Below, in pieces: positions 1-64,000 of a stretch of DNA of 64,000 bases. Made by a program: the position numbers and the translations under genes. The stretch spans positions 495,298-559,297 of the forward strand of contig CAZGEH010000001.1 in assembly GCA_964524795.1 (NCBI GenBank), given 5' to 3'. This stretch comes from an uncultured Acidobacteriota bacterium. GTDB lineage: Bacteria > Acidobacteriota > UBA6911 > RPQK01 > JAPXNP01. Within the stretch, counting starts at the first letter, position 1, and each line of letters begins with the position of its first letter. The notes under the pieces were generated by a model, which was not told the origin of the DNA, searched no databases, and saw only the letters and a list, made by a program, of their open reading frames with translations.

Positions 1-462
1 CACCAGTTGGGCGTGTTCGGCCCGCAGCTTCTCCAGCCGCTCCTGAACCGCCGCCTCCGGCACCTCAGGAGCCGGCACCTCCACTTTCAGGCCACGGTAC
101 TGCGGCAGGGGAACCTCCGGATACACTTCCACCACGGCCTCGTAAGTCAGCGACTGACCCGGCTCCAGCTTCACCGCCTCCAGGCGTGGCTCCCCCAGGG
201 TCCGGAGACTCCGCTCCCGCACCACCTGCCGCAGGGACTGGGGAACCAGTTCCGAAAGCACATCTTCACGGATTTGGGAGGCATACCGCCGTTTGACAAG
301 GTTCAGAGGAGCCTTTCCACGGCGGAAGCCGGGCAGTAGCGCCTGGCGCTGATACTCGCCCGCCACCTTCTCCACTTCCCGGGCGGCGATCTCGGCCGGC
401 ACCTCCACCGTCAGCCTCTTCTTGACCCCGCTGACATCCACCACGTCGGCACGCACTTCCAT
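1..462 (-). CDS. tig: trigger factor, N-terminal part (gene continues past window start)
   Basis: Reverse-strand translation from ATG (460-462) gives MEVRADVVDVSGVKKRLTVEVPAEI...FRRGKAPLNLVKRRYASQIREDVL, which matches the conserved ribosome-binding N-domain of trigger factor (compare E. coli [24 protein letters not shown]). The ORF runs off the window edge, so it is absent from the ORF track. Confidence 0.8.
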   Translation of the reverse strand, partial: MEVRADVVDVSGVKKRLTVEVPAEIAAREVEKVAGEYQRQALLPGFRRGKAPLNLVKRRYASQIREDVLSELVPQSLRQVVRERSLRTLGEPRLEAVKLEPGQSLTYEAVVEVYPEVPLPQYRGLKVEVPAPEVPEAAVQERLEKLRAEHAQLV

Positions 463-828
463 CCCGGCTATTGTACTGAAACGCGGTGCCGTCTGCGGGT
501 CCTGTGCCCCTGCTGTAAAGTTCGCAGCCCGCCTGCCGATTCAGTTCTGTGAGGCGTTCGCCGGCAGCGGCCAAGAGCCGGCGGGACCGGACTGGGACCG
601 ACACCGTCGGAAGGGATCCGGCCCGCACCAGCGAACACACTGAGCTCGACCGCGGGGTGTCTGCGGTCCCAACAGCAACCGGAGGCAATCATGACGTCCC
701 ACTCACGACAGTACCCACCTGCTGGGTGCTGACGCCCGACCTCCGACTCCAGCCAGACGCAGGTCGAAGCGCGGCACGCCTGGCGTCTGCACTCCGGAAA
801 CTCAAGCTGCCCGCACTGTGAGGACAAC

Positions 829-2916
829 ATGTTGAATCGCATCAAGCTCGGACCAAAACTCATCGGGGGGTTCGCAACCGTCGCCGCCATCGCCGCCCTG
901 ATCGGGGTTTTCGGTGTCATGCAGCTTCAGCAGCTCAGCGAACAAGACATCGTCCTGCTGGAGCAGGGAACCAAGCCCCTGGCGACCCTGATCGCCGCTG
1001 TCCAGAATTACCAGCACTTCCGGATCAACCTCCGGGACGCCACGCAGGCCGACGATTCCTCCCGGATCCAGGACCGCCTGCGGCAGATGGACCAAGGCTG
1101 GCAAACCTTCCAGCAGGCGGTGGAGGATTATGACAAGCATTGCATGACCGAGGAGTGCCACCGGCTTGTGGGCGAACTCCGTCAGGCCTCCGGGGAGTAC
1201 CAGGACGTGGTGCGGCGGGTGCGCCCGCTGGTGGAGCAGAATCGGGACGAGCCGGCCTGGGAGCTGATCGCCGGCGAGGGCGCCGCCGTCGCCAGCCGTC
1301 TTGAGACTGCGTTACAGAGGGTAATCGATCAGAAGATCGAGCTGACCGAGCAGATCGAACAGGCCAACTCTGCCGCCGCCAACCGCGCGACCGCCGCCAT
1401 GATCGGCCTTGCCGTGGCGGGAGCGATGCTGGCGTTCGGCTTCGGAGCGTTCCTGTCCCGCTCCCTCACCCGGCCGCTGGGTGCCGCCGTGGAAATGATC
1501 CAGGAGATGGGAAAGGGACACCTGAGCCGCCGCCTGAACCTCGACCGGGAGGACGAGATCGGCGTGCTGGCCCGCACCATGGACCAGTTTGCCAGCGACC
1601 TCCAGAACTTGGTGGTTGGCGTCCTCAAGCGCATCGCCGGTGGAGACGTGTCGATGGACGTCGGGGCCAAGGGCCCCCACGATGAGATCGCCCCGTCCCT
1701 GGAGATGCTGACCAGGACCCTGCGCGGGCTGATCGCCGAGATCGCCAAACTGCGTGAGGCCGCCCTCGATGGCCGGCTTGGTACCCGCAGTAATGCCGCC
1801 GCCTTCACCGGAGCCTGGAAGGAAGTCCTGGAGGGATTCAACCAGACCCTGGATGCGGTCCTGGAACCCGTCAACGAAGCGACGCAGGTTCTGGAGAAGG
1901 TCGCCGACCGTGACCTGACCGCCCGGGTTCGGGGGGACTACCGGGGCGACCACGCCCGCATCAAGAACGCCGTCAATCAGGCAGTCGACAACCTTGATTC
2001 TGGGCTGCAGCAGGTGGCCGTAAGCGCCGCCCAGGTGGCATCCGCTTCCGGCCAGATCAGCTCCGGCAGCCAGAGTCTGGCCCAGGGCGCCTCCGAGCAG
2101 GCCAGCACGCTGGAAGAGGTCTCCAGTTCGCTGCAGGAGGTGACCTCCATGGCGGCTTCCAACGCCTCCTTCGCCCAGGAGGCCCAAACCCTGGCGCTTC
2201 AGGCAAAGGAAAGCTCTACCAGCGGAATGCGCAATATGGAGCTCCTCTCTGAAGCGATCCGCAAGATCAAGGCTTCTTCGGATGAGACTGCCAAGATTGT
2301 CCGGACCATCGATGAGATCGCCTTCCAGACCAACCTGCTGGCACTGAACGCAGCCGTGGAAGCGGCCCGTGCGGGGGAGGCCGGCAAAGGCTTCGCGGTG
2401 GTGGCAGAAGAGGTTCGAAACCTCGCCATCCGTTGCGCGGAAGCCGCGAAGAGTACCGCCAACCTCATCGAAGGGTCCGTAAAGAACTCCGATGAAGGCG
2501 TCCGCATCAACGCCCAGGTCCTCAAGGATCTCCAGGAGATCGCTCAGCAGGTGGAGCGGGTGAGTCAGGGAATGCAGGAGATCGCCACCGCTTCTGAACA
2601 GCAGCGTCAGGGGATCGACCAGGTCAATACCGCCGTCGAACAGATGAGCCAGCTCACCCAGTCCAGTGCCGCCAATGCCGAGGAGTCGGCCAGCGCCGCC
2701 GAGGAGCTGAACGGGCAAGCCGAGGAACTGAACCAGCTGGTTGCGGGATTCCGGCTGTCAGCCGGTGCCGCCATGGCAGTCCCGGCGGCGGTCGGTCCCC
2801 AGCCAGCAGTCAGCTCCGCGGTCGCCGCGAAGGTCAACGGCAAGGACCGGAACTGGAAGCCGAAGACCAGGCGGCTGGTGCTGGAGGACTCGGCTGAACA
2901 TCTGGCTCAGTTCTGA
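829..2916 (+). CDS. methyl-accepting chemotaxis protein (HAMP plus MCP signalling domain)
   Basis: 695-aa ORF with an N-terminal TM/sensor region, a HAMP-like segment and a C-terminal highly conserved MCP signalling region ([38 protein letters not shown]). GAGGA Shine-Dalgarno 5 nt upstream. Confidence 0.9.
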
Positions 2917-2967
2917 GCGGGAGTGAAGGGACTCAAAAGACCAGACGGACCCGGGACGCTGGAATCG

Positions 2968-2984
2968 GCCGGGAGGGGCCCGGC
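2968..2984. terminator. GC hairpin between convergent MCP and permease genes (possible bidirectional terminator)
   Basis: GCCGGG-agggg-CCCGGC perfect 6-bp stem between the stop codons at 2916 and 2987. There is no T-tract, as is common in GC-rich genomes. Confidence 0.25.
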
Positions 2985-2986
2985 GG

Positions 2987-4270
2987 CTACTCGTGCCGCA
3001 GGGCCTCTACCGGGTCCAGGGCGGCGGCCCGGCGGGCGGGCCAGAAACCGGCGGCCACTCCGACCCCCAGTGACGCCGCAACTCCGGCTGCCACCGCCCA
3101 GTTGGGCGGCACCGCTGAAAAACCCTGCAGCACCAGTTTGAGCAGCAGGCCCAGAGCCACTGACAGTCCCACACCGAGTATCCCGCCGATTCCCGACAGC
3201 ACCGACGCTTCCACCAGAAACTGCGCCAACACCCACCGCCGCCGCGCCCCCAGCGCCAAGCGGAGCCCTACCTCCCGGGTTCGCTCGGTGACGGCAATCA
3301 GCATCACGTTGGCGATCCCGATCCCGCCGATAAGCAGGCTGATCGCCGCCAGAGCGAAAGTGGCGGACGCGATCCGAACACTAAGCTCATCGAAGGTCCG
3401 GATGATGGACTCCGAGGTGGACAAAGTGAAGTCGTCCGGTTGCTCCGGCCGCAATTGCCGCAGCCGGCGCAGAATGAACCGGCTCTGCTCGAAGGCCTGG
3501 TCTCGCTGGCCGGGCTGGGCCCTGATGTAAAGGACGACCCGGTCGGCGCCACTGAACCGCCGCGTGGCGGCTCCCAGAGGGATGGCCAGCACATTGTCCT
3601 GACGATTCTCTCCGAAGAATCCGCCCCGGCGGCGGGCCAGCTCTCCCACAACGATATAGGACTCGCCGGCCAACGTGAGCTTGCGTCCCACAGTGGCTCC
3701 CTCTCCGAACAGGGCGCGAGCGACGTTGGGGCCCACCACCGCTACCCGCGCACCCGCGCGATCCTCCAGTTCACTGAAAGGCCGCCCGGCCCGGAACTCC
3801 GCTCCCACCACGGCGAAGAAATTGGCCGACACCCCCTCCACCAGCACGGTATCGCTTTCGTTCCCACCCGCCCGGGCCACCAGGGGCCGTCCCCCCACCA
3901 CCGACGGAACCTGCAGTTGCACGCCCACCTCGCGCACGGACTCCGCCAGGCGCTCAATCTCCCGGGCAAAGGAAGCCTTCAGCGGCTTCCGGTTCAGCTC
4001 GGCCTCCGTAGCCTCGGCGTAAGGATCGCCGGTAAGGTGGAAGGCAAACACATTTTCCGTACCGAGCTCACGAAACAGCAGGGCCACCTGGTCCCGCAGA
4101 TTCGAAAGGATCGACGCCACCAGCACCACGGTGACGATTCCAATAATCACACCCGATACGGCAAGAAATGACCGCAGCCGGTTCGCCAGCATGGAATCGA
4201 GCGCCTGCCGGCAGGCGTCGGCAAGGGATGAAAGCCAGCGGCTGAGAGGGTTCCGATCCGTTTTCCGCAT
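2987..4270 (-). CDS. ABC transporter permease, MacB/FtsX family
   Basis: C-terminal FtsX-type 4-TM module (LIAVTERTREVGLRLALGARRRWVLAQFLVEASVLSGIGG) and an N-terminal MacB-like periplasmic domain. Start moved to the internal ATG (MRKTDRN..., 4268-4270) because the track ORF extension overlaps the upstream gene. Confidence 0.85.
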   Translation of the reverse strand: MRKTDRNPLSRWLSSLADACRQALDSMLANRLRSFLAVSGVIIGIVTVVLVASILSNLRDQVALLFRELGTENVFAFHLTGDPYAEATEAELNRKPLKASFAREIERLAESVREVGVQLQVPSVVGGRPLVARAGGNESDTVLVEGVSANFFAVVGAEFRAGRPFSELEDRAGARVAVVGPNVARALFGEGATVGRKLTLAGESYIVVGELARRRGGFFGENRQDNVLAIPLGAATRRFSGADRVVLYIRAQPGQRDQAFEQSRFILRRLRQLRPEQPDDFTLSTSESIIRTFDELSVRIASATFALAAISLLIGGIGIANVMLIAVTERTREVGLRLALGARRRWVLAQFLVEASVLSGIGGILGVGLSVALGLLLKLVLQGFSAVPPNWAVAAGVAASLGVGVAAGFWPARRAAALDPVEALRHE

Positions 4271-4277
4271 CGCCGTG

Positions 4278-5513
4278 TCATTCCAGGCGTAAAGCGTTGA
4301 CCACCTCGATCCGGGACGCCCGGCGCGCCGGGTAGAAACCGGCCGCCAAACCGGCCAGGGCGGCCGCCAACAAGCCCAGCACCAAGGTGCTCTGCCCCAG
4401 CTCAACAGCGAAGTCCAGGACCGATGACAGGACTGCCAAGAGAGCCTCGGCCAACAGGAGGCCCAAGACTCCCCCGACGAGCGAGATCAATGTTGACTCC
4501 GCCAGCACCTCCATCACCACCCGTCGGCGCGTCGCTCCTACCGCACGTCGGACCCCGATCTCCCGCGTTCGCTGAGTCACCGATACCAGGCTGGTGTTGG
4601 TCACGACCACCACCGCTGCCAGCAGCGCCAGCAGCGAGACCGGCCCCACGGCGGCACCAATCCGTTCCGAGAGCTGCAGCACAAAACCTCGTGCCGCCTC
4701 CGGACTGAGGAGGTCGAAGTTGTCCGGGCGAGCCGGCCCGAGATGCCGGCGGGAACGCATGGCAGTCCGGGTCAGCGCTTCCGCCCGTTCCGTCCGCTCG
4801 GGGTCCCGTGCCCGGGCAAAAACCTGCAGGCTCGCCGGCGCCCCAAAGGTACGTTCGAAGGCTTTCAGGGGGATCCAAACGTAGCGGTCCAGGGAGACGC
4901 CGCCGCCGGTACCTTGTCTGCTTTGCACCCCTATGACCCGAAAACCGCGGCCCCCGAGACGAACCAGCCGGCCCAGGGGATCCTGGCCGGGGAGAACAAG
5001 ATCGGCGACCTCCGCCCCGATCACCGCCACCTGTGCTCCGTTCCGGGCTTCCGCCTCCCCGAAAAACCGGCCCTCCCTGATTCCCAAATCACGGATTGCG
5101 AACAGCTCCGGCGAAGTTCCGTTGATGGCGACGCCTTCCAGCTTTCTTGAGCCGGCCACTACCTCGCCGCGGCTCTGGATCACCGGGGCATACAGGACCT
5201 CGGCGGAGGTACTCCGTTCCAGAAAACGCACGTCGCTGCGGCGGATCACGGGGTTGCGCTGCAGGCGTTCGGCCAGCTCACGGCGGCTCCACGGTCCGGG
5301 AATAACTTGCGCCAGCAGATAGCTGTCACTGCCGAACGCCCGGGTGCTGCTGATCCTGGCGTATTGCCGGAAGCCCTGCAGACCGCTGACAACCACCGCC
5401 GTCGTGGCCACGGCAACGGCCATCGCCACCACCGAAAGGACTGTCCGCAGAGGATGGCCCGCAGCCGACACTGTGGCCTCGGCCGCCACATTCCACCAGG
5501 TCCGTATCCCCAA
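4278..5513 (-). CDS. ABC transporter permease, MacB/FtsX family (second, tandem copy)
   Basis: Paralogous architecture (N-terminal TM, periplasmic domain, C-terminal FtsX motif VTQRTREIGVRRAVGATRRRVVMEVLAEST). 7-bp gap to the downstream permease. Confidence 0.85.
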   Translation of the reverse strand: MGIRTWWNVAAEATVSAAGHPLRTVLSVVAMAVAVATTAVVVSGLQGFRQYARISSTRAFGSDSYLLAQVIPGPWSRRELAERLQRNPVIRRSDVRFLERSTSAEVLYAPVIQSRGEVVAGSRKLEGVAINGTSPELFAIRDLGIREGRFFGEAEARNGAQVAVIGAEVADLVLPGQDPLGRLVRLGGRGFRVIGVQSRQGTGGGVSLDRYVWIPLKAFERTFGAPASLQVFARARDPERTERAEALTRTAMRSRRHLGPARPDNFDLLSPEAARGFVLQLSERIGAAVGPVSLLALLAAVVVVTNTSLVSVTQRTREIGVRRAVGATRRRVVMEVLAESTLISLVGGVLGLLLAEALLAVLSSVLDFAVELGQSTLVLGLLAAALAGLAAGFYPARRASRIEVVNALRLE

Positions 5514-5544
5514 TCGAGTTTCCCCTCATGCCCACAGGACAGAC

Positions 5545-6822
5545 ATGCTAGATTTGACAACCATGATACGCCGCCTGTCGCCCCTGTTCATCGTGCTCGC
5601 CGCCGGCGGGGGCGGCGCCTACCTGTGGCTGAGACCAGCAGAGGCGGGTGTCGAGGTGGAGACCGTTGAGGCCGCCAGGCGGGAACTGTTCCAGTCCTGG
5701 GTGACAGCTTCCGGGGAGATCGTTGCGACCCGTTACGCCGACATCGGTACCGATGTGATGGGGAAGATCGTGGAGCTGGCGGTGGCGGAGGGACAGGCGG
5801 TGAGAGCCGGCCAAGTCCTGGCCCGCATCGACCCGGTTCCGGCTTCCGCCGAGCTGGAGGCGGCCGAAGGCCAGGTACGGGTATTCGAAGCCGAACGCGA
5901 CGCCGCCCTGCAAGATGCGTCGGCGGTCGAAGCACAGTTAACCCGCAACCGGGCGCTTCTGGAAGAGGCCCGACTGAATCTGGACCGGGCGGAGCGCCTG
6001 CTGATGCGGGGCGTCGTGGCACAGGCTGAAGTCGATCGCCATCGCACCGAAGTGGGACGGCTGCGGGCCGAGATGGCCGCGGCTGAAGCGGCCGTCCAGC
6101 GGAGCCGTGAGGCGGTGACGGCTGCCGAGCGGCGGATTGCTCAGGCAGGGGCCCAGGTTAAACGGACTCGGGACACTTACGCCAAGACCGAGATTCGCTC
6201 TCCCCTGTCCGGCGTCGTATCCCGACTGAACGTCCGGGAAGGGGAGATGGTGGTGGTGGGCATCCAGAACCAGCCTGGGACCACCCTGATGACAGTCTCC
6301 GATCTGAGCGCGGTAAATGCGGAGGTCAAGGTGGCGGAGGCTGAGATCCTGCGGGTGAAGCTGGGTCAACCGGCGCGGGTTCTCCTGGATGCTCTGGGAG
6401 GTCGCGAGTTTTCGGGTGAGGTTGTGGAAATCGGCACCAGCGCTTTGCCCCAGGGAGGAATCGGGGCGGCTGCGCGGGAGTTCAAGGTCGTGGTCCGGAT
6501 CCGGGAGGCGAACCCCGGACTGCGCCCCGGGCTCACCTGCGACGTGGAGATTCTGGCCGACGAGATCCCGGCGGCGGTTACAGTGCCTCTGCAGGCCGTC
6601 GTGATCCGCCGGATCGATGGAGAAGACCGGACGGGAGTTTTTCTCCTCCAGGAGGGGCGGGCGGAGTTTCACCCGGTGGTTCCCGGCGTCATCGGGGGTC
6701 TGGAGATGGCGGTACAAGGCCTGGACCCCGGCCTCCAGGTCATCTCGGGGCCGTTCCAGGTGTTGCGGGAGCTTCAGCCGGGGGTTCCGGTGCGGCGGTC
6801 CGGAATGGACCAGATGAGGTAG
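5545..6822 (+). CDS. HlyD/MacA-family periplasmic adaptor (membrane fusion protein)
   Basis: Signal anchor (MIRRLSPLFIVLAAGGGG), a long coiled-coil stretch (LEAAEGQVRVFEAERDAALQ...RLRAEMAAAEAAVQRSREAV), then beta-barrel/lipoyl-like motifs (TEIRSPLSGVVSRLNVREGEMV). Divergent from the permease pair. Start taken at ATG 5545; ATG 5563 is an alternative. Confidence 0.8.
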   Translation: MLDLTTMIRRLSPLFIVLAAGGGGAYLWLRPAEAGVEVETVEAARRELFQSWVTASGEIVATRYADIGTDVMGKIVELAVAEGQAVRAGQVLARIDPVPASAELEAAEGQVRVFEAERDAALQDASAVEAQLTRNRALLEEARLNLDRAERLLMRGVVAQAEVDRHRTEVGRLRAEMAAAEAAVQRSREAVTAAERRIAQAGAQVKRTRDTYAKTEIRSPLSGVVSRLNVREGEMVVVGIQNQPGTTLMTVSDLSAVNAEVKVAEAEILRVKLGQPARVLLDALGGREFSGEVVEIGTSALPQGGIGAAAREFKVVVRIREANPGLRPGLTCDVEILADEIPAAVTVPLQAVVIRRIDGEDRTGVFLLQEGRAEFHPVVPGVIGGLEMAVQGLDPGLQVISGPFQVLRELQPGVPVRRSGMDQMR

Positions 6823-6850
6823 GGACCCAGCCGCCGGACTGTCCCCGGAA

Positions 6851-6880
6851 TTGACACTTCCGGCACCCGGGCCGTAAAAT
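6851..6880 (+). promoter_or_regulatory. sigma70-type promoter for tRNA-Lys
   Basis: TTGACA (6851-6856), 18-nt spacer, TAAAAT (6875-6880), about 20 nt upstream of the tRNA 5' end. Confidence 0.5.
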
Positions 6881-6901
6881 TCTGAGCTTTCCCGACGGGG
6901 T

Positions 6902-6976
6902 GGGCCGCTAGCTCAATGGTAGAGCAAGTGACTCTTAATCACTAGGTTCCAGGTTCGAGTCCTGGGCGGCTCACCA
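6902..6976 (+). tRNA. tRNA-Lys (anticodon CTT), CCA encoded
   Basis: Cloverleaf folded by hand: acceptor GGGCCGC/GCGGCTC (one G-U), D stem GCTC/GAGC, anticodon stem AGTGA/TCACT with loop CTCTTAA (anticodon CTT), T stem CCAGG/CCTGG with TTCGAGT loop, discriminator A, then CCA. Confidence 0.9.
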
Positions 6977-7141
6977 GAGCCTCGCCACTCCCGGTGCCCT
7001 GCCTTGACTCGGATCACACGGATCACGCGGGTCCGCCGCCTTGTCTGGACCATCTCCCCTGACGGTCTCTACGGGTCGCTTGGAGTCGAGGGCCCGCTGG
7101 TCTAACCTTTGCCAGATAGCCAGTGAACTCTGGAGGACCTC

Positions 7142-10100
7142 ATGTGGAGAAGCCGGCTCATCTTGACAGCTCTGGTCACCTGCACGCCCAGTCTGTACGC
7201 CCAAACCTCGACCGCCCGGATCTGGGAAGAGGACCTGGTCATTCCAACATGGAAGATCGGCCCTCCCGAAGCGAATCCCACCTTCGAGTGGAGCTCCCGC
7301 CGTCAGGAAGTCTACCCCTATCCCTATAAAGAGATTCTCACTGACGAGAAGACCGACCAGACCTATAGGGCTTGCTGGATCGAGAACGAGTTCATCAAGG
7401 TCCTCGTCCTGCCGGAGATCGGCGGCCGCCTCCATGGAGCACTCGACAAGACCAACGGCTACCGTTTCTTCTACTGGCAGCCCACCATCAGACCGGCACT
7501 TGTAGGGATGACCGGCGCCTGGATCTCCGGAGGAATCGAGTGGAATTTCCCGCATGGACATCGCCCCACCGGTTTCAGCCGGGTCCAGTATCGGCTGGTG
7601 GAGAATCCTGACGGCAGCAGGACAGTCTGGGTTGGAGAGCCGGAACTGGTACATCGGATGCGATGGATCGTCGGGCTGACCGTCTACCCCGGCCGCAGCG
7701 TCATCGAAGCCAAGGTACGACTCTACAACCCCACACCTCTCCGCCACTCGTTCATGATGTGGACCACCACCGCGGTCCATGCCAACGACGATTACCAGGC
7801 TGTCTTCCCCACCCGGGGAATGACTGGACATGGCAAGTACGAATTCTTCAACTGGCCCGTCCATGAAGGGGTGGATATCAGCTGGTGGAAAAACGTGCCC
7901 AACGCGGCCAGCTTCTTTGCCCTGGAGCCAGGCGGATTCTTCGGCGGCTGGGATCACGGCCGCCGGGCGGGGACGGTCATCGTCGGAGACCCGGGGATCG
8001 TCATCGGCAAGAAGTTCTGGACTTGGGGGACGGCACCTTTCGGAAGGCTTTGGGAGCCGATCCTCACCGACGGCGGCGGACCCTACCTGGAACCCCAGGC
8101 GGGAGCCTACTCCGACAACCAGCCTGACTACCACTGGATGGAACCAGGCGAAGTGAAGAGCTTCAGCCATTTCTTCTTTCCGGTCAGGGATATCGGCCTC
8201 TTCAAGGAAGCCAACGTACACGGCGCACTGAACCTGGAGGTGGAGGCCGATGCGCTCCATCTCGGCGTTTACTCCACCGCCATTCTGAAAGGGGCCCGAA
8301 TCCTGGTGCACCGGGGGGAACAGGAAATCTTCAGCCGGACTGTGGATCTTGACCCCGGCCGTCCGTTTGTCCAACGCGTGCCAATGGCAGGGGCGGCTTC
8401 AGATCCCTATGCCTTCCGGCTCTCGCTGGCCGACGCCGAGGGCGAGACTCTGCTCAGCTACCAGCCCAAGCCGACCGAACCGATGACGCTCCCGAAACCG
8501 ACGGAGAATTTCCCGAAACCCGAGGAGATCGCCTTCCAGGACCAGCTCTGGCACGCCGGTGACTGGACCTACAAGTTCCGGGAGCCGGGAGGGGGGCGGG
8601 TCTATTTCGAGGAAGCCCTTAGAAGGGACCCCGGCGATTCCCGATCCAACATCTCGATGGCGGAGCTCGAGATCAAGTCCTTGCGATACGAGCGGGCGCT
8701 GGAGCACCTCCAGCGGGCCGCCGCCCGCGATCCCGATAACGGGCGGATTTTCTATCTTCGCGGTATCGCCCTGGAGGCCCTCGGCCGTTACCGGGAGGCC
8801 CACGATGCCTTCTATCGCGCCAGCCATGCGGAATCTGAACTCGGCCGGGCCAACGCCCGGCTGGCCGCCCTGGCGTTGCGGCGGGGAGACGCCGCAACGG
8901 CGGTCGACTTCATCAGTCGGGCCCTGGAAAACAACTCCCTGAACCCCCAGTGGTGGGATATGAAAGCCACCGCTTTGCGTCACGCCGATCTCAGGGCGGC
9001 GGCGGAAAAGGCTGCCCGGCACGCGCTGGAGCTGGATCCTCTGGACGGCTGGGCCGCCCACGAACTGCACGTCCTCGCTCCCGGCCGCGGTGGCAATGCC
9101 GAGGCCCGTCTGGTCTCGCACCTCCTGCACAACCCCCAGACCGCCCTGGAAACCGTCCTGGGATACATCGGGATGGGGCTGTATCGGGACGCCGATGACC
9201 TGCTGGCGACGGTGCCGGAGGATGCGCTGGTCCGGTACTACCGGGGCTTCGTGGCCGCCCGGCTGGGGGACCAGGAGCGGGCGCGGCGATACTTCCGGCA
9301 GGCGGCGGAGGCATCATTGGACTCGGTCTTCGCCTTTCGCGCCGAAGAAACCGAGGTCTTCCGTACGGCACTGGAGTTCCAGCCTGAGGATGGCCGCGCC
9401 AATTATTTCCTCGGCCTGGTTTATGCCAAGGCTGGAGACGTGGACAAGGCGGCGGCCGAGTGGCAGGAGGCAGTCCGCCTGGAACCGGGAAACGCCCGGG
9501 CCTGGAGAAACCTCGGGCTGGCGCTGGCCCGGCAAGGCCGCGAGGCGCTGCCTCGGGCACTCGAGTGCTATGAAAAGGCGGCCCGCCTGCTGCCGAGGGA
9601 CTCCCGGATCCTCCTCGAGCTGGACGAGATCAGGGAACGGCAGGGCGTCAGCGGCCGCCAGCGGCTGGAAGCCCTCCAACGGCAACGGGAGACAGTCGTG
9701 GAGAGGGACGAGCTGGTAGCCCGGCTGGTGGACCTCCTGATCGCGGAAGGCGACCATGCCGGAGCTCTGGAGTACCTGGATCGCCACCATTTCAACACGT
9801 GGGAGGGCAGTTACGGGATTCACAACGCCTATATCGAGGCCCACGTCGGAGTCGCTGAAAGGTCCAGCGACCCCCGCGAAGCACTGGCCCATTACCTGAA
9901 GGCCTGCGAGTATCCCATGAATCTTGAGGTGGCTCCCAGGGAACCCAACCTGCGTGGATTCCTTTACTACCCCATGGCCCGCCTCTACTCCAAGATCGGG
10001 GACAACACGGAAGCCCGACGGCTGCTCGAAGTGACTGCCGGGGAGAGCACCGAATACCCGACACTCGCCACTTTTTATCAGGCGTTGGCGCTGCGCGATT

Positions 10101-10369
10101 TGGGGCGCGAAGGCGATGCCGCACGACTGCTCTCGGAGCTGGAGGCGGAGGCCCGCCGCCTGATCGGGGCGGACTCCCAGCACTATCGGCGGATGGCAGA
10201 CCAGGACCAGCAGGCCCTGGGCCATTACTACCTGTCCCGGGTGCTTGAAGCTCGGGGCCAGACCCGGGAGGCGCAACAGGAGCTGGATGCCGCCCGGGGG
10301 CTGGAGCCCGGGATCGCCCGCGAAGCGGTCATGATCGCCCAACGCGTTTTTGCCAGGGCTCACCAGTAA
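7142..10369 (+). CDS. secreted DUF5107-like domain protein with long C-terminal TPR repeat region
   Basis: 1075 aa with a signal peptide (MWRSRLILTALVTCTPSLYAQ). The N-terminal about 400 aa resemble the DUF5107 family (motifs FYWQP, GGIEWNFPHGH, FMMWTT). The C-terminal about 600 aa consist of tetratricopeptide repeats (ALEHLQRAAARDPDNG..., YFLGLVYAKAGDVDKAAAEWQEAVRLEP). GGAGGA Shine-Dalgarno. Confidence 0.75.
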   Translation: MWRSRLILTALVTCTPSLYAQTSTARIWEEDLVIPTWKIGPPEANPTFEWSSRRQEVYPYPYKEILTDEKTDQTYRACWIENEFIKVLVLPEIGGRLHGALDKTNGYRFFYWQPTIRPALVGMTGAWISGGIEWNFPHGHRPTGFSRVQYRLVENPDGSRTVWVGEPELVHRMRWIVGLTVYPGRSVIEAKVRLYNPTPLRHSFMMWTTTAVHANDDYQAVFPTRGMTGHGKYEFFNWPVHEGVDISWWKNVPNAASFFALEPGGFFGGWDHGRRAGTVIVGDPGIVIGKKFWTWGTAPFGRLWEPILTDGGGPYLEPQAGAYSDNQPDYHWMEPGEVKSFSHFFFPVRDIGLFKEANVHGALNLEVEADALHLGVYSTAILKGARILVHRGEQEIFSRTVDLDPGRPFVQRVPMAGAASDPYAFRLSLADAEGETLLSYQPKPTEPMTLPKPTENFPKPEEIAFQDQLWHAGDWTYKFREPGGGRVYFEEALRRDPGDSRSNISMAELEIKSLRYERALEHLQRAAARDPDNGRIFYLRGIALEALGRYREAHDAFYRASHAESELGRANARLAALALRRGDAATAVDFISRALENNSLNPQWWDMKATALRHADLRAAAEKAARHALELDPLDGWAAHELHVLAPGRGGNAEARLVSHLLHNPQTALETVLGYIGMGLYRDADDLLATVPEDALVRYYRGFVAARLGDQERARRYFRQAAEASLDSVFAFRAEETEVFRTALEFQPEDGRANYFLGLVYAKAGDVDKAAAEWQEAVRLEPGNARAWRNLGLALARQGREALPRALECYEKAARLLPRDSRILLELDEIRERQGVSGRQRLEALQRQRETVVERDELVARLVDLLIAEGDHAGALEYLDRHHFNTWEGSYGIHNAYIEAHVGVAERSSDPREALAHYLKACEYPMNLEVAPREPNLRGFLYYPMARLYSKIGDNTEARRLLEVTAGESTEYPTLATFYQALALRDLGREGDAARLLSELEAEARRLIGADSQHYRRMADQDQQALGHYYLSRVLEARGQTREAQQELDAARGLEPGIAREAVMIAQRVFARAHQ

Positions 10370-10437
10370 CGGCCCCGACAGCGTGACCGGCAAGGCCTCT
10401 TGCTCCACCCGGGATTTGGAGGCTACCATCTAGCGTC

Positions 10438-10653
10438 ATGGCTCAGGAAGTTGTCATTTACGGAAAGGGCGGCTGACCGTACACCCAGGCTGCCCGTGAG
10501 GAATTCAGCCGAAAGAAGGCCGAGGTCCAGTATCTGGACGTCTCCCGGGATGCATCGGCGCTTCGCCGCATGCTGGAGCTGAACGGAGGCCAACGACGCG
10601 TCCCCACCATCGTCGAAGACGGAAAAGTGTCGGTTGGTTTTGGAGGAACCTGA
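10438..10653 (+). CDS. glutaredoxin/NrdH-like thioredoxin-fold protein, candidate selenoprotein (in-frame TGA at codon 13 read as Sec: motif G-U-P-Y-T)
   Basis: ATG 10438 to TGA 10651 translates as MAQEVVIYGKGG[TGA]PYTQAAREEFSRKKAEVQYLDVSRDASALRRMLELNGGQRRVPTIVEDGKVSVGFGGT. This aligns with Grx/NrdH (VxIYxK..CPYC...VPxIfidg...GG), and the TGA (10474-10476) falls exactly at the first Cys of the CPYC active site. A SECIS-like hairpin starts 11 nt downstream. An in-frame upstream stop at 10384 fixes the start. Confidence 0.65.
10488..10510 (+). promoter_or_regulatory. bSECIS-like stem-loop downstream of in-frame UGA
   Basis: GGCUG-CC-CGUGA-GG-AAUU-CAGCC: 5-bp plus 2-bp stem with a GU-containing apical loop. 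It begins 11 nt after the UGA (10474-10476), which is the canonical bacterial SECIS spacing. Confidence 0.5.
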
Positions 10654-10695
10654 GGGGTTTAGGACCGGCGGTCCGCCGGTCCCGAGGATCATACG

Positions 10696-11733
10696 ATGAG
10701 TGAAATCCGGATCGGGATCGTGGGCTTGGGCTGGGTGGCTGGAGCCCACATCGAGGCTTTCCGGCAGGTGGAGGGAGCCCGGGTGGCGGCGGTGTGCTCG
10801 CGGCGTCCCCAGGATCAGGCTGCCCTGGAGCGCCGGTTCGGCCTGCCGCTCAAGGCCTGTCAGGACTATCAGGCGATGCTGGCGGACCCCGATCTGGATG
10901 TGATCGACATCTGCACCCCTCACCCGCTGCATCCCGAACAGGCGATCGCCGCGGCCCGGGCCGGGAAACACCTGATCATCGAAAAGCCGCTCGCCACTAC
11001 CTGGGAATCCGCCAAGGCACTCCGGGACGCTGTCCTCGGCAGCGGTGTCAGGGTGTGTGTCTGCTTCGAATGCCGATTCAGCAAGCACTTCAGTCTGATC
11101 CGGTCCGTCATCGAAGAGGGCTTGCTGGGCGACTTGCACTACGCCGAAGTCGACTACTACCACGGGATCGGACCCTGGTACGGGCAGTTCGGATGGAACA
11201 TCCGGAAAGACATGGGCGGCAGCAGCCTGTTGACGGCGGGATGCCATGCCCTGGACGGGCTGCTATTCTTCAAGGACTCCCCGGTGGTGGAGGTGGTCAG
11301 CCATTCCAACCGCTCGTCCAGCGAGACGTTCCAGCCCTATGAATACGACACGACATCGGTGACACTGCTGAAGTTCGCCGACGGTTCGCTCGGCAAGGTG
11401 GCGTCGGTGATCGATTGCCATCAGCCCTACTACTTCCACATCCACCTGGTGGGGAGTCACGGCAGCCTGCTGGACAACCGACTCTACTCCACCCGGCTGG
11501 CGGGTCTGAGCAAGGAGCGCTGGAGCACCCTGGAGACGTCGCTGATCGACTCGGGGGATGTCAAGGATCATCCCTATCTGCCTCAGTTCCAAGCATTTGT
11601 CAACAGTCTCCGCCGCGGCGAGAACATGCCGAGAACCGACTTCGCGACTGCTTGGGAAACGCACCGCGTGGTGTTTGCCGCCGACCGTTCGGCGGCCGAG
11701 GGCCGGCCCGTTCGCCTGGAGGAACTCGTCTAA
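10696..11733 (+). CDS. Gfo/Idh/MocA family NAD(P)-dependent oxidoreductase
   Basis: N-terminal Rossmann motif [19 protein letters not shown] and the EKP motif ([12 protein letters not shown]) typical of the family. 345 aa. Confidence 0.9.
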
Positions 11734-11812
11734 GGACGCACCCGGGGGCCCGTCTTTTCCGTTACCCGGTCTCTGTGTCACCGAACCAACCGTTCTGCGT
11801 AGATTAACACCG

Positions 11813-14026
11813 ATGTATCTGCTGATTCTGGCCGCACTGCTGACATCCGTGCCAAACGACGGGCCGACCGCAGCCCGTTCCCCCGTCCCCCCGGCGGTGC
11901 CGCCGGCGGCCGAAGCTTTTGCAGGCGAACAGGAGCCGACACTGGACGGCCGGGTTCTGGACGATCCTGTCTGGCAAGGGGTCCCGACAATTACGGGTTT
12001 CTGGCAGATCACCCCCGAAGAAGGGAAGCCCGCGTCGGAAGAGACCGTCGTCAAGATCCTGTATACCCCGTCGACGCTGTACGTGGGGGTCGTCTGCTAT
12101 GACCGCGACCCGGCCGGGATTATCGTCGCCGGCAGCCGAAGAGACTCGTCGTTGGAAGAAACCGACTCTTTCCAGATGATCTTGGACACCTACCGGGACT
12201 TCCAGAACGGCTACGTATTCGGCACCAACCCCGCCGGTCTCGAATATGACGGACACGTTACCCGGGAGGGGCAAGGCACGACAGGGCTCGGCGGCCAGAC
12301 AGGGGGTTCCGGGGGTGGTTTCAATGTTAATTGGGATGCGGTGTGGGAAGTCCGCGCCGTAACGGGTGATTTCGGTTGGAGCGCCGAGTTCGCCATTCCC
12401 TTTCGCTCCCTCCGGTTCCGGCCGGACGAGGAGCAGATCTGGGGGTTGAATTTCCAGCGCAACATACGCCGTCGCCATGAGGTGGCGTTCTGGGCGCCCC
12501 TGCCCAGACAGTTCAACCTGTATCGGCTGTCTCTGGCGGGCACACTCAACGGTATCCGGCCGCCCCGCATGCGGAACCTGAAGCTCACTCCCTACGTGCT
12601 CGGCGAGAGCCGGCATGACCACCTCCAGTCCCGGACGAACTGGCTATTGGACGGCGGGTTCGACATCAAGTACAACGTGACTCCGAGCCTGACCCTCGAC
12701 GGTACCTACAACACCGATTTCGCCCAGGTGGAAGTGGATGAGCAGCAGATCAATCTGGACCGCTTCAACCTGTTCTTCCCCGAGAAGCGGCCGTTCTTTC
12801 TGGAGAATGCAGGCTTCTTTACCGTGGGATCGCCCGGCGAGGTGGAGCTGTTCTTCAGCCGTCGGATCGGCATCAGCGAGTCGGGAGAGGTGATCCCCAT
12901 CGAAGCCGGCGGCCGGCTGTCGGGACGGCTCGGAGAGCGCTACAACCTCGGACTGCTGAACATGCAGACCCAGGCCGTGGACGGGGTGGCGCCGGCCAAC
13001 AATTTCACGGTCGTGCGGATGAGCCGGGAACTGCCCAACCGTTCCAATTTGGGCGGAATCTTCATCAACCGTTCGGCGTCGGGCGGCGCGGGCGGCGGGG
13101 CCGACTTCAACCGCACCTTCGCGGTGGACGGCAAGTGGGGTATCGGAGAATACGGCGAGGTTTCTGGTTTCGCGGCGGGTACGGCCGGTCCGGGCCAAGG
13201 CCACGACGAGCACGCCTGGCGTCTGGCGGCACTGTACGATTCCCGTTCCTGGTACCTCACGCTGGGCTACACGGAGGTGGGGGAAGGCTTTAACCCTGAA
13301 GTGGGTTTCCTGGAGCGGGACGGCTACCGGAAGCTCGACGGGATGGTGATGCATCGGATCCGGCCGTCGGATTTTATCGGCATCCTCGAACTGAGGCCCC
13401 ACGTCAGCTACCGTGGCTATTGGAATTTCGAAGGCTTCCAGGAAACCGGGCACCTGCACATCGACAATCACTGGCAATGGAGAAGCGGCGCTGAGATCCA
13501 CACGGGTTTGAACCTGACCCGAGAGGGAGTGGTGAGCCCATTCGAGATCTTTCCGGGTGTTGTCGTGCCGCCGGGGACCTATGATCACGCGGAAGCCCAG
13601 CTTGTGGCCTTCACCAATGAAGGGGCATGGATCAGTGTTCGCCTGGATTCCCGGATCGGCGGTTTCTTCGGCGGAGACCGGGTCAGGCTGGAACCTTCCC
13701 TGAGACTCAGGGCCGGCGAGAAGGTGAACGCGCGGCTGGCATGGAGCCGCAACGACGTCGACCTCCCATGGGGAAGTTTTCAGACTAACCTCGGCAGGCT
13801 CCGCCTCTCCTATTCCCTGACGCCACGGCTGTTTCTCCAGGCTCTGGTGCAGTACAACGACCGGGCAGACCTGTGGTCGGCCAACCTTCGGTTCGGCTGG
13901 CTTCAGTCGGGAAACACCGGCTTGTTCGTGGTCTACAACGACACACGGGGGCTCGACACCCTGCGGAATGAGGGCGGCCGGAGCCTGGCCGTGAAGTTCA
14001 GCAAGACCTTCGATCTTCTGGATTGA
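11813..14026 (+). CDS. secreted CBM9-like / DUF5916-family protein (putative carbohydrate-active hydrolase)
   Basis: Signal peptide MYLLILAALLTSVP, then the family-typical N-terminus (LDGRVLDDPVWQ, YTPSTLYVGVVCYD). About 737 aa, rich in aromatic and Gly residues consistent with a beta-barrel. Start set at ATG 11813 because the longer track ORF (11558) overlaps the upstream gene. Confidence 0.65.
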   Translation: MYLLILAALLTSVPNDGPTAARSPVPPAVPPAAEAFAGEQEPTLDGRVLDDPVWQGVPTITGFWQITPEEGKPASEETVVKILYTPSTLYVGVVCYDRDPAGIIVAGSRRDSSLEETDSFQMILDTYRDFQNGYVFGTNPAGLEYDGHVTREGQGTTGLGGQTGGSGGGFNVNWDAVWEVRAVTGDFGWSAEFAIPFRSLRFRPDEEQIWGLNFQRNIRRRHEVAFWAPLPRQFNLYRLSLAGTLNGIRPPRMRNLKLTPYVLGESRHDHLQSRTNWLLDGGFDIKYNVTPSLTLDGTYNTDFAQVEVDEQQINLDRFNLFFPEKRPFFLENAGFFTVGSPGEVELFFSRRIGISESGEVIPIEAGGRLSGRLGERYNLGLLNMQTQAVDGVAPANNFTVVRMSRELPNRSNLGGIFINRSASGGAGGGADFNRTFAVDGKWGIGEYGEVSGFAAGTAGPGQGHDEHAWRLAALYDSRSWYLTLGYTEVGEGFNPEVGFLERDGYRKLDGMVMHRIRPSDFIGILELRPHVSYRGYWNFEGFQETGHLHIDNHWQWRSGAEIHTGLNLTREGVVSPFEIFPGVVVPPGTYDHAEAQLVAFTNEGAWISVRLDSRIGGFFGGDRVRLEPSLRLRAGEKVNARLAWSRNDVDLPWGSFQTNLGRLRLSYSLTPRLFLQALVQYNDRADLWSANLRFGWLQSGNTGLFVVYNDTRGLDTLRNEGGRSLAVKFSKTFDLLD

Positions 14027-14061
14027 TGGTAAGCTGAGGCACCAACACCGGAGTCAAGGGA

Positions 14062-14541
14062 ATGGACGATTTACTGAGAATCCTGCAGGAGAACGCGCGC
14101 GAGCCTGTGGAGAGCATCGCGCGGATGCTGGGTGTCAGCGAGGATGAAGTGCGCGCCCGGATTGCGGAGTACGAGCGCAAGGGCCTGATCCGGGGATACC
14201 AGGCCATCCTCCACGAAGATCTCCTCGGCGGCGACCGGGTCACAGCCGTGATCGAAGTCAAGGTGACCCCGGAAAGGGAAGACGGCTTCAACAAGGTCGC
14301 CCGCCGGATCGCCGCCTTTCCCGAGGTGCGTTCCCTTTACCTGGTTTCCGGGACTTTCGATCTGCTCCTGTTCGTGCAGGCCCGGACGCTGCACGAGGTG
14401 GCGTCCTTCGTCAGCGAGAAGCTGGCACCCCTGGCTGGAGTCACCTCCACCTGCAGCCATTTCATGCTGAAAACCTATAAACATCGCGGGCTTCTCATGG
14501 AGCCTCCCGAAGAGTATGAAAGACTCAAAATCTCCCCGTAG
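14062..14541 (+). CDS. Lrp/AsnC family transcriptional regulator
   Basis: N-terminal HTH (LDDLLRILQENAREPVESIARMLGVSEDEVRARI) plus a C-terminal RAM/AsnC ligand-binding domain. 159 aa. Confidence 0.9.
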   Translation: MDDLLRILQENAREPVESIARMLGVSEDEVRARIAEYERKGLIRGYQAILHEDLLGGDRVTAVIEVKVTPEREDGFNKVARRIAAFPEVRSLYLVSGTFDLLLFVQARTLHEVASFVSEKLAPLAGVTSTCSHFMLKTYKHRGLLMEPPEEYERLKISP

Positions 14542-15727
14542 CTTTGTGGCCGACCTGGTCCAAGCCATCCCGCGCTCGGGAATCCGCGACTTTTTCGACG
14601 TTGTGAACCGGATGCCTGACGCCATCAGTCTGGGAGTAGGCGAGCCGGGATTCCCTACCCCATGGCATATCCGCGACACCGCCATCGACGCGTTGGAGAA
14701 AGGCGCCACCGGATATACCTCCAATCTCGGACTGCAGGAGTTTCGGGATGCGGCGGCCGAGTACGTGGAAACCGCCTTCGGTGTGCGGTACTCACCCCAG
14801 GATGAGATCCTCACCACAACCGGGGTCAGCGAAGCGCTGGACCTGGCGATTCGGGCGGTGGTCAATCCCGGGGATGAGGTCATCTATCACGAACCCTCCT
14901 ACGTGTCCTATCGGCCGGTCATCCAGCTCGCCCACGGTGTGCCTGTGGCAGTCGAAACCCGTTGCGAGGATCAGTTCCGCCTGACACCGGAGGCGCTGGC
15001 GGGAAAGATCACGCCGCGAACCAAGGCCATTTTGCTCAATTTCCCCAATAACCCCACGGGCGCAACCCTCGGCGTCGACGATCTTGCGGGCATCGCCCGG
15101 CTGGCCTGCGAGTATGACCTGTTGGTGATCTCCGATGAGATTTACGCCGAGCTGACCTACGAGGGGCGCCACCAGAGTCTGGTGGCGTTGCCCGGCATGC
15201 GGGAACGGACTCTGTTGCTGCATGGATTCTCCAAGGCCTGGGCCATGACCGGGTTTCGTCTCGGCTATGCCTGCGGGCCCCGTGAGCTGGTCGGCGCCAT
15301 GATGACCATCCACCAGTACACGATGCTCTGTGCTCCCACCCTCAGCCAGATTGCCGCCGTGGAGGGATTCCGCCGGGCGGACATCGACGTTCCGGAAATG
15401 CGGGCCCGGTTCAAGCTGAACCGCAACTACATGATCCGGTCGTTCGAAGAGATGGGCTTGCGGTGCCCCCTGCCGCGCGGAGCTTTCTACGCTTTTCCCA
15501 AGGTGGATGATCTGGGATTGAGCTCGCGCAACTTCGCCTTGCGGTTGCTGGAGGAGGAACAGGTGGCGGTTGTCCCCGGTGAGGCGTTCGGCCCGTCCGG
15601 CCAAGGCTTCGTCCGCTGCTCCTTCGCCACGTCGTTGGACCGGATCAAGGAGGCGATGGCACGGATGTCGGCTTTTGTCGGCCGCCTCCGGGGCGAGGCG
15701 TTGGAGGGCAAGGCGGTTACGGGGTAA
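14516..15727 (+). CDS. PLP-dependent aminotransferase, class I/II (aspartate/aromatic aminotransferase-like)
   Basis: Motifs LGVGEPGFPTP, NNPTGA, and the PLP-lysine region GFSKAWAMTGFRLGY. It overlaps the Lrp gene by 26 bp (classic Lrp-aminotransferase pair). Confidence 0.9.
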   Translation: MKDSKSPRSFVADLVQAIPRSGIRDFFDVVNRMPDAISLGVGEPGFPTPWHIRDTAIDALEKGATGYTSNLGLQEFRDAAAEYVETAFGVRYSPQDEILTTTGVSEALDLAIRAVVNPGDEVIYHEPSYVSYRPVIQLAHGVPVAVETRCEDQFRLTPEALAGKITPRTKAILLNFPNNPTGATLGVDDLAGIARLACEYDLLVISDEIYAELTYEGRHQSLVALPGMRERTLLLHGFSKAWAMTGFRLGYACGPRELVGAMMTIHQYTMLCAPTLSQIAAVEGFRRADIDVPEMRARFKLNRNYMIRSFEEMGLRCPLPRGAFYAFPKVDDLGLSSRNFALRLLEEEQVAVVPGEAFGPSGQGFVRCSFATSLDRIKEAMARMSAFVGRLRGEALEGKAVTG

Positions 15728-15794
15728 CGTGACTGCGGGTCGAGACCTCGCCACCACGTTACCCCGTTACCCGCTTGCCTGGCTCGCTGTTCGA

Positions 15795-17282
15795 CTACGG
15801 TCCCACCACCGGGGAAACCGGCAGGGAAGTAAACTCGCCGGGGTTGGGCCCCAGTTCGAGGGCGATGGCCGAGAAGGAGCCGTCTCCCGTCGACAGGTAG
15901 AGCGTGCCCTGGAAATCACCCAGGACCAGATCCTCGAAGAGTTCGTCCATGAACTGGGCGATCCTGCCGTTGGCAGGAATCGTCTGCTCCACGACCGTGT
16001 CTTCAGGGTCTCCAGCGACACCCTGCAGAGCGAAGCTCACGGTGATGGGATGAGATTCGTTATTCCGTACCGCGATCGCCGACCGGAGGCTGCCCTGAGC
16101 ACGCACCGGCACCAGCGCGCGGTTCAACGGCGGCGCCGAACCGAATCCGGCGATGCCGATGGTGGGAATGCCGAAGCGGATGATTCCGCCGATCGGGCCG
16201 TTGGCCACCGCCTTGGCCGATCCCAGAGCCAGATCACCCTGGCCGTCCGTGGTCACACTGAAGGACCCCAACGGCGGGATCTCGAACTGGACTTCCGAGA
16301 CATTTGCCACCTGGGCGCGCGACCCTCCCCGCTGAGTCCCCACTAGTCCTCCACCCACCAGCCCCACGGACAGAGGCCCACCGTTCACATCCTGGAAGTA
16401 CAGCACTCCCGCCACCTCGGTGGTGGTGGACGTATTGGTCAGGGTGATGGCGGAGTTGAAGCCGCCGCCGTTGCCGAACTGGGGGAAATAAAGCGCGGCT
16501 GGCGGCGGTGGAATCTGGCCCCGGATGAGCCCACCGGGTTCCGCCGGGTTGTGGACATTGACATAGAGCAGGCCGGCGTTCAGATCCGCGAGGAAGCTGT
16601 CGAAGTCCGGACAGCCCGGGAAATCGTCCCAGCTCACCTGGTCGATGATGGTGGTGGAGGCGTTGAATCCGAATACCACCGGACCGGCAACTCCCGGGGC
16701 GCCCCGATGAATATGGGCCGCAGTCACATCCGCCACGTCGTGGGTACATGCAATGGAGAACTGGGTCCTGAGCGGATCCAGGGCAGCGACACACCCGCCG
16801 GTCCGATCCGTCTCGTTGCCATCCTCTTCACCGGTAAGCGGGAAGGCTACCGCTGCATCCATGGGCGGCCCGATCTGTCCCCGGATCTCTCCGCCCTGGA
16901 AAGCCTCGGAATGGATGTTGACGTAAAGCTCGCCCGCCAACAGGTCCGCAATATCCCCGGCAGCGAACTCAAACTGCCCTTTGAAGGGGGAGGCCACCGA
17001 GTCGAACGGGAAATGTACAGGTCCCGACTCCCCGGGTAGAGCCCGGTGGATGTGGGCAGCGATGGCATTCTCGACATTGTGGCTGCAAATGATTGTGAAC
17101 GTGCTGTCCCCCTGGTCCAAGTACCCCAGGCAAAGACCAGTAGCTTCGGAATCGTTGGCCGGCACCTGCTGAGAACCGTCCAACTGCACCTGGAAGACCT
17201 GGCCCAATGCCGGACCGGTCAAACCGGTCAAGCACAACAACAGAAAAATCCCAATCGCTTTCTTGTCTTGCATTGCCTTCAT
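15795..17282 (-). CDS. secreted protein with two tandem CHRD domains
   Basis: Signal peptide (MKAMQDKKAIGIFLLLCLTGLTGPALGQ). Two repeats carry the CHRD signature AAHIHRxxPGxxGPV...LYVNxHxxxxPGGxIRGQI. 495 aa. Confidence 0.7.
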   Translation of the reverse strand: MKAMQDKKAIGIFLLLCLTGLTGPALGQVFQVQLDGSQQVPANDSEATGLCLGYLDQGDSTFTIICSHNVENAIAAHIHRALPGESGPVHFPFDSVASPFKGQFEFAAGDIADLLAGELYVNIHSEAFQGGEIRGQIGPPMDAAVAFPLTGEEDGNETDRTGGCVAALDPLRTQFSIACTHDVADVTAAHIHRGAPGVAGPVVFGFNASTTIIDQVSWDDFPGCPDFDSFLADLNAGLLYVNVHNPAEPGGLIRGQIPPPPAALYFPQFGNGGGFNSAITLTNTSTTTEVAGVLYFQDVNGGPLSVGLVGGGLVGTQRGGSRAQVANVSEVQFEIPPLGSFSVTTDGQGDLALGSAKAVANGPIGGIIRFGIPTIGIAGFGSAPPLNRALVPVRAQGSLRSAIAVRNNESHPITVSFALQGVAGDPEDTVVEQTIPANGRIAQFMDELFEDLVLGDFQGTLYLSTGDGSFSAIALELGPNPGEFTSLPVSPVVGP

Positions 17283-17488
17283 AGCCTCCAGAGTCTGACT
17301 TGCGGGAATGCGCCAGTTCCTCCCCCGAAAAACTCGTGACTACCGAATCCAATTACCTGATACCGCCTGGCGGTGGTTCGGCCGAGCGAGGGCCGGTTAA
17401 CGACTGTTTTGTCGAGAACATTGACGCAGAAGATCGGATTTGTCAACCGGTTGTTGCCGGAGCGATCATGCTCTCCCCTGAGGCCCCG

Positions 17489-18436
17489 TCAGGCTACCAG
17501 GCTGCGCACCTCATCCAGCTTGCCGGCGCTGCCCAGTTTTTCGTTCTTGTGGGCAATGAACTTCGCGTACTCATCCATGAAAATCTTTCCGGGCTTGCGC
17601 AGATCGAATTCCGCCGGGTGGTCCCGGAAGTACTCCCGGTGTACGCGACACCACACCAGCCGCCCGTCGGTGTCGATATTGACCTTGGTCACACCCAACT
17701 TGGCGGCCCGGGCGAACTGATTCTCGTCCACACCACGAGCGCCTTTCAGATTCCCGCCGGCCGCATTGATCCGAGCGACCTCTTCCTGGGGCACCGAGCT
17801 GGATCCGTGCATCACCAGCGGCAACCCAGGACACCGCTTCTGAATCTCTTCGATGACCTCAAAATGCAGCGACTGAGACCCCGAGAACTTGAACGCACCG
17901 TGGCTGGTCCCGATGGCACAGGCGAGGCTGTCGCAACCGGTCCGCTTCCAGAATTCCTCCGCTTCACGCGGGTTGGTCAGTTTGGCGTCCGACTCCTCGA
18001 CCTTCACATGCTCCTCGACTCCCCCGAGCATCCCCAGCTCGGCTTCCACAACCACTCCCCTGGCGTGGGCGTAATCCACAACACGCTTGGTGATTTCCAC
18101 ATTCTTCTCAAAGGGTTCGTGGCTGGCGTCAATCATCACCGAGCTGTAGAAGCCGCTGTCGATGCAGTCATAGCAGGTCGCTTCATCGCCGTGGTCCAGG
18201 TGCACCGCAAACACAGCCTCCGGGAAGATTTCATCCGCCGTCCGGATCATGGCCTCAAGCATCCGCTTGTCCGTATAGGAACGTGCACCCTTGGAAATCT
18301 GGATGATGAAGGGCGCCCGGCTCATGATGTTGCCCCGGAACAGGCCCATCGTCTGTTCCAGATTGTTGATGTTGTACGCGCCGACAGCGTAATTGCCGTA
18401 GGCATGTTTGAAGAGCTCTTTGGTTGTCACGATCAT
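17489..18436 (-). CDS. fba: class II fructose-bisphosphate aldolase
   Basis: Full-length match to class II FBP/tagatose-bisphosphate aldolases: GAYNINNLE, FIIQISKGA, HLDHG zinc site, GSSS...motif. 315 aa. Confidence 0.95.
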   Translation of the reverse strand: MIVTTKELFKHAYGNYAVGAYNINNLEQTMGLFRGNIMSRAPFIIQISKGARSYTDKRMLEAMIRTADEIFPEAVFAVHLDHGDEATCYDCIDSGFYSSVMIDASHEPFEKNVEITKRVVDYAHARGVVVEAELGMLGGVEEHVKVEESDAKLTNPREAEEFWKRTGCDSLACAIGTSHGAFKFSGSQSLHFEVIEEIQKRCPGLPLVMHGSSSVPQEEVARINAAGGNLKGARGVDENQFARAAKLGVTKVNIDTDGRLVWCRVHREYFRDHPAEFDLRKPGKIFMDEYAKFIAHKNEKLGSAGKLDEVRSLVA

Positions 18437-18628
18437 GGCGGAATACAGTCCTCCTTGAATCAGAACGCTGCACCAACCGCGGTACGAACTGGAACTCGTT
18501 CCGAGCCGCGCCGGCGTCTCCCCGAGCCACAGGCGCAGGGCGAACTTCCAGGCGACTCGGAGAGTATACCACCGCCCGAAGCTGAGGAACCGCCGAATCC
18601 CGGCTCTTCAGCGCGCTCCCGGCGGTGC

Positions 18629-19744
18629 TCAGGCCAGCGGTGACGCCCCGGCGCCAGCCGCCGCGCGTGCCACCAGCTCCCGCAACCGGTCCTCCTGCTC
18701 CAGCATGCATTGAACCAGCCGGAACTGGGTCCGGCAGCGGTCCAGATTGTGGTCCTGGCGGCGAATCTTGAAATAGGTGTCACCGGCGAGGAAATCGGTC
18801 AGAAACCTGCAGCCGATGATCAGGGTGATCATCTCTCCCGCCGTCACCAGGTGATCCCGCTCGGCTGGCGTCAGGAATTCAGCCGCCTCGGAAAGGTAAC
18901 CGCGGACGAGCTGCTCATACATGTCCAGCTCCAGGGTGACGCGCGACAGGTCACGTTCATCTTCCGCCGCCCGGGAAGTGCTGGTCCGGACCATGTCGCC
19001 GAAGTCATACAACGCCAGTCCCGGCATGAGAGTGTCCAGGTCGATGACACAGATCCCTTCGCCGGTCTGGTCGTCCATCATCACGTTGTTGATCTTGGTG
19101 TCATTGTGGGTGGTTCTGACAGGTATCCTGCCGGCCTCCACCTCCCGTGGGAGCACGTCAAAGATCCAGGCGTGGCGCTGCAGAAACTCGATCTCGGCCC
19201 GCGCCTGGGCCGCCCGGTTCCGGACATCCTCGGCCAAGGCCCGTTCGAACGCCTGATAACGCCTGGGTCCGTGGTGAAAGTCCGGGATCGTCTCGTGCAG
19301 AGGCGGAGGCGGCAGATCCGCCAACATCTTCTGGAACCGCCCGAAGGCGCGGGCAGCCTGATATGCCTGTCCGGCATGCTGCAGCGCATCCCATGTCCGG
19401 GCCTGCTCGATGAAGATGTAAGCTCTCCAGTAACCGCCCTCGGGATCCCGCCAGTAGCACGCACCCTGACGGGTGGGGATCACGGTCAGCGTCCGCCGTG
19501 ACACGTCGGGAGTCCCGGCAGCCTCCAGCTTGGCGCGGATATGTCCAGTCACCCGGCAGATGTTCTCCATCAGTGACGGCGGATCGCGAAACACACGATG
19601 GTTGATCCGCTGGAACAGGTAGCGCACCGGACGGCCGCCCTGGTCCATGGTTACCGCGTAGGTGTCGTTGATGTGGCCGGTGCCATACGGAACTGCATCG
19701 ACGAAGTCCCCCAGAATGGCGAAGGCTTTGACCACCGTTTCCAT
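18629..19744 (-). CDS. nahK: N-acetylhexosamine 1-kinase-like anomeric sugar kinase (APH/choline kinase fold; NahK/AmgK family)
   Basis: Strong motif identity to Bifidobacterium NahK: GTGHINDTY (P-loop-like), catalytic HNDTKINNVMMD (NahK has HNDTKLNNILMD) and IDLDTLMPGLALYDFGD (NahK has IDLDTIMPGSMLFDFGD). 371 aa. Confidence 0.8.
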   Translation of the reverse strand: METVVKAFAILGDFVDAVPYGTGHINDTYAVTMDQGGRPVRYLFQRINHRVFRDPPSLMENICRVTGHIRAKLEAAGTPDVSRRTLTVIPTRQGACYWRDPEGGYWRAYIFIEQARTWDALQHAGQAYQAARAFGRFQKMLADLPPPPLHETIPDFHHGPRRYQAFERALAEDVRNRAAQARAEIEFLQRHAWIFDVLPREVEAGRIPVRTTHNDTKINNVMMDDQTGEGICVIDLDTLMPGLALYDFGDMVRTSTSRAAEDERDLSRVTLELDMYEQLVRGYLSEAAEFLTPAERDHLVTAGEMITLIIGCRFLTDFLAGDTYFKIRRQDHNLDRCRTQFRLVQCMLEQEDRLRELVARAAAGAGASPLA

Positions 19745-19750
19745 TCCAGC

Positions 19751-20644
19751 CTACCAAAGTCGCTCCGGGTACAACCCCTGCTTCCTCAGATTCTCAAGCT
19801 CCGCGCGAACCGCCGGTACGTCCTCGCGATAGGTGACACCGAACCACCGGTCACGGGACGGAAGCACCCGGACGACGGCTGTTCGGGCGGCGATCAGCTC
19901 ATTGACCACCGTCGGGAGGAAAAACTCCTGTTTCAGGTCATCCCCGTATCTCTCCAGAAAGTGCCGGAAAGAAGCAGCCAGCGGCTGCAAGAATTCCGGC
20001 GTGAACCCCCACAGGTTCATGGATACCAGCTCGTCACCGGACAACGGATGGGGGTGTCCTTCCTCATCGAAATACCGGGCGCTCCCCTCACCGGCAGGCT
20101 CGATGCGGGTCCGCTCCACAATGCTGAGCAGGTGCATCGACGGGTCGACGCTGCAGACCCCACGCGCCACGCTGCCGTGCGCCGACAGGGTGTTGCGAAG
20201 GCGGTACCCCACCAGGGCGTACTCGCCGGAGCCTGCCTCCAGATGGCGTGCCATCAGGGCCAGCGAGTCCCGGCCGTAGAAGTCGTCAGCATTGATGACC
20301 GCAAACGGCTCATCCAGCAGTTGGCGCGCCGTCAGCACGGCATGACCAGTTCCCCAGGGCTTGACCCGTCCGGCTGGCGGGAGCCGGCTGCCCAGTCCCA
20401 CCTCCAGCGTCTGGTCCACCAGCACGCAGGGGATCCTGCGCTGGAAACGGCAAACAAATCGGGCCTCGAAGACGTCGTGAATCTCGGGCCGTACCACAAA
20501 AACAACTCTGCCGAAGCCCGCCTCGACAGCGTCGAACACCGAGTATTCCAGGAGGGTTTCTCCGGCCGGCCCGACTCCCTCCATCTGCTTGAGACCGCCG
20601 TAACGGCTGCCGATTCCGGCCGCCATGACCAGCAATATAGGCAC
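19751..20644 (-). CDS. sugar-1-phosphate nucleotidyltransferase (MurU / GlmU-N-like NTP transferase)
   Basis: N-terminal nucleotidyltransferase signature MPILLVMAAGIGSRYGGLKQ, then a GT-A-like fold. 6 bp upstream of the kinase, so an operon. Confidence 0.8.
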   Translation of the reverse strand: MPILLVMAAGIGSRYGGLKQMEGVGPAGETLLEYSVFDAVEAGFGRVVFVVRPEIHDVFEARFVCRFQRRIPCVLVDQTLEVGLGSRLPPAGRVKPWGTGHAVLTARQLLDEPFAVINADDFYGRDSLALMARHLEAGSGEYALVGYRLRNTLSAHGSVARGVCSVDPSMHLLSIVERTRIEPAGEGSARYFDEEGHPHPLSGDELVSMNLWGFTPEFLQPLAASFRHFLERYGDDLKQEFFLPTVVNELIAARTAVVRVLPSRDRWFGVTYREDVPAVRAELENLRKQGLYPERLW

Positions 20645-20794
20645 CGCTCTCTCCTCAGGGCGGCAATATAGCAGTTCTGCGAGACTGGAACCTGCTCACC
20701 GCCGTCTCCTCCGCCTGCGGCAGCGGTCTCGGAGCAGGGCCAGGCGAACCGGTCCGGGGGACGCGCGGGACCTTTTCCTGTACGATGCACCGTC

Positions 20795-22567
20795 ATGCAG
20801 GTGCACGCACTGGACTGGGTCATCGTGGCCGTTTCGGTGGCCGTCTGCTTCATCCCGGCACTGCTGTTTACACGGAGGGCGGGCAGCAGCACGGACGAAT
20901 TCTTTGCTTCGGGCCGGGCCGCGCCCTGGTGGCTGATCGGGGTATCGATGGTCGCCACCACCTTCAGCACCGACACCCCCAACCTGGTCACGGATATCGT
21001 GCGTCAGAACGGGGTGGCCGGCAACTGGGTGTGGTGGGCCTTCCTGCTGACCGGCATGATGACGGTTTTCCTTTACGCCCGGCTGTGGCGCCGTTCCGAG
21101 GTGCTGACGGACCTGGAGTTCTACGAGATTCGCTACCGGGGCAAGGCCGCCTCGGTGGTGCGGGGCTTCCGGGCGATCTACCTCGGTCTGTTTTTCAACT
21201 GCGTGATCATGGCGACGGTCAACCTGGCCGCGGTCAAGATCGCCAACGTCATCCTCGGCTGGCCGCAGGGGCAGACCCTGATCCTCTGCGGCATTCTCAA
21301 TGTCCTGTTTGCCGCCACTTCTGGGCTGTGGGGTGTGCTGGTGATCGATCTGGTCCAGTTCGGCATCGCCATGACCGGTTCGTTCGCAGCGGCCTACTTC
21401 GCCCTGCAGCAACCGCAGGTGGGCGGCCTCGCCGGTCTGGTGGAACGGCTGCCCGCCGAGACCCTGTCATTTCTGCCCAGCTTCGGCAACTGGGAGGTGC
21501 TGTTGCCGGTCCTGATCATCCCCATCGCCGTTCAGTGGTGGTCCGTGTGGTATCCCGGGGCCGAACCGGGGGGCGGCAGCTACATCGCCCAACGCATGCT
21601 GGCGTCACGATCCGAGCGCGACGCGCTGGGGGGAACCCTCCTGTTCAACGCCGCCCACTATGCGTTACGGCCGTGGCCCTGGATCATCGTCGCCCTCAGC
21701 TCGTTGCTGGTTTACCCGGAACTGGCCGACATCCAGCGAGCGTTCCCCAATGTCGACCCCAAGCTCATCAACCACGACATGGCGTACCCGGCCATGCTCC
21801 GGTTCCTGCCGGTGGGCTTCCTCGGCATCATGATTGCCGGTCTGCTGGCCGCTTATGTCTCCACGATGATCACCCACCTGAACTGGGGAACTTCATACCT
21901 CGTCCACGACTTTTACCGCCGGTTCATCCGCAGGGAGGCGTCCGAACGCCATTACATCGTGGTAAGCCGTTTCGTCACCGCCGGGTTGATGGTCCTGGCC
22001 GGATTGCTGACCCTGGTTCTGGAATCGGCCAAAGACTCCTTCGATATCCTGCTTTCGGTGGGCGCCGGAACCGGCCTCATCTATCTGTTGCGCTGGTTCT
22101 GGTGGCGGGTCAGCGCGTGGAGTGAAATCTCCGCCATGATCTCGTCGTTCGGGATGGCGGTGGCACTGTTCCTCCTGCGCAAGAGCGGCATGGACATTCC
22201 GGCCCAATACTCGCTGCTGGTGATGATCGCGGTCACCTCAGCCGTGTGGTTGGCAACCACGTACCTGGCCCCAGCCACCGATCGCCGGACGCTGCTGGAG
22301 TTCTACCGCCTGGTCCGGCCCGCCGGCCCCGGCTGGAACTCGATCCGAAGGGAGACGGGTCTGGAGTCCTCGCGAGACAGCCTGCCGATGTCGATGCTGG
22401 GTTGGACGCTGGGAACGGCTGCGGTTTGGGCGGCGCTTTTCAGCACGGGAAGTTTCCTGTTGGGTCGCCCGGGTCCCGGCGTCGTCCTGGCCCTGGTCTG
22501 TGTGGTCAGCACAGTCTGGCTGGCACGTATCATTCCGGGACTCTGGGGCGGTTCAGAAGCCCGCTGA
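20795..22567 (+). CDS. sodium:solute symporter (SSS) family transporter
   Basis: 590 aa with about 13 predicted TM helices and an SSS-like N-terminus (LDWVIVAVSVAV...ASGRAAPWWLIGVSMVATTFSTDT). Divergent from the kinase operon. Confidence 0.85.
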   Translation: MQVHALDWVIVAVSVAVCFIPALLFTRRAGSSTDEFFASGRAAPWWLIGVSMVATTFSTDTPNLVTDIVRQNGVAGNWVWWAFLLTGMMTVFLYARLWRRSEVLTDLEFYEIRYRGKAASVVRGFRAIYLGLFFNCVIMATVNLAAVKIANVILGWPQGQTLILCGILNVLFAATSGLWGVLVIDLVQFGIAMTGSFAAAYFALQQPQVGGLAGLVERLPAETLSFLPSFGNWEVLLPVLIIPIAVQWWSVWYPGAEPGGGSYIAQRMLASRSERDALGGTLLFNAAHYALRPWPWIIVALSSLLVYPELADIQRAFPNVDPKLINHDMAYPAMLRFLPVGFLGIMIAGLLAAYVSTMITHLNWGTSYLVHDFYRRFIRREASERHYIVVSRFVTAGLMVLAGLLTLVLESAKDSFDILLSVGAGTGLIYLLRWFWWRVSAWSEISAMISSFGMAVALFLLRKSGMDIPAQYSLLVMIAVTSAVWLATTYLAPATDRRTLLEFYRLVRPAGPGWNSIRRETGLESSRDSLPMSMLGWTLGTAAVWAALFSTGSFLLGRPGPGVVLALVCVVSTVWLARIIPGLWGGSEAR

Positions 22568-22633
22568 TGGCCACGCCGCAGGCTGTGAACCCTGATGTAG
22601 TCGGCGGCCCGTCTGGAGCGGCCTTGAAGCGCT

Positions 22634-23563
22634 TTAGTGGAAACCGAAAAGTTCCTTGTCCTGGCTGAGCCGGATGAGAAAGTCTTCGGCCAGGGCGCCC
22701 ACCCCGTCCGGTTCCAGACCGACGGCCTTCCAGATCGCCTCCGCGTCCACCGTCTCCGCCACCCGCCGGACAGGGCCGATGCCCAGGCTGTGACAAAGCC
22801 AGTTCGATGCCTGCACCAGGACGGACAGCTCATGGAAAAGGACTGACCGTTCCGGCTCGTGGTGGCAGGTCACGACCTCCGCGATCGCATCCGGCAGATT
22901 CCAGGCCTCGGCCACCAGTTCGCCGGCCTCGGTGTGAGTCCAACCCAGATAGGCGCGTTCCGCCTCCAGAGTTGAAAGATCCGGGTTGGCCTCGGCACAG
23001 GCGACTGCTTCCAAAAAAGCCTGCGGAAACTGCAGATCGAACAGGATCTTGCCCACATCGTGAAGCAGGCCGGCCACAAAAGCGTCGTCGGGGTCCGCCA
23101 GCCGCGTCCGCGCCGCGATCTCGCGGGCGGCCAGAGCCGCTCCCAAGGCATGTTCCCAAAGCTGGCGCCCTTGGGGAGTCTTGCGAATCACACCGCCCAG
23201 CGAAGCAGCGATGACGACCCCCCGGATTTTCCGATTCCCCAGCAGCACGGCTGCATCACGAACGGTCCGGATCTCCCGGGTCCGCCGGAAGAAGGCGGAG
23301 TTGGCAATCCGTAGCACCCTGGCGGTCAAAGCCTGGTCGCGGGCGATCAAATCGCTGAGTTCGCCGACGCCCAGGTACAGGTCCGACGTCATCTCCAGAA
23401 TGCGCCAGGCCACTTCCGGAAGGGGAGGGAGTACATCAATATCGAGCACCGGCCGGGTGGGAACGGAGCCCGCCGGATGCAGCAAGTCGGGAGATCGCCC
23501 CATCGCGCTGTTCATGGCGCTCCCATTAGAAGACGGGCGGGCGTCGGCGGTCCGTGACGGCAC
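22634..23563 (-). CDS. HDOD domain signalling protein
   Basis: HDOD signature (LRIANSAFFRR...TVRDAAVLLG...LLHDVGKILF...CHHEPE). Abuts the upstream UroD-like gene with a 0-bp gap. The N-terminal start is uncertain. Confidence 0.75.
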   Translation of the reverse strand: MPSRTADARPSSNGSAMNSAMGRSPDLLHPAGSVPTRPVLDIDVLPPLPEVAWRILEMTSDLYLGVGELSDLIARDQALTARVLRIANSAFFRRTREIRTVRDAAVLLGNRKIRGVVIAASLGGVIRKTPQGRQLWEHALGAALAAREIAARTRLADPDDAFVAGLLHDVGKILFDLQFPQAFLEAVACAEANPDLSTLEAERAYLGWTHTEAGELVAEAWNLPDAIAEVVTCHHEPERSVLFHELSVLVQASNWLCHSLGIGPVRRVAETVDAEAIWKAVGLEPDGVGALAEDFLIRLSQDKELFGFH

Positions 23564-24574
23564 TCACCGATCTGCGGCCGCGAATTCGCGCATCGCGTTG
23601 AGGTTGGCTGCGGGAGTTCCCCGCGGGATCTCGCAGCCCGCGCCGACGATATAGCGCGGACCAGCCGCGGCAAGACAGGCCGCAAGGGCCGTCCGGATCC
23701 GCTCCGGGTTCCCGTTCAGCACCAGTTCCACCGGGTTGAGATTGCCCAGCAGAATCTGCCGGGGACCCATGGCCGCTCTGGCCTCGTGCATCGGCGAGGG
23801 GTAATCCAGATCCACGATCTCACAACCCAGAGCTCCCATGTCCGCCAGCAGCGGGCGGGTGTTGCCACAGATGTGAAGCCTCACCGGCACGCCCAACGCC
23901 TGCACGCCACGCACCAGCCGCTGCTGGAAAGGCCAGACGAAACGCCGGTAGAGAGTCGGCCCCACCAGCGACGAGGCGGCATCGCCGATCCCGATGAAGT
24001 CGGCGCCCGCTTCCACCTGGGCGGATGCAAACCGCAGCTCCATCTCCACCACGAACTCGAAAAGGGCTTCGACAAAGCCGGGATCGTCGTAGAGATCCAG
24101 CATCAGATTGTTGATCCCTCGCAGGTCGGCGCCCTCCGCACAAGGGCCTTCGATCCATCCTTCCACCAGACGGCGGTCACCCGCCTCCCGACGCAGCAAG
24201 GAGATGCCCCGCAGCCGGTCCGACATCCGGGGCGACTGGTGCGGATCCGGGATCTGCAAAGAATCCAGCCGTGACTTCACCAGGAGGAGGGCCCTCGATT
24301 CATCGATGGCGGGCGGCTGGTCATCAAAGAAGTCCACCGCCGCACCGCAGTCGGCGGCCTCTCGCGCCGGATCCGAAATCACCGACACATAGTCAATGTC
24401 GAAACGCTCTGCGGTCACCTGCTGTGCCTCGGCCAACACACGGTAGTCGGTCACATATTCCCGATAACTGGCGCCGATCTGATCGGCGGCGAACATCATG
24501 GTGATGGGCATGAAGGGCCGCCGATCTACCGGACGGTTCTGCAGAAAGTCGAGAATCCGCTCCCTTCCCGTCAT
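23564..24574 (-). CDS. uroporphyrinogen decarboxylase (URO-D/MtaA-like) family protein
   Basis: 336 aa TIM-barrel protein with URO-D family features (MTGRERILDFLQNRPVDRRP..., ICGNTRPLL, GAGCEIP). Confidence 0.75.
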   Translation of the reverse strand: MTGRERILDFLQNRPVDRRPFMPITMMFAADQIGASYREYVTDYRVLAEAQQVTAERFDIDYVSVISDPAREAADCGAAVDFFDDQPPAIDESRALLLVKSRLDSLQIPDPHQSPRMSDRLRGISLLRREAGDRRLVEGWIEGPCAEGADLRGINNLMLDLYDDPGFVEALFEFVVEMELRFASAQVEAGADFIGIGDAASSLVGPTLYRRFVWPFQQRLVRGVQALGVPVRLHICGNTRPLLADMGALGCEIVDLDYPSPMHEARAAMGPRQILLGNLNPVELVLNGNPERIRTALAACLAAAGPRYIVGAGCEIPRGTPAANLNAMREFAAADR

Positions 24575-24714
24575 TCAGGCAATCCTCCTTCCGGGCCAAG
24601 GATGCCCCCACCCCGGGGTGGAAACAAGGCGCTGCGGGCAATCCTGCCAAGCCCGGCAGGTTCCTGCCGCAGTCTGCCGCCAGGCGGGAGGAAAAACGGA
24701 CCTATAATGAAGCC

Positions 24715-25788
24715 ATGGGCCTTGGCTATCCCGCCCGCTATTGGCACGGGCTGGAGGACGGGCGAATCCAGTGTGACCTGTGCCCCCGGTTTTGCCGCCT
24801 CCACGAAGGGCAGCGGGGACTGTGTTTCGTCCGCATGCGGGAAGGGGACAGTCTGGTCCTGACCACTTATGGCAGGTCCAGCGGTTTCTGCATCGACCCC
24901 ATTGAGAAGAAACCCCTCAACCACTTCCTTCCCGGCACTCCGGTTCTCTCGTTCGGGACCGCCGGCTGCAACCTGACCTGTCGCTTCTGCCAAAACTGGG
25001 ACATCAGCAAGTCCCGGGAGATCGACACTCTGGCGGACGCCGCGTCTCCGGAAGCAATCGCCGAGGCGGCGGTGCGCACGGGATGCCGGAGCGTTGCGTA
25101 CACGTACAACGACCCGGTGATCTTTCTGGAATATGCCGTGGACGTGGCCCGCGCGTGTCGGGAACGGGGGATCTTCAATGTGGCGGTCACAGCGGGCTAC
25201 ATCTCGCCGGAACCGCGTCGCGAATTGTTCCGGTGGATGGACGCTGCCAATGTGGACCTCAAAGCCTTCAGCGAGGACTTTTACCGGAATCTCTGCACCG
25301 GCTCGCTGCAGCCAGTTCTGGACACCTTGGTCTACCTTCGTCGCGAGACGCGCGTGTGGTTCGAGATCACCACTCTGCTGATTCCGGGTGAGAATGACTC
25401 CGAAGGCGAAATCGATGCGCTGACGCGGTGGGTTGTCCGCGAACTGGGGCCGGACGTACCGTTGCATTTCACGGCGTTCCACCCGGACTGGAAGATGCTG
25501 GACCATCCCCCGACTCCACCCCAGACCCTGGCTCGTGCGAGGCGGATCGGACTGGCCAACGGTCTGCGTTATGTCTACACCGGAAACATCCACGACGTGG
25601 AAGGACAGAGTACCTGGTGCCACCACTGCGGAAAGCTGCTGATCGAACGCGACTGGTACCGTCTCGGTGCCTGGAACCTGTCGCCGGAAGGCGCCTGCGC
25701 TTTCTGCGGAACCCCCTGTGCAGGACGTTTCGAGGCGGTCCCAGGCACTTGGGGTGCCCGCCGGCAGAGAGTCAGGTTGACCGCTTGA
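24715..25788 (+). CDS. AmmeMemoRadiSam-system radical SAM enzyme (PFL-activase-like)
   Basis: CxxxCxxC cluster (CNLTCRFCQNW) preceded by an N-terminal Cys-rich stretch (CDLCPRFCRL...GLCFVR). Overall length and motif order are as in TIGR04337-type enzymes. 357 aa. Confidence 0.85.
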   Translation: MGLGYPARYWHGLEDGRIQCDLCPRFCRLHEGQRGLCFVRMREGDSLVLTTYGRSSGFCIDPIEKKPLNHFLPGTPVLSFGTAGCNLTCRFCQNWDISKSREIDTLADAASPEAIAEAAVRTGCRSVAYTYNDPVIFLEYAVDVARACRERGIFNVAVTAGYISPEPRRELFRWMDAANVDLKAFSEDFYRNLCTGSLQPVLDTLVYLRRETRVWFEITTLLIPGENDSEGEIDALTRWVVRELGPDVPLHFTAFHPDWKMLDHPPTPPQTLARARRIGLANGLRYVYTGNIHDVEGQSTWCHHCGKLLIERDWYRLGAWNLSPEGACAFCGTPCAGRFEAVPGTWGARRQRVRLTA

Positions 25789-25856
25789 GCCCTTTACCTG
25801 AAAGTCGCGAAGCCGTAACCTTTTCGGCATTTCCTGTGAGGATGTGATTCCGGCGG

Positions 25857-26405
25857 ATGGAAGACAGCGAACGATTGCAGCTCGCCAGCCTCGTCCTGGC
25901 GCCGTATATCCAGAAGGCTACGGCTCTCATCGGCAAGGCCCGGGCGGTGGGCGGGAACCAGTTCCGCCATGCGATGGCCACCCTGGCCATTCTGATCGAC
26001 TACCACTACACCGACCCCGTGCTGCTCAAGGCGTCGGTGGTGCACGATCTCCTGGAGGATTGCGGGGAGCAGGAAGCGGCCGGCCTTGCCGCCCTTGACC
26101 ATGACGGCAATCAGGTGATCGCCCTGGTGCGCGAGGTGACCCGTTCCGCCGAGGACAAGGAGCACTACCTCAGGCGATTGCGGGACGGCGGCAGCCACAA
26201 CGCCAAGGTGCTCAAGGTGGCGGACCGTATCAGCAATCTGACGGACCTCAGCTCCGACGTCTTCCCTCCGGAGAAGATCCTCAAGTACCTCAACGAAACC
26301 CGCGATTTCGTCCTGCCCATGGCGGCGGAGGTCAACGCCGAGATGGAAAAGGAGGTGCGCGACCTCATCGCCAAAAAGTCCGAAGCTTTGTCCCGCGGGC
26401 ATTAG
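25857..26405 (+). CDS. HD-domain hydrolase, small alarmone hydrolase-like (RelA/SpoT hydrolase-domain-only)
   Basis: HD motifs in SpoT-like order: FRHAMATLAIL (His), VVHDLLEDC (HD), KVADRISNL (compare SpoT KLADRTHNM). 182 aa. Confidence 0.65.
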   Translation: MEDSERLQLASLVLAPYIQKATALIGKARAVGGNQFRHAMATLAILIDYHYTDPVLLKASVVHDLLEDCGEQEAAGLAALDHDGNQVIALVREVTRSAEDKEHYLRRLRDGGSHNAKVLKVADRISNLTDLSSDVFPPEKILKYLNETRDFVLPMAAEVNAEMEKEVRDLIAKKSEALSRGH

Positions 26406-26537
26406 GGGGAGTCGGGAGACGGGACACGGGAGACGGGAGGGAGGCACGCGTCCGATGGGCGCCTTTGCGACCGATTCCAGCTCAATGTCCCGTGCGGCTC
26501 CCTCCCGTGTCCTGTTTCCCGACTCCCGACTCCCCCC
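26405..26537. terminator. long imperfect inverted repeat (about 28-bp arms) between convergent HD and IMPase genes, likely bidirectional terminator hairpin
   Basis: Left arm GGGGGAGTCGGGAGACGGGACACGGGAG (26405-26432). Right arm CTCCCGTGTCCTGTTTCCCGACTCCCGACTCCCCC (about 26503-26537) is its reverse complement with one extra CCCGACT unit. The arms carry short GGGAGACGG-type tandem units. Confidence 0.4.
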
Positions 26538-27312
26538 TCAGGATCGCCGCCAAAGGCTCATGAATCCTGCCGTTGGTGGCCAGGCATTCGCGGTCGTGGA
26601 TGGTTCCCGGAGTTCCGTCGAATCGGGTTACCTTCCCGCCGGCTTCCCGCAAGATCAGCATCCCGGCCGCCACATCCCACGGATTGAGGCTCAGCTCCCA
26701 AAAACCGTCGAACCGGCCGCAGGCCACGTAGCAGAGATCCAGGGCCGCCGACCCGTCACGGCGCACCGAGCGGGCCGCCATCATCACTGCCGAAAACAGC
26801 TTCAGGTTCCCCGCAATCTCGTCCTCCTGGTAGGAGAAACCAGTACACAGCAAGCTGTCTTCCAGCCGTTCTTCCATCGAGACGTGGATCGGTCTTCCGT
26901 TGAGGAAGGCGCCGTAGCCTCGCCTTGCGGTGAAGAGTTCCCGCCGGAGTGGATCGAACACCACCCCGACAACCAGCTCGTCCTGTCTTTCGACACCGAT
27001 CGAGACACAGAAACAGGGGTAACCGTGGGCATAGTTGGTGGTGCCGTCGAGGGGATCGATCACCCAGCGGAACTCTGCTTCGCCGCCGCCATTACCGCCT
27101 TCCTCCGCCAGGACCCGATGAGTGGGAAACCGTCCGTGGATCCGCTCCACAATCAACCGCTCGGAGGCGAGGTCCGCCTCCGTCACCAGGTTCACCCGCC
27201 CTTTCTTGGCGATGGAGAAGCCTCTGCGCCGGTGTTCCAGCAGCACTCTCCCCGCGGCCCTCGCCGCCTCCACAGCAGTCTCCAGGAGGTTGGTCTCGAT
27301 CGTGGTTTCCAT
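26482..27312 (-). CDS. inositol monophosphatase family protein (SuhB/ImpA-like)
   Basis: IMPase motifs WVIDPLDGTTNY and WDVAAG; metal-binding DPLDG. 276 aa. Confidence 0.9.
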   Translation of the reverse strand: METTIETNLLETAVEAARAAGRVLLEHRRRGFSIAKKGRVNLVTEADLASERLIVERIHGRFPTHRVLAEEGGNGGGEAEFRWVIDPLDGTTNYAHGYPCFCVSIGVERQDELVVGVVFDPLRRELFTARRGYGAFLNGRPIHVSMEERLEDSLLCTGFSYQEDEIAGNLKLFSAVMMAARSVRRDGSAALDLCYVACGRFDGFWELSLNPWDVAAGMLILREAGGKVTRFDGTPGTIHDRECLATNGRIHEPLAAILRGESGVGKQDTGGSRTGH

Positions 27313-27364
27313 CCAGCGCTATCCCTTCGTCTCCCGGCCTGTCCCCGGGTCCGGCGCCGAAAAT

Positions 27365-28543
27365 TCAGCTTCGGCTCAGAAGTGCCACCGCCTCGGCAGC
27401 AATGCCTTCCCCGCGGCCGATGGCTCCCCGGCCCTCCATTGTGGTGGCCTTGATGCCCACCTGGCGGGCTGAGATTTGCAGGGTACGGGCGATATTGGCT
27501 TTCATCGCCCCCACATGGGGCCGGAGGCGAGGCCGCTCCGCCAACACCGTCAGGTCCACGTTGACAACATGGAATCCCCTGCCCCGGATCAGCCGGAACA
27601 CCTTTTCCAGAAGAAGCAGGCTGGAGGCTCCCCGATATCGTTCGTCGCTGTCCGGAAACAGGCTGCCGATATCGCTCATGCCGGCGGCTCCCAGCAGGGC
27701 ATCCATCAGGGCATGCAGCGGAGCGTCCGCGTCGGAATGGCCCAGCAACCCACATTCATGTGGAATCTCGACTCCCCCCAGGAAAAGGGGGCGTCCCGGC
27801 GCAAAAGGATGGAAATCGAACCCGTGACCGATCCGCAGTTCGGGTGGACCGCCGCCAAGGGCAGATTCCAGCCGCCGCAGATCTTCCGGCCAGGTGATCT
27901 TGACGTTTCCCGCCTCACCCTCCACCGTGTGCACCTCTCCAAACCGTTCCGCCAGGGTGGCCTCGTCGGTCGCCGTGAGTCCTTCGCGGGCGGCCATGTC
28001 CAGGGCGCGGCGCAACAGCTCCGCAGCGAAGCCCTGCGGGGTTTGGGCCAGCGCCAGCCGCTCCCGGGACAGGGTCCGAGTCACCTTCCCCTGCCGCACT
28101 TCCTTCACCGTGTCGGGAATCGGAACCACGGGAACACAAGCTCCCCAGAGGCGGGTTGCTGCCAAAACCCTCTCTACCAGCCTTGCACTGACCAGCGGTC
28201 GTGCGGCGTCGTGGACCAGCACCCACTCCACACTTGGCAACTGGAACAGCCCCCGGCGGACAGACTCCTGCCGGGTCTCACCGCCGGCGATAACGCTCAG
28301 GCGGCCTTCCGGATCCAGCTCCTTCACTTCGCCGGCAGTGCGTTCGACGAAGTCGGGCGGGACAACAACCACTCCCCGGTCAATCCATGGAAGCAGGGTT
28401 TCCAGACCAACCTGATACAGCGGACGCCCCCGAAACGGCAGGAACTGTTTGGGGACAGCTCCCCCGGCTCGGGAGCCGCTCCCGGCAGCAGCCAAGATCA
28501 GCCCCACGCAGTCCTTGGTCGGTGATGAACCACCCGTCGCCAT
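27365..28543 (-). CDS. ispDF: bifunctional 2-C-methyl-D-erythritol 4-phosphate cytidylyltransferase / 2,4-cyclodiphosphate synthase
   Basis: N-terminal IspD (ILAAAGSGSRAGGAVPKQF) fused to C-terminal IspF (RIGHGFDFHPF...GHSDADAPLHAL). Confidence 0.95.
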   Translation of the reverse strand: MATGGSSPTKDCVGLILAAAGSGSRAGGAVPKQFLPFRGRPLYQVGLETLLPWIDRGVVVVPPDFVERTAGEVKELDPEGRLSVIAGGETRQESVRRGLFQLPSVEWVLVHDAARPLVSARLVERVLAATRLWGACVPVVPIPDTVKEVRQGKVTRTLSRERLALAQTPQGFAAELLRRALDMAAREGLTATDEATLAERFGEVHTVEGEAGNVKITWPEDLRRLESALGGGPPELRIGHGFDFHPFAPGRPLFLGGVEIPHECGLLGHSDADAPLHALMDALLGAAGMSDIGSLFPDSDERYRGASSLLLLEKVFRLIRGRGFHVVNVDLTVLAERPRLRPHVGAMKANIARTLQISARQVGIKATTMEGRGAIGRGEGIAAEAVALLSRS

Positions 28544-29908
28544 CTAGAATCCCACTGCTTCCAGGAACTCCAGCGCCGAGGCCACCGGTTCCAGCTTCAC
28601 TCCCGGCAGGCTCTCGGGCAGCGGAAGGTTGCTGCGGGGAAGAGCCACCATTCCGAAGCCCAGGCTCGCCGCTTCCTTGACTCGGGTCTGGGGATGGCTG
28701 ACGGCCCGTACTTCGCCGGCCAAGCCTACCTCCCCGAAGACAACCACGTCCCCCGGCAATGGACGATCCCGGAAGCTCGACACCACCGCCGCCACCAGAG
28801 CCAGGTCGACCGCCGGCTCCGCTACCGTGATCCCGCCTGCCACATTGACGTACACATCACTTCCCAACAGATGCAGCCCCAGTCGCTTCTCGAGCATCGC
28901 CAGCAGCAGCGCCACCCGGTTGGGATCCACACCCGTCGCCATCCGTCGAGCCGTGCTGTAGCTGGATTGCGAGACCAGCGCCTGCAGCTCCACAAGCACG
29001 GGGCGGGAGCCCTGCATGGCACACAGGACCACCGAACCCGGCACTTTCTCCGCCCGTTCTGACAGGAACAGCCGCGAAGGATTCTCCACACACTGCAGGC
29101 CGCCGGCCGTCATTTCGAAGATCCCCAGCTCATTGGCGGGACCGAAGCGGTTCTTCGCTGTGCGCACCAGCTTATGGTTCTGGTGGCGGTCCCCTTCGAA
29201 GTAAAGGACCACATCCACGATGTGTTCAAGGGCCTTGGGACCGGCCAGAGCTCCGTCCTTGGTAATGTGTCCGATCAGAAACACGGGCAGGTGACGCTTT
29301 TTCGCCAGATGCAGGAAGGCCATGGCACACTCCCGGATCTGGCCGATGCTGCCGGGAGCCGACTCGAAACCTTCCGAGTACACGGTCTGGATTGAGTCGA
29401 CCACGAGGGCTCCCGGCTCCAGTCGCTCCACTTCCTCCAGTACCCGCTCGACACAGGTTTCACCCGTGATATACAGCCCGTCTCCCCGGACCCCAAGCCG
29501 GTCGCCCCGCATCTTGATCTGCCGGGCCGACTCTTCACCCGCCACGTACAGAACTTTGAGGTTTCGCCGGGCCAACGTCTCCGCCATCTGGAGCAGCAGG
29601 GTGGATTTCCCGATGCCAGGTTCACCTCCCAGCAGTATCACCGAGCCCGGTACGATACCGCCTCCCAGAACGCGGTCGAACTCGGGGTTGGCGGTCACGA
29701 TCCGCTCGAAAACCTGGCGCTCCACCTCGCTGTACGGCAGAGCCGCCCCCCCGGGTGGCGAAGTGGCGGGCGACGGGCGGGCGGATTCCTCCACCAGAGT
29801 CTCCCATTCGCCGCAGGCAGGACAGCGCCCCATCCAGCGCTGGCTGCCGGCGCCGCAGGACTGGCAGACGTACAGGGGCTTCAACCCGGTCTTGGCCATG
29901 GGTTTCAC
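28544..29908 (-). CDS. radA: DNA repair protein RadA (Sms)
   Basis: N-terminal zinc ribbon CQSCGAGSQRWMGRCPACGEW, Walker A GEPGIGKST, KNRFG motif and a C-terminal Lon-like domain. Shares ATGA overlaps with the neighbouring genes. Confidence 0.95.
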   Translation of the reverse strand: MKPMAKTGLKPLYVCQSCGAGSQRWMGRCPACGEWETLVEESARPSPATSPPGGAALPYSEVERQVFERIVTANPEFDRVLGGGIVPGSVILLGGEPGIGKSTLLLQMAETLARRNLKVLYVAGEESARQIKMRGDRLGVRGDGLYITGETCVERVLEEVERLEPGALVVDSIQTVYSEGFESAPGSIGQIRECAMAFLHLAKKRHLPVFLIGHITKDGALAGPKALEHIVDVVLYFEGDRHQNHKLVRTAKNRFGPANELGIFEMTAGGLQCVENPSRLFLSERAEKVPGSVVLCAMQGSRPVLVELQALVSQSSYSTARRMATGVDPNRVALLLAMLEKRLGLHLLGSDVYVNVAGGITVAEPAVDLALVAAVVSSFRDRPLPGDVVVFGEVGLAGEVRAVSHPQTRVKEAASLGFGMVALPRSNLPLPESLPGVKLEPVASALEFLEAVGF

Positions 29909-30936
29909 TCAATATAGACCCGGCTGACACGGGGACCGATGGCAGTCAGGACTTCATAGGGAATCGTGTTCAACTGCCCTGCCAACCCCAGCGCCGAGAT
30001 GGGGGAATCCGACGCCTGCTTTAGAAGCGTGACTTCGTCGCCGGGATGGATGCAGGGGAGCTCAGTCACGTCAACCACAGTGAGATCCATGCTCACCCGA
30101 CCCACCACCGGGGCGTAACCGCAGCGTGTCAGCACCTGGCCCCGGCTGGACAGGGCGCGCGAATAGCCGTCGGCGTAGCCGACCCCGATGACGGCGAGGC
30201 GGCTGGCGCGGGCCGCCACCCATGTCGCTCCGTAGCCGACGGTTGCGCCGGCGGGAAGCCGGTTGACCGCCAGCACCCGCGCCTTCCAGGTCAGGATCGG
30301 CTGCAGGCCGGCCAGTTCGGGGCTATTCCCGATCCCGTACAACGCCAGTCCAGGGCGCACTGCATCCAGCAGTGCCGGCTGGTACTTCAGTCCCGCGCTG
30401 TTGGCCAAGTGTCGGCGCACCGCCATCCCGGTGGTGGCGGCCTCAAAACGCCGGATCTGGGCCCGTGTGAACTCCGGGTCCTGGTCGGAGCAGGCGAGGG
30501 TTGAAAAAACCCCTTTCAGGCGGGGCCCCAGCCGCTGCGCGAGCTGTGGAAGGGCCGCTTCCGGTACCCCCAGACGTCCCATCCCGGTTTCCAGCTCGAT
30601 TTCCACGTCCACTCCCGGCGGAATTTCGTCGCGGAACAGGGCGGCGGTCAGACGTAGGGCACGGAACTCCGATTCATCGCCGGGTTCGCATCCTCCCAGG
30701 ACCAGGATTTGGGCATCGGGGAGGAGTTGGCGGATCTCACCGGCTTCTTCCAGCTCGGCCACCGCAAAACACCGTACCCCGTACTGCCACAGGGCCTGCG
30801 CCATCCGGGCAAGTCCGTGGCCGTATGCATTGGCTTTGACGACGGCGATGATCGGGCGGCCCCCCGCCAGGCGGGAGACAACTCCCACGTTGTGGCGTAG
30901 TCGCGAGAGCGAAATCTCAACCCAGGAGCGTCTCAT
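29905..30936 (-). CDS. alr: alanine racemase
   Basis: PLP-lysine motif VVKANAYGHG and the C-terminal VSMD motif. Start set to the internal ATG (MRRSWVEISL; 30934-30936); the 540-aa track ORF is an artefactual extension through dnaB. Confidence 0.9.
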   Translation of the reverse strand: MRRSWVEISLSRLRHNVGVVSRLAGGRPIIAVVKANAYGHGLARMAQALWQYGVRCFAVAELEEAGEIRQLLPDAQILVLGGCEPGDESEFRALRLTAALFRDEIPPGVDVEIELETGMGRLGVPEAALPQLAQRLGPRLKGVFSTLACSDQDPEFTRAQIRRFEAATTGMAVRRHLANSAGLKYQPALLDAVRPGLALYGIGNSPELAGLQPILTWKARVLAVNRLPAGATVGYGATWVAARASRLAVIGVGYADGYSRALSSRGQVLTRCGYAPVVGRVSMDLTVVDVTELPCIHPGDEVTLLKQASDSPISALGLAGQLNTIPYEVLTAIGPRVSRVYIE

Positions 30937-32285
30937 TCCAGCTCCGGAGCCAGGTTCTCGAATTTCGTGTATTGATCGAGGAAGGCCAGTTTGATGGTGC
31001 CGGTGGGACCGTTGCGCTGCTTGCCGATGATGACTTCCGCGGTGCCGCTGTCCTCGACGTCGGGGTCCCTGCGGTAAAGGTCCTCGCGGTATACAAAGAG
31101 AACCACATCCGCATCCTGCTCGATGGATCCGGACTCGCGCAGGTCTGAAAGCTGGGGACGGTGGTCCCCCCGTCGCTGCTCGGGCGCACGGCTCAACTGC
31201 GACAGCGCCAGGACCGGGATATCCAGCTCCTTGGCCAGGGCCTTCAGCGAGCGGCTGATGGTGGAAATCTCCTGCTGGCGATTCTCGAACCGGTCGCGTC
31301 CTCCCGACATGAGCTGGAGGTAATCCAGCACCAGCAGGTCCAGTCCGCGTTCCGCCTTGAGCCGGCGGGCTTTGGACCGCATCTCCAGAATCGACAGGGC
31401 CGGCGTGTCGTCGATGAAGATTTTCGCCCGGCCCAGCCTCCCCAGCGCCCGCGCCAGATCCTTGTAGTCCTGCTTGGATGGATAACCGGATCGGATCTTG
31501 TGGCTGTCGACGTGGGCCTCGCCGCAAAGCAGTCGCATGGAGAGCTGATCCGCGGACATTTCCAGGCTGAAGATGCCGACGGTCTTTTCCGCATGGAGGG
31601 CGGCATGTTGGGCGATGTTCAGGGCCAGACTGGTTTTGCCCATGCCGGGCCGCCCCGCCAGGATGATCAGATCCGAGCGCTGGAGACCGGAGGTCATCTC
31701 GTCCAGCCGCCGAAACCCGGTGGGGATACCGGTGACCATTTCCCGGCCCCCCTCCAGCGACTGGATGTGGTCCCAGTTCGCTTGCAGGACTTCCGACAAC
31801 GGCACAAAGCCCCTTCGGACCCGCTCCTGACTGATCCGGAAAATGGATTGTTCGGCCTCCTCCAGCAACACCACCGGATCTTCCTCGCCGGAAAAGCTGC
31901 GCAGGAGGATTTCGTTCGACGAACGAATGAGCTTGCGCAGGATCGCCTTTTCCTTGACGATCCGCGCGTACTGCTCCAGGTTCGCCAGCCGGGGGACGCC
32001 ATCCATTAATGAGGCCAGATAGACCGTGCCCCCGACGGAGTCGAGCAGGTTCTCCTTGACCAGCTCCTCACGCAGGGTCACCGCGTCGATGGCTCGGGCG
32101 GCAGCGGAAAGCTGGGCCATCATCCGGAAGATCTGCTGATGGGAAGGCAGATGAAAATCGCTCTCGTCGAGGATCTCCGCCGCCTGATCGAACAGGCGGT
32201 TGTCCAGCATGACCGCCCCCAGAACGGCGCGTTCAGCGTCCAGCGAATGGGGTAAGGACCTTTCGACGGTGATGGGCTCGACCAT
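30933..32285 (-). CDS. dnaB: replicative DNA helicase DnaB
   Basis: N-terminal DnaB domain (LPHSLDAERAVLGAVMLD), Walker A (GRPGMGKTS), Walker B and arginine finger (LLVLDYLQLM, QLSR). 450 aa, no intein. Confidence 0.95.
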   Translation of the reverse strand: MVEPITVERSLPHSLDAERAVLGAVMLDNRLFDQAAEILDESDFHLPSHQQIFRMMAQLSAAARAIDAVTLREELVKENLLDSVGGTVYLASLMDGVPRLANLEQYARIVKEKAILRKLIRSSNEILLRSFSGEEDPVVLLEEAEQSIFRISQERVRRGFVPLSEVLQANWDHIQSLEGGREMVTGIPTGFRRLDEMTSGLQRSDLIILAGRPGMGKTSLALNIAQHAALHAEKTVGIFSLEMSADQLSMRLLCGEAHVDSHKIRSGYPSKQDYKDLARALGRLGRAKIFIDDTPALSILEMRSKARRLKAERGLDLLVLDYLQLMSGGRDRFENRQQEISTISRSLKALAKELDIPVLALSQLSRAPEQRRGDHRPQLSDLRESGSIEQDADVVLFVYREDLYRRDPDVEDSGTAEVIIGKQRNGPTGTIKLAFLDQYTKFENLAPELE

Positions 32286-32612
32286 GGAAGAAAGTCATTC
32301 TACCGAAAGGCACCCACTCCCAGCCCCCCTCTCCCCCCCGGGGTGGAACAAGACTGATGGACCCATCGTAGAGCCGCACCGGAGGATTCCGGCCGGCCGG
32401 GAAGCGGGTCGCCAAAATCTGCAACGGGCGGTTTAACCGGACGGATTCCTGGGCCCTTTTCAGCGGCGAGCCCGACGCGGGAAAAGGGGAGCCGCCTTGG
32501 GCAGGCTGGCAGCGACGCCGACCGGCATTTCATGGCCGGCGCCGCCATGACTCCCGCCAGTCGCGAAACGGGAAACCCGGATATGAATACGCCGCCGTCC
32601 GCGTGGCGGAGA

Positions 32613-33155
32613 TCAGCCGGTCTTCTGCAGCTCGGCCAGCCTGGCGTTCACGTCCTCCACGATCTTGTCGCTCTCGACTCCCCGCTGCAGCATCCTGGTC
32701 ACGGGCTCGTCGCCCTCCGGCACGACCGACAGCAGGATCGAGGTTTCGACCTCATGATGGGGACGGATCTCCACGGTGAAGTTGCCGACACTCTTGATGG
32801 GCTGATCCAGAAGGATCTTCCGGCGGTCCAGGTGGATACCGTGTTTCTCCAGGACTTCCGAGACATCCTTGGCCGTCACCGAACCGAACAGGACGCCGGT
32901 CTCTCCGGCCTTCCGGCTGATGACGACATGCACCAGCCGCAGTTGATCGGCCAACAGCTGCGCCTCCTCCACAAACCTGGCTTCCTTCTTGGCGTGGGCG
33001 ATGCGCTGCTGTTCGACCATCTTGAGGTTCCCGGGCGTCGCCGGGACCGCCAGCTTCCGCGGGATCAAAAAGTTACGGCCGTAGCCGGGAGCGACCTTGA
33101 CGATCTGCCCGCGACGGCCCAAGTCGTAGACGTCGTCGATCAGTATGACTTCCAT
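32613..33155 (-). CDS. rplI: 50S ribosomal protein L9
   Basis: MEVILIDDVYDLGRRGQIVKVAPGYGRNFLIPRKLAVPAT matches the L9 N-domain. It has an unusual roughly 30-aa C-terminal extension. Confidence 0.9.
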   Translation of the reverse strand: MEVILIDDVYDLGRRGQIVKVAPGYGRNFLIPRKLAVPATPGNLKMVEQQRIAHAKKEARFVEEAQLLADQLRLVHVVISRKAGETGVLFGSVTAKDVSEVLEKHGIHLDRRKILLDQPIKSVGNFTVEIRPHHEVETSILLSVVPEGDEPVTRMLQRGVESDKIVEDVNARLAELQKTG

Positions 33156-33176
33156 GGAATTTGACACCCTCCTGGG

Positions 33177-33395
33177 CTACCGCTTGACGTAGGGGAGAAT
33201 CGCCAGGTGGCGCGCCCGCTTGATCGCCAGCGTCAGTTTTCGCTGGCAGGGTGCACAGGCCCCGGTGATCCGGCGGGGAACGATCTTCCCGTTATCCGTG
33301 ATGAACTGGCTGAGAAAACGTGCGTCCTTGTAATCGAAATGGTACTTGCCTGCACACATCTTGCAGAACTTCTTTTTCCTCACCATAAAGCTCAC
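33177..33395 (-). CDS. rpsR: 30S ribosomal protein S18
   Basis: KFCKMC...DYKD...[10 protein letters not shown]...[19 protein letters not shown] is the S18 signature. Confidence 0.95.
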
Positions 33396-33802
33396 TCCTG
33401 CTCGCTCATCTCGGCTGCGGCACCGGAGGAGAGTTCGGGAGGCCGGTCCTTGCCGCCCTTGCGCTGGCGCCGGGCTTCCCGGCGCTGCTCGAACTTCTCG
33501 GCCCGCTTCTGCTCGAGGTCGACCCGTACCGAGAGAAATCGGATGACGGCGTCGCTGACCTTGAACCGCCGTTCCAGCTCGGCGACCGCTTTGCCGGCAG
33601 GTTCATCGATGGTCAACACAGTGTAGTAACCCTCGTTATGCTTCTCCACCGGAAAAGCGAGCCGGCGCTTTCCCCACTTGTCGACTTCCACAATTTCGGC
33701 CCCCATCTCGCGTGCGACCTGCGAATAGCTTTCGACCTGCTGGTCGAACTCCTCCTCGGTCAACGTGGGAGCGAGAACGAATACTACTTCGTATCGTCTC
33801 AT
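33392..33802 (-). CDS. rpsF: 30S ribosomal protein S6
   Basis: [18 protein letters not shown]...WGKRRLAF is the S6 fold, with the usual acidic C-terminal tail. It overlaps rpsR with ATGA. Confidence 0.9.
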
Positions 33803-33867
33803 GGTCTGTGTACTCCTCAGTTGAAAGCGCTCCATCTTAGCACAGCGTCCGGGATCAGCCGGATCCG

Positions 33868-35862
<1,995 letters not shown>

Positions 35863-35998
35863 CTTGAACGACTCCTCCCGGCCCCGAATATCCGCTTGCA
35901 ACCACTTTCGCCCGGGCCGGACTTCACTGTGAGCGGCGGGAGTACGAACCGGTGCCCGCGGGGAACCCCTGTTCCTGCGCTACCGGATCGGACCGCGG

Positions 35999-36556
35999 TC
36001 AGTTGAACAATGCCATTGTGTGTTCCATTCCCTGTGCCAGGTAGCTCTCGACGCCTTCTTCACAACGATCCAGCGTCTGCTCCAGGATTTCTCTCTCGTC
36101 TGCTTCGAAGTTGCCCAGGACATAGTCGGCCAGATCGGGAATCTCATGCAGGGTTCTCACCCCGATTCTCAACCGGGGGACCTCGGTCGTGCCCAGGCAG
36201 TCGATCACGGACTGCATCCCCCGATGGCCGCCGGAAGTCCCTCCCGGGCGAAACCGGATTTTGCCCAGCGGCAGAGCCGCCTCGTCGTAAACCACCAGGC
36301 AGGCATCCGGCACGATCCCGTAATAGCGGACCAGCTCAGCCACCGCCACTCCGCTCAGGTTCATGAACGTGAGCGGCTTGACAACAAGTACCTCCCGGCC
36401 GGCCGCGGAACCCCGCGCGGTCAGCGCTCTGGGAGAAAACTTTCCAAAGTTGAGATTCCACCGCCGGGCCAGGCGGTCAGCCAACATGAATCCGACGTTA
36501 TGGCGGCTCCGGGAATAACGGGAACCGGGATTTCCGAGCCCCGCGATCAGGTACAC
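35999..36556 (-). CDS. pth: peptidyl-tRNA hydrolase
   Basis: MYLIAGLGNPGSRYSRSRHNVGF and GGHRGM are the Pth signatures. Confidence 0.95.
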   Translation of the reverse strand: MYLIAGLGNPGSRYSRSRHNVGFMLADRLARRWNLNFGKFSPRALTARGSAAGREVLVVKPLTFMNLSGVAVAELVRYYGIVPDACLVVYDEAALPLGKIRFRPGGTSGGHRGMQSVIDCLGTTEVPRLRIGVRTLHEIPDLADYVLGNFEADEREILEQTLDRCEEGVESYLAQGMEHTMALFN

Positions 36557-36590
36557 GGTGGTTCAGCGCCTCCCGCGTCCGGCCGCGGAC

Positions 36591-37241
36591 TCACTCTCCC
36601 TCTTCTTCCGCCTCCGCCTTGCCGCGCCGGATCACTTCCGGCTCGGCCGGCACCTCCGTGGTCGCGGCAGGCGCCTCCTCCTCCACTCGAGGCGCGGCCA
36701 CTACCAGGACCACCAGGTGAGGATCGTTTAGAATCCTGATTTTCGAGGTATCGACCTGCAAATCGGAAACCCGCAACACGTCGCCGATCTCCAGGTTCGA
36801 GACTTCCACCTGGATGTGATCGGGAACCTCGCTGGGCAGACATTCAACCGTAAGCTCCCGCAACACCACGTCCAGAATTCCGCCGGCCTTCACCCCAGGG
36901 GCGGTTCCCACCACCTCGACCGGGACCTCGAACTCCATGACTTCATCCATGGCCACCCGCTGGAAGTCGACGTGCAGCAGGGTTCCCTTGACCGGATGGA
37001 GCTGATACTCCCGGATCAGGACATCTTCGGAGCGACCGTCCACCTCGAGCTTGAAGATCGTGTTCCTTCCGGTTTCGGAGGTCAGGATCTCCACCACCTT
37101 TTTCGGATCCACCACAATGCTCACATTCTGGGACCCGTGCCCGTAAAGCACCGCGGGAACCGAGCCGCGCGCCCGCAGGCGCCGGCTGGCATTCTTGCCG
37201 AATTCCGACCGTTCCTGTGCCTCCACCACCACTGGCGACAT
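36591..37241 (-). CDS. rplY: 50S ribosomal protein L25 / general stress protein Ctc
   Basis: L25 N-domain (FGKNASRRLRARGSVPAVLYG) plus the Ctc C-terminal domain and an acidic tail. Confidence 0.9.
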   Translation of the reverse strand: MSPVVVEAQERSEFGKNASRRLRARGSVPAVLYGHGSQNVSIVVDPKKVVEILTSETGRNTIFKLEVDGRSEDVLIREYQLHPVKGTLLHVDFQRVAMDEVMEFEVPVEVVGTAPGVKAGGILDVVLRELTVECLPSEVPDHIQVEVSNLEIGDVLRVSDLQVDTSKIRILNDPHLVVLVVAAPRVEEEAPAATTEVPAEPEVIRRGKAEAEEEGE

Positions 37242-37318
37242 AGTGCAAGCTCCTCGAAAAAGCGCTATTGTAGCAGGACTCCGCACCTCGTGCGACCGGC
37301 AGGGCGCCGGAATCCGGA

Positions 37319-38275
37319 TCAGCTCTCCGGACCCGAGAGCTGGACAAACAAACGGCTCACGGACGTTTCCTCGTGAATCGACTTGATGGCCTCCGCCAGA
37401 ATCGGGGCGACGCTCAGGACCTTGATCTTGGGAATCCTCCGTTCGGGACTCAGGGGGATGGTGTTGGTGATGAATACCGCCTCGAACTCCGACGCCTGCA
37501 GGCGCTGGATGGCCGGCCCCGAAAGTACACCATGGGTGGCTGCGGCAAATAGCCTCAGCGCCCCTTTCCGACGCATCTCCATGGTGGCATTGACAATCGT
37601 CCCACCGGTGTCGATCAGGTCGTCGACGATGACCACGTTGCGGCCGCCGACGTCACCCACGATATTCATAACCTCGGCTTCGTTGTCACCCACCCGCCGC
37701 TTGTCGATGATGGCCAGATTGGCTTTCAGGTACTTGGCATAGAAACGCGCTCGTTCCACACCGCCCGAATCGGGAGAGACGATGCAGAGGTTGTCGAGCT
37801 GCATTTCCTTCAGCGCCTTGATCAGGACCGGTGTCGCATAGAGGTGATCGACCGGAATGTTGAAGAAGCCCTGGATCTGGTCGGCATGCAGATCCATCGT
37901 CAGCAGGCGATGGGTGCCGGCGGCAGTCAGCAGATCGCCCACGAGCTTGGAGGAGATGGGCACCCGCGGCTTGTCCTTCCGGTCCTGCCTGGCGTAGCCG
38001 TAGTAGGGGAGCACGGCAGTGATCCGTCGCGCCGAAGCGCGCTTGAAAGCGTCGATCATCACCAGCAGCTCCACCAGCGTCTCCGCCACCGGCGGACTGG
38101 TGGGCTGCACGATGAAGACATCCTGGCCCCTGACGTTCTCCAGGATCTGGAAGGCCACCTCGCCGTCGCTGAATCGTTTCAGCTTGACCTTCCCCAGCGG
38201 GACTCCCAGGTGATCGCAGATCTCCTGAGCCAAAGGCAGGTTGGCACTGCCCGAAAAGATCTTCATGTTCGACAT
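37319..38275 (-). CDS. prs: ribose-phosphate pyrophosphokinase
   Basis: MKIFSGSANLPLAQEI, PRPP-binding VIVDDLIDTGGT. 318 aa. Confidence 0.95.
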   Translation of the reverse strand: MSNMKIFSGSANLPLAQEICDHLGVPLGKVKLKRFSDGEVAFQILENVRGQDVFIVQPTSPPVAETLVELLVMIDAFKRASARRITAVLPYYGYARQDRKDKPRVPISSKLVGDLLTAAGTHRLLTMDLHADQIQGFFNIPVDHLYATPVLIKALKEMQLDNLCIVSPDSGGVERARFYAKYLKANLAIIDKRRVGDNEAEVMNIVGDVGGRNVVIVDDLIDTGGTIVNATMEMRRKGALRLFAAATHGVLSGPAIQRLQASEFEAVFITNTIPLSPERRIPKIKVLSVAPILAEAIKSIHEETSVSRLFVQLSGPES

Positions 38276-38329
38276 GGTGTTCAGACTCCCGTCCGACGGA
38301 ACCCAGTGGAGCCTCCCGCCGGATCCCCC

Positions 38330-39223
38330 TCAAGCGTTCAGCCCCAGCCGCCGGCGGTACTCCGCGCGCGGCACCGACCAGTACAGGCCGACTTCACCCC
38401 AGCCGTGCTGACGGCACCACTCGCCCGCCCGTTCAAGGCTGGACACCTCTCCGGTGGCAAACAGAGCCGAACCGCTGCCCGAAAGCAGGGCAAGAGCGCA
38501 GCCGTGCTCCAGCAGCATCTGCTTCAGCCTCCCGAGCACGGGATAGGCTGAAAGAATCGGCCTCTCCAGGTCGTTGCGCAAGTCAAACCAACGCCCGCCG
38601 CGCAAGGCCTCCGGGAAGTGGCGCATTGTATGGTCCGGTCGCGCCAATGTCAAATCCGCGGGCGGCTGCGGCGCCAACCGGCGGTAGGCCTCGGCTGTCG
38701 CCACCGGGAATCCCGGCCAGACCACCAGCACGGGCAGGCGGACTCCTTCATCGGGCAGGACCTCGATGACTTCCCCGCGGCCCCGGCCCCAGGCCAGGCC
38801 CCCCTGGAGGAAGAAAGGCACGTCGGAACCGGCAGCCGCCGCGATCTCCTGCAGCTCCTTTTCCCCGACCCCTGGGGCCAGCCGGCTCAGCGCCAGCAGG
38901 GTGACCGCGGCATTGGAGGAGCCGCCACCCAGCCCGGCCCCCAGAGGAATCCGCTTCTCCAGCCGCATGCGGAGACCCAGCCGCTCGCCAAGCCGGTCCT
39001 GGTAGGCTTCAGCGCACCGCACCACCAGATTGTCCGGGCCTGCCGACAGTTCGCGGCCGGAGATTTCAAGCGTGATTCCCCCTTCGCAAAGCTCGAATTC
39101 AAGGCTGTCGCACAGATCGATCGTCTGGAAGACGGTGTCCAGCTCGTGGAAACCGTCCGGGCGCCGGCCGAGGATCCTCAGATCCCAGTTGATTTTCGCG
39201 AAGGAAGGAAGCACCAAGGCCAC
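38330..39223 (-). CDS. ispE: 4-(cytidine 5'-diphospho)-2-C-methyl-D-erythritol kinase
   Basis: AKINWDLRILGRRPDGFHELDTVFQ and the GHMP motif PLGAGLGGGSSNAA. Confidence 0.95.
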   Translation of the reverse strand: MALVLPSFAKINWDLRILGRRPDGFHELDTVFQTIDLCDSLEFELCEGGITLEISGRELSAGPDNLVVRCAEAYQDRLGERLGLRMRLEKRIPLGAGLGGGSSNAAVTLLALSRLAPGVGEKELQEIAAAAGSDVPFFLQGGLAWGRGRGEVIEVLPDEGVRLPVLVVWPGFPVATAEAYRRLAPQPPADLTLARPDHTMRHFPEALRGGRWFDLRNDLERPILSAYPVLGRLKQMLLEHGCALALLSGSGSALFATGEVSSLERAGEWCRQHGWGEVGLYWSVPRAEYRRRLGLNA

Positions 39224-39251
39224 GGCTGGGACCTTCCCGGCTCGCCGGCGT

Positions 39252-41270
39252 TCACTTGCCGGACAAAGAAGCCCTTAGTGTCTCGAGTTTCCTCCGGACC
39301 CGTTCGGACTCCTCTTCCTTCTCGGCATGCCGGATCGACAGCTCGTAGCACCGGCGGGCTTCCTCCGCATTCCCTTTGCGGGCATAGAGGTCGCCGAGAT
39401 GCTCCAGGATGACAGGGTCGGTCCGCTGCAGGCGAACCGCCTTCTTCAGGTGGAGCTCCGCATTGACCAGATCGTCCTGCTTGAAATAGACCCAGCCAAG
39501 GCTGTCCTGGTAGGCGCCGTTGTACGGATCCAGCTCCACCGCCCGGAGAAGATACTGGCGGGCCTCTTCCAGGCGGACACCGCGGTCCGCCAGCATATAG
39601 CCCAGGTAGTTGAGCACGTCGGCCTGGTCCGGGTTTCGCCGGAGGATGTCCAGAAACTGGCGTTCGGCGGCTTCGTAATCTTTCAGCCGCTCCAGAACCG
39701 CTCCCATCTGGAACTGAAGCTGTTCACTGTCGGGAAACCGGGTCAAAGCCGAACGCACGACTTCCTGGGCCCTCTCGAACCGGTCCCGCGCCAGATACAG
39801 TTGGCTGGCGGCCAAAAGGAGAGCCTCAGGTTCCTCGGCGTCGACCGCCGCTTCCCGCAGAAACCGGACGCCGTCGTCCACCCGGCCGTCCGCCGCCAGC
39901 GCCTGGCCTCGAGCGATCAGAACATAAGTGTTCCTCGGGGCTTCCTTCAGCAGTTCATCCGACAACTGCTTCAGCTCGTCCACGCGACCGGCCCGCTGGA
40001 GGGTATAGAAGAGGCGAAGGCGTCCGTCGAGATCGTCGCCTCCCAGCTCCCGCGCTTCTTTCAACAAGGCGATGGCTTCGTCGAAGCGCCCTTCTTCCTC
40101 CCGGATCAGGGCGAGGTTGGTGAGGAAGATGCCACGATAGGGTTTCACGGCAGGCCGCGAGGATTGGAGCATCTCCTCGATCCGTTGGGCGGCCTTCTCC
40201 CGCTCGCCCATCATCAGCATCACGCTGGTGTACTCGTAATTGACGTGCACACTGTCGGGGTCGGCGGCCAGCAGCGATTCCAGCAACTCGGCAGCCTCGG
40301 CGAGACGGCGTCCCTGGCGGTAGGCCCGGGCCAAATCCAGCTTGAGTTCCGGCTGCGAAGGATGGATCTGCACCAGCCGCTGCAGGAAATCGATGGACTC
40401 CTCTCCCCGCCCCAGGGCCACCAGAGTCCGGGCCAGTCCTTCGTTCAGCCTGGGATCAGGACCGTGCGCCAATCCCCGGCGATAGACTTCCTCGGCCTGT
40501 TCCAGCTCGCCCCGGCTGCGGTATAACCCGGCCAGCATCAGAATGTACTCCGGGATGTCGTCCCGGATCTTGAGCCCCTCCCGGAGAATCGCGATCGCCT
40601 CTTCAATCCGGTTGAGCTCCACCAGGGCCTGCGCCTCGAAGTAATACCCCTTGATCGAGGAGGGGCTGGCTTGCCGGAGCTGACGGAACAGTTCTGCGGC
40701 ACGGGCGTATCTCCCGCTCTGGAAATGGAGATCGGCCGCATACTGCAGAGCTTCCAGGTTGGACGGATCGAGAGTCAGCACCGATTCGAACTCGGCGAGA
40801 GACTTCTCTCTCATGTTCGGCTGCTCCCGCGAGCTGTAGTAGATCCGTCCCAGCAGCAGGAGGGGCTCCGGATCCCCCGGATCCATCTCGACCGCCTCGC
40901 GGCACACCTCGACCGCCCGGGCGATCTCGCCCGCCTGCAGGAGCAGCTCGGCCACCCGGGTGCGCAAACCTGCGTCCCGCGCTCTCATCTTCAGCACGGC
41001 TTCGCACTGCTCGACGGCCCGGTTGTTCTCACCCGCCTGCAGCAGGGTATCCGCGAATTCCAGCCGCAGATCCACACTGGACGGATTCAGTTCCAGGGCC
41101 TTGCGGTACTCCGCCACCGCCTCCGGGAATTCATCCCGAAACTGCAGCAGCTTCGCCCTTGAAAAGTGATAGTAGGACTGGGCGAGGTCCGAGGACTGCG
41201 CCGGCGCCCGGAGAGCACACAACGCCATCCCCATCATCACTCCCAAGACCCACTTGAGCGGCTGCCTCAT
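39252..41270 (-). CDS. secreted tetratricopeptide-repeat protein
   Basis: Signal peptide (MRQPLKWVLGVMMGMALCALRAPAQS) followed by about 16 TPR units across 672 aa. Confidence 0.85.
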   Translation of the reverse strand: MRQPLKWVLGVMMGMALCALRAPAQSSDLAQSYYHFSRAKLLQFRDEFPEAVAEYRKALELNPSSVDLRLEFADTLLQAGENNRAVEQCEAVLKMRARDAGLRTRVAELLLQAGEIARAVEVCREAVEMDPGDPEPLLLLGRIYYSSREQPNMREKSLAEFESVLTLDPSNLEALQYAADLHFQSGRYARAAELFRQLRQASPSSIKGYYFEAQALVELNRIEEAIAILREGLKIRDDIPEYILMLAGLYRSRGELEQAEEVYRRGLAHGPDPRLNEGLARTLVALGRGEESIDFLQRLVQIHPSQPELKLDLARAYRQGRRLAEAAELLESLLAADPDSVHVNYEYTSVMLMMGEREKAAQRIEEMLQSSRPAVKPYRGIFLTNLALIREEEGRFDEAIALLKEARELGGDDLDGRLRLFYTLQRAGRVDELKQLSDELLKEAPRNTYVLIARGQALAADGRVDDGVRFLREAAVDAEEPEALLLAASQLYLARDRFERAQEVVRSALTRFPDSEQLQFQMGAVLERLKDYEAAERQFLDILRRNPDQADVLNYLGYMLADRGVRLEEARQYLLRAVELDPYNGAYQDSLGWVYFKQDDLVNAELHLKKAVRLQRTDPVILEHLGDLYARKGNAEEARRCYELSIRHAEKEEESERVRRKLETLRASLSGK

Positions 41271-44044
41271 TGCGCTCCCACTGCCGAAACAAACTGGAGA
41301 TTGTCGGCGAAAAACAGCTCGATCCCCGCCAGCGGCTGGTCGGATCGGACGCGGAGATAGCCTCCCACCTGGGCAGGGAGGTCGGGAAACAGGTCGATCA
41401 GCAGGGAGGTCAGCCGCTGTCCGGGTTCCAGGAACGCATCGCGGGCACGGACCGTCTCGCCGTCGCTCTTGTGCACCTCGATGGTTAGCTGGGCCGGTTC
41501 ATCCCCCGGATTGACCAATGCCAGGCCCGTGGAAAGCCCCAACCCCTGAGCCACGTGCGAAAAGACCAGATCCTCGGACAGGCTCCACGACAACGGCAGG
41601 CTGGTCATCGCCTTTCCCTGGAAAAGCTGGATCTCCGCGCTGCCTACCAGGCCCGGCTTGTCCGATTCCGCCACCAGCCAGCCCCCGATGGCGGTCCCGG
41701 GGTCCTGGAGCCCGAACCATTCCTGGATGCTCCGGCGCAGCGAGACCCCGGCCCCCAGCTCTACCGTCACCGGGGCGGCCAGGGCCGCTCCCTCGTCATC
41801 CAGCAGGGTCAGGGTCACCTGGATCGGGATCTCGACGGTGGTGTCCTGGTCATTCTGCTTGCGGGGATTGGAGTTCACCAGCTTGAGAAAGGTGTCCGCC
41901 CCCCCGAAGACCGCCACCTGGGGCACCAGCAGCCGCGTGGGTTGCGGGTCTCGGACAGACACGGGGGTCCCCAACAGGGACGACATGCGTTCGCCGTCGA
42001 AGTAACGGGCATAAGCGACCACACCGGTGGCGGTGTTCACCACCAGGTAGCCGTCCACCCAATTCTGGAAGGCGCTTTCCGGAAACAGCGCGATGTTTTG
42101 TTGGTCGTTGGGATCAGGGTCCCGGACGGGGGCTGAGTACAGGCTGCGGGCGGGGACCTGCCGGTTGAAGGTACCCAGTACCTTGCCGTCCTGGCCCACC
42201 AGGTTAACTGTGTAGTTCGCCGTCTGCCGGTTGGGATTGAGCACCGTCAACTCGGTGACCATGCCGCCGGTAACCCGGGCTTCGGGAACCACCACCTTTT
42301 GCGATGTCACACCCGTCGCCACTGTCCCGTCCAGACGTTTGAGGTTGTGGTCACCCGTCAGAAAAAAGCTCTTCAGAGCCGGCTGGTCCGAATCCAGATC
42401 GAACCATCCCTCCACTTTCGCCCCGCCGGCTGCCACAATGATCTCCTCGCTGGTCCGGGCCAGTTGCGCCCCTGGGGCCAAAGTAATTATCCGTGGGTTC
42501 ACAAACTCCACCACGTCGGTGGTGTCTGACTTGTCGGCAAACTGGATTCCGGTGTTGGAGAGACCGGTGACGATGACTTCGGCCGCTTCCGTCGAGGCGT
42601 TGGTCAGAGCGATGCCGGTGAAGAGGCTGGAATCGGAAGCCGCCCGGGGTACGAACCAGTAGTCTGTCCTGCGGACCAGATCAATAGTGTTGGCATTGAA
42701 GTTCAGCACTACCAGCACACTCTGGTCCGGGGTGTAGGCCAACTGCAGCGGTGCGGAGGAAATCTTGGAGCCGCCCCGGTCGACCTGACCGCCAATCTCC
42801 ACAAAGCGGGGGAACTCGTCGGTGAGGAGGTTGAAGACCATCAATGTGTCGCTGAGCGGCGCCGCCACGTACATCCAGCGTCCGTCGGGCGAGAAAACCG
42901 GCCGCGAACGGGGCCGGAATTCGCTGCGCAGGGGCAGCAGCCGCCGCGCCTCGGCGGCACCCGGTTCGATGACGGCGAATTCCAGCGCCGACATGACCAC
43001 AAATCGGCCCGAGGGAGCCCAGTAGCTGGCAGTGGCGACGCCCCCCACGTTGTATTTCTTGAATTCGCCCTTGGTGAAGTCGATGAGCCAGGCACGGTCG
43101 GTCGACAGCTCCGGTATCAGCGCCGCACCGCTGAAGGTCTGGTCGGCAATCATGCCGTACTTGCCATCGGCGGAAATCGCCACCGTCGTGGTGGCCGTGA
43201 AATCATGGATGATCGGCTCTTCCGTCACCCCGGGGCCCGTCCGGGGGGCCAGCGTCCGCACGATCTGGAAGGAGACCGGGTCGACGATGGCCACCGCATC
43301 GGGGTGCTCCAGCCGGTTCAGGTTGGTGGATCCCACCAGCACCACCGTCATGAAACTGAAGTCCGGGGCCATGGTCATGGAGGTAGGCCGGCTGCCGGGG
43401 GTGAACTTGAGCCGCGGGCCGACCTCCGTCATCGTGTCCACGTCGAAGCGGATGAGCTCGTCGGTGGCGGCGGAAGCGACGAAACCGGTCTTGCCGTCGG
43501 CCGAGAACAGGATATTGTTGGCAAACGAAAGGAAAACCTCCGTCAAGTCCAGGCGGCGCACGGCGTGGGTCGCCGCATCGATCATGGCGATGGTCGCGAC
43601 CTGTTCTCCGAGAAAGTTGCGTCCGGATTCAGGCAGATTCCGCAAAAGCTCCAGGCACACCACGCCGAAGGCACTGCCGTCGGGCGTCATCGTGATCTGG
43701 GACGGGTTCTTGCCTACCGTGATCAGATCGAGGATTTCGCCAGTCTTGGGGTTGAAGGCGAGGACCTTGTCCGAGCCGCTGAAGCTGACGAAGGCCTTGC
43801 TGGAATCGGCCGTGAATTCGATGTTGGGAGCGAAGTTCAGGTCGACCGTCGAGGTGGAACTGCGGCTGATGCCACCCGACTCCACCACTCCCGGGCCCAC
43901 GGGGACCAGGTTCACATCGAACTTCAGTTTGTCGTCCAGCTTGGCGGGCTCGATGGTCTTGAACCTCCGCTGAGCCTGGGCTGCTCCGCAGACCGCAAGC
44001 AGAACCACCGGGATGGCGATCCAACGACGAACCAGACGCACCAT
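41267..44044 (-). CDS. secreted YVTN-type beta-propeller repeat protein with C-terminal domain of unknown function
   Basis: Signal peptide MVRLVRRWIAIPVVLLAVCGAAQAQ. Repeated YVTN-like units (ITMTPDGS, FSADGKTGFVAS, AISADGKYGMIAD, VFSPDGRWMYVAA). About 925 aa. 4-bp overlap with the downstream TPR gene. Confidence 0.7.
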   Translation of the reverse strand: MVRLVRRWIAIPVVLLAVCGAAQAQRRFKTIEPAKLDDKLKFDVNLVPVGPGVVESGGISRSSTSTVDLNFAPNIEFTADSSKAFVSFSGSDKVLAFNPKTGEILDLITVGKNPSQITMTPDGSAFGVVCLELLRNLPESGRNFLGEQVATIAMIDAATHAVRRLDLTEVFLSFANNILFSADGKTGFVASAATDELIRFDVDTMTEVGPRLKFTPGSRPTSMTMAPDFSFMTVVLVGSTNLNRLEHPDAVAIVDPVSFQIVRTLAPRTGPGVTEEPIIHDFTATTTVAISADGKYGMIADQTFSGAALIPELSTDRAWLIDFTKGEFKKYNVGGVATASYWAPSGRFVVMSALEFAVIEPGAAEARRLLPLRSEFRPRSRPVFSPDGRWMYVAAPLSDTLMVFNLLTDEFPRFVEIGGQVDRGGSKISSAPLQLAYTPDQSVLVVLNFNANTIDLVRRTDYWFVPRAASDSSLFTGIALTNASTEAAEVIVTGLSNTGIQFADKSDTTDVVEFVNPRIITLAPGAQLARTSEEIIVAAGGAKVEGWFDLDSDQPALKSFFLTGDHNLKRLDGTVATGVTSQKVVVPEARVTGGMVTELTVLNPNRQTANYTVNLVGQDGKVLGTFNRQVPARSLYSAPVRDPDPNDQQNIALFPESAFQNWVDGYLVVNTATGVVAYARYFDGERMSSLLGTPVSVRDPQPTRLLVPQVAVFGGADTFLKLVNSNPRKQNDQDTTVEIPIQVTLTLLDDEGAALAAPVTVELGAGVSLRRSIQEWFGLQDPGTAIGGWLVAESDKPGLVGSAEIQLFQGKAMTSLPLSWSLSEDLVFSHVAQGLGLSTGLALVNPGDEPAQLTIEVHKSDGETVRARDAFLEPGQRLTSLLIDLFPDLPAQVGGYLRVRSDQPLAGIELFFADNLQFVSAVGAQ

Positions 44045-44119
44045 AGAAAGGTCATTATACGGCTTCATAGAATTCCCGCGACCCGCCCCCCCACACCTCC
44101 CCCGAAGGCAAGGATCGAT

Positions 44120-44488
44120 TCAACTCAACAGACCGATTTCGAAGCGAATTGTGTCAACCAGCGGGCGATGCCAGTAACCATTGACCCGGTCCACAAACAG
44201 GTGCTCGAGCTCGGAGAGGTGGTGGACCCAGACTTCGCCGGGCACTGCCACCACCAGGTTCCGGCCATCCCATCGGAGCGGCCGGGTGAACCTCGCCAGC
44301 TCCGTTCCCACCATCTCGGGCCACAATTCCTGCAGCAACAGCAGGGCCGCCTCCGGATCTTCCATGACCCGGGCCAGGACCTGCTTCATGAATTCGCCGG
44401 CGGGTTTCACCTTGTCAGGGATTCTACCCGAGATGACGCCCAGTCGGCGGATCGCTGGACACGGAGTTCTTCCCGGACATGGATCCAT
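44120..44488 (-). CDS. DUF721/DciA-like protein
   Basis: C-terminal region LWPEMVGTELARFTRPLRWDGRNLVVAVPGEVWVHHLSELEHLFVDRVN...IRFEIG fits the DciA/DUF721 consensus (W.E.VG..IA..T.P..L.dG.L.V.V.ss.W..EL......L..rlN......I.fr.G). The start is uncertain (ATG 44488 or 44389). Confidence 0.55.
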   Translation of the reverse strand: MDPCPGRTPCPAIRRLGVISGRIPDKVKPAGEFMKQVLARVMEDPEAALLLLQELWPEMVGTELARFTRPLRWDGRNLVVAVPGEVWVHHLSELEHLFVDRVNGYWHRPLVDTIRFEIGLLS

Positions 44489-44675
44489 CCCCCGGGCAGT
44501 GCGATTTTCCTTCTCCATCTCCGCGGATTGATGCAGTAAAATGACGCCACCGCGCTGCGCCGGCGGGACCAGGCGGATTGCTTCGCTGACGGAGTGCCTC
44601 ACGAGCTGCCGGGGAGCGGAAGGATATCTCGGTTCAGGCCGGTGCGGGCTTCGCGGGGAACCCGGCGGTATCGGG

Positions 44676-45197
44676 ATGGAGCGGACACTGCTGCTGAATG
44701 CCACCTACGAACCCCTCCAGGTCGTGTCCTGGCAGCGCGCCATCCGCATGTTGTTCCAGGAGAAAGTGGAGGTGGTGGAGAGCTATAACCGGGAGATCCA
44801 CAGTGTCCGCTTCGCGATGCGGGTCCCCTCGGTGATCCGTCTCGTCCAGTTCGTGCAGGTGCACCGCGTCCACCACCAGATCAAGTTTTCCCGGTCGAAT
44901 CTTTTTGCCCGCGACCAGTACCGCTGCCAGTACTGCGGGCGGCGGACCCCGGAGTCCATGCTCACTTACGACCATGTGCTGCCCGTTGCCCGGGGTGGAC
45001 GCAAGACCTGGGAGAACATTGTGACCGCATGCATCCCCTGCAACCACCGCAAGGGGAACCGGACTCCCGAAGAGGCCGGGATGACTCTGCTGCGGCGGCC
45101 GCTGGCCCCCAACAGTTTTCCGATCCGGATCCAGCTCCTGTTTCAGCGGCTGCAGACCCCGGATTCCTGGAAGTCCTATATCTTTTGTGAGCAGTGA
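44676..45197 (+). CDS. HNH endonuclease
   Basis: HNH motif CQYCGRR...YDHVLPVARGG...WENIVTACIPCNHRKGN. 173 aa. The track ORF start (44541) is shortened to ATG 44676 (MERTLLLNATYEPLQ). Confidence 0.8.
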   Translation: MERTLLLNATYEPLQVVSWQRAIRMLFQEKVEVVESYNREIHSVRFAMRVPSVIRLVQFVQVHRVHHQIKFSRSNLFARDQYRCQYCGRRTPESMLTYDHVLPVARGGRKTWENIVTACIPCNHRKGNRTPEEAGMTLLRRPLAPNSFPIRIQLLFQRLQTPDSWKSYIFCEQ

Positions 45198-45895
45198 ACG
45201 ACAACGGCTACAGACCCTCCCCTCCACCCAATCCACCGTCGAGCCACTATCTGGCCGTGTTCGCCCGTTACCCGCGAATGGGCATGGTGAAGACGCGGCT
45301 GGCGGCGTCGCTGGGAGCTGAGGCCGCTCTCCGTTTTCACCAGGCGAGCCTGCGCCTGGTCATTGAGCGGCTCTCCTCAATCCCGGCACAGCGTTTTCTG
45401 TATCTGGCTGGCTGCAATCCGGAAGAAGCCGACACCTTGCTGGCGGCCTGGCCTCCCGCGGCGCATTGGCAAGTGCGCCTGCAGACGGGCGGCCACCTCG
45501 GACAGCGCCTGAAGGCTGCTTTCCAGGAGCTGTGGCACCCGGGCGCCCGGGTGGTGTTTCTGGGCTCCGATGCTCCTTCACTGCCTCCTTCGCTGGTGGG
45601 AGAGGCTTTCCGTCGCCTGGACTCGGTGCCGGTCGTGCTGGGCCCGGCTGAGGATGGCGGCTACTACCTGCTCGGCCTCAACCGTCCCGTCGAAATGGTC
45701 TTCTCCGAGATCGAGTGGGGTACCGCCCGGGTCCTGGAACAGACGCTCGAACGGGTCCGGAACTTGCCGACTTCGCTCCTGCCGTCCTGGTTCGACGTGG
45801 ACGACGAGCCCGCCCTGCGGCGGCTGCTGCTGGACCTGTCAGTCGCCGACCGCCTCCGTGAGCTGGGTGCGATCGACGAAGGGGGGCTGGTATGA
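45194..45895 (+). CDS. DUF2064 / TIGR04282-family glycosyltransferase-like protein
   Basis: Signature AVFARYPRMGMVKTRL with downstream DGGYYLLGL, and a GT-A-like alpha/beta fold. ATGA overlap with the HNH gene. Confidence 0.7.
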   Translation: MNDNGYRPSPPPNPPSSHYLAVFARYPRMGMVKTRLAASLGAEAALRFHQASLRLVIERLSSIPAQRFLYLAGCNPEEADTLLAAWPPAAHWQVRLQTGGHLGQRLKAAFQELWHPGARVVFLGSDAPSLPPSLVGEAFRRLDSVPVVLGPAEDGGYYLLGLNRPVEMVFSEIEWGTARVLEQTLERVRNLPTSLLPSWFDVDDEPALRRLLLDLSVADRLRELGAIDEGGLV

Positions 45896-45946
45896 TGGCG
45901 CCGTTTGCGGACTGACACCAAGACACCACTTCCTCAGGAGGGCAAC

Positions 45947-47200
45947 ATGGCAAAACCTCTGGGTCGACGTGATTTCGTGAAATCCTCGGTGGCGGCTACC
46001 GGGTCGGTGCTGCTGGTCAAACCGGAAACCGCTTTCGGAACTGCCGCCAACTCCACCCTGAACCTGGCTCTTCTGGGCTGTGGCGGACGCGGCACGGGCG
46101 TGGCCGGGGATTTCGTCGCCCACACCAACACCCAGGTGACAGTCCTGGGAGACATGTTTGACGATCGTCTCAACGCTGCCGAGACCCGCTTCAACCAGCT
46201 CCAGACTGAAAAAGGGCGAAGCAAAGTACTCAGGAAATTCAAGGGCCCGCAGGCCCACCTGGAGGTGGCAACCAGCGACGTGGACATCATCCTGATTGCA
46301 ACTCCTCCCTACTATCACCCGGAGCACCTGAAGTCGGCCCTGGACGGCGGCAAGCATGTTTACCTGGAGAAACCGGTGGCCACCGACGTCCGGGGCTGCA
46401 TGCAGGTGGCCTCCCTGGCGGCCAGGGCGGAGGGCAAAGTCTCGGTCGACGTCGGTTTTCAGATCCGGAACGGCAGTCAGTTCGCAGAACAGACGCGCCG
46501 CCTCCACGAGGGAGCGATCGGCGACATCGCCTGTATCCACGGGTTTTACTTCGCCGGGGATCTGCCCCGCCGGCCGGTGGAGGGTTTGACCCCGGCCGCG
46601 GCCAAGCTCCGCAACTGGATCTTTGACCGAGTTCTGGGGGGAGACATCATCGTCGAACAGAACATCCACATCATCGACGTCTACAACTGGATCCTGAAGT
46701 CCCACCCCCTTCGCGCCGAGGCGACGGCGGCACGCAAGGTTCGAACGGACATTGGAGACGTGTCCGATCATTACATGGTGACCTTCTACTATCCCAACGA
46801 CGTCCGCGCCAGTTTCGCTTCCACCCAGTTTCTCCCGGTGTGGGGCAGCGTCGGCTGGCGGTGTTTCGGACCCAGGGGATTCTCGGAGGCCTTCTACAGC
46901 GGTGGGCTGAAGATTCGCGGCAGCCAGAACTGGGATGCGGTGGAGACCGCGCCGGGCGAGAAGCCGCCGGAAGTGGATCCACTGGGTGATGCGACCCCGC
47001 TGAAAGCCCAAGGCTTCGTCGAGAGCATCCAGAGCGGAAAGTTCCACAACCAACTGAAACAGGGGGCGGAGAGCACGCTCAGCGCCATTCTCGCCCGCCA
47101 GGCAGCCTATGAGGGACGGGTGGTCTCCTGGGGCGAACTTCTGGCCTCCGACCAGCACTGGGAGCCCGATATCGATCTGGCGCGGGCCGGAGAGGTTTAA
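45947..47200 (+). CDS. Tat-secreted Gfo/Idh/MocA family oxidoreductase
   Basis: Twin-arginine signal MAKPLGRRDFVKSSVAATGSVLLV, a Rossmann N-domain and the EKP motif (KHVYLEKPVATD). AGGAGG Shine-Dalgarno 5 nt upstream. Confidence 0.85.
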   Translation: MAKPLGRRDFVKSSVAATGSVLLVKPETAFGTAANSTLNLALLGCGGRGTGVAGDFVAHTNTQVTVLGDMFDDRLNAAETRFNQLQTEKGRSKVLRKFKGPQAHLEVATSDVDIILIATPPYYHPEHLKSALDGGKHVYLEKPVATDVRGCMQVASLAARAEGKVSVDVGFQIRNGSQFAEQTRRLHEGAIGDIACIHGFYFAGDLPRRPVEGLTPAAAKLRNWIFDRVLGGDIIVEQNIHIIDVYNWILKSHPLRAEATAARKVRTDIGDVSDHYMVTFYYPNDVRASFASTQFLPVWGSVGWRCFGPRGFSEAFYSGGLKIRGSQNWDAVETAPGEKPPEVDPLGDATPLKAQGFVESIQSGKFHNQLKQGAESTLSAILARQAAYEGRVVSWGELLASDQHWEPDIDLARAGEV

Positions 47201-47375
47201 AGGTTCAAGGGGTTCAAGGGTTTAAAGCTTTAAAGGTTTTTAAGAGGCGAAGGGGTGGGGTTCGGGATGCTCACTTCGAAGCCTTCGACCGATCGAGTAC
47301 AGGCGGTTCCCTGCTCAAACCTTTATTAGACCTTTGAAAACCTCTGAACCCTTAAACCTTTGAACCCTTGAACCT

Positions 47376-47378
<3 letters not shown>
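47198..47378. repeat. AT-richer composite inverted repeat (about 45-bp arms made of GGTTCAAGG / TTTAAAG sub-repeats) filling the convergent intergenic region; REP/MITE-like or bidirectional terminator
   Basis: Left arm AAGGTTCAAGGGGTTCAAGGGTTTAAAGCTTTAAAGGTTT (47201-47240). Right arm AAACCTTTGAACCCTTGAACCTT (ending 47376) is its reverse complement. The arms are separated by about 75 bp and overlap both stop codons. Confidence 0.5.
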
Positions 47379-49535
<2,157 letters not shown>

Positions 49536-49669
49536 CGCATCTCCACCCGGGCGTCCCGTCCCACAAACCGGCCATAGGGGGCTTGACACCCGGTTTTCAA
49601 TAGCTTAACAGAGTCGCCGGACACCCCCGAACAGCGGGGGAATGCCTTACAACCAGCCAGGAACTGCCC

Positions 49670-50179
49670 ATGAAGGAACTCCTGTTGATGCGCCATGCCA
49701 AGTCGGACTGGGACACCCCCTTCGAGGGGGATCACGAGCGGCCGCTTTCCCGCAAGGGAATCCGCGACGCCCAAGCCATCGGGCTCCTGCTGAGGCGGCT
49801 CGATCTGGTACCGGACCGGGCAGTTTCATCCTCGGCGGTCAGAGCGCGTCGCACCCTGGAGATGGCGGCTTCAGCTGGCGACTGGCACTGCCGCCAGGAA
49901 GCAACGCCCGATCTGTACGAGTGTTCGGTGGAACAGGCCTTCCAGGTGCTGCAGCGGGCAGGCCGGAAACCGTCGCGGGTGCTCCTGGTCGGGCACAATC
50001 CCGTCTGGGAGGAGTTTCTCGCCTGCTGCGTGGGTGGAGGACGATTCCGGCTGGGAACGGCATCGCTGGCCCTGGTCCGCTTCCCCCACTCCGACTGGGC
50101 AGAGGTGGAGCCTGGATCGGGAACCCTGGTCTGGCTGGTCAAACCCAAACTGCTGGAGGCGGTTTCCGGGGCTGGGTAA
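49670..50179 (+). CDS. sixA: histidine phosphatase family protein, SixA-like phosphohistidine phosphatase
   Basis: LLLMRHAKSDW (RHG-type catalytic motif) and LLVGHNP. 169 aa. Confidence 0.8.
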   Translation: MKELLLMRHAKSDWDTPFEGDHERPLSRKGIRDAQAIGLLLRRLDLVPDRAVSSSAVRARRTLEMAASAGDWHCRQEATPDLYECSVEQAFQVLQRAGRKPSRVLLVGHNPVWEEFLACCVGGGRFRLGTASLALVRFPHSDWAEVEPGSGTLVWLVKPKLLEAVSGAG

Positions 50180-50223
50180 TGTTAAGGCTTCAAAGGTCAA
50201 ACGTCGAAGGGGGAGGTTTGTCG

Positions 50224-52293
50224 GTGAGGACGACTCTTCGGGTGCTGTGCGTGCTGGTTCTCTTGAGTCTCGTGGTTTCGTTGCCGTCTGCTTCCGCGCA
50301 GCCGGGCGAGGCCGCAGGCCTTACCCCGCACGATGTCGCCCGCATCCGGCAGGTCGCCACAGCGGTGATCTCGCCCGACGGGCGAAAGGCTGCCTTCATC
50401 CTGAGTGTCCCCCGTGTGCCCGGCACTGACGAGGACGGCCGGCCATGGACCGAGCTCCACGTGATCGATGTTGACTCGGGGACCCAGCGGCCGTTCATCA
50501 CCGGAAAGGTCGAGGTCGCCTCGATTGCCTGGACCCCCGACTCGCAAACCATTCTGTTCGTGTCGCGCCGGCCCGGAGATGAGACCCGGTGCCTGTACGG
50601 CATCGACCTTGCCGGGGGTGAGGCTCGCCGGCTGCTGGCCCTGGAGACGGACGTTTCCGCCTACAGCGTGGGAACGGGATCCACAGGCGGATTCCGGGTC
50701 GCCCTGCTGGCGGAGGAACCGCTGCCCAAAGAAGTCCAGGAACTCAGGAAGAAAGGTTTTCGCCAGCAGATCTACGAGGAGGATTGGCAGCCGAAACAGC
50801 TCTGGGTGGCCGACCTTCCCGGCGGGAAGCCCGAGCGCCGCGATCTGCCGGGCAGCGCAGTCAGGGTGAGTCACAGCCCGGTCGCAGGCTCTGATACTCT
50901 GGCCCTCACCACCGTCCCCCGCGCCCTGGTCGACGACGTCCTGATGCGCCAGTCCGTGACCATCCTGGCTGGCGGGCGCCAGGTGCCCGTGGAGAACCGA
51001 GGCAAGCTGGAAGGCCTGTTCTGGAGCCCTGACGGCCGCCGCCTGGCACTGCTTTCGGGAGCCGATCTCCATGACCCCCACGCCGGGAAGGCTGTTCTAG
51101 TGGACGCAGTTTCCGGGCCCCTGAGCCGTCCCGACCTGGGGGACGAAAGCTCGGTCTCGGACTTGGCCTGGCGTGATTCCGAACGGCTCCTGGTCCTGGA
51201 GGCGGCCGGGGTCTCGACCCGTCTGCGGGAGCTGGACCTGCGCAACTCCAGCCTGCGGACCCTCCTGGAGGGAAGCGGGCCGATTCTGACCTCCCTCAGC
51301 CTGTCCCGGGACGGCAGGCGGGCGGTTGCTCTGGGTCACGCCCCGGACCACCCTTCCGAGGTCTTCCTGCTGGAGGATCCCTTCACCGAAGCGCGGCGCC
51401 TGACATGGTCCAACCCCTGGCTGAAGGACCGGAGACTGGGACGCCAGGAGGTGGTCCGCTTCAAGGCGCGCGACGGCCTGGATCTCGAAGGGATGTTGAT
51501 CCACCCCCTGGACCGTGAGGATGGGCATCTCTATCCGCTGATCCTGACGGTCCACGGAGGGCCGGAGTCCCATTACAGCAACGGCTGGTTGACGAGCTAT
51601 TCCAACCCCGGCCAGATGGCGGCGGCCCGAGGGTTGGGAGTCTTCTATCCCAACTACCGGGGAAGCACCGGACGGGGAACCGCCTTCGCCAAACTGGGCC
51701 AGGCAGACGCCGCGGGGCGGGAGTTCGACGATCTGATCGACGGGGTGGATCACGTGATCCGGCTGGGCTGGGTTAACCCGGCCAAGATCGGTGTCACCGG
51801 AGGCTCTTACGGGGGTTATGCGACCGCGTGGTGCTCCACTTATTACAGCCACCGGTTCGCGGCCGGGGTGATGTTCGTGGGTATCTCCAACAAGATCTCC
51901 AAGGTGGGGACCACCGATATCCCGGACGAGGAATACCTGGTTCATGCCCTGAAGCGGCCGTGGGAGGACTGGGATTTCTTCCTGCGGCGCAGCCCGGTTT
52001 ACTACTCCGATCGCCACCGGACACCGCTGCTCATCCTCCATGGCGCCGACGACCCCAGAGTCGATGTGGGCCAGTCCCGGGAGTTGTATCGCCACCTGCG
52101 GCTTCGGAATCAGGCGCCGGTGCGGCTGGTGCTTTACCCCGGCGAGGAACACGGCAACCAGAAAGCGGCGGCCCGTCTCGATTACAGCCTTCGGATGCTC
52201 CAGTGGTTCGAGCACTACCTGGTCGGCCCCGGTGGGGACCCTCCCCCTGGTGCTGTCAACTACCAGCTCGAGACCCTGAAGCCTGAACCGTGA
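50224..52293 (+). CDS. S9 family serine peptidase (prolyl oligopeptidase / dipeptidyl aminopeptidase-like), secreted
   Basis: Signal peptide, an N-terminal beta-propeller (SPDG repeats) and a C-terminal alpha/beta hydrolase with GGSYGG nucleophile elbow and LILHGADDPRV. GTG start with GGGGGAGG Shine-Dalgarno (ATG 50179 is an alternative, overlapping the sixA stop). Confidence 0.85.
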   Translation: MRTTLRVLCVLVLLSLVVSLPSASAQPGEAAGLTPHDVARIRQVATAVISPDGRKAAFILSVPRVPGTDEDGRPWTELHVIDVDSGTQRPFITGKVEVASIAWTPDSQTILFVSRRPGDETRCLYGIDLAGGEARRLLALETDVSAYSVGTGSTGGFRVALLAEEPLPKEVQELRKKGFRQQIYEEDWQPKQLWVADLPGGKPERRDLPGSAVRVSHSPVAGSDTLALTTVPRALVDDVLMRQSVTILAGGRQVPVENRGKLEGLFWSPDGRRLALLSGADLHDPHAGKAVLVDAVSGPLSRPDLGDESSVSDLAWRDSERLLVLEAAGVSTRLRELDLRNSSLRTLLEGSGPILTSLSLSRDGRRAVALGHAPDHPSEVFLLEDPFTEARRLTWSNPWLKDRRLGRQEVVRFKARDGLDLEGMLIHPLDREDGHLYPLILTVHGGPESHYSNGWLTSYSNPGQMAAARGLGVFYPNYRGSTGRGTAFAKLGQADAAGREFDDLIDGVDHVIRLGWVNPAKIGVTGGSYGGYATAWCSTYYSHRFAAGVMFVGISNKISKVGTTDIPDEEYLVHALKRPWEDWDFFLRRSPVYYSDRHRTPLLILHGADDPRVDVGQSRELYRHLRLRNQAPVRLVLYPGEEHGNQKAAARLDYSLRMLQWFEHYLVGPGGDPPPGAVNYQLETLKPEP

Positions 52294-52411
52294 AGCCCCG
52301 GGACAGGGGAGACCGTCACCTTCCGAAGCAGCAGGTTCCATGTTTTTTCCCAGGTTCGGACTGCGCGACAATGTGCTGACCATGTGGGGAGTCGGTCAGT
52401 CAGAGGTGGGC

Positions 52412-53635
52412 ATGCTGCATCACGACTGGGCTGGTTTGTTGCTGGTGGCGGTGGTTTTGGCCGGAGCTTGCGGACGGCCGGAGCAGGCTCCGTCGCCATC
52501 AGCTTCTCAGACCTTCGGAGAGGCGGTCCGTTTCCTGCAGTCGCATCAGGAGGTTCTCATCCTCAGCCGCGGAAGCGCCCAGATCGCCGTGGTGCCGGCC
52601 TGGCAGGGCCGGGTCATGACCAGCACCAACGGCGGCGCGTCCGGACCCAGCTTCGGCTGGATCAATCACAAGCTCATCACGTCCGGCGAACTGCAGCCCC
52701 ACATCAACGTGTATGGCGGCGAGGACCGTTTCTGGATGGGGCCCGAAGGAGGCCAATATGCGATCTTCTTCCGCCCCGGCGACCCCTTCGATTTTGACCA
52801 CTGGCAGACGCCGGCCTGCATCGATACCGAGCCGTTCGAAACCGTCCGGGTCAGTGACACTGAGGCCGAGTTCCAGCGGGAAGTCGAACTGACCAACTAT
52901 TCGGGAACGAAGTTCAATGTCCGCATCCATCGGACTGTTCGGCTGCTGGATGATGCGGAGATCCGTTCGACTTTGCAGGACCTGGAGCCGGGACTCCGTG
53001 TCGTCGCCTTTGAATCGGAGAACCGGCTTGTCAACGCCGGCGGCGAGCCCTGGTCCAAGGCCACCGGGCTGTTGTCGGTCTGGATTCTGGGCATGTTCAA
53101 CCCATCTCCTCAGACCACCGTCATCGTGCCTTTCGTCGAGGGCAGCGAGCAGGAGCTGGGACCGATCGTGAACGACAGCTATTTCGGAAAGGTGCCGCCG
53201 GAGAGGCTGCGCATCGGCGAGAAGGCCCTCTCTTTCAGTGCGGACGGCCGGTATAGAAGCAAGATCGGTCTCAGTCCCGCCCGTGCGCGGGATCTGCTCG
53301 GGAGCTGGGACGCCCAGAACGAAGTGCTGACTCTGGTTCGCTATAACAAACCTGAGGGCGTGGCCGACTACGTCAACTCGGAATGGCGGCTGCAGGAGCA
53401 GCCCTACCGGGGTGACGTAATCAACAGTTACAACGATGGCCCACCAGCGCCCGGTGTCCCCCCGATGGGGCCTTTCTACGAATTGGAGACCTCATCGCCC
53501 GCCCGGGAATTGCAGCCGGGAGAGGAGGTACTCCACATCCACCAGACCATCCACCTCAGCGGCGACCGGGCCGCCCTCCATCGGTTGGCGGAACGGTTGC
53601 TGGGAGTGTCTGTGGACCCGCTCGCCATCCCTTAG
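52412..53635 (+). CDS. hypothetical lipoprotein (conserved, unknown family)
   Basis: Lipoprotein signal MLHHDWAGLLLVAVVLAGAC with a GAGGTG Shine-Dalgarno. A 407-aa soluble domain with no motif I can assign. Confidence 0.5.
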   Translation: MLHHDWAGLLLVAVVLAGACGRPEQAPSPSASQTFGEAVRFLQSHQEVLILSRGSAQIAVVPAWQGRVMTSTNGGASGPSFGWINHKLITSGELQPHINVYGGEDRFWMGPEGGQYAIFFRPGDPFDFDHWQTPACIDTEPFETVRVSDTEAEFQREVELTNYSGTKFNVRIHRTVRLLDDAEIRSTLQDLEPGLRVVAFESENRLVNAGGEPWSKATGLLSVWILGMFNPSPQTTVIVPFVEGSEQELGPIVNDSYFGKVPPERLRIGEKALSFSADGRYRSKIGLSPARARDLLGSWDAQNEVLTLVRYNKPEGVADYVNSEWRLQEQPYRGDVINSYNDGPPAPGVPPMGPFYELETSSPARELQPGEEVLHIHQTIHLSGDRAALHRLAERLLGVSVDPLAIP

Positions 53636-53655
53636 CCCGCTGCCGAGGTCGCCTT

Positions 53656-54084
53656 TCAGTGCGAGGCTCCGCCTTGGAGCTGTTCCAGATAGGCCACCAG
53701 GTCGACGGCTTGCCTGACGGTCAGCCGTTCCCCGTAATCCGTCATCCTGGACTTCCCTCCGGTCATGATGTTCACCTCGCTGGCGGTCTGGCCAGCGGGA
53801 GGCTGCGGCTGGGCAAACTGATGGGACGGCGCGACGATGGACTCAAACAGATAGAGGCGCGACTTGGGAGAGCCCGTCGCCCCCAACGCCACGTAGGTCG
53901 GAGTGATCGTGGTGGGTGGAGGATACTCGTCCCCCTTGACCTCATGGCACCCGTAACACTGAAGTTCGGTGAAAACCGCCTTGCCGGCAGCCGGGTCCCC
54001 GTCCGGCAGCACCAAAGGGGTTTGAGAACAGGCGCCTGCCGCCAACAGCGAAGTTGCGAGAGAAAGCAGCCCATGGCCTCTCAT
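53656..54084 (-). CDS. c-type cytochrome lipoprotein (class I, single haem)
   Basis: Lipobox LLAAGACS and the haem-binding CYGCH. 142 aa. GGAGG Shine-Dalgarno. Immediately downstream of the PQQ dehydrogenase. Confidence 0.8.
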   Translation of the reverse strand: MRGHGLLSLATSLLAAGACSQTPLVLPDGDPAAGKAVFTELQCYGCHEVKGDEYPPPTTITPTYVALGATGSPKSRLYLFESIVAPSHQFAQPQPPAGQTASEVNIMTGGKSRMTDYGERLTVRQAVDLVAYLEQLQGGASH

Positions 54085-54202
54085 AGGTCCTCCTTCCTTC
54101 TCCTCTGGACCAACCAACTGGCAGCGATGAGGCCATTGTAACGAATGTACTCCCCGCTGTCTTGACCCGGCATCTACTGGCTGTTGCCGCCCGGGAACAG
54201 GG

Positions 54203-56332
54203 TCAGGGAAGGCGGAAGCAATACCAGGCGTCTCCGGGTTTGGTTTCGGGCTTGCCGCCGCCCCCGGCCGCCACGATGACATACTGGCGCCCGTCGACCT
54301 CGAAGGTTGCCGGCGTGGCGTACGCACCAGCATCCAACTGGAACTCCCACAGCGTTTTTCCGCTCTCGGCGTCGATGGCGCGGAAGCGTTCATCCATGGA
54401 CGCCCCGATGAGGACCAGACCGCCACGGGTCACAAGCGGCCCCCCCATGTTGAAGGTGCCCGTGGGCGGATAGCCACGCCCTTCCAGTTCAGGGTAGGTT
54501 CCCAAAGGCACCTGCCAGACAAACCGCCCCTCGTTCAGGTCAATGGCAGTCAAGGTGCCCCACGGCCGCAGGTTCACCGGAAAGCCCTCCGGATCCCGGA
54601 ACACATTGTGGCCGCTTGCCACGAAAGGGACGTCTCCGGCGAAAGTCAGGTCGGCCGGGTCCAGCCGGACGGTGGTTTCGAGCTGCTTCTCGGTCAGAAA
54701 CGCGAGCAGGGACTGAAGTTCCACCTCGGCGAGATGCCCAAAGGCCGGCATCTGCCCGCGGCCTTCCCGGATGGTGCGGCGGATCTCCCCGGGATCACGA
54801 TTCCGCAGACCCTGTTTGAGCCGGCTCAGCGAACTGGTGCCCTCCGCCGCCACAGAATCGTCCAGACCGTGACAGGCCGAGCAGTTCGCACCGAAGAGCT
54901 GGCGGCCCAGCGCGCCAAGGGTGGTTTCGGCGGGAGGGGTCGCCTCGACCATCGAGATCCACTCGGCTTCGTTGCTGGCGTTGACGTACAGGACACCGGT
55001 TTCCGGATCGAAGGCGGCGCCGCCCCAGTCCGTGCCGCCGTTGAATTGCGGCAGGACCACCGACGGCTCCAGCGAGGGCGGCAGAAATATGTCCCCCGTC
55101 CTCATCCCCCGCAGTCTTTCCAGGACATGCTCCCGGGCTGCCGGGTTCAGATCGGTCACCTCGGCCGCCGTGAAACGCTGCTGGGCGTAAGGCGGCGGCA
55201 CCAGGGGGAATGGCTGGGTGGGCCACAGTTTCTCACCTGGAAGATCGGAGGCAGGTACCGGACGCTCCTCCACCGGAAACAAGGGGACGCCGGTCTCCCG
55301 ATCCAGCATGAACAGGTGCCCCATCTTGGTGGGCTGGGCGACGGCATCGACCAGCCGCCCTTCGCGCCGCACTGTGACCAGGTTCGGGGGACAGGGGAGG
55401 TCATAGTCCCAGACATCATGATGGACGACCTGGTAGTGCCAGATCCGTTTGCCGGTCCGGACGTCCAGGGCGATGACGCAGTTGCCGAAGAGGTTGGCCC
55501 CGATGCGGTTTCCACCGAAGTGATCGTAGGCAGGGGAACCGGTCCCGAAGAAGACCCAGCCGCGCCTGTGCTCCAGGGTGAAACCGCCCCACGCATTGGC
55601 GCCGGCGGCGGTGAGCCAGGCGTCCGGCGGCCAGGTTTCGTAGCCGAATTCCCCCGGATGAGGAATCGTGTGGAAGATCCAGCGGAGTTGCCCGCTCCGG
55701 GCGTCGTAGGCACGGACATGTCCGGGCGCGGCCGGACCCGGCCCTTCCCCCACCATTGCGCCGACAACCACGAAATCCTCGAAAACCAGGGGCGGCGTGG
55801 TAGCACTGACCAGCAGCCCGGCCGTGTCCCGGCCCAGGTTCTGCCGCAGGTCGATCCGCCCTCCGGCTCCGAACGCGGCCACCGGCCGGCCGGTGGCCGC
55901 CTCCAAAGCGTAGAGGTAGGGGCCGGCAGGAAAGAAGATGCGCTGGTGGTCGCCACCATCCCACCAGGCGACGCCCCGGTTGACACCGCCGCCGGGCGCG
56001 TCGCCGAAAGGGTCGAAGCGCCAGATTTCCCGGCCGGTCGCGGCCTCCAGAGCCAGCAGCTTCAGAGCCGGCGAGGTCAGGTAAATGATTCCGTCGACGA
56101 TGATGGGATTGCATTCGATCGTGGTGGGGGGATGTTGGCGGGCGTCGCCGGTGCGGAAAATCCATGCCGGCTGGAGCTTCGCCACATTGCCGCGATGGAT
56201 CTGATCCAGGGTTGAATACTTCGAGCCGCTCCAGTCCCCGCTGTACACTGCCCACTGTCGGTAGCTGGCCTGAGCCGGCACGTCGTCGTGCCGGACGGAC
56301 ACACAACCGGCGCCCAAGAGGGCCAGCAGCAT
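54203..56332 (-). CDS. PQQ-dependent dehydrogenase (8-bladed beta-propeller quinoprotein) with inserted cytochrome c domain, lipoprotein
   Basis: Lipoprotein signal MLLALLGAGCVS. PQQ-propeller W-motif repeats (AWIFRTGD..., GREIWRFD, GQLRWIFH, GKRIWHYQ, GKTLWEFQ). Internal CSACH haem site with downstream MPAFG (Met ligand). Confidence 0.8.
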   Translation of the reverse strand: MLLALLGAGCVSVRHDDVPAQASYRQWAVYSGDWSGSKYSTLDQIHRGNVAKLQPAWIFRTGDARQHPPTTIECNPIIVDGIIYLTSPALKLLALEAATGREIWRFDPFGDAPGGGVNRGVAWWDGGDHQRIFFPAGPYLYALEAATGRPVAAFGAGGRIDLRQNLGRDTAGLLVSATTPPLVFEDFVVVGAMVGEGPGPAAPGHVRAYDARSGQLRWIFHTIPHPGEFGYETWPPDAWLTAAGANAWGGFTLEHRRGWVFFGTGSPAYDHFGGNRIGANLFGNCVIALDVRTGKRIWHYQVVHHDVWDYDLPCPPNLVTVRREGRLVDAVAQPTKMGHLFMLDRETGVPLFPVEERPVPASDLPGEKLWPTQPFPLVPPPYAQQRFTAAEVTDLNPAAREHVLERLRGMRTGDIFLPPSLEPSVVLPQFNGGTDWGGAAFDPETGVLYVNASNEAEWISMVEATPPAETTLGALGRQLFGANCSACHGLDDSVAAEGTSSLSRLKQGLRNRDPGEIRRTIREGRGQMPAFGHLAEVELQSLLAFLTEKQLETTVRLDPADLTFAGDVPFVASGHNVFRDPEGFPVNLRPWGTLTAIDLNEGRFVWQVPLGTYPELEGRGYPPTGTFNMGGPLVTRGGLVLIGASMDERFRAIDAESGKTLWEFQLDAGAYATPATFEVDGRQYVIVAAGGGGKPETKPGDAWYCFRLP

Positions 56333-56496
56333 CAGGGACGTCCCCTTCGGAAGCGTGTCTGCCCGGAACGGGAACCTGCGGGAATCTGAGGTCGTCTTGT
56401 CTTCTGCTCTCATTCCTCCGTCCTCATTCGTCGTCCGCCGATGATACGGGCACAGCCTCAGTCTGTAACCCGATATGTGATGCCTCAATAAAAATC

Positions 56497-56525
56497 TTGA
56501 CATGGACGCGAGTTTACGCTACAGT
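56497..56525 (+). promoter_or_regulatory. near-consensus sigma70 promoter in AT-rich islet
   Basis: TTGACA (56497-56502), 17-nt spacer, TACAGT (56520-56525). Followed by AGGAG (56541-56545) and GTG 56552. Confidence 0.55.
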
Positions 56526-56551
56526 TGCAAGTAAAATTGCAGGAGCTGATC

Positions 56552-56830
56552 GTGTTGAGGCGGTGGCGGTTTGTATATGCCTTCCTCTTAGTTTGGGTTT
56601 TTTGGGCGCCGACGGGATCATCAGCCCAGTTCATGTGCCATCGTGAATGCCCCGAGGAAGACTTGGCCCAGTATTGGGAGCGTCTCGACTGCTGTGGGCG
56701 GGATGGCTGGATCATTCTGCATTATCCAATCGCCAGCCCACTCGAAGCGCCCTTCAGTTGCACGTTTGCAGAGCCGTTTTACCCGATCGTCGGCTGCGGG
56801 CAGTTTACCGGCGGGAGCTGCAGTTGGTGA
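56552..56830 (+). CDS. small secreted cysteine-rich protein (8 Cys in about 67-aa mature domain), unknown function
   Basis: GTG start with AGGAG-N6 Shine-Dalgarno. Signal peptide VLRRWRFVYAFLLVWVFWAPTGSSAQ. Mature part FMCHRECPEEDLAQYWERLDCCGRDGW...SCTFAEPFYPIVGCGQFTGGSCSW. Local GC is well below the genome background. Confidence 0.5.
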   Translation: MLRRWRFVYAFLLVWVFWAPTGSSAQFMCHRECPEEDLAQYWERLDCCGRDGWIILHYPIASPLEAPFSCTFAEPFYPIVGCGQFTGGSCSW

Positions 56831-56936
56831 TACATGGTGGAGGACTATCCTCTGAAGAGCTGCCCGCGCTGCGGGGTTGAGTGTGCGTAAGCCAGACGCC
56901 GTGCAAGATGCTGCAGACCGTTGGAGGCGTACTGCA

Positions 56937-57895
56937 ATGAGAATGTGCAACCCGGTCTTGCTTGGGTTACTGTTGACCGTGTCCTGTCCCCTGCTGGCCG
57001 GTGGCCAAGACGTTCTCCGATTCCCACACCGGGAACGTCTGATCGATATGGCCGTCGCGCCGTCAGGCAGGAGCTTCATCCTGAACGAATCCGGCTATGA
57101 TGAGCTGGACACGACCAGCGGGGCAATCGTACCTCGTCGATTTGATCCGACTGCTCTCGGGATGGGCCTGGTTTTCCAGCGGACTGCAAATCTGGCGATA
57201 TCCACGGATGGATCCGGCCGCCCGGTGATCCTCTGGCGCGGCCGTCTTGCCGACGGCTCGGCGCATCTCTTCGTGTCCAACATGGAATCAGGAGAAACCG
57301 TCGAGCTTGCCCCTTTCGGACTCAGCCGGGTCCATGATTTTGCGACGTACGCCGACGGGAGACTCCTTGTCGTCGGCCTGGGCCCACCGGCTCCCTCCTC
57401 CCTGCTCCATGAGTTTCGCGCCAACGGCGAGCATGTCCGTTCGTACCATACGCCTGACGCTTCATCCGCCGACGAGCCGGGATACTCGGTCGTGGCGGTG
57501 CTGGGGACTCCGTCTATCTGGTCCAAGGGATCAAGTCGTCTCGGGTCCACGAGTATCGGGCGGGTCAACTGGTCGCCACCTACGACCTGGGCGACGACGG
57601 AAAGGCGAGGTTCGTGTGGGGGATGGCTGCCGGGCCCGACGCTGTTTGGGTACATGCGGTATCTGGCACCGAATCAGAGGCTACCGACCGGACCGGGACT
57701 CAGCGCTTCGCGGCCCTCTTCGATGGCGGGCAGGAACTTTGGACCATCCGCAGCCGCGTACTTGCTCTGGTCGACTCGGGGTTCGATTCCGCCGCCCCCA
57801 TCCTCGGTGTGCTCCCCGATGGCCGGTTTGCGGCGGTGAAGTTGAGAGGAATCGGCGCGCCGTTTCTCGAGCCCCTATCGCTGGCGAGTCGGTAG
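56937..57895 (+). pseudogene. secreted protein gene disrupted by a frameshift near the GGGG run at 57504-57507 (or sequencing error)
   Basis: Frame A (from ATG 56937; signal peptide MRMCNPVLLGLLLTVSCPLLAGGQ) reads plausibly to ...YSVVAVLG. The protein-like reading then continues in the +2 frame (DSVYLVQGIKSSRVHEYRAGQLVATYDLGDDGKARFVWG...PLSLASR, stop 57895), while frame A degenerates into Pro/Ser/Gly-rich low-complexity sequence. Confidence 0.4.
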
Positions 57896-58117
57896 CGGCA
57901 AGCGGATGCTTCCCGGGGTTCCTCGGAACCGGCTGATCCCGGGTTCCGGGGTCCCAGAGTTCCAGCGTAGCGCCCAGCCTCCGAACCGTGACCTCGCCAC
58001 GGCAGACCGCTCGCTCGCTGGCGCCTGCGCTCTGAACAAGTCAGCGCCTTCGGCGTCCCAAGCACCCGCCTTGGGATGGGGAATCGCTCAGCCACCGGCG
58101 GGCTATATACTGGGCGG

Positions 58118-58831
58118 ATGCAAGACGGCCGGCAGGAAACGGAAGTTTACTCGGTCGGACATGTCGAAACGCTGGTTCATGGGCGCTTCCTGATCCGACG
58201 TGTGCCGGTGATGCCGGCACCGCTTCTCGTGGGCTTCCACGGCTACGCCGAAAACGCCGCGGACCAGATGGAACGCCTCCGCCGAATCCCCCAGGCTGAA
58301 CACTGGCTGATCTGCTCCATCCAGGCCCTGCACCCCTTCTACACGCGCTCGAATGGAGAGGTCGTGGCGAGCTGGATGACCAGCCTGGATCGCGAACGCG
58401 CGATCGAGCACAACCTGGAGTATGTCCGCCGGGTGCTGCAGCGCCTGGCGCGTCACTTCGAGGGCATGGGAATGCCACCGCTGTTCGCCGGGTTTTCCCA
58501 GGGAGCCGCCCTGGCCTGGCGGGCGGCCTGCCGGCTGGGCAGCCGGGGCGTCATTGCCGTGGGCGCGGAAATTCCACCGGAGCTGACCCTCGAGCAACTG
58601 GCTGCCGTTCCCGCGGCGTTCCTGGCGCGGGGGACCAACGACCGCAAATACCCACCTGAACGCATGGCCTCCGACCTGTCCCGGCTCGAACGATGCGGGG
58701 TGGAGGTGCAGACAGCGGAGTTTCCAGGAGGTCACCTTTGGAACGAGGCGCTGGATCCCCACCTGGCCCGCTTCATCGAGCGGCTCCCTTGCTGCTCCGG
58801 GACCCGCCCCGTCGCTCAGACCAAACCGTAG
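58118..58831 (+). CDS. alpha/beta hydrolase, phospholipase/carboxylesterase family
   Basis: LLVGFHGYAE, nucleophile elbow GFSQGA, and a C-terminal His region. About 237 aa (ATG 58076 is an alternative start). Confidence 0.75.
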   Translation: MQDGRQETEVYSVGHVETLVHGRFLIRRVPVMPAPLLVGFHGYAENAADQMERLRRIPQAEHWLICSIQALHPFYTRSNGEVVASWMTSLDRERAIEHNLEYVRRVLQRLARHFEGMGMPPLFAGFSQGAALAWRAACRLGSRGVIAVGAEIPPELTLEQLAAVPAAFLARGTNDRKYPPERMASDLSRLERCGVEVQTAEFPGGHLWNEALDPHLARFIERLPCCSGTRPVAQTKP

Positions 58832-59520
58832 CGGACCAGCAGCTCCCGATCCGAGATCAGGTCCGCCGGTTTTCCGTCCGCCACCAGGCGGCCGCGATCG
58901 AGGACCACCATGCGGTCGGCGATTTCTTCCACCAGCGGGAGGTCGTGGGTCACGATGAGCTGGGTCTCCGGGCGGTCTGCCAGGACCCGCAGGATCCGGC
59001 GGCGCCCCCGGGCGTCCAAGGCCGAGGTAGGTTCGTCCAGGGCCAGGATCCGGGGACTCATTGACAGCACGGTGGCGATGGCGGCGAGCTTCTTCTCTCC
59101 CAGCGAGAGCTGGTGCGGCGCCCGTTCAGCCTTGCCGTTCAAGCCCACCGCCTGCAACGCCGCTTCAACCCGCTCTCTCACCTCCCCTTCCGGCAGTCCC
59201 ATGTGCAGGGGCCCGAAGGCCACGTCGTCATACACCGTCGGACAGAAAAGCTGATCGTCTGGATCCTGGAACACCTGGCCTACCATTGACCGGATCCGGC
59301 GCAGGTTGGCGTCGTTGACCGGTATGCCCGCCACGAAGATCTGTCCTTCGCCTCGTAACAGGCCGTTCAGGTGCAGCAGGAGGGTGGATTTCCCGGCTCC
59401 GTTGGCTCCGACAATGCCGGTTTTCTGACCCGGCGGCACCACCAGGTTGATCCCCTCCAGGGCGCTGAGACCTCCCGGGTATCGGAAGGAAAGATTCCTG
59501 ATCTCCAGATCCGGGGTCAT
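58816..59520 (-). CDS. cbiO: ECF transporter ATPase (CbiO/EcfA-like)
   Basis: Walker A GANGAGKST, Q-loop, ABC signature LSLGEKK, Walker B ILALDEPTSALD. N-terminal LEIRNLSFRYP is typical of CbiO. 234 aa. Confidence 0.9.
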   Translation of the reverse strand: MTPDLEIRNLSFRYPGGLSALEGINLVVPPGQKTGIVGANGAGKSTLLLHLNGLLRGEGQIFVAGIPVNDANLRRIRSMVGQVFQDPDDQLFCPTVYDDVAFGPLHMGLPEGEVRERVEAALQAVGLNGKAERAPHQLSLGEKKLAAIATVLSMSPRILALDEPTSALDARGRRRILRVLADRPETQLIVTHDLPLVEEIADRMVVLDRGRLVADGKPADLISDRELLVRYGLV

Positions 59521-60287
59521 GTGAACCTTCGTGCTCCTACCGCTGCCAGCAACAGAAACGCCGCTGCCACGAAAGCCCAGTCGCGCGGGCGCAGCGAGCG
59601 TGCCGGGAGGCCGCGGGGCTGTCCGTCGAAGCCCCGCGACAGCATCGCCGCATGCAGCCGCTCACTGCGGGCATACGATCGCAGGAACAGGCTGCCCAAC
59701 ATCCGGCCGGCGATCTGCAGATTGAGCAGGAGCGATGCCGGGAACCCAGGCCCGGGCCCTCCGCAGCGGGACGCCCGCGCCCGCATCATGGCCATGCCTT
59801 CCTCACCAATGACCGCCAGGTATCGATGCATGAGTCCCATGACCCCAATCAGGGGGGCGGGGACCCGCAGGGACGCCAACGCTTCCAGCAACTCGTTGCT
59901 TGGCGTGGTCCAGTTCAGCACCAGCACCACGGAAACCGACAGCAGGATTTTCGCCGAGACGGTGAGATACAGTGCCAACCCGGGAGAGGTCACCGTCACG
60001 CCGACCAGAGGGAGTCTTGCCGCCTCCGCCCCCGGAGTCGTGAGCGGAATCAGAGCTGCCGCCAGCAGGAAAGGTACCGCCAGCAGGAAACCCTTGACCA
60101 GGTAGGACCATGGGACCCGAAGGACCGCCAAACAGACGGCCACGACCGAAGCAGGTAGCAGGAGGCTCATCCAGTCGGCGACCGGAGCCAGGTTGATGGC
60201 GGCGATCAGCGTCAGGGCCGCTGACAGTCTGGATGTGGGATGGATACTGGGAGACCTGTCCAGCAGCCCTCCGGACCCGAGGTCCAA
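59517..60287 (-). CDS. cbiQ: ECF transporter transmembrane (T) component CbiQ/EcfT
   Basis: CbiQ-like N-terminus LDRSPSIHPTSRLSAALTLIAAI and 5-6 TM helices. Start placed at TTG 60287, one nt after the cbiM stop (translational coupling). The track ORF start at 60350 would overlap cbiM by 62 bp. Confidence 0.7.
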   Translation of the reverse strand: MDLGSGGLLDRSPSIHPTSRLSAALTLIAAINLAPVADWMSLLLPASVVAVCLAVLRVPWSYLVKGFLLAVPFLLAAALIPLTTPGAEAARLPLVGVTVTSPGLALYLTVSAKILLSVSVVLVLNWTTPSNELLEALASLRVPAPLIGVMGLMHRYLAVIGEEGMAMMRARASRCGGPGPGFPASLLLNLQIAGRMLGSLFLRSYARSERLHAAMLSRGFDGQPRGLPARSLRPRDWAFVAAAFLLLAAVGARRFT

Positions 60288-60288
60288 G

Positions 60289-61239
60289 CTAGTCCTCCGC
60301 GCGCCGGGCGGCGAACCGTCCCACGGCCCGCACGACAGCGAAGACGGCAAGGGTGCCGATCACCATTGCCAGCATTGTCGAGGGGGCCCAGTGGCTGAGA
60401 AAACCTACCGTATAGTCCGGGAACAGTTCGAAGAACGAAGGCTGCGCCATGCGGGCGAAACCACCCTCCTCCGCCACCACCTCGAGGCCGTCGGGGCTGG
60501 AGGAAGCAAACGGGGCGAGTAGCGCCAGCCCCAAGGCCGCCAGCAGCGCCAGGGTCGTGGCAATGGCTGACCACTGGCCGGCTGGCCGACGGGCAGCCAC
60601 CGTAAGATCAGGCCTGGCGGATTCCAGGAGGCTGAGTGCGGCCACCGTTACCACCGCCTCGACCACCCCAACCAGGGCGTAAACTCCGGTCAGCGCCGGC
60701 AGGGACAGGGACAGGGGGTAGGTTCCAGAAAGACCAAGTTGAACGGCGGTGGCCGCGGCCCCCACTTCCACAGAGAGCCAGGATCCCACCAACGCGGCCA
60801 GCTTGACCCCTCCCGTCAACCGGTGCATCAGGGTGAAGGCGGACGAAGCTGCGAAAACCGCCAGAAAGGCCATGTTCAGAAGGTTACAACCCATGGCAAA
60901 CAACCCGCCGTCCTGAAACAGCAGTCCCTGGACCAGGACCACTGCCACCATCACCACTGAACCCGCCCATGGGCCCAGGAGGATTCCCGCCAGGGCCGCC
61001 CCCAGGACGTGGCCGGAAGTTCCGCCGGCGATGGGAAAATTCAGGGCTTGCGCAGCAAAGATGAACGCGGCCAGCACTCCCATCAACGGAATCTGGCGGT
61101 CCAGGAACTGGAGCCGGGTCTGACGGAGTGCCAGCCACACCAGCAGTGCCCCCACGACCCACCCGACCAGGGCGACGCCGGGGCTGAGGAAGCCATCAGG
61201 GATGTGCAGGGCGAGCACGTCGGCAGTCATCCGCTGCAA
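60289..61239 (-). CDS. cbiM: cobalt/nickel ECF transporter S-component CbiM fused to C-terminal PDGLE domain
   Basis: CbiM signature LHIPDGFLSP at the N-terminus plus about 6 TM helices. The C-terminal 90 aa contain SPDGLEVV (PDGLE-domain motif, CbiN-like role). Confidence 0.85.
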   Translation of the reverse strand: MQRMTADVLALHIPDGFLSPGVALVGWVVGALLVWLALRQTRLQFLDRQIPLMGVLAAFIFAAQALNFPIAGGTSGHVLGAALAGILLGPWAGSVVMVAVVLVQGLLFQDGGLFAMGCNLLNMAFLAVFAASSAFTLMHRLTGGVKLAALVGSWLSVEVGAAATAVQLGLSGTYPLSLSLPALTGVYALVGVVEAVVTVAALSLLESARPDLTVAARRPAGQWSAIATTLALLAALGLALLAPFASSSPDGLEVVAEEGGFARMAQPSFFELFPDYTVGFLSHWAPSTMLAMVIGTLAVFAVVRAVGRFAARRAED

Positions 61240-61463
61240 TCTAGCACACTCCGGCGGGAAAGCGGATCCCCAGGGACGGCCGCGCCGATGGTCCTGCGAG
61301 CAAACTCCGCCGACTTTTCCGCGCGCCCCAGCTCATCCGACAGGAGGTCTTCAGCCTCTTTCCCGAGGCTGGATGCCCGGCCCACAGCACGCCCGGGAGT
61401 CTGGACCATCCGTGCGACCCCGTTCAGAGTTCCGGCCCTGAGCGGCGCAAGCCTACGGCACGT

Positions 61464-62072
61464 TCAGGGGCCCTCAGGCCGGAAGTACTGAGGGTACAGA
61501 CGGCGGGCACAGTCCGGACAGAGGCCGTGGGAAAACAGGACCTCAGAGTGCTCCTGGATATACTGTTCCATCTCCGTCCAGGCACCCGACTTGTCACGGA
61601 TGCGCTTGCACGCTGCACAGACTGCCAACAGCCCGCTCAGTCGCTTCAGTTCGTCCAAAGCTCCCTGCAGTTCAACGATCAAGCGCAGGTTCTCCCTCTG
61701 GATGCGATGGCGGTACGAATTGTCCGCCACAAAGCAGATGGTAACCGGCGCCCCTGACATTCCGGTGAATCCCAGCCCTACCTCGATGGGGAACTCCCCT
61801 CCGTCCCGGCGCACGCCGGTCAGGTCCCGGCCGGTACCCATGCGCCGAGCGTGAGGATCGGCGGTGAAGCCGCGGCGCTCCTCCTGGTGACGGGAGCGGA
61901 GCCGTTCCGGGATCAGGGACTCGACCGACCGGCCGCAAAGATCACCTCCGGGATATCCAAAGATTTCCGCTGCACAGGCGTTTGCAGCGCAGATGGTGCC
62001 GCCGGCGTCCACCAACAGAACACCCAAAGGCACCGCCTCCATGAAGGCGCTCAAATGTGGATCCAGCTCCAT
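61464..62072 (-). CDS. PAS-domain sensor protein with C-terminal 4-Cys module
   Basis: PAS S-box (LLVDAGGTICAANACAAEIFGYPGGDLCGRSVESLIP) followed by CAACKRIRDKSGAW...HGLCPDCARRLYP (Cx2C-(about 27)-Cx2C). 202 aa. Confidence 0.7.
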   Translation of the reverse strand: MELDPHLSAFMEAVPLGVLLVDAGGTICAANACAAEIFGYPGGDLCGRSVESLIPERLRSRHQEERRGFTADPHARRMGTGRDLTGVRRDGGEFPIEVGLGFTGMSGAPVTICFVADNSYRHRIQRENLRLIVELQGALDELKRLSGLLAVCAACKRIRDKSGAWTEMEQYIQEHSEVLFSHGLCPDCARRLYPQYFRPEGP

Positions 62073-62219
62073 GTTTTCGTCCTCGGTTGTGACTGCCCGG
62101 CGGGCAGGTTCGCGACTGGCACCATCTTATCCAAGCCCGGGTAACGACTACGGCTGTTCTGCCGATAAACAAAGGGTTCACCCCGACCGCGGTCGGGTAC
62201 TGTTGAGACTGTAGACGCC

Positions 62220-63059
62220 ATGGCTGTACCGCAGGAGCTGATCCGCAGCATCGGGCATCTTGCCCCCATGCCGGTCACCGCCCAACGCATCCTTTCAGTC
62301 CTCAATGATGAGGACGTGTCGCTGGCGGAGATCGCCGCCATCGTCGAATATGACGAGGCCCTGGTCGCGAACACGCTGCGGGTGGCCAATTCGGTTTTCC
62401 ATTCCCGCAGCCGGCCGGTGACCACCATCCGGGCCGCAGTGGTCCGCCTGGGCTCGACCAACCTCTTCAATCTGATCCTGGGCCGGCATCTGCGGTCCCT
62501 CGCGACAGCAGCGCCACTGTACGATCTCAGCGAAAACGACCTTTGGATGCATTCCGCGGTGGCGGCGCTTGCCGCCGAGGAGATCATGACGGTGTCCGTG
62601 GCCGAGATCCCCCAGCTCACAAAAATCGCGGCCCTGGTGCATGACGTCGGCAAGCTCATCATGGTGCGTTACTTTAAGTGCGACTTCCGGGGGGTGCTGG
62701 AACGGGCAGACCGCTGCGGGACCAGTTTCGTGGAGGCGGAGCGCGAGCTGCTGGGCTGCGATCACGCAGAAGTGGGGGCCGCGGTGGCTCGCCAGTGGGG
62801 ATTCCCGGAGCCGGTAACGTACGCCATCGAGTACCACCACTCGCCTGCCCCGGAACCCAGCTCCGTCCTCGACGTCGTGATCATGGCCAACCTCGTGGCC
62901 AAGACCCTGGCCACCGGGCTGGGAGCGGAAGGTATGAACTTCACCGTGGATGAAGGATGCCGCAAACGGCTGCAACTGGACTTCAACAGCTTCTGCCGGA
63001 TCTGCGCGAGGGTTGAGGAGGGGATGCACCAAGTGAAATCCCTTTACGGTGTTGCCTGA
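62220..63059 (+). CDS. HDOD domain signalling protein
   Basis: HDOD motifs LRVANSVFHSR, AVVRLGSTNL, ALVHDVGKLIM, YHHSPAPE. 279 aa. Confidence 0.8.
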   Translation: MAVPQELIRSIGHLAPMPVTAQRILSVLNDEDVSLAEIAAIVEYDEALVANTLRVANSVFHSRSRPVTTIRAAVVRLGSTNLFNLILGRHLRSLATAAPLYDLSENDLWMHSAVAALAAEEIMTVSVAEIPQLTKIAALVHDVGKLIMVRYFKCDFRGVLERADRCGTSFVEAERELLGCDHAEVGAAVARQWGFPEPVTYAIEYHHSPAPEPSSVLDVVIMANLVAKTLATGLGAEGMNFTVDEGCRKRLQLDFNSFCRICARVEEGMHQVKSLYGVA

Positions 63060-63130
63060 ATCAGGGCAGCGGCTGCCAGTGCCCATCCCACCTCACCTTG
63101 GTTCCCACTGGCGAAGACTTGGCTCGACGC

Positions 63131-63158
63131 TAAAGTTCTCCGCCGCCCACGCCGAAAA
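63131..63158 (+). promoter_or_regulatory. sigma28 (FliA)-type promoter upstream of motA
   Basis: TAAAG-N15-GCCGAAAA, against consensus TAAA(G)-N15-GCCGATAA, located about 170 nt upstream of the motA ATG. Confidence 0.45.
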
Positions 63159-63330
63159 GATAGGGGACAAGTTGTGTCGGTAGGGTAGCAGCATGGCCGG
63201 TTCTTCGGACCCGGGCGGCGGATGCAGGAGTGCCTACTCATGGAGGGGAGGCCTCTGGAACGCTGAGAAGCGCTGACCACCTTCCGGCCGGGCCTGTGCC
63301 GGCTGGGCCGGCGGCAGTTACGGGCGAAAC

Positions 63331-64000
63331 ATGGACGTCGCAACCGTCATCGGCATCCTGGCAAGCGCCATCATCGTATTTCTGTCGATCTTCGCGGGTG
63401 GCAACGCCGGGCTGTTCATCGAATACAACAGCATTCTCATCGTTTTTGGGGGAACTCTCGCCACCACCCTGATCCGGTTCCCCCTCAGCAGCGTCCTCGG
63501 CACCCTGGCGGTCACCAAGAAGGCCTTCACCAGCCGCTTGCCTGACCCTTACGAGGTGTTGGAGGAGCTGGTCGGGTTGGCACGGAAATCCCGGAAAGAC
63601 GGCCTGCTTTCCCTGGAGGACTACAAGACGGACGATCAGTTCCTGACCCGCGGGCTCACCCTGGTGGTGGATGGTGCCGAGGCCGAAGCCGTGGAAAGCG
63701 TTCTGCTGACCGACATCCGCTATCTGAAGCAGCGGCACCGGCAGGGGCAGGACATTTTCAAGGCCATCGGAGATGCCGCCCCGGCTTTCGGGATGATCGG
63801 CACCCTGGTCGGCCTGGTCATCATGCTGTCCAACATGTCGGACGTCGAGAAGCTGGGTCCGGCGATGGCAGTGGCGATTCTGACCACCTTGTACGGCTCG
63901 TTGATCGCCAACATCGTCGCCCTGCCGATCGCCAAAAAACTCGAAATCCGCAGCCGGGAGGAGAGCCTGATCCGCGAGCTGATGCTGGTGGGGCTGGTGA
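63331..64000 (+). CDS. motA: flagellar motor stator protein MotA/PomA (partial, continues past window end)
   Basis: MDVATVIGILASAIIVFLSIFAGG...(plug/TM1-2), then FGMIGTLVGLVIMLSNMSD...AMAVAILTTLYGSLIANIVALPIA (TM3-4 proton channel). No stop before the window end. Confidence 0.85.
   Translation, partial: MDVATVIGILASAIIVFLSIFAGGNAGLFIEYNSILIVFGGTLATTLIRFPLSSVLGTLAVTKKAFTSRLPDPYEVLEELVGLARKSRKDGLLSLEDYKTDDQFLTRGLTLVVDGAEAEAVESVLLTDIRYLKQRHRQGQDIFKAIGDAAPAFGMIGTLVGLVIMLSNMSDVEKLGPAMAVAILTTLYGSLIANIVALPIAKKLEIRSREESLIRELMLVGLV

What the first reader, a model, noticed from the sequence alone, without database searches (positions are those of the whole stretch)
10438..10653. Candidate glutaredoxin-like selenoprotein: in-frame UGA at the CPYC catalytic position plus SECIS-like hairpin
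The 71-codon ORF aligns along its whole length with glutaredoxin/NrdH (IYGK, CPYC region, cis-Pro VPTI, C-terminal GG). Its only interruption is a TGA exactly where the N-terminal catalytic Cys sits, giving G-U-P-Y-T (Sec-x-x-Thr, with the resolving Cys replaced by Thr). A hairpin (GGCUG-CC-CGUGA-GG-AAUU-CAGCC, GU in the apical loop) begins 11 nt after the UGA, the spacing bacterial SelB/SECIS needs. Homology, TGA position and SECIS-like structure together make Sec decoding more likely than a pseudogene. A UxxT redox motif in a minimal Grx fold would be an unusual selenoprotein variant.
Basis: partly seen in the sequence, partly recalled or inferred. Interest (0 to 1): 0.78.

Follow-up and report, generated by a model that had tools for sequence, protein, structure and literature searches.

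The report
Known double-selenocysteine glutaredoxin-like gene

Summary
Window 10438-10653 reads as a glutaredoxin-fold ORF with TGA (10474-10476) at the first CPYC position, and the described hairpin starts 11 nt later. The gene model is incomplete. The supposed stop TGA (10651-10653) is followed by GGG GTT TAG and a 9-bp hairpin (10662-10682). With both TGAs read as Sec, the 74-residue product matches NCBIfam NF041114, "UXX-star selenoprotein family 1", end to end (110.8 bits, cutoff 72). A 2026 review lists this family with a UxxT motif and two Sec. All 120 rows returned by a metagenome DNA-pattern scan were UPYT members; nearly all complete ones also carry the U-X-X-stop tail. Of 198 unique family genes, 188 end in TGA + 2 codons + stop, and five end in Cys-X-X-stop. 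Both downstream hairpins fit the bacterial SECIS model and show covariation. Cys-form genes lack the site-1 signal. Both TGAs are identical in three assemblies. No selA, selB, selD or tRNA-Sec lies in the roughly 83 kb examined, so the organism's Sec machinery is untested. Verdict: a new, uncalled member of a known family in an Acidobacteriota MAG. Its function has not been tested; I infer a Sec13/Sec72 redox pair. Interest is low.

The parts
10438..10662 (+). Full coding sequence of the UXX-star family 1 glutaredoxin-like selenoprotein: 74 codons plus a TAG stop. Product: MAQEVVIYGKGG-U-PYTQAAR...VGFGGT-U-GV.
   Evidence: Translation. NF041114 scores 110.8 bits against a cutoff of 72, covering profile positions 1-70 of 70. 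PF00462 scores 43.4 bits.
10474..10476 (+). UGA-1, read as Sec13 in the U-P-Y-T motif (first position of the CxxC-type active site).
   Evidence: Homologues carry Cys here (CPYT in 37 of 77 database proteins). All 120 returned metagenome loci carry TGA here with the reading frame conserved on both sides.
10488..10510 (+). SECIS-1, inside the coding sequence. [quoted passage not shown] These are nucleotides 23-24 counted from the U of the UGA.
   Evidence: Fold of -8.5 kcal/mol. In 113 distinct Sec-form sequences the 21-27 pair covaries (CG 71, UA 26, UG 7) and the 20-28 pair is invariant CG. GU falls within nt 22-26 in 91/114 Sec forms against 1/21 Cys forms, p = 4e-11.
10651..10653 (+). UGA-2, read as Sec72, three codons before the true stop (the 'UXX-star' position).
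   Evidence: 188 of 198 unique family genes have TGA + 2 sense codons + stop at this point. UGV is the commonest tail (111). Five homologues have Cys-X-X-stop instead.
10660..10662 (+). True stop codon, TAG.
10662..10682 (+). SECIS-2, lying almost wholly in the 3' untranslated spacer. It has a 9-bp stem (GGACCGGCG / CGCCGGUCC) and the loop G10671 U10672 C10673. These loop bases are nt 21-23 from the U of UGA-2.
   Evidence: Fold of -20.4 kcal/mol, z = -2.1. On alignment A2 (114 sequences), 83.3% of cells are paired against 31-48% for slid controls. The covariation score is 0.609 against at most 0.15, with 0/500 shuffles reaching it, and all 6 pairs show compensatory changes. No U-tract follows the stem and no terminator is called.

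Best explanation
This is a genuine gene for a 74-residue glutaredoxin-fold selenoprotein of the catalogued 'UXX-star selenoprotein family 1' (NCBIfam NF041114). It contains two selenocysteines. Each UGA is most likely recoded by SelB-GTP-Sec-tRNA(Sec) bound to its own hairpin. SECIS-1 lies inside the coding sequence and presents G23 U24 in its apical loop. SECIS-2 starts at the last base of the real stop codon and presents G21 U22. UGA-2 is only three codons from the stop, so SECIS-2 is free of coding constraint. If UGA-2 is read as stop, only three residues are lost, which is why homologues with Cys13 are annotated as complete 68-70-aa 'glutaredoxins'. In this window UGA-1 also splits the ORF at codon 13, so gene callers miss the gene entirely.

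Inferred mechanism of the protein (not shown): Sec13 in U-P-Y-T is the attacking nucleophile at the N-terminus of helix 1. The classical resolving Cys is replaced by Thr16. The fold ends right after the GG loop that lines the active-site groove, without the usual C-terminal helix. The short tail G-G-T-U-G-V then places Sec72 where glutathione's Cys sits in ordinary glutaredoxins. Sec13 and Sec72 would therefore cycle between two selenols and an intramolecular selenenylselenide, giving a small diselenide oxidoreductase.

I put the gene identity and double Sec decoding at about 0.9. I put the Sec13-Sec72 redox pair at about 0.45. The substrate is unknown.
For: Family membership: NF041114 scores 101.6 bits without the tail and 110.8 bits over profile 1-70/70 with it; the cutoff is 72. 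[quoted passage not shown]

Cys/Sec pairs exist at both positions. CPYT Cys forms are seen. C-terminal Cys-X-X-stop forms (L042, L046, L052, L056, L074) are seen.

116 sequences including the window had an intact second TGA; the rest were cut by contig ends, and L095 is degenerate. 188/198 unique genes end in TGA + 2 codons + stop.

SECIS-2: covariation as given. The loop centre falls 20-25 nt after the UGA in 146/187 genes, G is in the first two loop positions in 168/187, and a U-tract follows in only 9/187. Among Cys-tail forms, 0/5 have such a loop.

SECIS-1: synonymous-site covariation. At the conserved Ala-Arg codons, Sec forms use GCC/GCU plus CGU/AGG/CGG (0/114 CGC), while Cys forms use GCG plus CGC (17/21). 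Both window hairpins meet most or all of the published bSECIS constraints quoted (see the membership table).

Not an error: both TGAs are identical in JGI 3300043177, JGI 3300043267 and Logan SRR12687342. TGA is an ordinary stop elsewhere in the window.

Link to Sec machinery elsewhere: selB lies directly upstream of family members in 11 Chloroflexota loci.

Fold: an AlphaFold2 model of the closest Cys13 homologue P0001 has pLDDT 93.6 and a b-a-b-a-b-b topology with no C-terminal helix. Its best structural matches are glutaredoxins and NrdH, including GSH-bound forms.
Against: No selA, selB, selD or tRNA-Sec was found in the window or in about 9-10 kb of contig beyond each end. Sec competence of this organism is therefore inferred, not shown.

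SECIS-1 in this particular gene is weak. Its upper stem is only 2 bp, against the model's 4-16 bp. Its energy is -8.5 kcal/mol, and it is indistinguishable from shuffles in isolation. No Rfam family matches either hairpin.

The redox-pair mechanism rests on fold reasoning only.

CPYC-type relatives keep the tail Sec as well as the resolving Cys. The tail is therefore not simply a replacement for that Cys.

The review suggests the family's Sec residues may instead bind metals. Gene neighbourhood is not conserved and gives no functional clue.
Confidence: 0.85

Rival explanations
1. Same gene and same double Sec decoding, but the two selenolates serve as a soft-metal or metalloid ligand pair (Hg, As, Cu, Zn chaperone, sensor or detoxification) rather than as a catalytic redox couple.
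For: [quoted passage not shown] Loss of the resolving Cys (Thr16) is compatible with a non-catalytic site.
Against: No metal-resistance or transport genes sit next to the gene in this window. The neighbours are a DUF5107/TPR protein, a Gfo/Idh/MocA oxidoreductase and a DUF5916 protein. No such neighbour recurs across 201 loci; the recurrent ones are a ThyX-like protein, nuo subunits, an ABC ATPase and TIM. The fold and the conserved cis-Pro and GG loops are those of thiol-disulfide oxidoreductases.
Confidence: 0.3
2. Pseudogene or assembly error: one or both TGAs are true stops, and the ORF is a decaying glutaredoxin gene.
For: The gene is not called in any public assembly of this contig. SECIS-1 alone is not statistically distinguishable from shuffled sequence. 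No Sec machinery was seen in about 83 kb.
Against: The sequence is identical in three assemblies. There is a full-length above-cutoff match to a curated selenoprotein model. The same two TGAs at the same columns occur in more than 110 distinct metagenomic genes, with the frame conserved after each. A stop falls exactly two codons after TGA-2 in 188/198 genes. The RNA hairpins covary. Codon choice is specific to Sec forms.
Confidence: 0.03
3. The hairpin at 10662-10682 is an intrinsic terminator or an mRNA-stabilising stem-loop, not a SECIS, and TGA 10651 is the real stop.
For: It is a strong GC-rich stem immediately after an apparent stop codon.
Against: There is no U-tract. The scan calls no terminator. 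Only 9/187 family hairpins are followed by a U-tract. The next gene starts 33 nt after the stop, with its own GAGGA ribosome-binding site at 10684-10688. Loop position (nt 20-25 after the UGA) and a leading G are conserved in the family, while Cys-tail homologues lack the hairpin (0/5). The two codons and the stop after the TGA are conserved.
Confidence: 0.04
4. UGA is reassigned genome-wide (to Trp or Gly, as in genetic codes 4 or 25), so the residues are not Sec.
For: None specific.
Against: Several well-supported genes in the window end in TGA exactly where their Pfam domains end, for example at 25786, 38332, 45893 and 23566. Homologues align Cys, not Trp or Gly, at both columns.
Confidence: 0.01

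Closest known systems
UXX-star selenoprotein family 1 (NCBIfam NF041114; 'Distant Grx-like protein 1' in Zhang et al. 2026, PMC13188914)
   Same: Full-length profile match above the curated cutoff. It also shares the UxxT active-site motif, the two Sec residues, the U-X-X-stop C-terminus and the roughly 70-residue Grx fold.
   Different: Nothing substantive. This copy is uncalled in the public assemblies that carry it. It has a comparatively weak, interrupted SECIS-1 stem, of the same type as L100 and L143 rather than the continuous 6-bp stem seen in about half of the members.
Sec-containing glutaredoxin with a UxxC motif (the review's 'Glutaredoxin (Grx), PF00462, UxxC, 1 Sec'). Related solved structures are Clostridium oremlandii cGrx1 (7c10/7c12) and cGrx2 (4tr0/4tr1).
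   Same: Grx fold, with Sec or Cys at the first active-site position. These are the closest solved structures by sequence (7c12, E = 4.3e-5) and by fold (TM 0.75-0.80).
   Different: Those proteins keep the resolving Cys (CPHC/UxxC), have the C-terminal helix (73-92 residues) and have one Sec at most. This protein has Thr at the resolving position, no C-terminal helix and a second Sec in a three-residue tail. It scores far below the cutoffs of the classical Grx models (TIGR02181 36.8 against 90).
NrdH / YruB-type small glutaredoxin-like redoxins (TIGR02194, TIGR02196; PDB 1h75, 4hs1, 3zit)
   Same: Small size, Trx/Grx fold, and a VP (cis-Pro) and GF motif arrangement. Structural matches reach TM 0.75-0.83.
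   Different: Model scores fall well below cutoff: 19.3 against 85.75 for NrdH and 39.4 against 88.55 for YruB. NrdH has a CVQC dithiol site and no Sec.
C-terminal Gly-Cys-Sec-Gly tail of mammalian thioredoxin reductase, and the UxxU diselenide of SelL (both from my own knowledge, not tested here)
   Same: The working principle I propose: a flexible C-terminal Sec that shuttles to, or resolves, a buried redox centre, and a selenenylselenide as the oxidised state.
   Different: There is no homology. TrxR is a large flavoenzyme with a Cys-Sec pair within the tail. SelL has both Sec in one UxxU motif. Here the two Sec are 59 residues apart in a 74-residue protein.
Bacterial SECIS consensus (Zhang and Gladyshev 2005 model as quoted in PMC13188914) and the E. 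coli fdhF SECIS
   Same: The apical loop has G followed by U. It begins 18-19 nt (site 1) and 17 nt (site 2) after the UGA. Energies are at or below -7.5 kcal/mol. G23 U24 at site 1 is the same numbering as in fdhF (from my own knowledge).
   Different: SECIS-2 is untranslated 3' spacer RNA rather than coding sequence. SECIS-1 has only a 2-bp upper stem above an internal loop. No Rfam model matches either.

Membership tests
[quoted passage not shown] | Score at or above the curated whole-protein cutoff of the equivalog HMM, over its full length | tested here: met
   110.8 bits against a cutoff of 72, profile 1-70/70, residues 5-74. Without the tail: 101.6 bits, profile 1-67/70.
[quoted passage not shown] | Sec (or Cys) followed by exactly two residues and a stop codon at the C-terminus | tested here: met
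   TGA GGG GTT TAG at 10651-10662. The same architecture is found in 188/198 unique relatives, and UGV is the commonest tail.
[quoted passage not shown] | UxxT active-site motif and two Sec, as listed in PMC13188914 | tested here: met
   G-U-P-Y-T at codons 12-16, with the second Sec at codon 72.
Bacterial selenoprotein gene (general criteria) | Cys-containing homologues align Cys to each in-frame UGA | tested here: met
   Position 13: CPYT, CPYC and CPHC forms. Position 72: Cys-X-X-stop in L042, L046, L052, L056 and L074.
Bacterial selenoprotein gene (general criteria) | bSECIS after UGA-2: 3-9 nt loop, 4-16 bp upper stem, G in the first two loop positions, 16-37 nt spacing, MFE at or below -7.5 kcal/mol | tested here: met
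   9-bp stem, loop GUC, 17 nt spacing, -20.4 kcal/mol. Family covariation is strong.
Bacterial selenoprotein gene (general criteria) | bSECIS after UGA-1, same constraints | tested here: inconclusive
   The loop (C)GUGA with G-U, the 18-19 nt spacing and the -8.5 kcal/mol energy meet the model. The upper stem is only 2 bp above an internal loop, with a 5-bp lower stem. Family-level support is good: 21-27 covariation, codon bias specific to Sec forms, and GU at nt 22-26 in 91/114 against 1/21.
Bacterial selenoprotein gene (general criteria) | selA, selB, selD and tRNA-Sec present in the same genome | not testable with these tools
   None in the 64-kb window (tRNA scan; Pfam scan of 40 ORFs). 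None in about 9-10 kb of contig beyond each end. The rest of the 310.7-kb JGI contig and the 854-kb longest contig on record could not be fetched. selB is adjacent to family members in 11 Chloroflexota loci.
Bacterial selenoprotein gene (general criteria) | Selenium actually incorporated at the UGA positions | not testable with these tools
   Requires 75Se labelling or mass spectrometry.
Classical dithiol glutaredoxin (Grx3/GrxA types; TIGR02181, TIGR02180, TIGR02183) | Above-cutoff model score, a CPYC site with a resolving Cys, and a C-terminal helix after the GG loop | tested here: not met
   TIGR02181 scores 36.8 against 90, and TIGR02180 scores 30 against 87.25. Thr occupies the resolving position. 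The model of the closest homologue ends after strand 4 with no helix 3.
NrdH-redoxin (TIGR02194) | Above-cutoff model score | tested here: not met
   19.3 bits against a cutoff of 85.75.
Glutaredoxin fold superfamily (Pfam PF00462) | Pfam gathering score, and a structural match to solved Grx | tested here: met
   43.4 bits against 22.9. The AF2 model of homologue P0001 matches Grx/NrdH structures with TM 0.75-0.83 and probability 1.00.

The most novel reading that the evidence does not exclude
Sec13 and Sec72 form a reversible intramolecular diselenide. The resolving residue is supplied by a three-residue C-terminal tail that occupies the glutathione groove of a helix-less Grx fold. That would make this family a natural, self-contained bacterial diselenide oxidoreductase with an unusually low redox potential. 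Placing UGA two codons before the stop would be a general evolutionary trick that moves the SECIS out of the coding sequence. In this window SECIS-2 also sits 1 nt upstream of the next gene's ribosome-binding site, so Sec availability might additionally gate translation of the downstream Gfo/Idh/MocA oxidoreductase.
Probability: 0.3. Interest if true: 0.55.

Novelty: new member of a known kind. Interest (0 to 1): 0.25.

Why it matters
There are three practical points. First, the gene is invisible to standard gene callers: none of the public assemblies of this contig calls it. Its Cys13 relatives are routinely annotated three residues short as plain 'glutaredoxin 3'. Selenoproteomes of soil and sediment Acidobacteriota, Chloroflexota, Ignavibacteria and Zixibacteria are therefore under-counted. 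Second, the data here add comparative support that I did not find in the papers I could read. This covers position-specific covariation for both SECIS elements, a Sec-form versus Cys-form codon-usage contrast at site 1, five Cys-tail homologues, and selB adjacency in Anaerolineae. Third, the family has no experimentally known function. A 74-residue protein with two Sec is a compact system for studying a possible natural diselenide and 3'-UTR-located bacterial SECIS elements. None of this changes current understanding, because the family and its motif are already catalogued.

Tried and rejected
- Rfam scan of 9500-11500 at E <= 10 found nothing relevant and no SECIS family hit.
- Single-sequence folding statistics for SECIS-1 were not significant (z = -0.07 and -0.79). 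I therefore relied on comparative tests.
I modelled the closest Cys13 homologue without its tail instead. The distance between residues 13 and 72 could not be measured.
- Search for Sec machinery: tRNA scan, Pfam scan of 40 window ORFs and about 9-10 kb of contig beyond each window end. No selA, selB, selD or selC was found.
- A screen of the window for other in-frame-TGA genes found only adjacent same-frame genes, antisense artefacts and an ordinary radical-SAM gene end.
- Gene-neighbourhood clustering over 201 loci found no neighbour in more than about 12% of loci, so context gives no functional inference. In the double-Sec subgroup the best cluster covers 9 of 120 loci.
- The terminator and promoter scan around the gene found none.
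- The primary description of the UXX-star families (Haft and Tolstoy 2025, PMC12013261) is not held in the library. The GOS paper's main text lists only 'Grx-like UxxC'. The statement that the family is published with UxxT and 2 Sec therefore rests on the 2026 review table and the NCBIfam model name.
- My first tail-tabulation script had a frame error and was redone.

Full report
OBSERVATION. Window 10438-10653 (+) translates to MAQEVVIYGKGG*PYTQAAREEFSRKKAEVQYLDVSRDASALRRMLELNGGQRRVPTIVEDGKVSVGFGGT*. The single internal stop is TGA at 10474-10476, where glutaredoxins carry the first Cys of CPYC. With Cys substituted, Pfam Glutaredoxin scores 43.4 bits against a cutoff of 22.9. It begins 11 nt after the UGA. 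Taken alone it is weak: -8.5 kcal/mol with z = -0.79, and z = -0.07 for a 57-nt stretch. The description is accurate, but nothing in this single sequence proves function.

The 'stop' at 10651-10653 is also TGA. It is followed in frame by GGG GTT TAG. A perfect 9-bp hairpin follows at 10662-10682 (GGACCGGCG-GUC-CGCCGGUCC), with an energy of -20.4 kcal/mol and z = -2.1. [quoted passage not shown] Adding the three extra residues (U/C-G-V) extends the match to 1-70/70 and raises the score to 110.8 bits. 'UXX-star' means Sec, two residues, stop. The gene is therefore 10438-10662, its product has 74 residues, and it contains two Sec codons.

THE FAMILY IS KNOWN. [quoted passage not shown] The classical glutaredoxin and NrdH models score far below their cutoffs. 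The gene belongs to the Grx fold superfamily but is not a classical Grx or an NrdH.

COMPARATIVE EVIDENCE THAT BOTH UGAs ARE SEC.
- Database proteins related to the query are 68-70-residue 'glutaredoxins' with CPYT, CPYC or CPHC that stop at GFGG[TSY].
- Their DNA in 80 genome loci continues TGA-G-[VIFMY]-stop almost without exception. The source phyla are Acidobacteriota/Vicinamibacterales, Chloroflexota/Anaerolineae, Ignavibacteria, Zixibacteria and Thermoleophilia.
- That scan required Cys at position 13. I therefore scanned metagenome contigs with a DNA pattern that requires TGA there (TWYGGNAARN6TGACCNTAYACN7GCNMG). Every row is a UPYT member with the frame conserved beyond the TGA; nearly all complete ones continue to GFGG[TS]-U-G-V-stop. 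116 sequences including the window had an intact second TGA.
- Over all loci, 188 of 198 unique genes end in TGA + two sense codons + stop. The tails are UGV (111), UGI (19), UGF (12) and others.
- Five of the ten exceptions have Cys-X-X-stop at the same place (Nitrolancea hollandica L042, plus L046, L052, L056 and L074).
- The Cys/Sec-pair criterion is thus met at both columns.

SECIS-2. MAFFT alignment of the 42 nt starting at UGA-2 from 114 distinct double-Sec genes shows a hairpin at a fixed place with many different stem sequences. Examples are CCGGC/GCCGG, CUCAU/AUGAG, CCGAU/AUCGG and CUCCC/GGGAG.
- RNAalifold finds 6 pairs, all with compensatory changes in 13-45 sequences.
- The pair count gives 83.3% of cells paired, against 31-48% when the 3' partner is slid by 1-3 columns.
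- The covariation score is 0.609 against at most 0.15, and 0 of 500 shuffles reach it.
- Over 187 Sec-tail genes, the loop centre lies 20-25 nt after the U of UGA in 146.
- G is in the first two loop positions in 168, and only 9 hairpins are followed by a U-tract.
- None of the five Cys-tail genes has such a hairpin.
- The window's hairpin has 17 nt of spacing, the loop GUC and 9 bp. This meets every constraint of the published bSECIS model quoted. No terminator is called there.

SECIS-1. This element lies in coding sequence, so overall folding energy is uninformative: Sec forms average -13.3 kcal/mol and shuffles -13.5. Position-specific tests are informative.
- In the ungapped alignment of 113 distinct Sec-form sequences, nt 20-28 is an invariant C-G pair.
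- Nt 21-27 joins two synonymous third positions and covaries (CG 71, UA 26, UG 7, unpaired 8).
- About half the genes extend this to a continuous 6-bp stem. The others, including the window, have an internal loop and an outer stem whose sequence varies (GGCUG/CAGCC here, GGCGG/UCGCC, GCCGC/GCGGC).
- At the conserved Ala-Arg codons (nt 19-24), Sec forms use GCC/GCU followed by CGU, AGG or CGG, and never CGC (0/114). This places G23 followed by U24 or G24 in the loop.
- Cys forms with the same amino acids use GCG-CGC in most cases (CGC in 17/21).
- GU occurs within nt 22-26 in 91/114 Sec forms against 1/21 Cys forms (Fisher p = 4e-11). Nt 23/24 sit in a predicted apical loop in 63/114 against 1/21.
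- The window carries the majority Sec-form codons GCC CGU GAG. G23 U24 is also the loop position of the E. coli fdhF SECIS (from my own knowledge).
- The two groups come from different lineages, so relatedness inflates these statistics somewhat. The effect is nonetheless large.

NOT AN ARTEFACT. The 258 nt containing the gene are identical in JGI metagenome 3300043177 (310.7-kb contig), JGI 3300043267 and Logan SRR12687342. None of these assemblies has a gene call there. TGA terminates ordinary genes elsewhere in the window, so genome-wide reassignment is excluded.

CONTEXT. DnaB places the contig in Acidobacteriota: all named best hits, at 65-72% identity, are Acidobacteriota MAGs. The gene lies 68 nt after a 1075-residue DUF5107/TPR protein. 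It lies 33 nt before a Gfo/Idh/MocA oxidoreductase, whose GAGGA ribosome-binding site starts 1 nt after SECIS-2. A DUF5916 protein, an Lrp/AsnC regulator and an aminotransferase follow on the same strand. No promoter-like site is called between these genes. The rest of the window holds housekeeping genes, including DnaB, a RadA-like ATPase, L9, H+-PPase, Pth, PRPP synthase, a GHMP kinase and Ppk.

No selA, selB, selD or tRNA-Sec lies in the window or in about 9-10 kb of contig beyond each end. Sec competence of this organism is therefore inferred from the gene itself. Elsewhere, selB lies immediately upstream of family members in 11 Chloroflexota/Anaerolineae loci. Other neighbours are lineage-specific. 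A Thy1-domain protein appears in about 25 loci, mostly in the Cys13 genome-derived set (dominated by Acidobacteriota). NADH-quinone oxidoreductase antiporter-like subunits appear in about 24 loci; the one I checked is from Zixibacteria. None is general.

FOLD AND MECHANISM. An AlphaFold2 model of the closest Cys13 homologue (P0001, 69% identical, 54-sequence alignment) is confident (pLDDT 93.6). Its topology is b1-a1-b2-a2-b3-b4, and the chain ends five residues after strand 4, without the C-terminal helix of ordinary Grx. Its best structural matches are Clostridium oremlandii cGrx1 and cGrx2 (including GSH- and GSSG-bound forms), Archaeoglobus Grx, the E. coli Grx3-GSH complex, NrdH and BC3987, with TM 0.75-0.83. 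The best sequence match among solved structures is 7c12, at E = 4.3e-5.

Established knowledge of Grx structures (from memory, not tested here) says that the cis-Pro loop (here RVPT) and the GG loop after strand 4 (here GFGG) flank the active-site residue and form the groove that holds glutathione's cysteine. The tail T-U-G-V starts right at that loop. I therefore infer that Sec72 can reach Sec13, and that the pair cycles between two selenols and a selenenylselenide. This would take over the role of the resolving Cys, which is Thr16 in this family. This step is inference. The main rival is that the two selenolates chelate a soft metal or metalloid, as the review suggests. One caution applies: CPYC-type relatives keep both the resolving Cys and the tail Sec, so the tail is not merely a substitute for that Cys.

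VERDICT. The Sec interpretation is supported, but the gene model was incomplete and the novelty claim was wrong. This is a new, uncalled member of a catalogued double-selenoprotein family. Its biochemical function has not been tested. Interest is low (0.25). The residual interest lies in the untested diselenide chemistry and in the 3'-UTR placement of a bacterial SECIS.

Noticed in passing
L201:531-2474 and L201:3001-3135; also L007, L013, L017, L018, L019, L023, L024, L029, L041, L053: In Chloroflexota/Anaerolineae, selB (PF09106/PF09107 domains) lies directly upstream, on the same strand, of the UXX-star Grx-like gene. In L201 one small DUF498 gene sits between them. This is a physical link between the family and the Sec-insertion machinery.
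   Followed up: partly
L078 and L080 (gene end, near 3190-3210 in each locus): Two relatives (Solirubrobacterales and Pyrinomonadaceae MAGs) have TGA followed by three sense codons and then TGA (GRG-U-RVH, PRG-U-TIS). This is a tail one residue longer than the UXX-star rule.
   Followed up: no
L095 (around 1297-1500) and L066 (3001-3260): These family copies lose the reading frame or the conserved C-terminal half (L095 after about 42 codons, L066 after PVIVDAG). They are probably decayed copies or assembly errors.
   Followed up: no
L027:3250-4851 and about 24 other loci, mostly in the Cys13 genome-derived set: A protein of about 533 residues with a Thy1 (ThyX, flavin-dependent thymidylate synthase) domain is the commonest neighbour of the Cys13 forms. 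It often lies within 60-500 nt, either downstream on the same strand or divergent upstream.
   Followed up: partly
L075:3259-4704 and about 23 other loci: The CPYC-type UXX-star genes are embedded among NADH-quinone oxidoreductase antiporter-like subunit genes (PF00361), typically about 70 nt away on the same strand. L075, the representative I checked, is from a Zixibacteria MAG.
   Followed up: partly
window 10369-10696 (= L202 9674-10001): Public gene calls on the same contig (JGI Ga0484859_0000020 and others) leave this 326-nt interval empty. The selenoprotein gene is missed by standard annotation.
   Followed up: yes
window 41267-44119 (-), 27473-28525 (+), 19751-20695 (-), 57992-58831 (+): These long ORFs have coding-like GC3 but no Pfam match at E <= 1e-5. 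The largest is 950 residues.
   Followed up: no
window 6902-6976 (+): tRNA-Lys (CTT) is the only tRNA in the window. It sits between the efflux-pump genes (MacB-like permeases, HlyD-family adaptor) and the DUF5107/TPR gene.
   Followed up: no
window 10684-10698: The ribosome-binding site (GAGGA, 10684-10688) and start codon (10696) of the downstream Gfo/Idh/MocA gene begin 1 nt after the 3' arm of SECIS-2. SelB binding or hairpin melting could in principle influence its translation.
   Followed up: no
L208 (window right flank, contig Ga0484859_0000020 184900-205739): A flagellar and motility cluster (MotA/MotB, flagellin, FlaG, FliD, FliS) lies just beyond the window's right end. An MCP gene sits at 829-2916 and two HDOD-domain genes at 22634-23563 and 62220-63059. 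The Acidobacteriota host therefore appears motile and chemotactic.
   Followed up: no

What the first reader, a model, noticed from the sequence alone, without database searches (positions are those of the whole stretch)
18629..22567. NahK-like anomeric HexNAc kinase + sugar-1-P nucleotidyltransferase operon with divergent SSS transporter: a two-step UDP-HexNAc salvage/recycling shunt
The kinase (18629-19744) has near-identical catalytic motifs to Bifidobacterium N-acetylhexosamine 1-kinase. It sits 6 bp downstream of an NTP-transferase with the MurU/GlmU-N signature, mirroring the AmgK-MurU peptidoglycan-recycling bypass and the NahK plus uridylyltransferase route. A sodium:solute symporter is transcribed divergently and fba lies downstream. 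Together this suggests uptake and direct anomeric phosphorylation of GlcNAc/GalNAc (or MurNAc) and activation to a UDP-sugar that bypasses GlmS/GlmM/GlmU. Such a shunt is not well documented in this kind of GC-rich soil lineage.
Basis: partly seen in the sequence, partly recalled or inferred. Interest (0 to 1): 0.55.

Follow-up and report, generated by a model that had tools for sequence, protein, structure and literature searches.

The report
Sugar kinase, nucleotidyltransferase and transporter module
An Acidobacteriota genome fragment carries a sugar importer next to two co-transcribed enzymes that most likely turn scavenged N-acetylhexosamine into an activated nucleotide sugar. The gene pair is common across bacteria and easy to predict, but nobody appears to have tested it in the lab.

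Summary
The kinase (18629-19744, -) lies 6 nt downstream of a nucleotidyltransferase, NTT (19751-20644, -). A sodium:solute symporter, SSS (20795-22567, +), is transcribed divergently 150 nt away.

- **Kinase:** a clear NahK-family member. It is 41.6% identical to B. longum NahK over the full length, its model superposes at TM 0.90-0.94, and it has every family-conserved residue.
- **NTT:** a sugar-1-phosphate NTT, but not MurU- or GlmU-like. It belongs to the uncharacterised 3PNN family; its nearest characterised relatives are GalU and RmlA.
- **Coupling:** the NTT-then-kinase order recurs in at least five phyla, often with overlapping stop and start codons. Single-chain NTT-kinase fusions also exist.
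- **Transporter:** SSS orthologues (59-71% identical) repeatedly sit beside an NTT plus an anomeric kinase of either kinase type, and beside GH109 or NamZ hydrolases. The transporter link therefore looks real.
- **fba:** incidental.

The best reading is uptake, C1-phosphorylation and nucleotidylation of GlcNAc/GalNAc to UDP-HexNAc. The sugar and the nucleotide are inferred, not shown. This is an ordinary member of a very large, unstudied module: a new variant of a known kind of salvage pathway, of moderate interest.

The parts
19751..20644 (-). Sugar-1-phosphate nucleotidyltransferase of the 3PNN family (297 aa). First gene of the pair; predicted to convert NTP plus sugar-1-P into NDP-sugar plus PPi.
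   Evidence: PDB 3pnn_A E = 5e-89; the next hits are only GalU/YngB-type enzymes. AF2 model pLDDT 92.5. Foldseek gives 3pnn TM 0.94, then RmlA/GalU/GlgC at TM 0.53-0.66. Pfam NTP_transferase and NTP_transf_3 score below their cut-offs. No MurU hit.
18629..19744 (-). NahK-family anomeric sugar kinase (371 aa). Second gene of the pair; predicted to make N-acetylhexosamine 1-phosphate from ATP and HexNAc.
   Evidence: The only PDB sequence hits are NahK, at E = 1.6e-78 over the full length. Identity is 41.6%. AF2 model pLDDT 93.1, TM 0.90-0.94 to NahK; the next fold is homoserine kinase at E = 1e-11. All 40 columns that are at least 95% conserved across the family are identical in the window protein and in NahK.
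19745..19750 (-). 6-nt spacer between the NTT stop (TAG) and the kinase ATG, implying co-transcription and probably translational coupling.
   Evidence: Sequence read. Other lineages show 4-10 nt overlaps at the same junction.
20645..20794 (.). 150-nt divergent intergenic region between the NTT-kinase pair and the SSS gene. Presumably holds both promoters.
   Evidence: Sequence read. No sigma-70-like site, operator-like palindrome or Rfam element was found there, so any regulatory role is inferred only.
20795..22567 (+). Sodium:solute symporter (590 aa) of a highly conserved SGLT-like subfamily. Probable importer of the sugar handled by the pair.
   Evidence: Pfam SSF 74 bits. vSGLT E = 1.2e-24. 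Orthologues at 59-71% identity lie next to an NTT plus an anomeric kinase (GHMP or NahK type), GH109, or NagB-like/FGGY/NamZ genes in 31 of 64 loci with usable flanks.

Best explanation
This is a three-gene scavenging module for an N-acetylhexosamine, GlcNAc and/or GalNAc. The SSS symporter imports the free sugar. The NahK-family kinase phosphorylates its anomeric C1-OH with ATP. The co-translated 3PNN-family nucleotidyltransferase condenses the sugar-1-phosphate with an NTP, most likely UTP, to give UDP-HexNAc plus PPi. That product can enter envelope glycan synthesis without GlmS, GlmM or GlmU.

Shown here: gene order and spacing, family membership of all three proteins, conservation and fusion of the NTT-kinase pair, and the recurrent link between the transporter family and NTT-plus-anomeric-kinase modules.

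Inferred: the identity of the sugar, the nucleotide, and whether the product is used anabolically.
For: **Kinase is NahK family**
- E = 1.6e-78 and 41.6% identity.
- TM 0.90-0.94 and rmsd about 2 A.
- The catalytic D208 loop, the D228 metal site and all 40 family-invariant columns are shared with NahK.
- B. longum NahK nests inside the family tree.

**NTT is a sugar-1-P nucleotidyltransferase**
- It has the RmlA/GalU fold.
- All of its distant characterised sequence relatives are UTP-glucose-1-P uridylyltransferases.

**The two enzymes are coupled**
- An NTT lies directly upstream of the kinase in 16 of 53 genome loci.
- The same is seen in Acidobacteriota, Verrucomicrobiota, Sumerlaeota, Bacteroidota (Hymenobacter) and other long contigs.
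- Three independent single-chain NTT-kinase fusions exist: P0365, P0447 and P0497.

**The sugar class is an amino sugar**
Neighbours of the pair or of the kinase elsewhere are:
- NagB, a PIG-L deacetylase and an MFS transporter
- a ROK protein
- GalE-like epimerases
- two PGM/PMM genes
- a NagB-PIG-L fusion and a NagA-like amidohydrolase
- GH109

**The transporter belongs to the module**
- SSS orthologues sit next to a different NTT plus a GalK/GALK2-like GHMP kinase in 21 of 64 loci.
- They sit next to NahK-type pairs in other arrangements in L079, L099 and L105.
- They sit next to GH109 in 8 loci.
- Other lineages place an ABC or MFS sugar transporter at the same position.
Against: - No enzyme of this NTT family has been characterised. 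3PNN is a structural-genomics entry with no paper found.
- The uracil-binding Gln of GlmU and RmlA is not obviously present in the RxKPWGTGHA motif, so UTP is only the default guess.
- At 41.6% identity to NahK, the sugar specificity could differ.
- In the window itself there is no NagA, NagB, GalE or hexosaminidase.
- The NTT also occurs without the kinase in Parabacteroides and Ruminococcus albus, so it is not dedicated to this kinase.
- A 78%-identical relative (L064) has an inversion that separates the two genes.
- Half of the SSS orthologue loci show none of the linked genes.
Confidence: 0.6

Rival explanations
1. The same enzymes serve a catabolic, Leloir-like (pyrophosphorylase-type) route. 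GalNAc goes to GalNAc-1-P, then UDP-GalNAc, then UDP-GlcNAc via an epimerase. It then goes back to GlcNAc-1-P, on to GlcNAc-6-P, and through NagA and NagB into glycolysis. The module would then feed carbon metabolism rather than envelope synthesis.
For: GalE-like epimerases, PGM/PMM mutases, NagB and PIG-L deacetylases lie next to the pair in other genomes. NahK itself works in the catabolic GNB/LNB pathway (PMC8106489). fba lies downstream in the window.
Against: None of these catabolic partners is in the window. fba is not conserved next to the pair. This reading does not exclude salvage, because the first two steps are identical.
Confidence: 0.2
2. The NTT is a general UDP-sugar pyrophosphorylase, like the predicted 'GalY' replacement of GalT. 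The kinase would act on a neutral hexose such as galactose rather than an N-acetylhexosamine.
For: Ravcheev and Thiele predicted a PF00483 NTT (Amuc_0031, 'GalY') that clusters with galE in genomes lacking galT (PMC5583593). The 3PNN-type NTT stands alone in Bacteroidales and R. albus. Its nearest characterised relatives act on glucose-1-P.
Against: I could not test whether GalY and the 3PNN family are the same, because no Amuc_0031 sequence was available. The kinase shares every conserved residue with NahK, and the neighbours of its relatives are amino-sugar genes.
Confidence: 0.1
3. This is an AmgK/MurU-type peptidoglycan recycling bypass. MurNAc would go to MurNAc-1-P and then UDP-MurNAc, giving independence from MurA/MurB and tolerance to fosfomycin.
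For: The logic is the same: an APH-fold anomeric kinase next to an NTT (PMC5371407, PMC10941766). NamZ, an exo-MurNAc-ase family, lies near SSS orthologues in Aminicenantes. RodA and a PBP lie near one Clostridia pair. T. forsythia MurT is a sodium-symporter-superfamily MurNAc importer (PMC5790795).
Against: The NTT does not hit the NCBIfam MurU model at E <= 0.01, and the family profile finds no MurU structure at E <= 10. The kinase is clearly NahK-like. P. gingivalis, the source of 3PNN, is reported to lack AmgK (PMC7670621).
Confidence: 0.07
4. This is a non-sugar kinase and cytidylyltransferase pair, such as LicA/LicC for choline, or an antibiotic phosphotransferase.
For: Pfam places the kinase only in the generic APH family. 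Source annotations call its relatives aminoglycoside phosphotransferases.
Against: Choline and aminoglycoside kinases match only at TM about 0.5 and E >= 1e-8, against 1e-30 for NahK. There is no Choline_kinase Pfam hit. The NTT has the long RmlA/GalU-type architecture.
Confidence: 0.02

Closest known systems
NahK (LnpB), N-acetylhexosamine 1-kinase of Bifidobacterium longum, in the GNB/LNB pathway
   Same: Same protein family and fold, the same catalytic and family-conserved residues, and probably the same chemistry: ATP-dependent phosphorylation of the anomeric OH of GlcNAc or GalNAc.
   Different: In bifidobacteria the next step is a GalT-type UDP-glucose-hexose-1-P uridylyltransferase, within a phosphorylase/ABC/GalE cluster (PMC8106489). 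Here the partner is a pyrophosphorylase-type NTT, and none of the GNB/LNB genes is present.
AmgK-MurU of Pseudomonas, the MurNAc/GlcNAc anomeric kinase and MurNAc-1-P uridylyltransferase
   Same: The same two-step logic and adjacent genes: an APH-fold anomeric kinase followed by an NTT, bypassing de novo nucleotide-sugar synthesis.
   Different: The NTT is not a MurU family member and is about 75 residues longer. The kinase is NahK-like. The gene order is NTT first. MurNAc specificity is not supported.
PDB 3PNN, 'conserved domain protein' of Porphyromonas gingivalis W83
   Same: 49-52% identical over the full length, TM 0.94. It belongs to the same NTT family.
   Different: It is a structural-genomics deposit, with no function assigned and no paper found. 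Its genomic context was not examined here.
Human GALK2 and AGX1/UAP1 GalNAc salvage, and Bacteroides FKP, a bifunctional fucokinase/GDP-fucose pyrophosphorylase (both from my own knowledge)
   Same: Kinase-plus-pyrophosphorylase salvage of a free sugar to its nucleotide sugar. As with FKP, some relatives of this pair are fused into one chain. A GALK2-like GHMP kinase replaces the NahK-like kinase next to orthologous SSS genes.
   Different: The protein families differ: a GHMP kinase and a UDPGP- or FKP-type pyrophosphorylase.
'GalY' (Amuc_0031), predicted non-orthologous replacement of GalT (PMC5583593)
   Same: An uncharacterised PF00483-type NTT that clusters with galE. 3PNN-type NTTs also neighbour GalE-like epimerases.
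   Different: Identity with the 3PNN family was not tested. GalY was proposed for galactose-1-P, with no kinase partner noted.
vSGLT (Vibrio Na+/galactose symporter) and T. forsythia MurT (MurNAc importer of the sodium symporter superfamily)
   Same: The window transporter is an SSS-family protein whose best solved relative is vSGLT, at E = 1.2e-24. Precedent exists for amino-sugar uptake by this superfamily (PMC5790795).
   Different: The relationship to vSGLT is only distant. The relationship to MurT was not testable. The substrate is unknown.

Membership tests
NahK (N-acetylhexosamine 1-kinase) family | Full-length sequence and fold similarity to solved NahK | tested here: met
   E = 1.6e-78, residues 6-360 aligned to 13-353. 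Identity 41.6%. AF2 model TM 0.90-0.94, rmsd 1.9-2.5 A.
NahK (N-acetylhexosamine 1-kinase) family | Catalytic loop HNDTKxNN (D208 base) and metal-binding IDLD (D228), together with the conserved core of the family | tested here: met
   The motifs are identical. All 40 columns at least 95% conserved in 138 family representatives are identical in the window protein and in NahK, including positions 31-32, 208, 210, 213, 228, 254, 306 and 317. The sugar-binding role of some of these positions comes from my memory of the NahK structure papers and was not verified.
NahK (N-acetylhexosamine 1-kinase) family | Phosphorylates GlcNAc or GalNAc at C1 | not testable with these tools
   Needs an enzyme assay.
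GNB/LNB pathway cluster (lnpABCD) | Kinase clustered with a GH112 phosphorylase, a GalT-type uridylyltransferase, GalE and an ABC importer | tested here: not met
   The window neighbours are the NTT, SSS, fba, HDOD, URO-D-like and CHRD genes. None of the pathway genes occurs in the 64 kb.
AmgK-MurU recycling pair | NTT is a MurU orthologue | tested here: not met
   NCBIfam holds a MurU equivalog (NF045761, seen). The window NTT did not match it at E <= 0.01. The family profile found no MurU chain at E <= 10.
AmgK-MurU recycling pair | Kinase is an AmgK orthologue | tested here: inconclusive
   No AmgK sequence or structure was available to compare. The kinase hits only NahK in the PDB and no NCBIfam model.
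AmgK-MurU recycling pair | Adjacent, co-directional kinase and NTT genes | tested here: met
   6-nt spacing on the same strand, with the NTT first.
GlmU N-terminal uridylyltransferase domain | Reaches GlmU model scores | tested here: not met
   The best GlmU-type scores are 15-25 bits against cut-offs of 292-505. A profile search finds no GlmU structure.
Sugar-1-phosphate nucleotidyltransferase superfamily (RmlA/GalU fold) | N-terminal GxG(T/S)R...K motif and the Rossmann-like NTT fold with a sugar-binding subdomain | tested here: met
   AAGIGSRYGGLKQ at residues 8-20, invariant R14, K19 and Q20. Foldseek probability 1.0 to RmlA, GalU and GlgC at TM 0.53-0.66. Pfam scores are below cut-off, so this is a divergent family.
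3PNN family of nucleotidyltransferases (uncharacterised) | Full-length similarity to 3pnn_A | tested here: met
   E = 5e-89, residues 2-296 aligned to 6-302. TM 0.94.
Sodium:solute symporter family (TC 2.A.21) | Matches the SSF model over the transporter core | tested here: met
   PF00474 74.3 bits against a cut-off of 22.8, residues 36-447. vSGLT E = 1.2e-24. No NCBIfam equivalog is reached, so the substrate is undefined.
LicA/LicC-type choline kinase and cytidylyltransferase | Kinase matches the choline/ethanolamine kinase family | tested here: not met
   No PF01633 hit. Choline kinases match only at TM about 0.5 and E >= 2e-8.

The most novel reading that the evidence does not exclude
The window may show one form of a phylum-spanning, unrecognised amino-sugar scavenging system. 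In it, a strongly conserved SSS importer (59-71% identity across orthologous metagenome and MAG loci, some named Blastocatellia, Gemmatimonadota or Ca. Saccharicenans) feeds interchangeable modules of an anomeric kinase plus a nucleotidyltransferase. The kinase is NahK-like with a 3PNN-type NTT, sometimes fused into one chain, or GALK2-like GHMP with a second NTT type. The system is often paired with GH109 alpha-N-acetylgalactosaminidase-family enzymes. It would give soil and sediment bacteria a route to UDP-GalNAc or UDP-GlcNAc that is independent of GlmS, GlmM and GlmU. It would also assign a first function to the 3PNN NTT family and to this SSS subfamily.
Probability: 0.4. Interest if true: 0.6.

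Novelty: new variant of a known kind. Interest (0 to 1): 0.42.

Why it matters
If correct, two very large and generically annotated protein families would gain a concrete function. These are the 'aminoglycoside phosphotransferase family protein' and 'sugar phosphate nucleotidyltransferase' families, each with more than 8000 clusters at 90% identity, plus a highly conserved transporter subfamily. It would also mean that many soil, sediment and gut bacteria can turn scavenged GlcNAc or GalNAc directly into nucleotide sugars. That bears on necromass and amino-sugar turnover in soil, on metabolic glycan labelling of uncultured bacteria with azido-HexNAc probes, and on sourcing new enzymes for one-pot UDP-HexNAc synthesis. 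For this particular window, the locus is an ordinary member of that module.

Tried and rejected
1. **AmgK and MurU sequences.** I looked for them in the supplement of the Legionella paper, but no supplement is held. PMC9464701 is not held either. No direct alignment with AmgK was therefore possible.
2. **NahK sugar-binding residues.** I searched the literature for a list of them and found no open text. I used family-wide conservation instead.
3. **Prior description of the pair.** I searched for 3PNN, for NahK with nucleotidyltransferase, for 'anomeric kinase' with operon, for GH109 with GalNAc salvage, and for NahK in Acidobacteria, Planctomycetes and Verrucomicrobia. None described the pair. 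The only related prediction is 'GalY'.
4. **Regulatory signals.** I looked for promoter, terminator, palindrome and Rfam signals around the genes and found nothing beyond chance.
5. **fba as part of the operon.** Rejected. The downstream gene differs in every other lineage examined.
6. **The SSS as mere lineage synteny.** I considered this after finding no SSS in 53 kinase loci. I rejected it after sampling SSS orthologues directly.
7. **GH109, GalK-like or second-type NTT genes in the window.** None is present.
8. **Gene calling.** My crude longest-ORF calling in high-GC loci was unreliable. I replaced it with tblastn panels and the precomputed gene calls.

Full report
**1. Observation**

- fba, 17489-18436 (-)
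- an APH-fold kinase, 18629-19744 (-), 371 aa
- a nucleotidyltransferase (NTT), 19751-20644 (-), 297 aa
- a sodium:solute symporter (SSS), 20795-22567 (+), 590 aa

The NTT stop and the kinase ATG are 6 nt apart. The NTT and SSS starts diverge across 150 nt. fba begins 192 nt after the kinase stop.

Codon-position GC is typical of real genes: GC3 is 0.77-0.84 against GC2 of 0.44-0.48. Identical proteins are called on six public contigs, including a 310.7-kb JGI metagenome contig. Proteins 89-96% identical are named as coming from Acidobacteriota MAGs. The rest of the window is ordinary chromosome: DnaB, a RadA-like ATPase, an H+-pyrophosphatase, PRPP synthetase and polyphosphate kinase.

**2. 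The kinase**

Pfam gives only the generic APH family, and NCBIfam gives nothing. Against all PDB sequences, the only matches at E <= 1 are the three NahK sequences. They match at E = 1.6e-78 over residues 6-360, with 142 of 341 aligned positions identical, or 41.6%.

An AlphaFold model (pLDDT 93.1) superposes on NahK at TM 0.90-0.94 and rmsd 1.9-2.5 A. The next folds are far behind: homoserine kinase at E = 1e-11, and choline, ethanolamine and aminoglycoside kinases at E >= 2e-8 and TM about 0.5.

The family is large, with 2602 representatives of 50%-identity clusters at E <= 1e-30. I aligned 138 of these with the window protein and NahK. All 40 columns that are at least 95% conserved carry the same residue in both. 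They include the HNDTK catalytic loop (D208, K210, N213), the IDLD metal site (D228), and E254, R306 and Y317. My memory of the NahK structure papers assigns sugar contacts to some of these positions, but I could not verify that.

In a neighbour-joining tree, B. longum NahK nests inside the family rather than outside it. The kinase is therefore a NahK-family member. Its exact sugar preference is inferred.

**3. The nucleotidyltransferase**

Pfam NTP_transferase and NTP_transf_3 score below their cut-offs. GlmU models score 15-25 bits against cut-offs of 292-505. NCBIfam does contain a MurU equivalog (seen), and it was not matched at E <= 0.01.

The one close solved relative is 3pnn_A, at E = 5e-89. 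It is an uncharacterised 'conserved domain protein' of Porphyromonas gingivalis, and I found no paper on it. A profile built from 34 family members finds 3PNN at 9e-130. After that come only GalU/YngB-type UTP-glucose-1-P uridylyltransferases, at 3e-8 to 1e-3. No MurU or GlmU chain appears even at E <= 10.

The AlphaFold model (pLDDT 92.5) matches 3PNN at TM 0.94 and RmlA, GalU and GlgC at TM 0.53-0.66. It is therefore a true sugar-1-phosphate NTT from a distinct, unstudied family. UTP is the likeliest nucleotide by analogy only. The family motif RxKPWGTGHA lacks an obvious counterpart of the uracil- or thymine-binding Gln of GlmU and RmlA. That point rests on my own knowledge of those enzymes.

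**4. Are the two enzymes a unit?**

Yes. The evidence comes from four directions.
- **From the kinase side.** A 3PNN-type NTT lies immediately upstream of the kinase, on the same strand, in 16 of 53 genome loci. A degenerate fragment is present in one more.
- **On long contigs.** The same order occurs on long contigs of relatives 60-67% identical to the window kinase (L059, L061 and a Sumerlaeota MAG, L062). Stop and start codons often overlap by 4 nt.
- **From the NTT side.** Both contigs sampled, an Acidobacteria-like 4.2-Mb contig and a Verrucomicrobiae MAG, have the kinase overlapping the NTT stop. So does the cultured Hymenobacter tibetensis.
- **Across the kinase tree.** NTT-linked kinases fall in at least three separate clades.

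The strongest evidence is three independent cluster representatives that are single chains: P0365 (668 aa), P0447 (664 aa) and P0497 (690 aa). Of the two checked by BLASTP, the N-terminal halves of P0365 and P0497 are 41-43% identical to the window NTT over its full length. All three have NTP-transferase Pfam hits at the N-terminus, and their C-terminal halves are NahK-like. Such fusions argue for consecutive steps in one pathway.

There are limits. The NTT also occurs without the kinase in Parabacteroides distasonis and Ruminococcus albus 7. Many kinases lack an adjacent NTT. In a 78%-identical relative (L064), a four-gene inversion has split the pair while keeping the divergent NTT-SSS arrangement.

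**5. Which sugar?**

The evidence is contextual. Genes next to the pair, or next to the kinase, in other genomes include:
- an MFS sugar transporter, a PIG-L deacetylase, NagB and a GalE-like epimerase (L061)
- a ROK protein and an epimerase (L062)
- two PGM/PMM mutases (L059)
- a GalE-like epimerase directly upstream in Pseudoflavonifractor (L043)
- a NagB-PIG-L fusion (L046) and a NagA-like amidohydrolase (L009)
- in Hymenobacter, the run LacI, NTT, kinase, CBM9, GH109

From my own knowledge of CAZy, GH109 is the alpha-N-acetylgalactosaminidase family. All of this points to GlcNAc and GalNAc, the two substrates of NahK (PMC8106489). None of these partner genes is in the window itself.

**6. 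The transporter**

At first the SSS looked like lineage synteny only, because none of the 53 kinase loci had one. Sampling the SSS family directly changed that view.

The protein belongs to an unusually conserved subfamily. Orthologous loci from metagenomes and MAGs are 59-71% identical over the full length; source names include Blastocatellia, Gemmatimonadota and Candidatus Saccharicenans. Its best solved relative is the Na+/galactose symporter vSGLT, at E = 1.2e-24.

I examined 64 orthologue loci with at least 2 kb of flank:
- 21 have a different NTT directly downstream. It is 28% identical to the window NTT and is nearly always followed by a GalK/GALK2-like GHMP anomeric kinase.
- 8 have a GH109 gene alongside.
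- 5 have NagB-like, FGGY-kinase and NamZ genes.
- 2 have a NahK-like kinase plus a 3PNN-type NTT from a different clade, in a convergent arrangement (L079 and L099).
- 33 show none of these.

L105 shows NTT and SSS in tandem inside an ECF-sigma, FecR and TonB-receptor cluster.

The same importer family is thus repeatedly joined to an NTT plus an anomeric kinase, using two non-homologous kinases and three gene arrangements. Other lineages put an ABC or MFS sugar transporter at the equivalent position. Precedent for amino-sugar uptake by this superfamily exists in T. forsythia MurT (PMC5790795).

**7. What is not part of it**

fba is not conserved downstream of the pair in any other lineage. The HDOD and URO-D/MtaA-like genes travel with the SSS only in close relatives. 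I found no promoter, terminator, operator-like repeat or Rfam element in the region beyond chance.

**8. Mechanism and rivals**

*Best reading (confidence 0.6).* The SSS imports GlcNAc or GalNAc. The kinase makes HexNAc-alpha-1-P. The translationally coupled NTT makes UDP-HexNAc, bypassing GlmS, GlmM and GlmU.

*Rivals:*
- A Leloir-like catabolic use of the same two steps (0.2). This is not mutually exclusive with salvage.
- A neutral-hexose or 'GalY' reading (0.1; PMC5583593).
- An AmgK/MurU-type MurNAc bypass (0.07). It is weakened because the NTT fails the MurU tests and the kinase is NahK-like.
- A non-sugar substrate (0.02). This is effectively refuted.

**9. Comparison with known systems, and novelty**

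The logic of a kinase followed by a pyrophosphorylase is well known. Examples are AmgK/MurU (PMC5371407), human GALK2/AGX1 and Bacteroides FKP; the last two come from my own knowledge. The kinase is a new member of the NahK family.

What differs is the partner. It is a pyrophosphorylase-type NTT from a family with no characterised member, instead of the GalT of the bifidobacterial pathway. There is also a dedicated SSS importer.

I found no paper describing this native pairing in ten full-text searches. The library lacks most subscription journals, so prior work cannot be excluded.

The module is extremely common, and a specialist would find it predictable. This window adds no unusual feature. 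I rate it a new variant of a known kind, with moderate interest (0.42).

Noticed in passing
P0365, P0447, P0497 (proteins): Natural single-chain fusions of a 3PNN-type nucleotidyltransferase (N-terminal) with a NahK-like kinase (C-terminal), 664-690 aa. They form a bifunctional architecture like FKP.
   Followed up: yes
P0428 and P0421 (Pfam): Two other fusions of the NahK-like kinase. One has an N-terminal ROK sugar-kinase domain (689 aa). The other has a PglD-like hexapeptide acetyltransferase domain (541 aa). Both hint at further amino-sugar processing variants.
   Followed up: partly
L066:6001-9942 and about 20 further loci among L069-L132: Orthologues of the window SSS form an apparent operon with a second type of NTT (268 aa) and a 445-aa GalK/GALK2-like GHMP kinase, often with a GH109 gene just upstream. 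This may be a GalNAc release, uptake and activation cluster. I found no description of it.
   Followed up: partly
L067, L071, L072, L076 (Aminicenantes / Saccharicenans-like): The same SSS family sits between a NagB-like (Glucosamine_iso) gene and an FGGY kinase, with a NamZ (exo-beta-N-acetylmuramidase family) gene nearby. In that lineage this suggests a 6-phosphorylating catabolic route for a cell-wall amino sugar.
   Followed up: no
L149:3955-5982 and L003:3025-5055: A conserved 675-aa protein lies directly upstream of the NTT-kinase pair in two Acidobacteria loci. The two copies are 72% identical to each other. It has no Pfam, NCBIfam or PDB sequence match. It contains an FLFDDGWDN motif that recalls clan GH-D glycosidases; that resemblance is from memory and was not tested.
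   Followed up: partly
L064 (78%-identical kinase relative) compared with window 19751-24574: An inversion of the four-gene block URO-D-like, HDOD, SSS and NTT has a breakpoint exactly between the NTT and the kinase. It splits the operon but keeps both genes within 4 kb.
   Followed up: yes
L153 (Hymenobacter tibetensis plasmid NZ_CP094671) and L046: A roughly 210-aa CBM9_2 protein immediately follows the NahK-like kinase in two Bacteroidota loci. In Hymenobacter a GH109 gene comes next, and LacI-type regulators flank the cluster.
   Followed up: partly
L105:103-8053: A 3PNN-type NTT and an SSS orthologue are embedded between an ECF sigma factor, a FecR anti-sigma factor and a SusC-like TonB-dependent receptor. 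This is a PUL-like layout.
   Followed up: partly
window 23564-25788: An MtaA/CmuA-like (URO-D family) methyltransferase homologue lies next to an HDOD protein and opposite a radical SAM gene. A second HDOD paralogue is at 62220-63059, 34% identical over 190 aa.
   Followed up: no
window 41267-44068 (-): A 933-aa ORF with strong coding signal (GC3 0.81) has no Pfam match. It overlaps the stop of a 672-aa TPR protein by 4 nt.
   Followed up: no

Follow-up and report, generated by a model that had tools for sequence, protein, structure and literature searches.

A lineage-restricted gene pair for a cysteine-rich exported mini-protein and a beta-propeller, probably inactivated recently in an uncultured Acidobacteriota genome

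The locus and its divergent intergenic region

The window, a stretch of 64,000 nt from an uncultured Acidobacteriota bacterium, contains a small ORF on the plus strand (56552-56830) that begins with GTG, ends with the TGA at 56828-56830 and encodes 92 aa. Its neighbours are genes for a beta-propeller and an alpha/beta hydrolase. The propeller gene (56937-57895, plus strand) codes for a secreted product of about 320 aa with its own predicted signal peptide, and its ATG at 56937, preceded by GGAGG, lies 46 nt after the TAA that closes the tail of the small gene (see below). On the other side, a PQQ-dependent dehydrogenase (PQQ-DH) with an inserted cytochrome c domain is encoded on the minus strand (54203-56413), followed by a cytochrome c gene (53656-54084, minus strand). 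Between about 45.9 and 63.7 kb, the annotated genes comprise those for a GFO/IDH/MocA oxidoreductase, a PPK, an S9 peptidase, a DUF6786 protein, the cytochrome c, the PQQ-DH, the hydrolase, CbiMQO and a PAS protein. The DUF6786 gene (52340-53635, plus strand; E = 3e-155) adjoins the cytochrome c/PQQ-DH pair both here and in the related genome described below. The minus-strand genes at 58816-61239 form a CbiM(+PDGLE)/CbiQ/ABC-ATPase operon for an ECF-type cobalt or nickel transporter; at gathering thresholds, neither a cobalamin riboswitch nor any other Rfam element was detected upstream of it.

The PQQ-DH gene and the small ORF are separated by a divergent intergenic region of 138 bp (56414-56551) with 49.3% GC, which a preliminary description of this DNA had presented as a low-GC islet in a background of roughly 68% GC. 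The drop is real: GC is 46.4% at 56460-56610, and the lowest 150-bp value of the whole window, 46%, starts at 56451. The background had been overstated, however, as GC is 63.9% across the window and 63-65% in the flanks. The intergenic region at 47201-47375, which adjoins the polyphosphate kinase gene, is comparably AT-rich (47.4% GC), so the patch is not unique within the window.

Within this region, TTGACA (56497-56502) and TACAGT (56520-56525) are separated by 17 nt and make up a predicted sigma70-like promoter on the plus strand (56497-56525; 10/12 match to the consensus), directly preceded by the A-rich stretch AATAAAAATC. A Shine-Dalgarno sequence, AGGAG, follows at 56541-56545, 6 nt before the GTG at 56552. 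Both elements are present where they had been described, but the promoter is not, as had been claimed, far closer to consensus than anything else in the window. A scan of the whole window returned better matches (11/12) at 6851 (plus strand) and 38653 (minus strand) and a further 10/12 match at 9429 (minus strand), bringing the sites with at least 10/12 to four, against 0.59 expected by chance. The site at 6851-6880 (plus strand, 11/12) reads TTGACA-N18-TAAAAT and stands immediately 5' of a tRNA-Lys(CTT) gene (6902-6976, plus strand). A second predicted sigma70-like promoter in the intergenic region, GTTACA-N17-TATCAT (56441-56469, minus strand), faces the PQQ-DH gene.

The small gene, its relatives and the origin of the unit

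The first 25 codons of the small ORF (56552-56626) were assigned to a signal peptide by inspection of the translations, with LRRWR as the n-region, a 13-residue hydrophobic core and a c-region PTGSSA/Q, where the slash marks the predicted cleavage site. The product thus reads MLRRWRFVYAFLLVWVFWAPTGSSA up to this site and continues QFMCHREC...GGSCSW to the stop. Translation bears out the earlier account of a signal peptide and a 67-aa mature part (56627-56827). The cysteines of that part had been counted as eight; there are seven, which is also the sum of the motifs listed in the preliminary description. An AF2 model of the truncated mature protein had a pLDDT of 41.5 and gave no usable fold.

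A word-index search of 5.8 billion clusters matched only the protein itself (P0001, encoded on the 2.1-kb JGI contig L001, which is 100% identical to the window), and a HMMER pass over 1.84 billion representative proteins returned only its own cluster. The key relative was reached through the downstream gene, whose sole homologue, P0002, is encoded on contig L002 of an Acidobacteriota MAG with the locus-tag prefix Kow001. MAGs labelled 'Kow' were obtained from Kowakubi, an iron-rich hot spring in Japan (PMC12501874). L002 carries genes for an S9 peptidase, a DUF6786 protein, a cytochrome c and a PQQ-DH and then, divergently, a 109-aa ORF and a 321-aa ORF, an order syntenic with the window; the 736-aa PQQ-DH gene called there is consistent with 56413 as the start of its window counterpart. 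The 109-aa ORF product (P0003) is 83% identical to the window protein and shares a 90% cluster with P0001. These two are the only members of the family among about 15 billion proteins, and the gene is known from only two uncultured Acidobacteriota lineages.

The propeller P0002 and the mature small protein are encoded identically to L002 on a further contig, L003 (Logan assembly of SRR6186653), from a metagenome of a 2.8-km-deep Siberian aquifer (PMC5701477). At about position 50-60 of L003, compared with 6555-6562 of L002, the small gene is short of one A at the codon of the signal-peptidase site (GGCCC-GTTT), a loss that would throw the signal peptide out of the reading frame. Either a third lesion of independent origin or an error close to the end of the contig could account for it.

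The intact precursor is 109-112 aa long and leaves a mature protein of about 87 aa rich in Trp, Tyr, Phe and Pro, with ten invariant cysteines (C26, C30, C44, C45, C67, C79, C87, C101, C104 and C108 in L002 numbering) and the family motifs YWERLDCCGRDGW and SCPRCG. Scans of genomes, metagenomes and viral contigs with back-translated motifs recovered no relative, and tblastn against plasmids gave no match to the small protein. Two contigs, L084 and L085, were set aside as chance matches on SCSWWYM in a low-GC organism.

The two signal peptides differ in their n- and h-regions, being divided into MLRRWR, FVYAFLLVWVFWA and PTGSSA/Q in the window and into MKRYLH, SFLMIWVLW and PPTGSSA/Q in L002, while PTGSSAQ is kept. 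By inspection, the predicted basic n-region, hydrophobic h-region and small residues at -3 and -1 are those of a Sec-type signal peptide. A Tat signal peptide was considered for RRWRF in the window and rejected, as KRYLHS is found at that position in the homologue; because the twin arginine is not conserved (KR in L002), Sec export appears likelier than Tat export.

The small genes of the window and L002 differ at 33 nucleotides, 23 of which are third codon positions, and dN/dS is 0.066-0.076 (0.066 in the mature part). This is the lowest value among the locus genes compared with L002 (PQQ-DH, 0.11; DUF6786, 0.13; propeller, 0.31), at a dS between the two genomes of about 0.5. No alternative frame conserves the amino-acid sequence as well as the annotated one. 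The predicted promoter has a counterpart in L002, TTGACT-N17-TACACT, in which the hexamers and the 17-nt spacing are kept while the sequence around them has diverged, and the Shine-Dalgarno sequence TGCAGGAG is kept as well. By its hexamers, its 17-nt spacer and its conservation in the relative, the predicted small-ORF promoter is of the sigma70 type. On the minus strand, GTTACA-N17-TATCAT is part of a block of some 60 bp, ahead of the PQQ-DH gene, that L002 shares almost unchanged. This block and the promoters are kept in spite of an 87-bp length difference: L002 has 87 bp extra between the two divergent promoters (6330-6416, against about 56480 in the window). Constraint on the protein together with conservation of the promoter and Shine-Dalgarno sequence shows that the small ORF is a real, selected protein-coding gene behind a conserved promoter. 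Its product is a small Cys- and aromatic-rich protein with a predicted signal peptide.

The low GC of the region had suggested possible horizontal acquisition, that is, that the islet and its ORF form a recently acquired insert. Some of the data agree with this: the small ORF (0.68) and the first part of the propeller gene (0.69) have a GC3 about 0.1 lower than the neighbouring genes (0.72-0.84), and both genes were absent from all 80 loci examined around relatives of the PQQ-DH gene (up to 63% identity). However, GC is strongly reduced only in the 138-bp divergent promoter region, just as the patch at 47201-47375 is intergenic, and no mobile-element marks surround the unit: flanking repeats, tRNA genes and integrase genes were not found, nor were matches in plasmids or viruses. 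Moreover, the two-gene unit occupies the same place in a syntenic MAG at a dS of about 0.5, which indicates that it was there before the two lineages separated. A recent horizontal insertion is therefore improbable, and the patch is better described as an ordinary divergent promoter region.

The premature stop and the frameshift

Both L002 and L003 read GGSCSW, then W, then YMVEDYRLKSCPRCGMECA and a stop; where they have TGG (Trp90 of the 109-aa protein), the window has the TGA at 56828-56830. The lost C-terminus is still present in frame behind this stop as the conserved tail YMVEDYPLKSCPRCGVECA followed by TAA (56831-56890, with the TAA at 56888-56890), and includes three further cysteines, among them those of the CPRC knuckle. 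The change thus costs the last 19 residues and leaves the window product with an odd number of cysteines, seven. Of the 19 tail residues, 17 are identical to L002, with 2.5 non-synonymous and 3.5 synonymous differences (dN/dS 0.13). About 12 non-synonymous changes would be expected in the tail, by our estimate from a dS of about 0.5, had it drifted neutrally since the split; because the tail is far less changed than this, the stop appears to be young.

These observations bear on the preliminary description, in which the ORF looked like an 8-Cys protein with four disulfides, perhaps a toxin, inhibitor, bacteriocin-like or signalling peptide; on this view the TGA would be the true gene end. Such an intact and functional mini-protein would fit the presence of a promoter, a Shine-Dalgarno sequence, a signal peptide and a strongly constrained mature region, and a gene caller had predicted exactly this 92-aa product. 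The stop is nonetheless premature relative to the only homologue, which has ten cysteines in its intact form, continues through TGG for 19 more residues with three more of them, and shares a tail that is in frame and constrained in the window. The odd number of cysteines and the broken state of the putative partner gene (see below) also speak against a finished product. No toxin, bacteriocin or defence family was matched, no relative occurs in plasmids or viral contigs, and the neighbours include no immunity or dedicated export gene. We therefore consider it improbable that the TGA is the proper stop of a functional mini-protein, although the truncated 67-aa form might retain some activity.

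Alternatively, the UGA could be read through or recoded, as Trp by a near-cognate tRNA-Trp or as selenocysteine, so that the full-length protein is made on purpose. The position of the stop exactly at a Trp codon and the conserved, in-frame tail would be expected in that case. However, TGA is an ordinary stop in this DNA and ends 12 of 18 confident genes, and the RNA after the codon (56815-56900) folds no better than shuffled sequences (z = +1.2) and has no Rfam match. A SECIS or other RNA element for programmed recoding was thus rejected, also because the homologue has Trp at this position whereas selenocysteine usually aligns with Cys. In addition, the adjacent propeller gene carries a plain frameshift at a site without a slippery sequence. 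Deliberate readthrough is thus very unlikely; at most, trace amounts of full-length protein could be made if tRNA-Trp misreads UGA.

The frameshift in the propeller gene is a 1-nt deletion between 57499 and 57500, after which the conserved frame continues in another phase to the stop at 57893-57895. The propeller is an orphan with P0002 as its sole homologue, and dN/dS against it is 0.31 before the shift and 0.30 after it. Because selection looks the same on both sides, this lesion is also likely to be young. The AF2 model of the intact P0002 (321 aa; pLDDT 58, pTM 0.61) is all-beta and matches six-bladed propellers of the NHL/Kelch/Drp35 type in the PDB, a match that fixes the fold class only; the downstream product is thus predicted to be a six-bladed beta-propeller.

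Since neither lesion is followed by relaxed selection and both look very young, they could in principle be sequencing or assembly errors, or minority alleles, with both genes intact in the organism. A Logan assembly of SRR12687342 (L086; 10.2 kb compared) is 100% identical to the window with both lesions included, as is the JGI contig, although the three identical sequences may share the same reads. On the other side, the four neighbouring genes are intact; ten other window genes have full-length Pfam matches, and no frameshift was seen in those checked. Both lesions fall within a unit of 1.3 kb, and none was seen in about 6.8 kb of coding sequence next to it; for two lesions placed at random, we estimate a chance of about 0.03 for this outcome. 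Given two further assemblies that match exactly and an otherwise clean window, an assembly artefact is unlikely, and so are a sequencing artefact common to all three and a minority allele. It is accordingly improbable that both genes are intact in the organism.

Taken together, these data suggest that the two genes probably form a genuine, lineage-restricted unit, inactivated recently in this genome by a TGG-to-TGA change and a 1-nt deletion, both young relative to the split of the two lineages. The pair would have become dispensable only recently and would now be decaying in this population. The main value of this reading is a correction: the supposedly complete, toxin-like 8-Cys gene of an acquired islet is better seen as a truncated orphan allele behind an ordinary divergent promoter. 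The finding has no bearing on any long-standing open question. The small gene nevertheless provides a clear case of an exported mini-protein that is young or emerging fast, as it occurs in two lineages only among about 15 billion proteins and yet is the most constrained gene at its locus. Its intact and broken alleles form a matched set and its partner decays alongside, which suggests a joint function and offers a natural knock-out for comparison.

Resemblances to known families and a possible function

The small protein had no usable match in Pfam, NCBIfam, PHROGs or PADLOC. When both full-length mature sequences were scanned against Pfam at E values up to 10, only zf-tcix was returned (E = 0.07), on KSCPRCGMEC. 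The protein resembles the orphan, Sec-exported, disulfide-rich mini-proteins of bacteria in its signal peptide (SSA/Q), its mature chain of about 87 aa, its 10 cysteines and aromatic residues and its restriction to a lineage, but differs from them in falling into no sequence family. In our working model, the precursor would be exported by Sec, cleaved after SSA and folded in the periplasm with disulfides, either as five pairs or as three pairs and a C-terminal Cys-knuckle metal site.

The C-terminal 33 residues show some likeness to the zinc-ribbon domain of COX5B and yeast Cox4 (PF01215), with an ungapped IVGC-x21-CPxCG pattern and an aromatic WW/WF cluster in between. By phmmer, S. pombe Cox4 (8c8q_D, COX5B family) was matched with E = 0.028, or E = 0.12 with a two-sequence profile, and is the only COX5B-family chain in the PDB that scored at all. 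An hhalign comparison with bovine COX5B gave a probability of 72%, which we take as a lead only. The IVGC-x21-CPxCG spacing is identical to that of bovine COX5B, yet a Gln stands opposite the second ligand of knuckle 1, leaving one of the four Zn ligands unaligned in the small protein. The Pfam COX5B model fails to match, and COX5B is located on the matrix side whereas the small protein is predicted to be exported to an oxidising compartment. An unrelated chain, 8akp_A (named 'catalytic domain of G7048' by its depositors), was matched with E = 0.018-0.08 and beats Cox4 when the two-sequence profile is used. Because the Cox4 and 8akp_A matches are borderline and exclude each other and the Pfam COX5B model is unmatched, we treat the Cys-knuckle resemblance as a lead only.

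A functional link between the small protein and the propeller is suggested by their gene order, their restriction to the same two lineages and their joint decay. From these three sequence-level observations we infer a partnership, in which the small protein would bind to the presumably co-transcribed propeller or serve as its small subunit. MauA, the light chain of methylamine dehydrogenase, and QhpC, the gamma subunit of QHNDH, are small Cys-rich subunits of periplasmic quinoprotein amine dehydrogenases that are paired with a beta-propeller subunit. The situation here is similar in that the gene for a small exported protein rich in Cys and Trp adjoins one for a secreted beta-propeller, near genes of periplasmic redox proteins (PQQ-DH and cytochrome c). 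There are also differences: the predicted propeller looks six-bladed and NHL-like, as opposed to the seven-bladed heavy or beta chains of those enzymes. The small protein matched neither PF02975 nor PF08992 in Pfam, nor the solved chains among PDB sequences (E up to 10), and no gene annotated in the interval of about 45.9 to 63.7 kb encodes a MauG-like di-haem peroxidase, a radical-SAM QhpD-like maturase, QhpE or QhpG. By analogy with these TTQ/CTQ amine dehydrogenases, whose light and gamma subunits serve as a model for a small subunit that carries a cofactor, one could speculate that the 10-Cys, Trp-rich mini-protein and the propeller are two subunits of an undescribed periplasmic complex, with a cross-linked or metal cofactor in the small subunit and a tie to the electron-transfer genes for PQQ-DH and cytochrome c, and that the window carries a null allele of it. 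We consider this proposal a long shot.

The PQQ-DH itself shows the Pfam order PQQ, Cytochrome_CBB3, PQQ, which places the cytochrome c domain inside the propeller. It scores far under the NCBIfam cut-offs of the named PQQ-DH subfamilies, and more than 590 relatives of it occur in MAGs of Acidobacteriota, Verrucomicrobiota and Bacteroidota.
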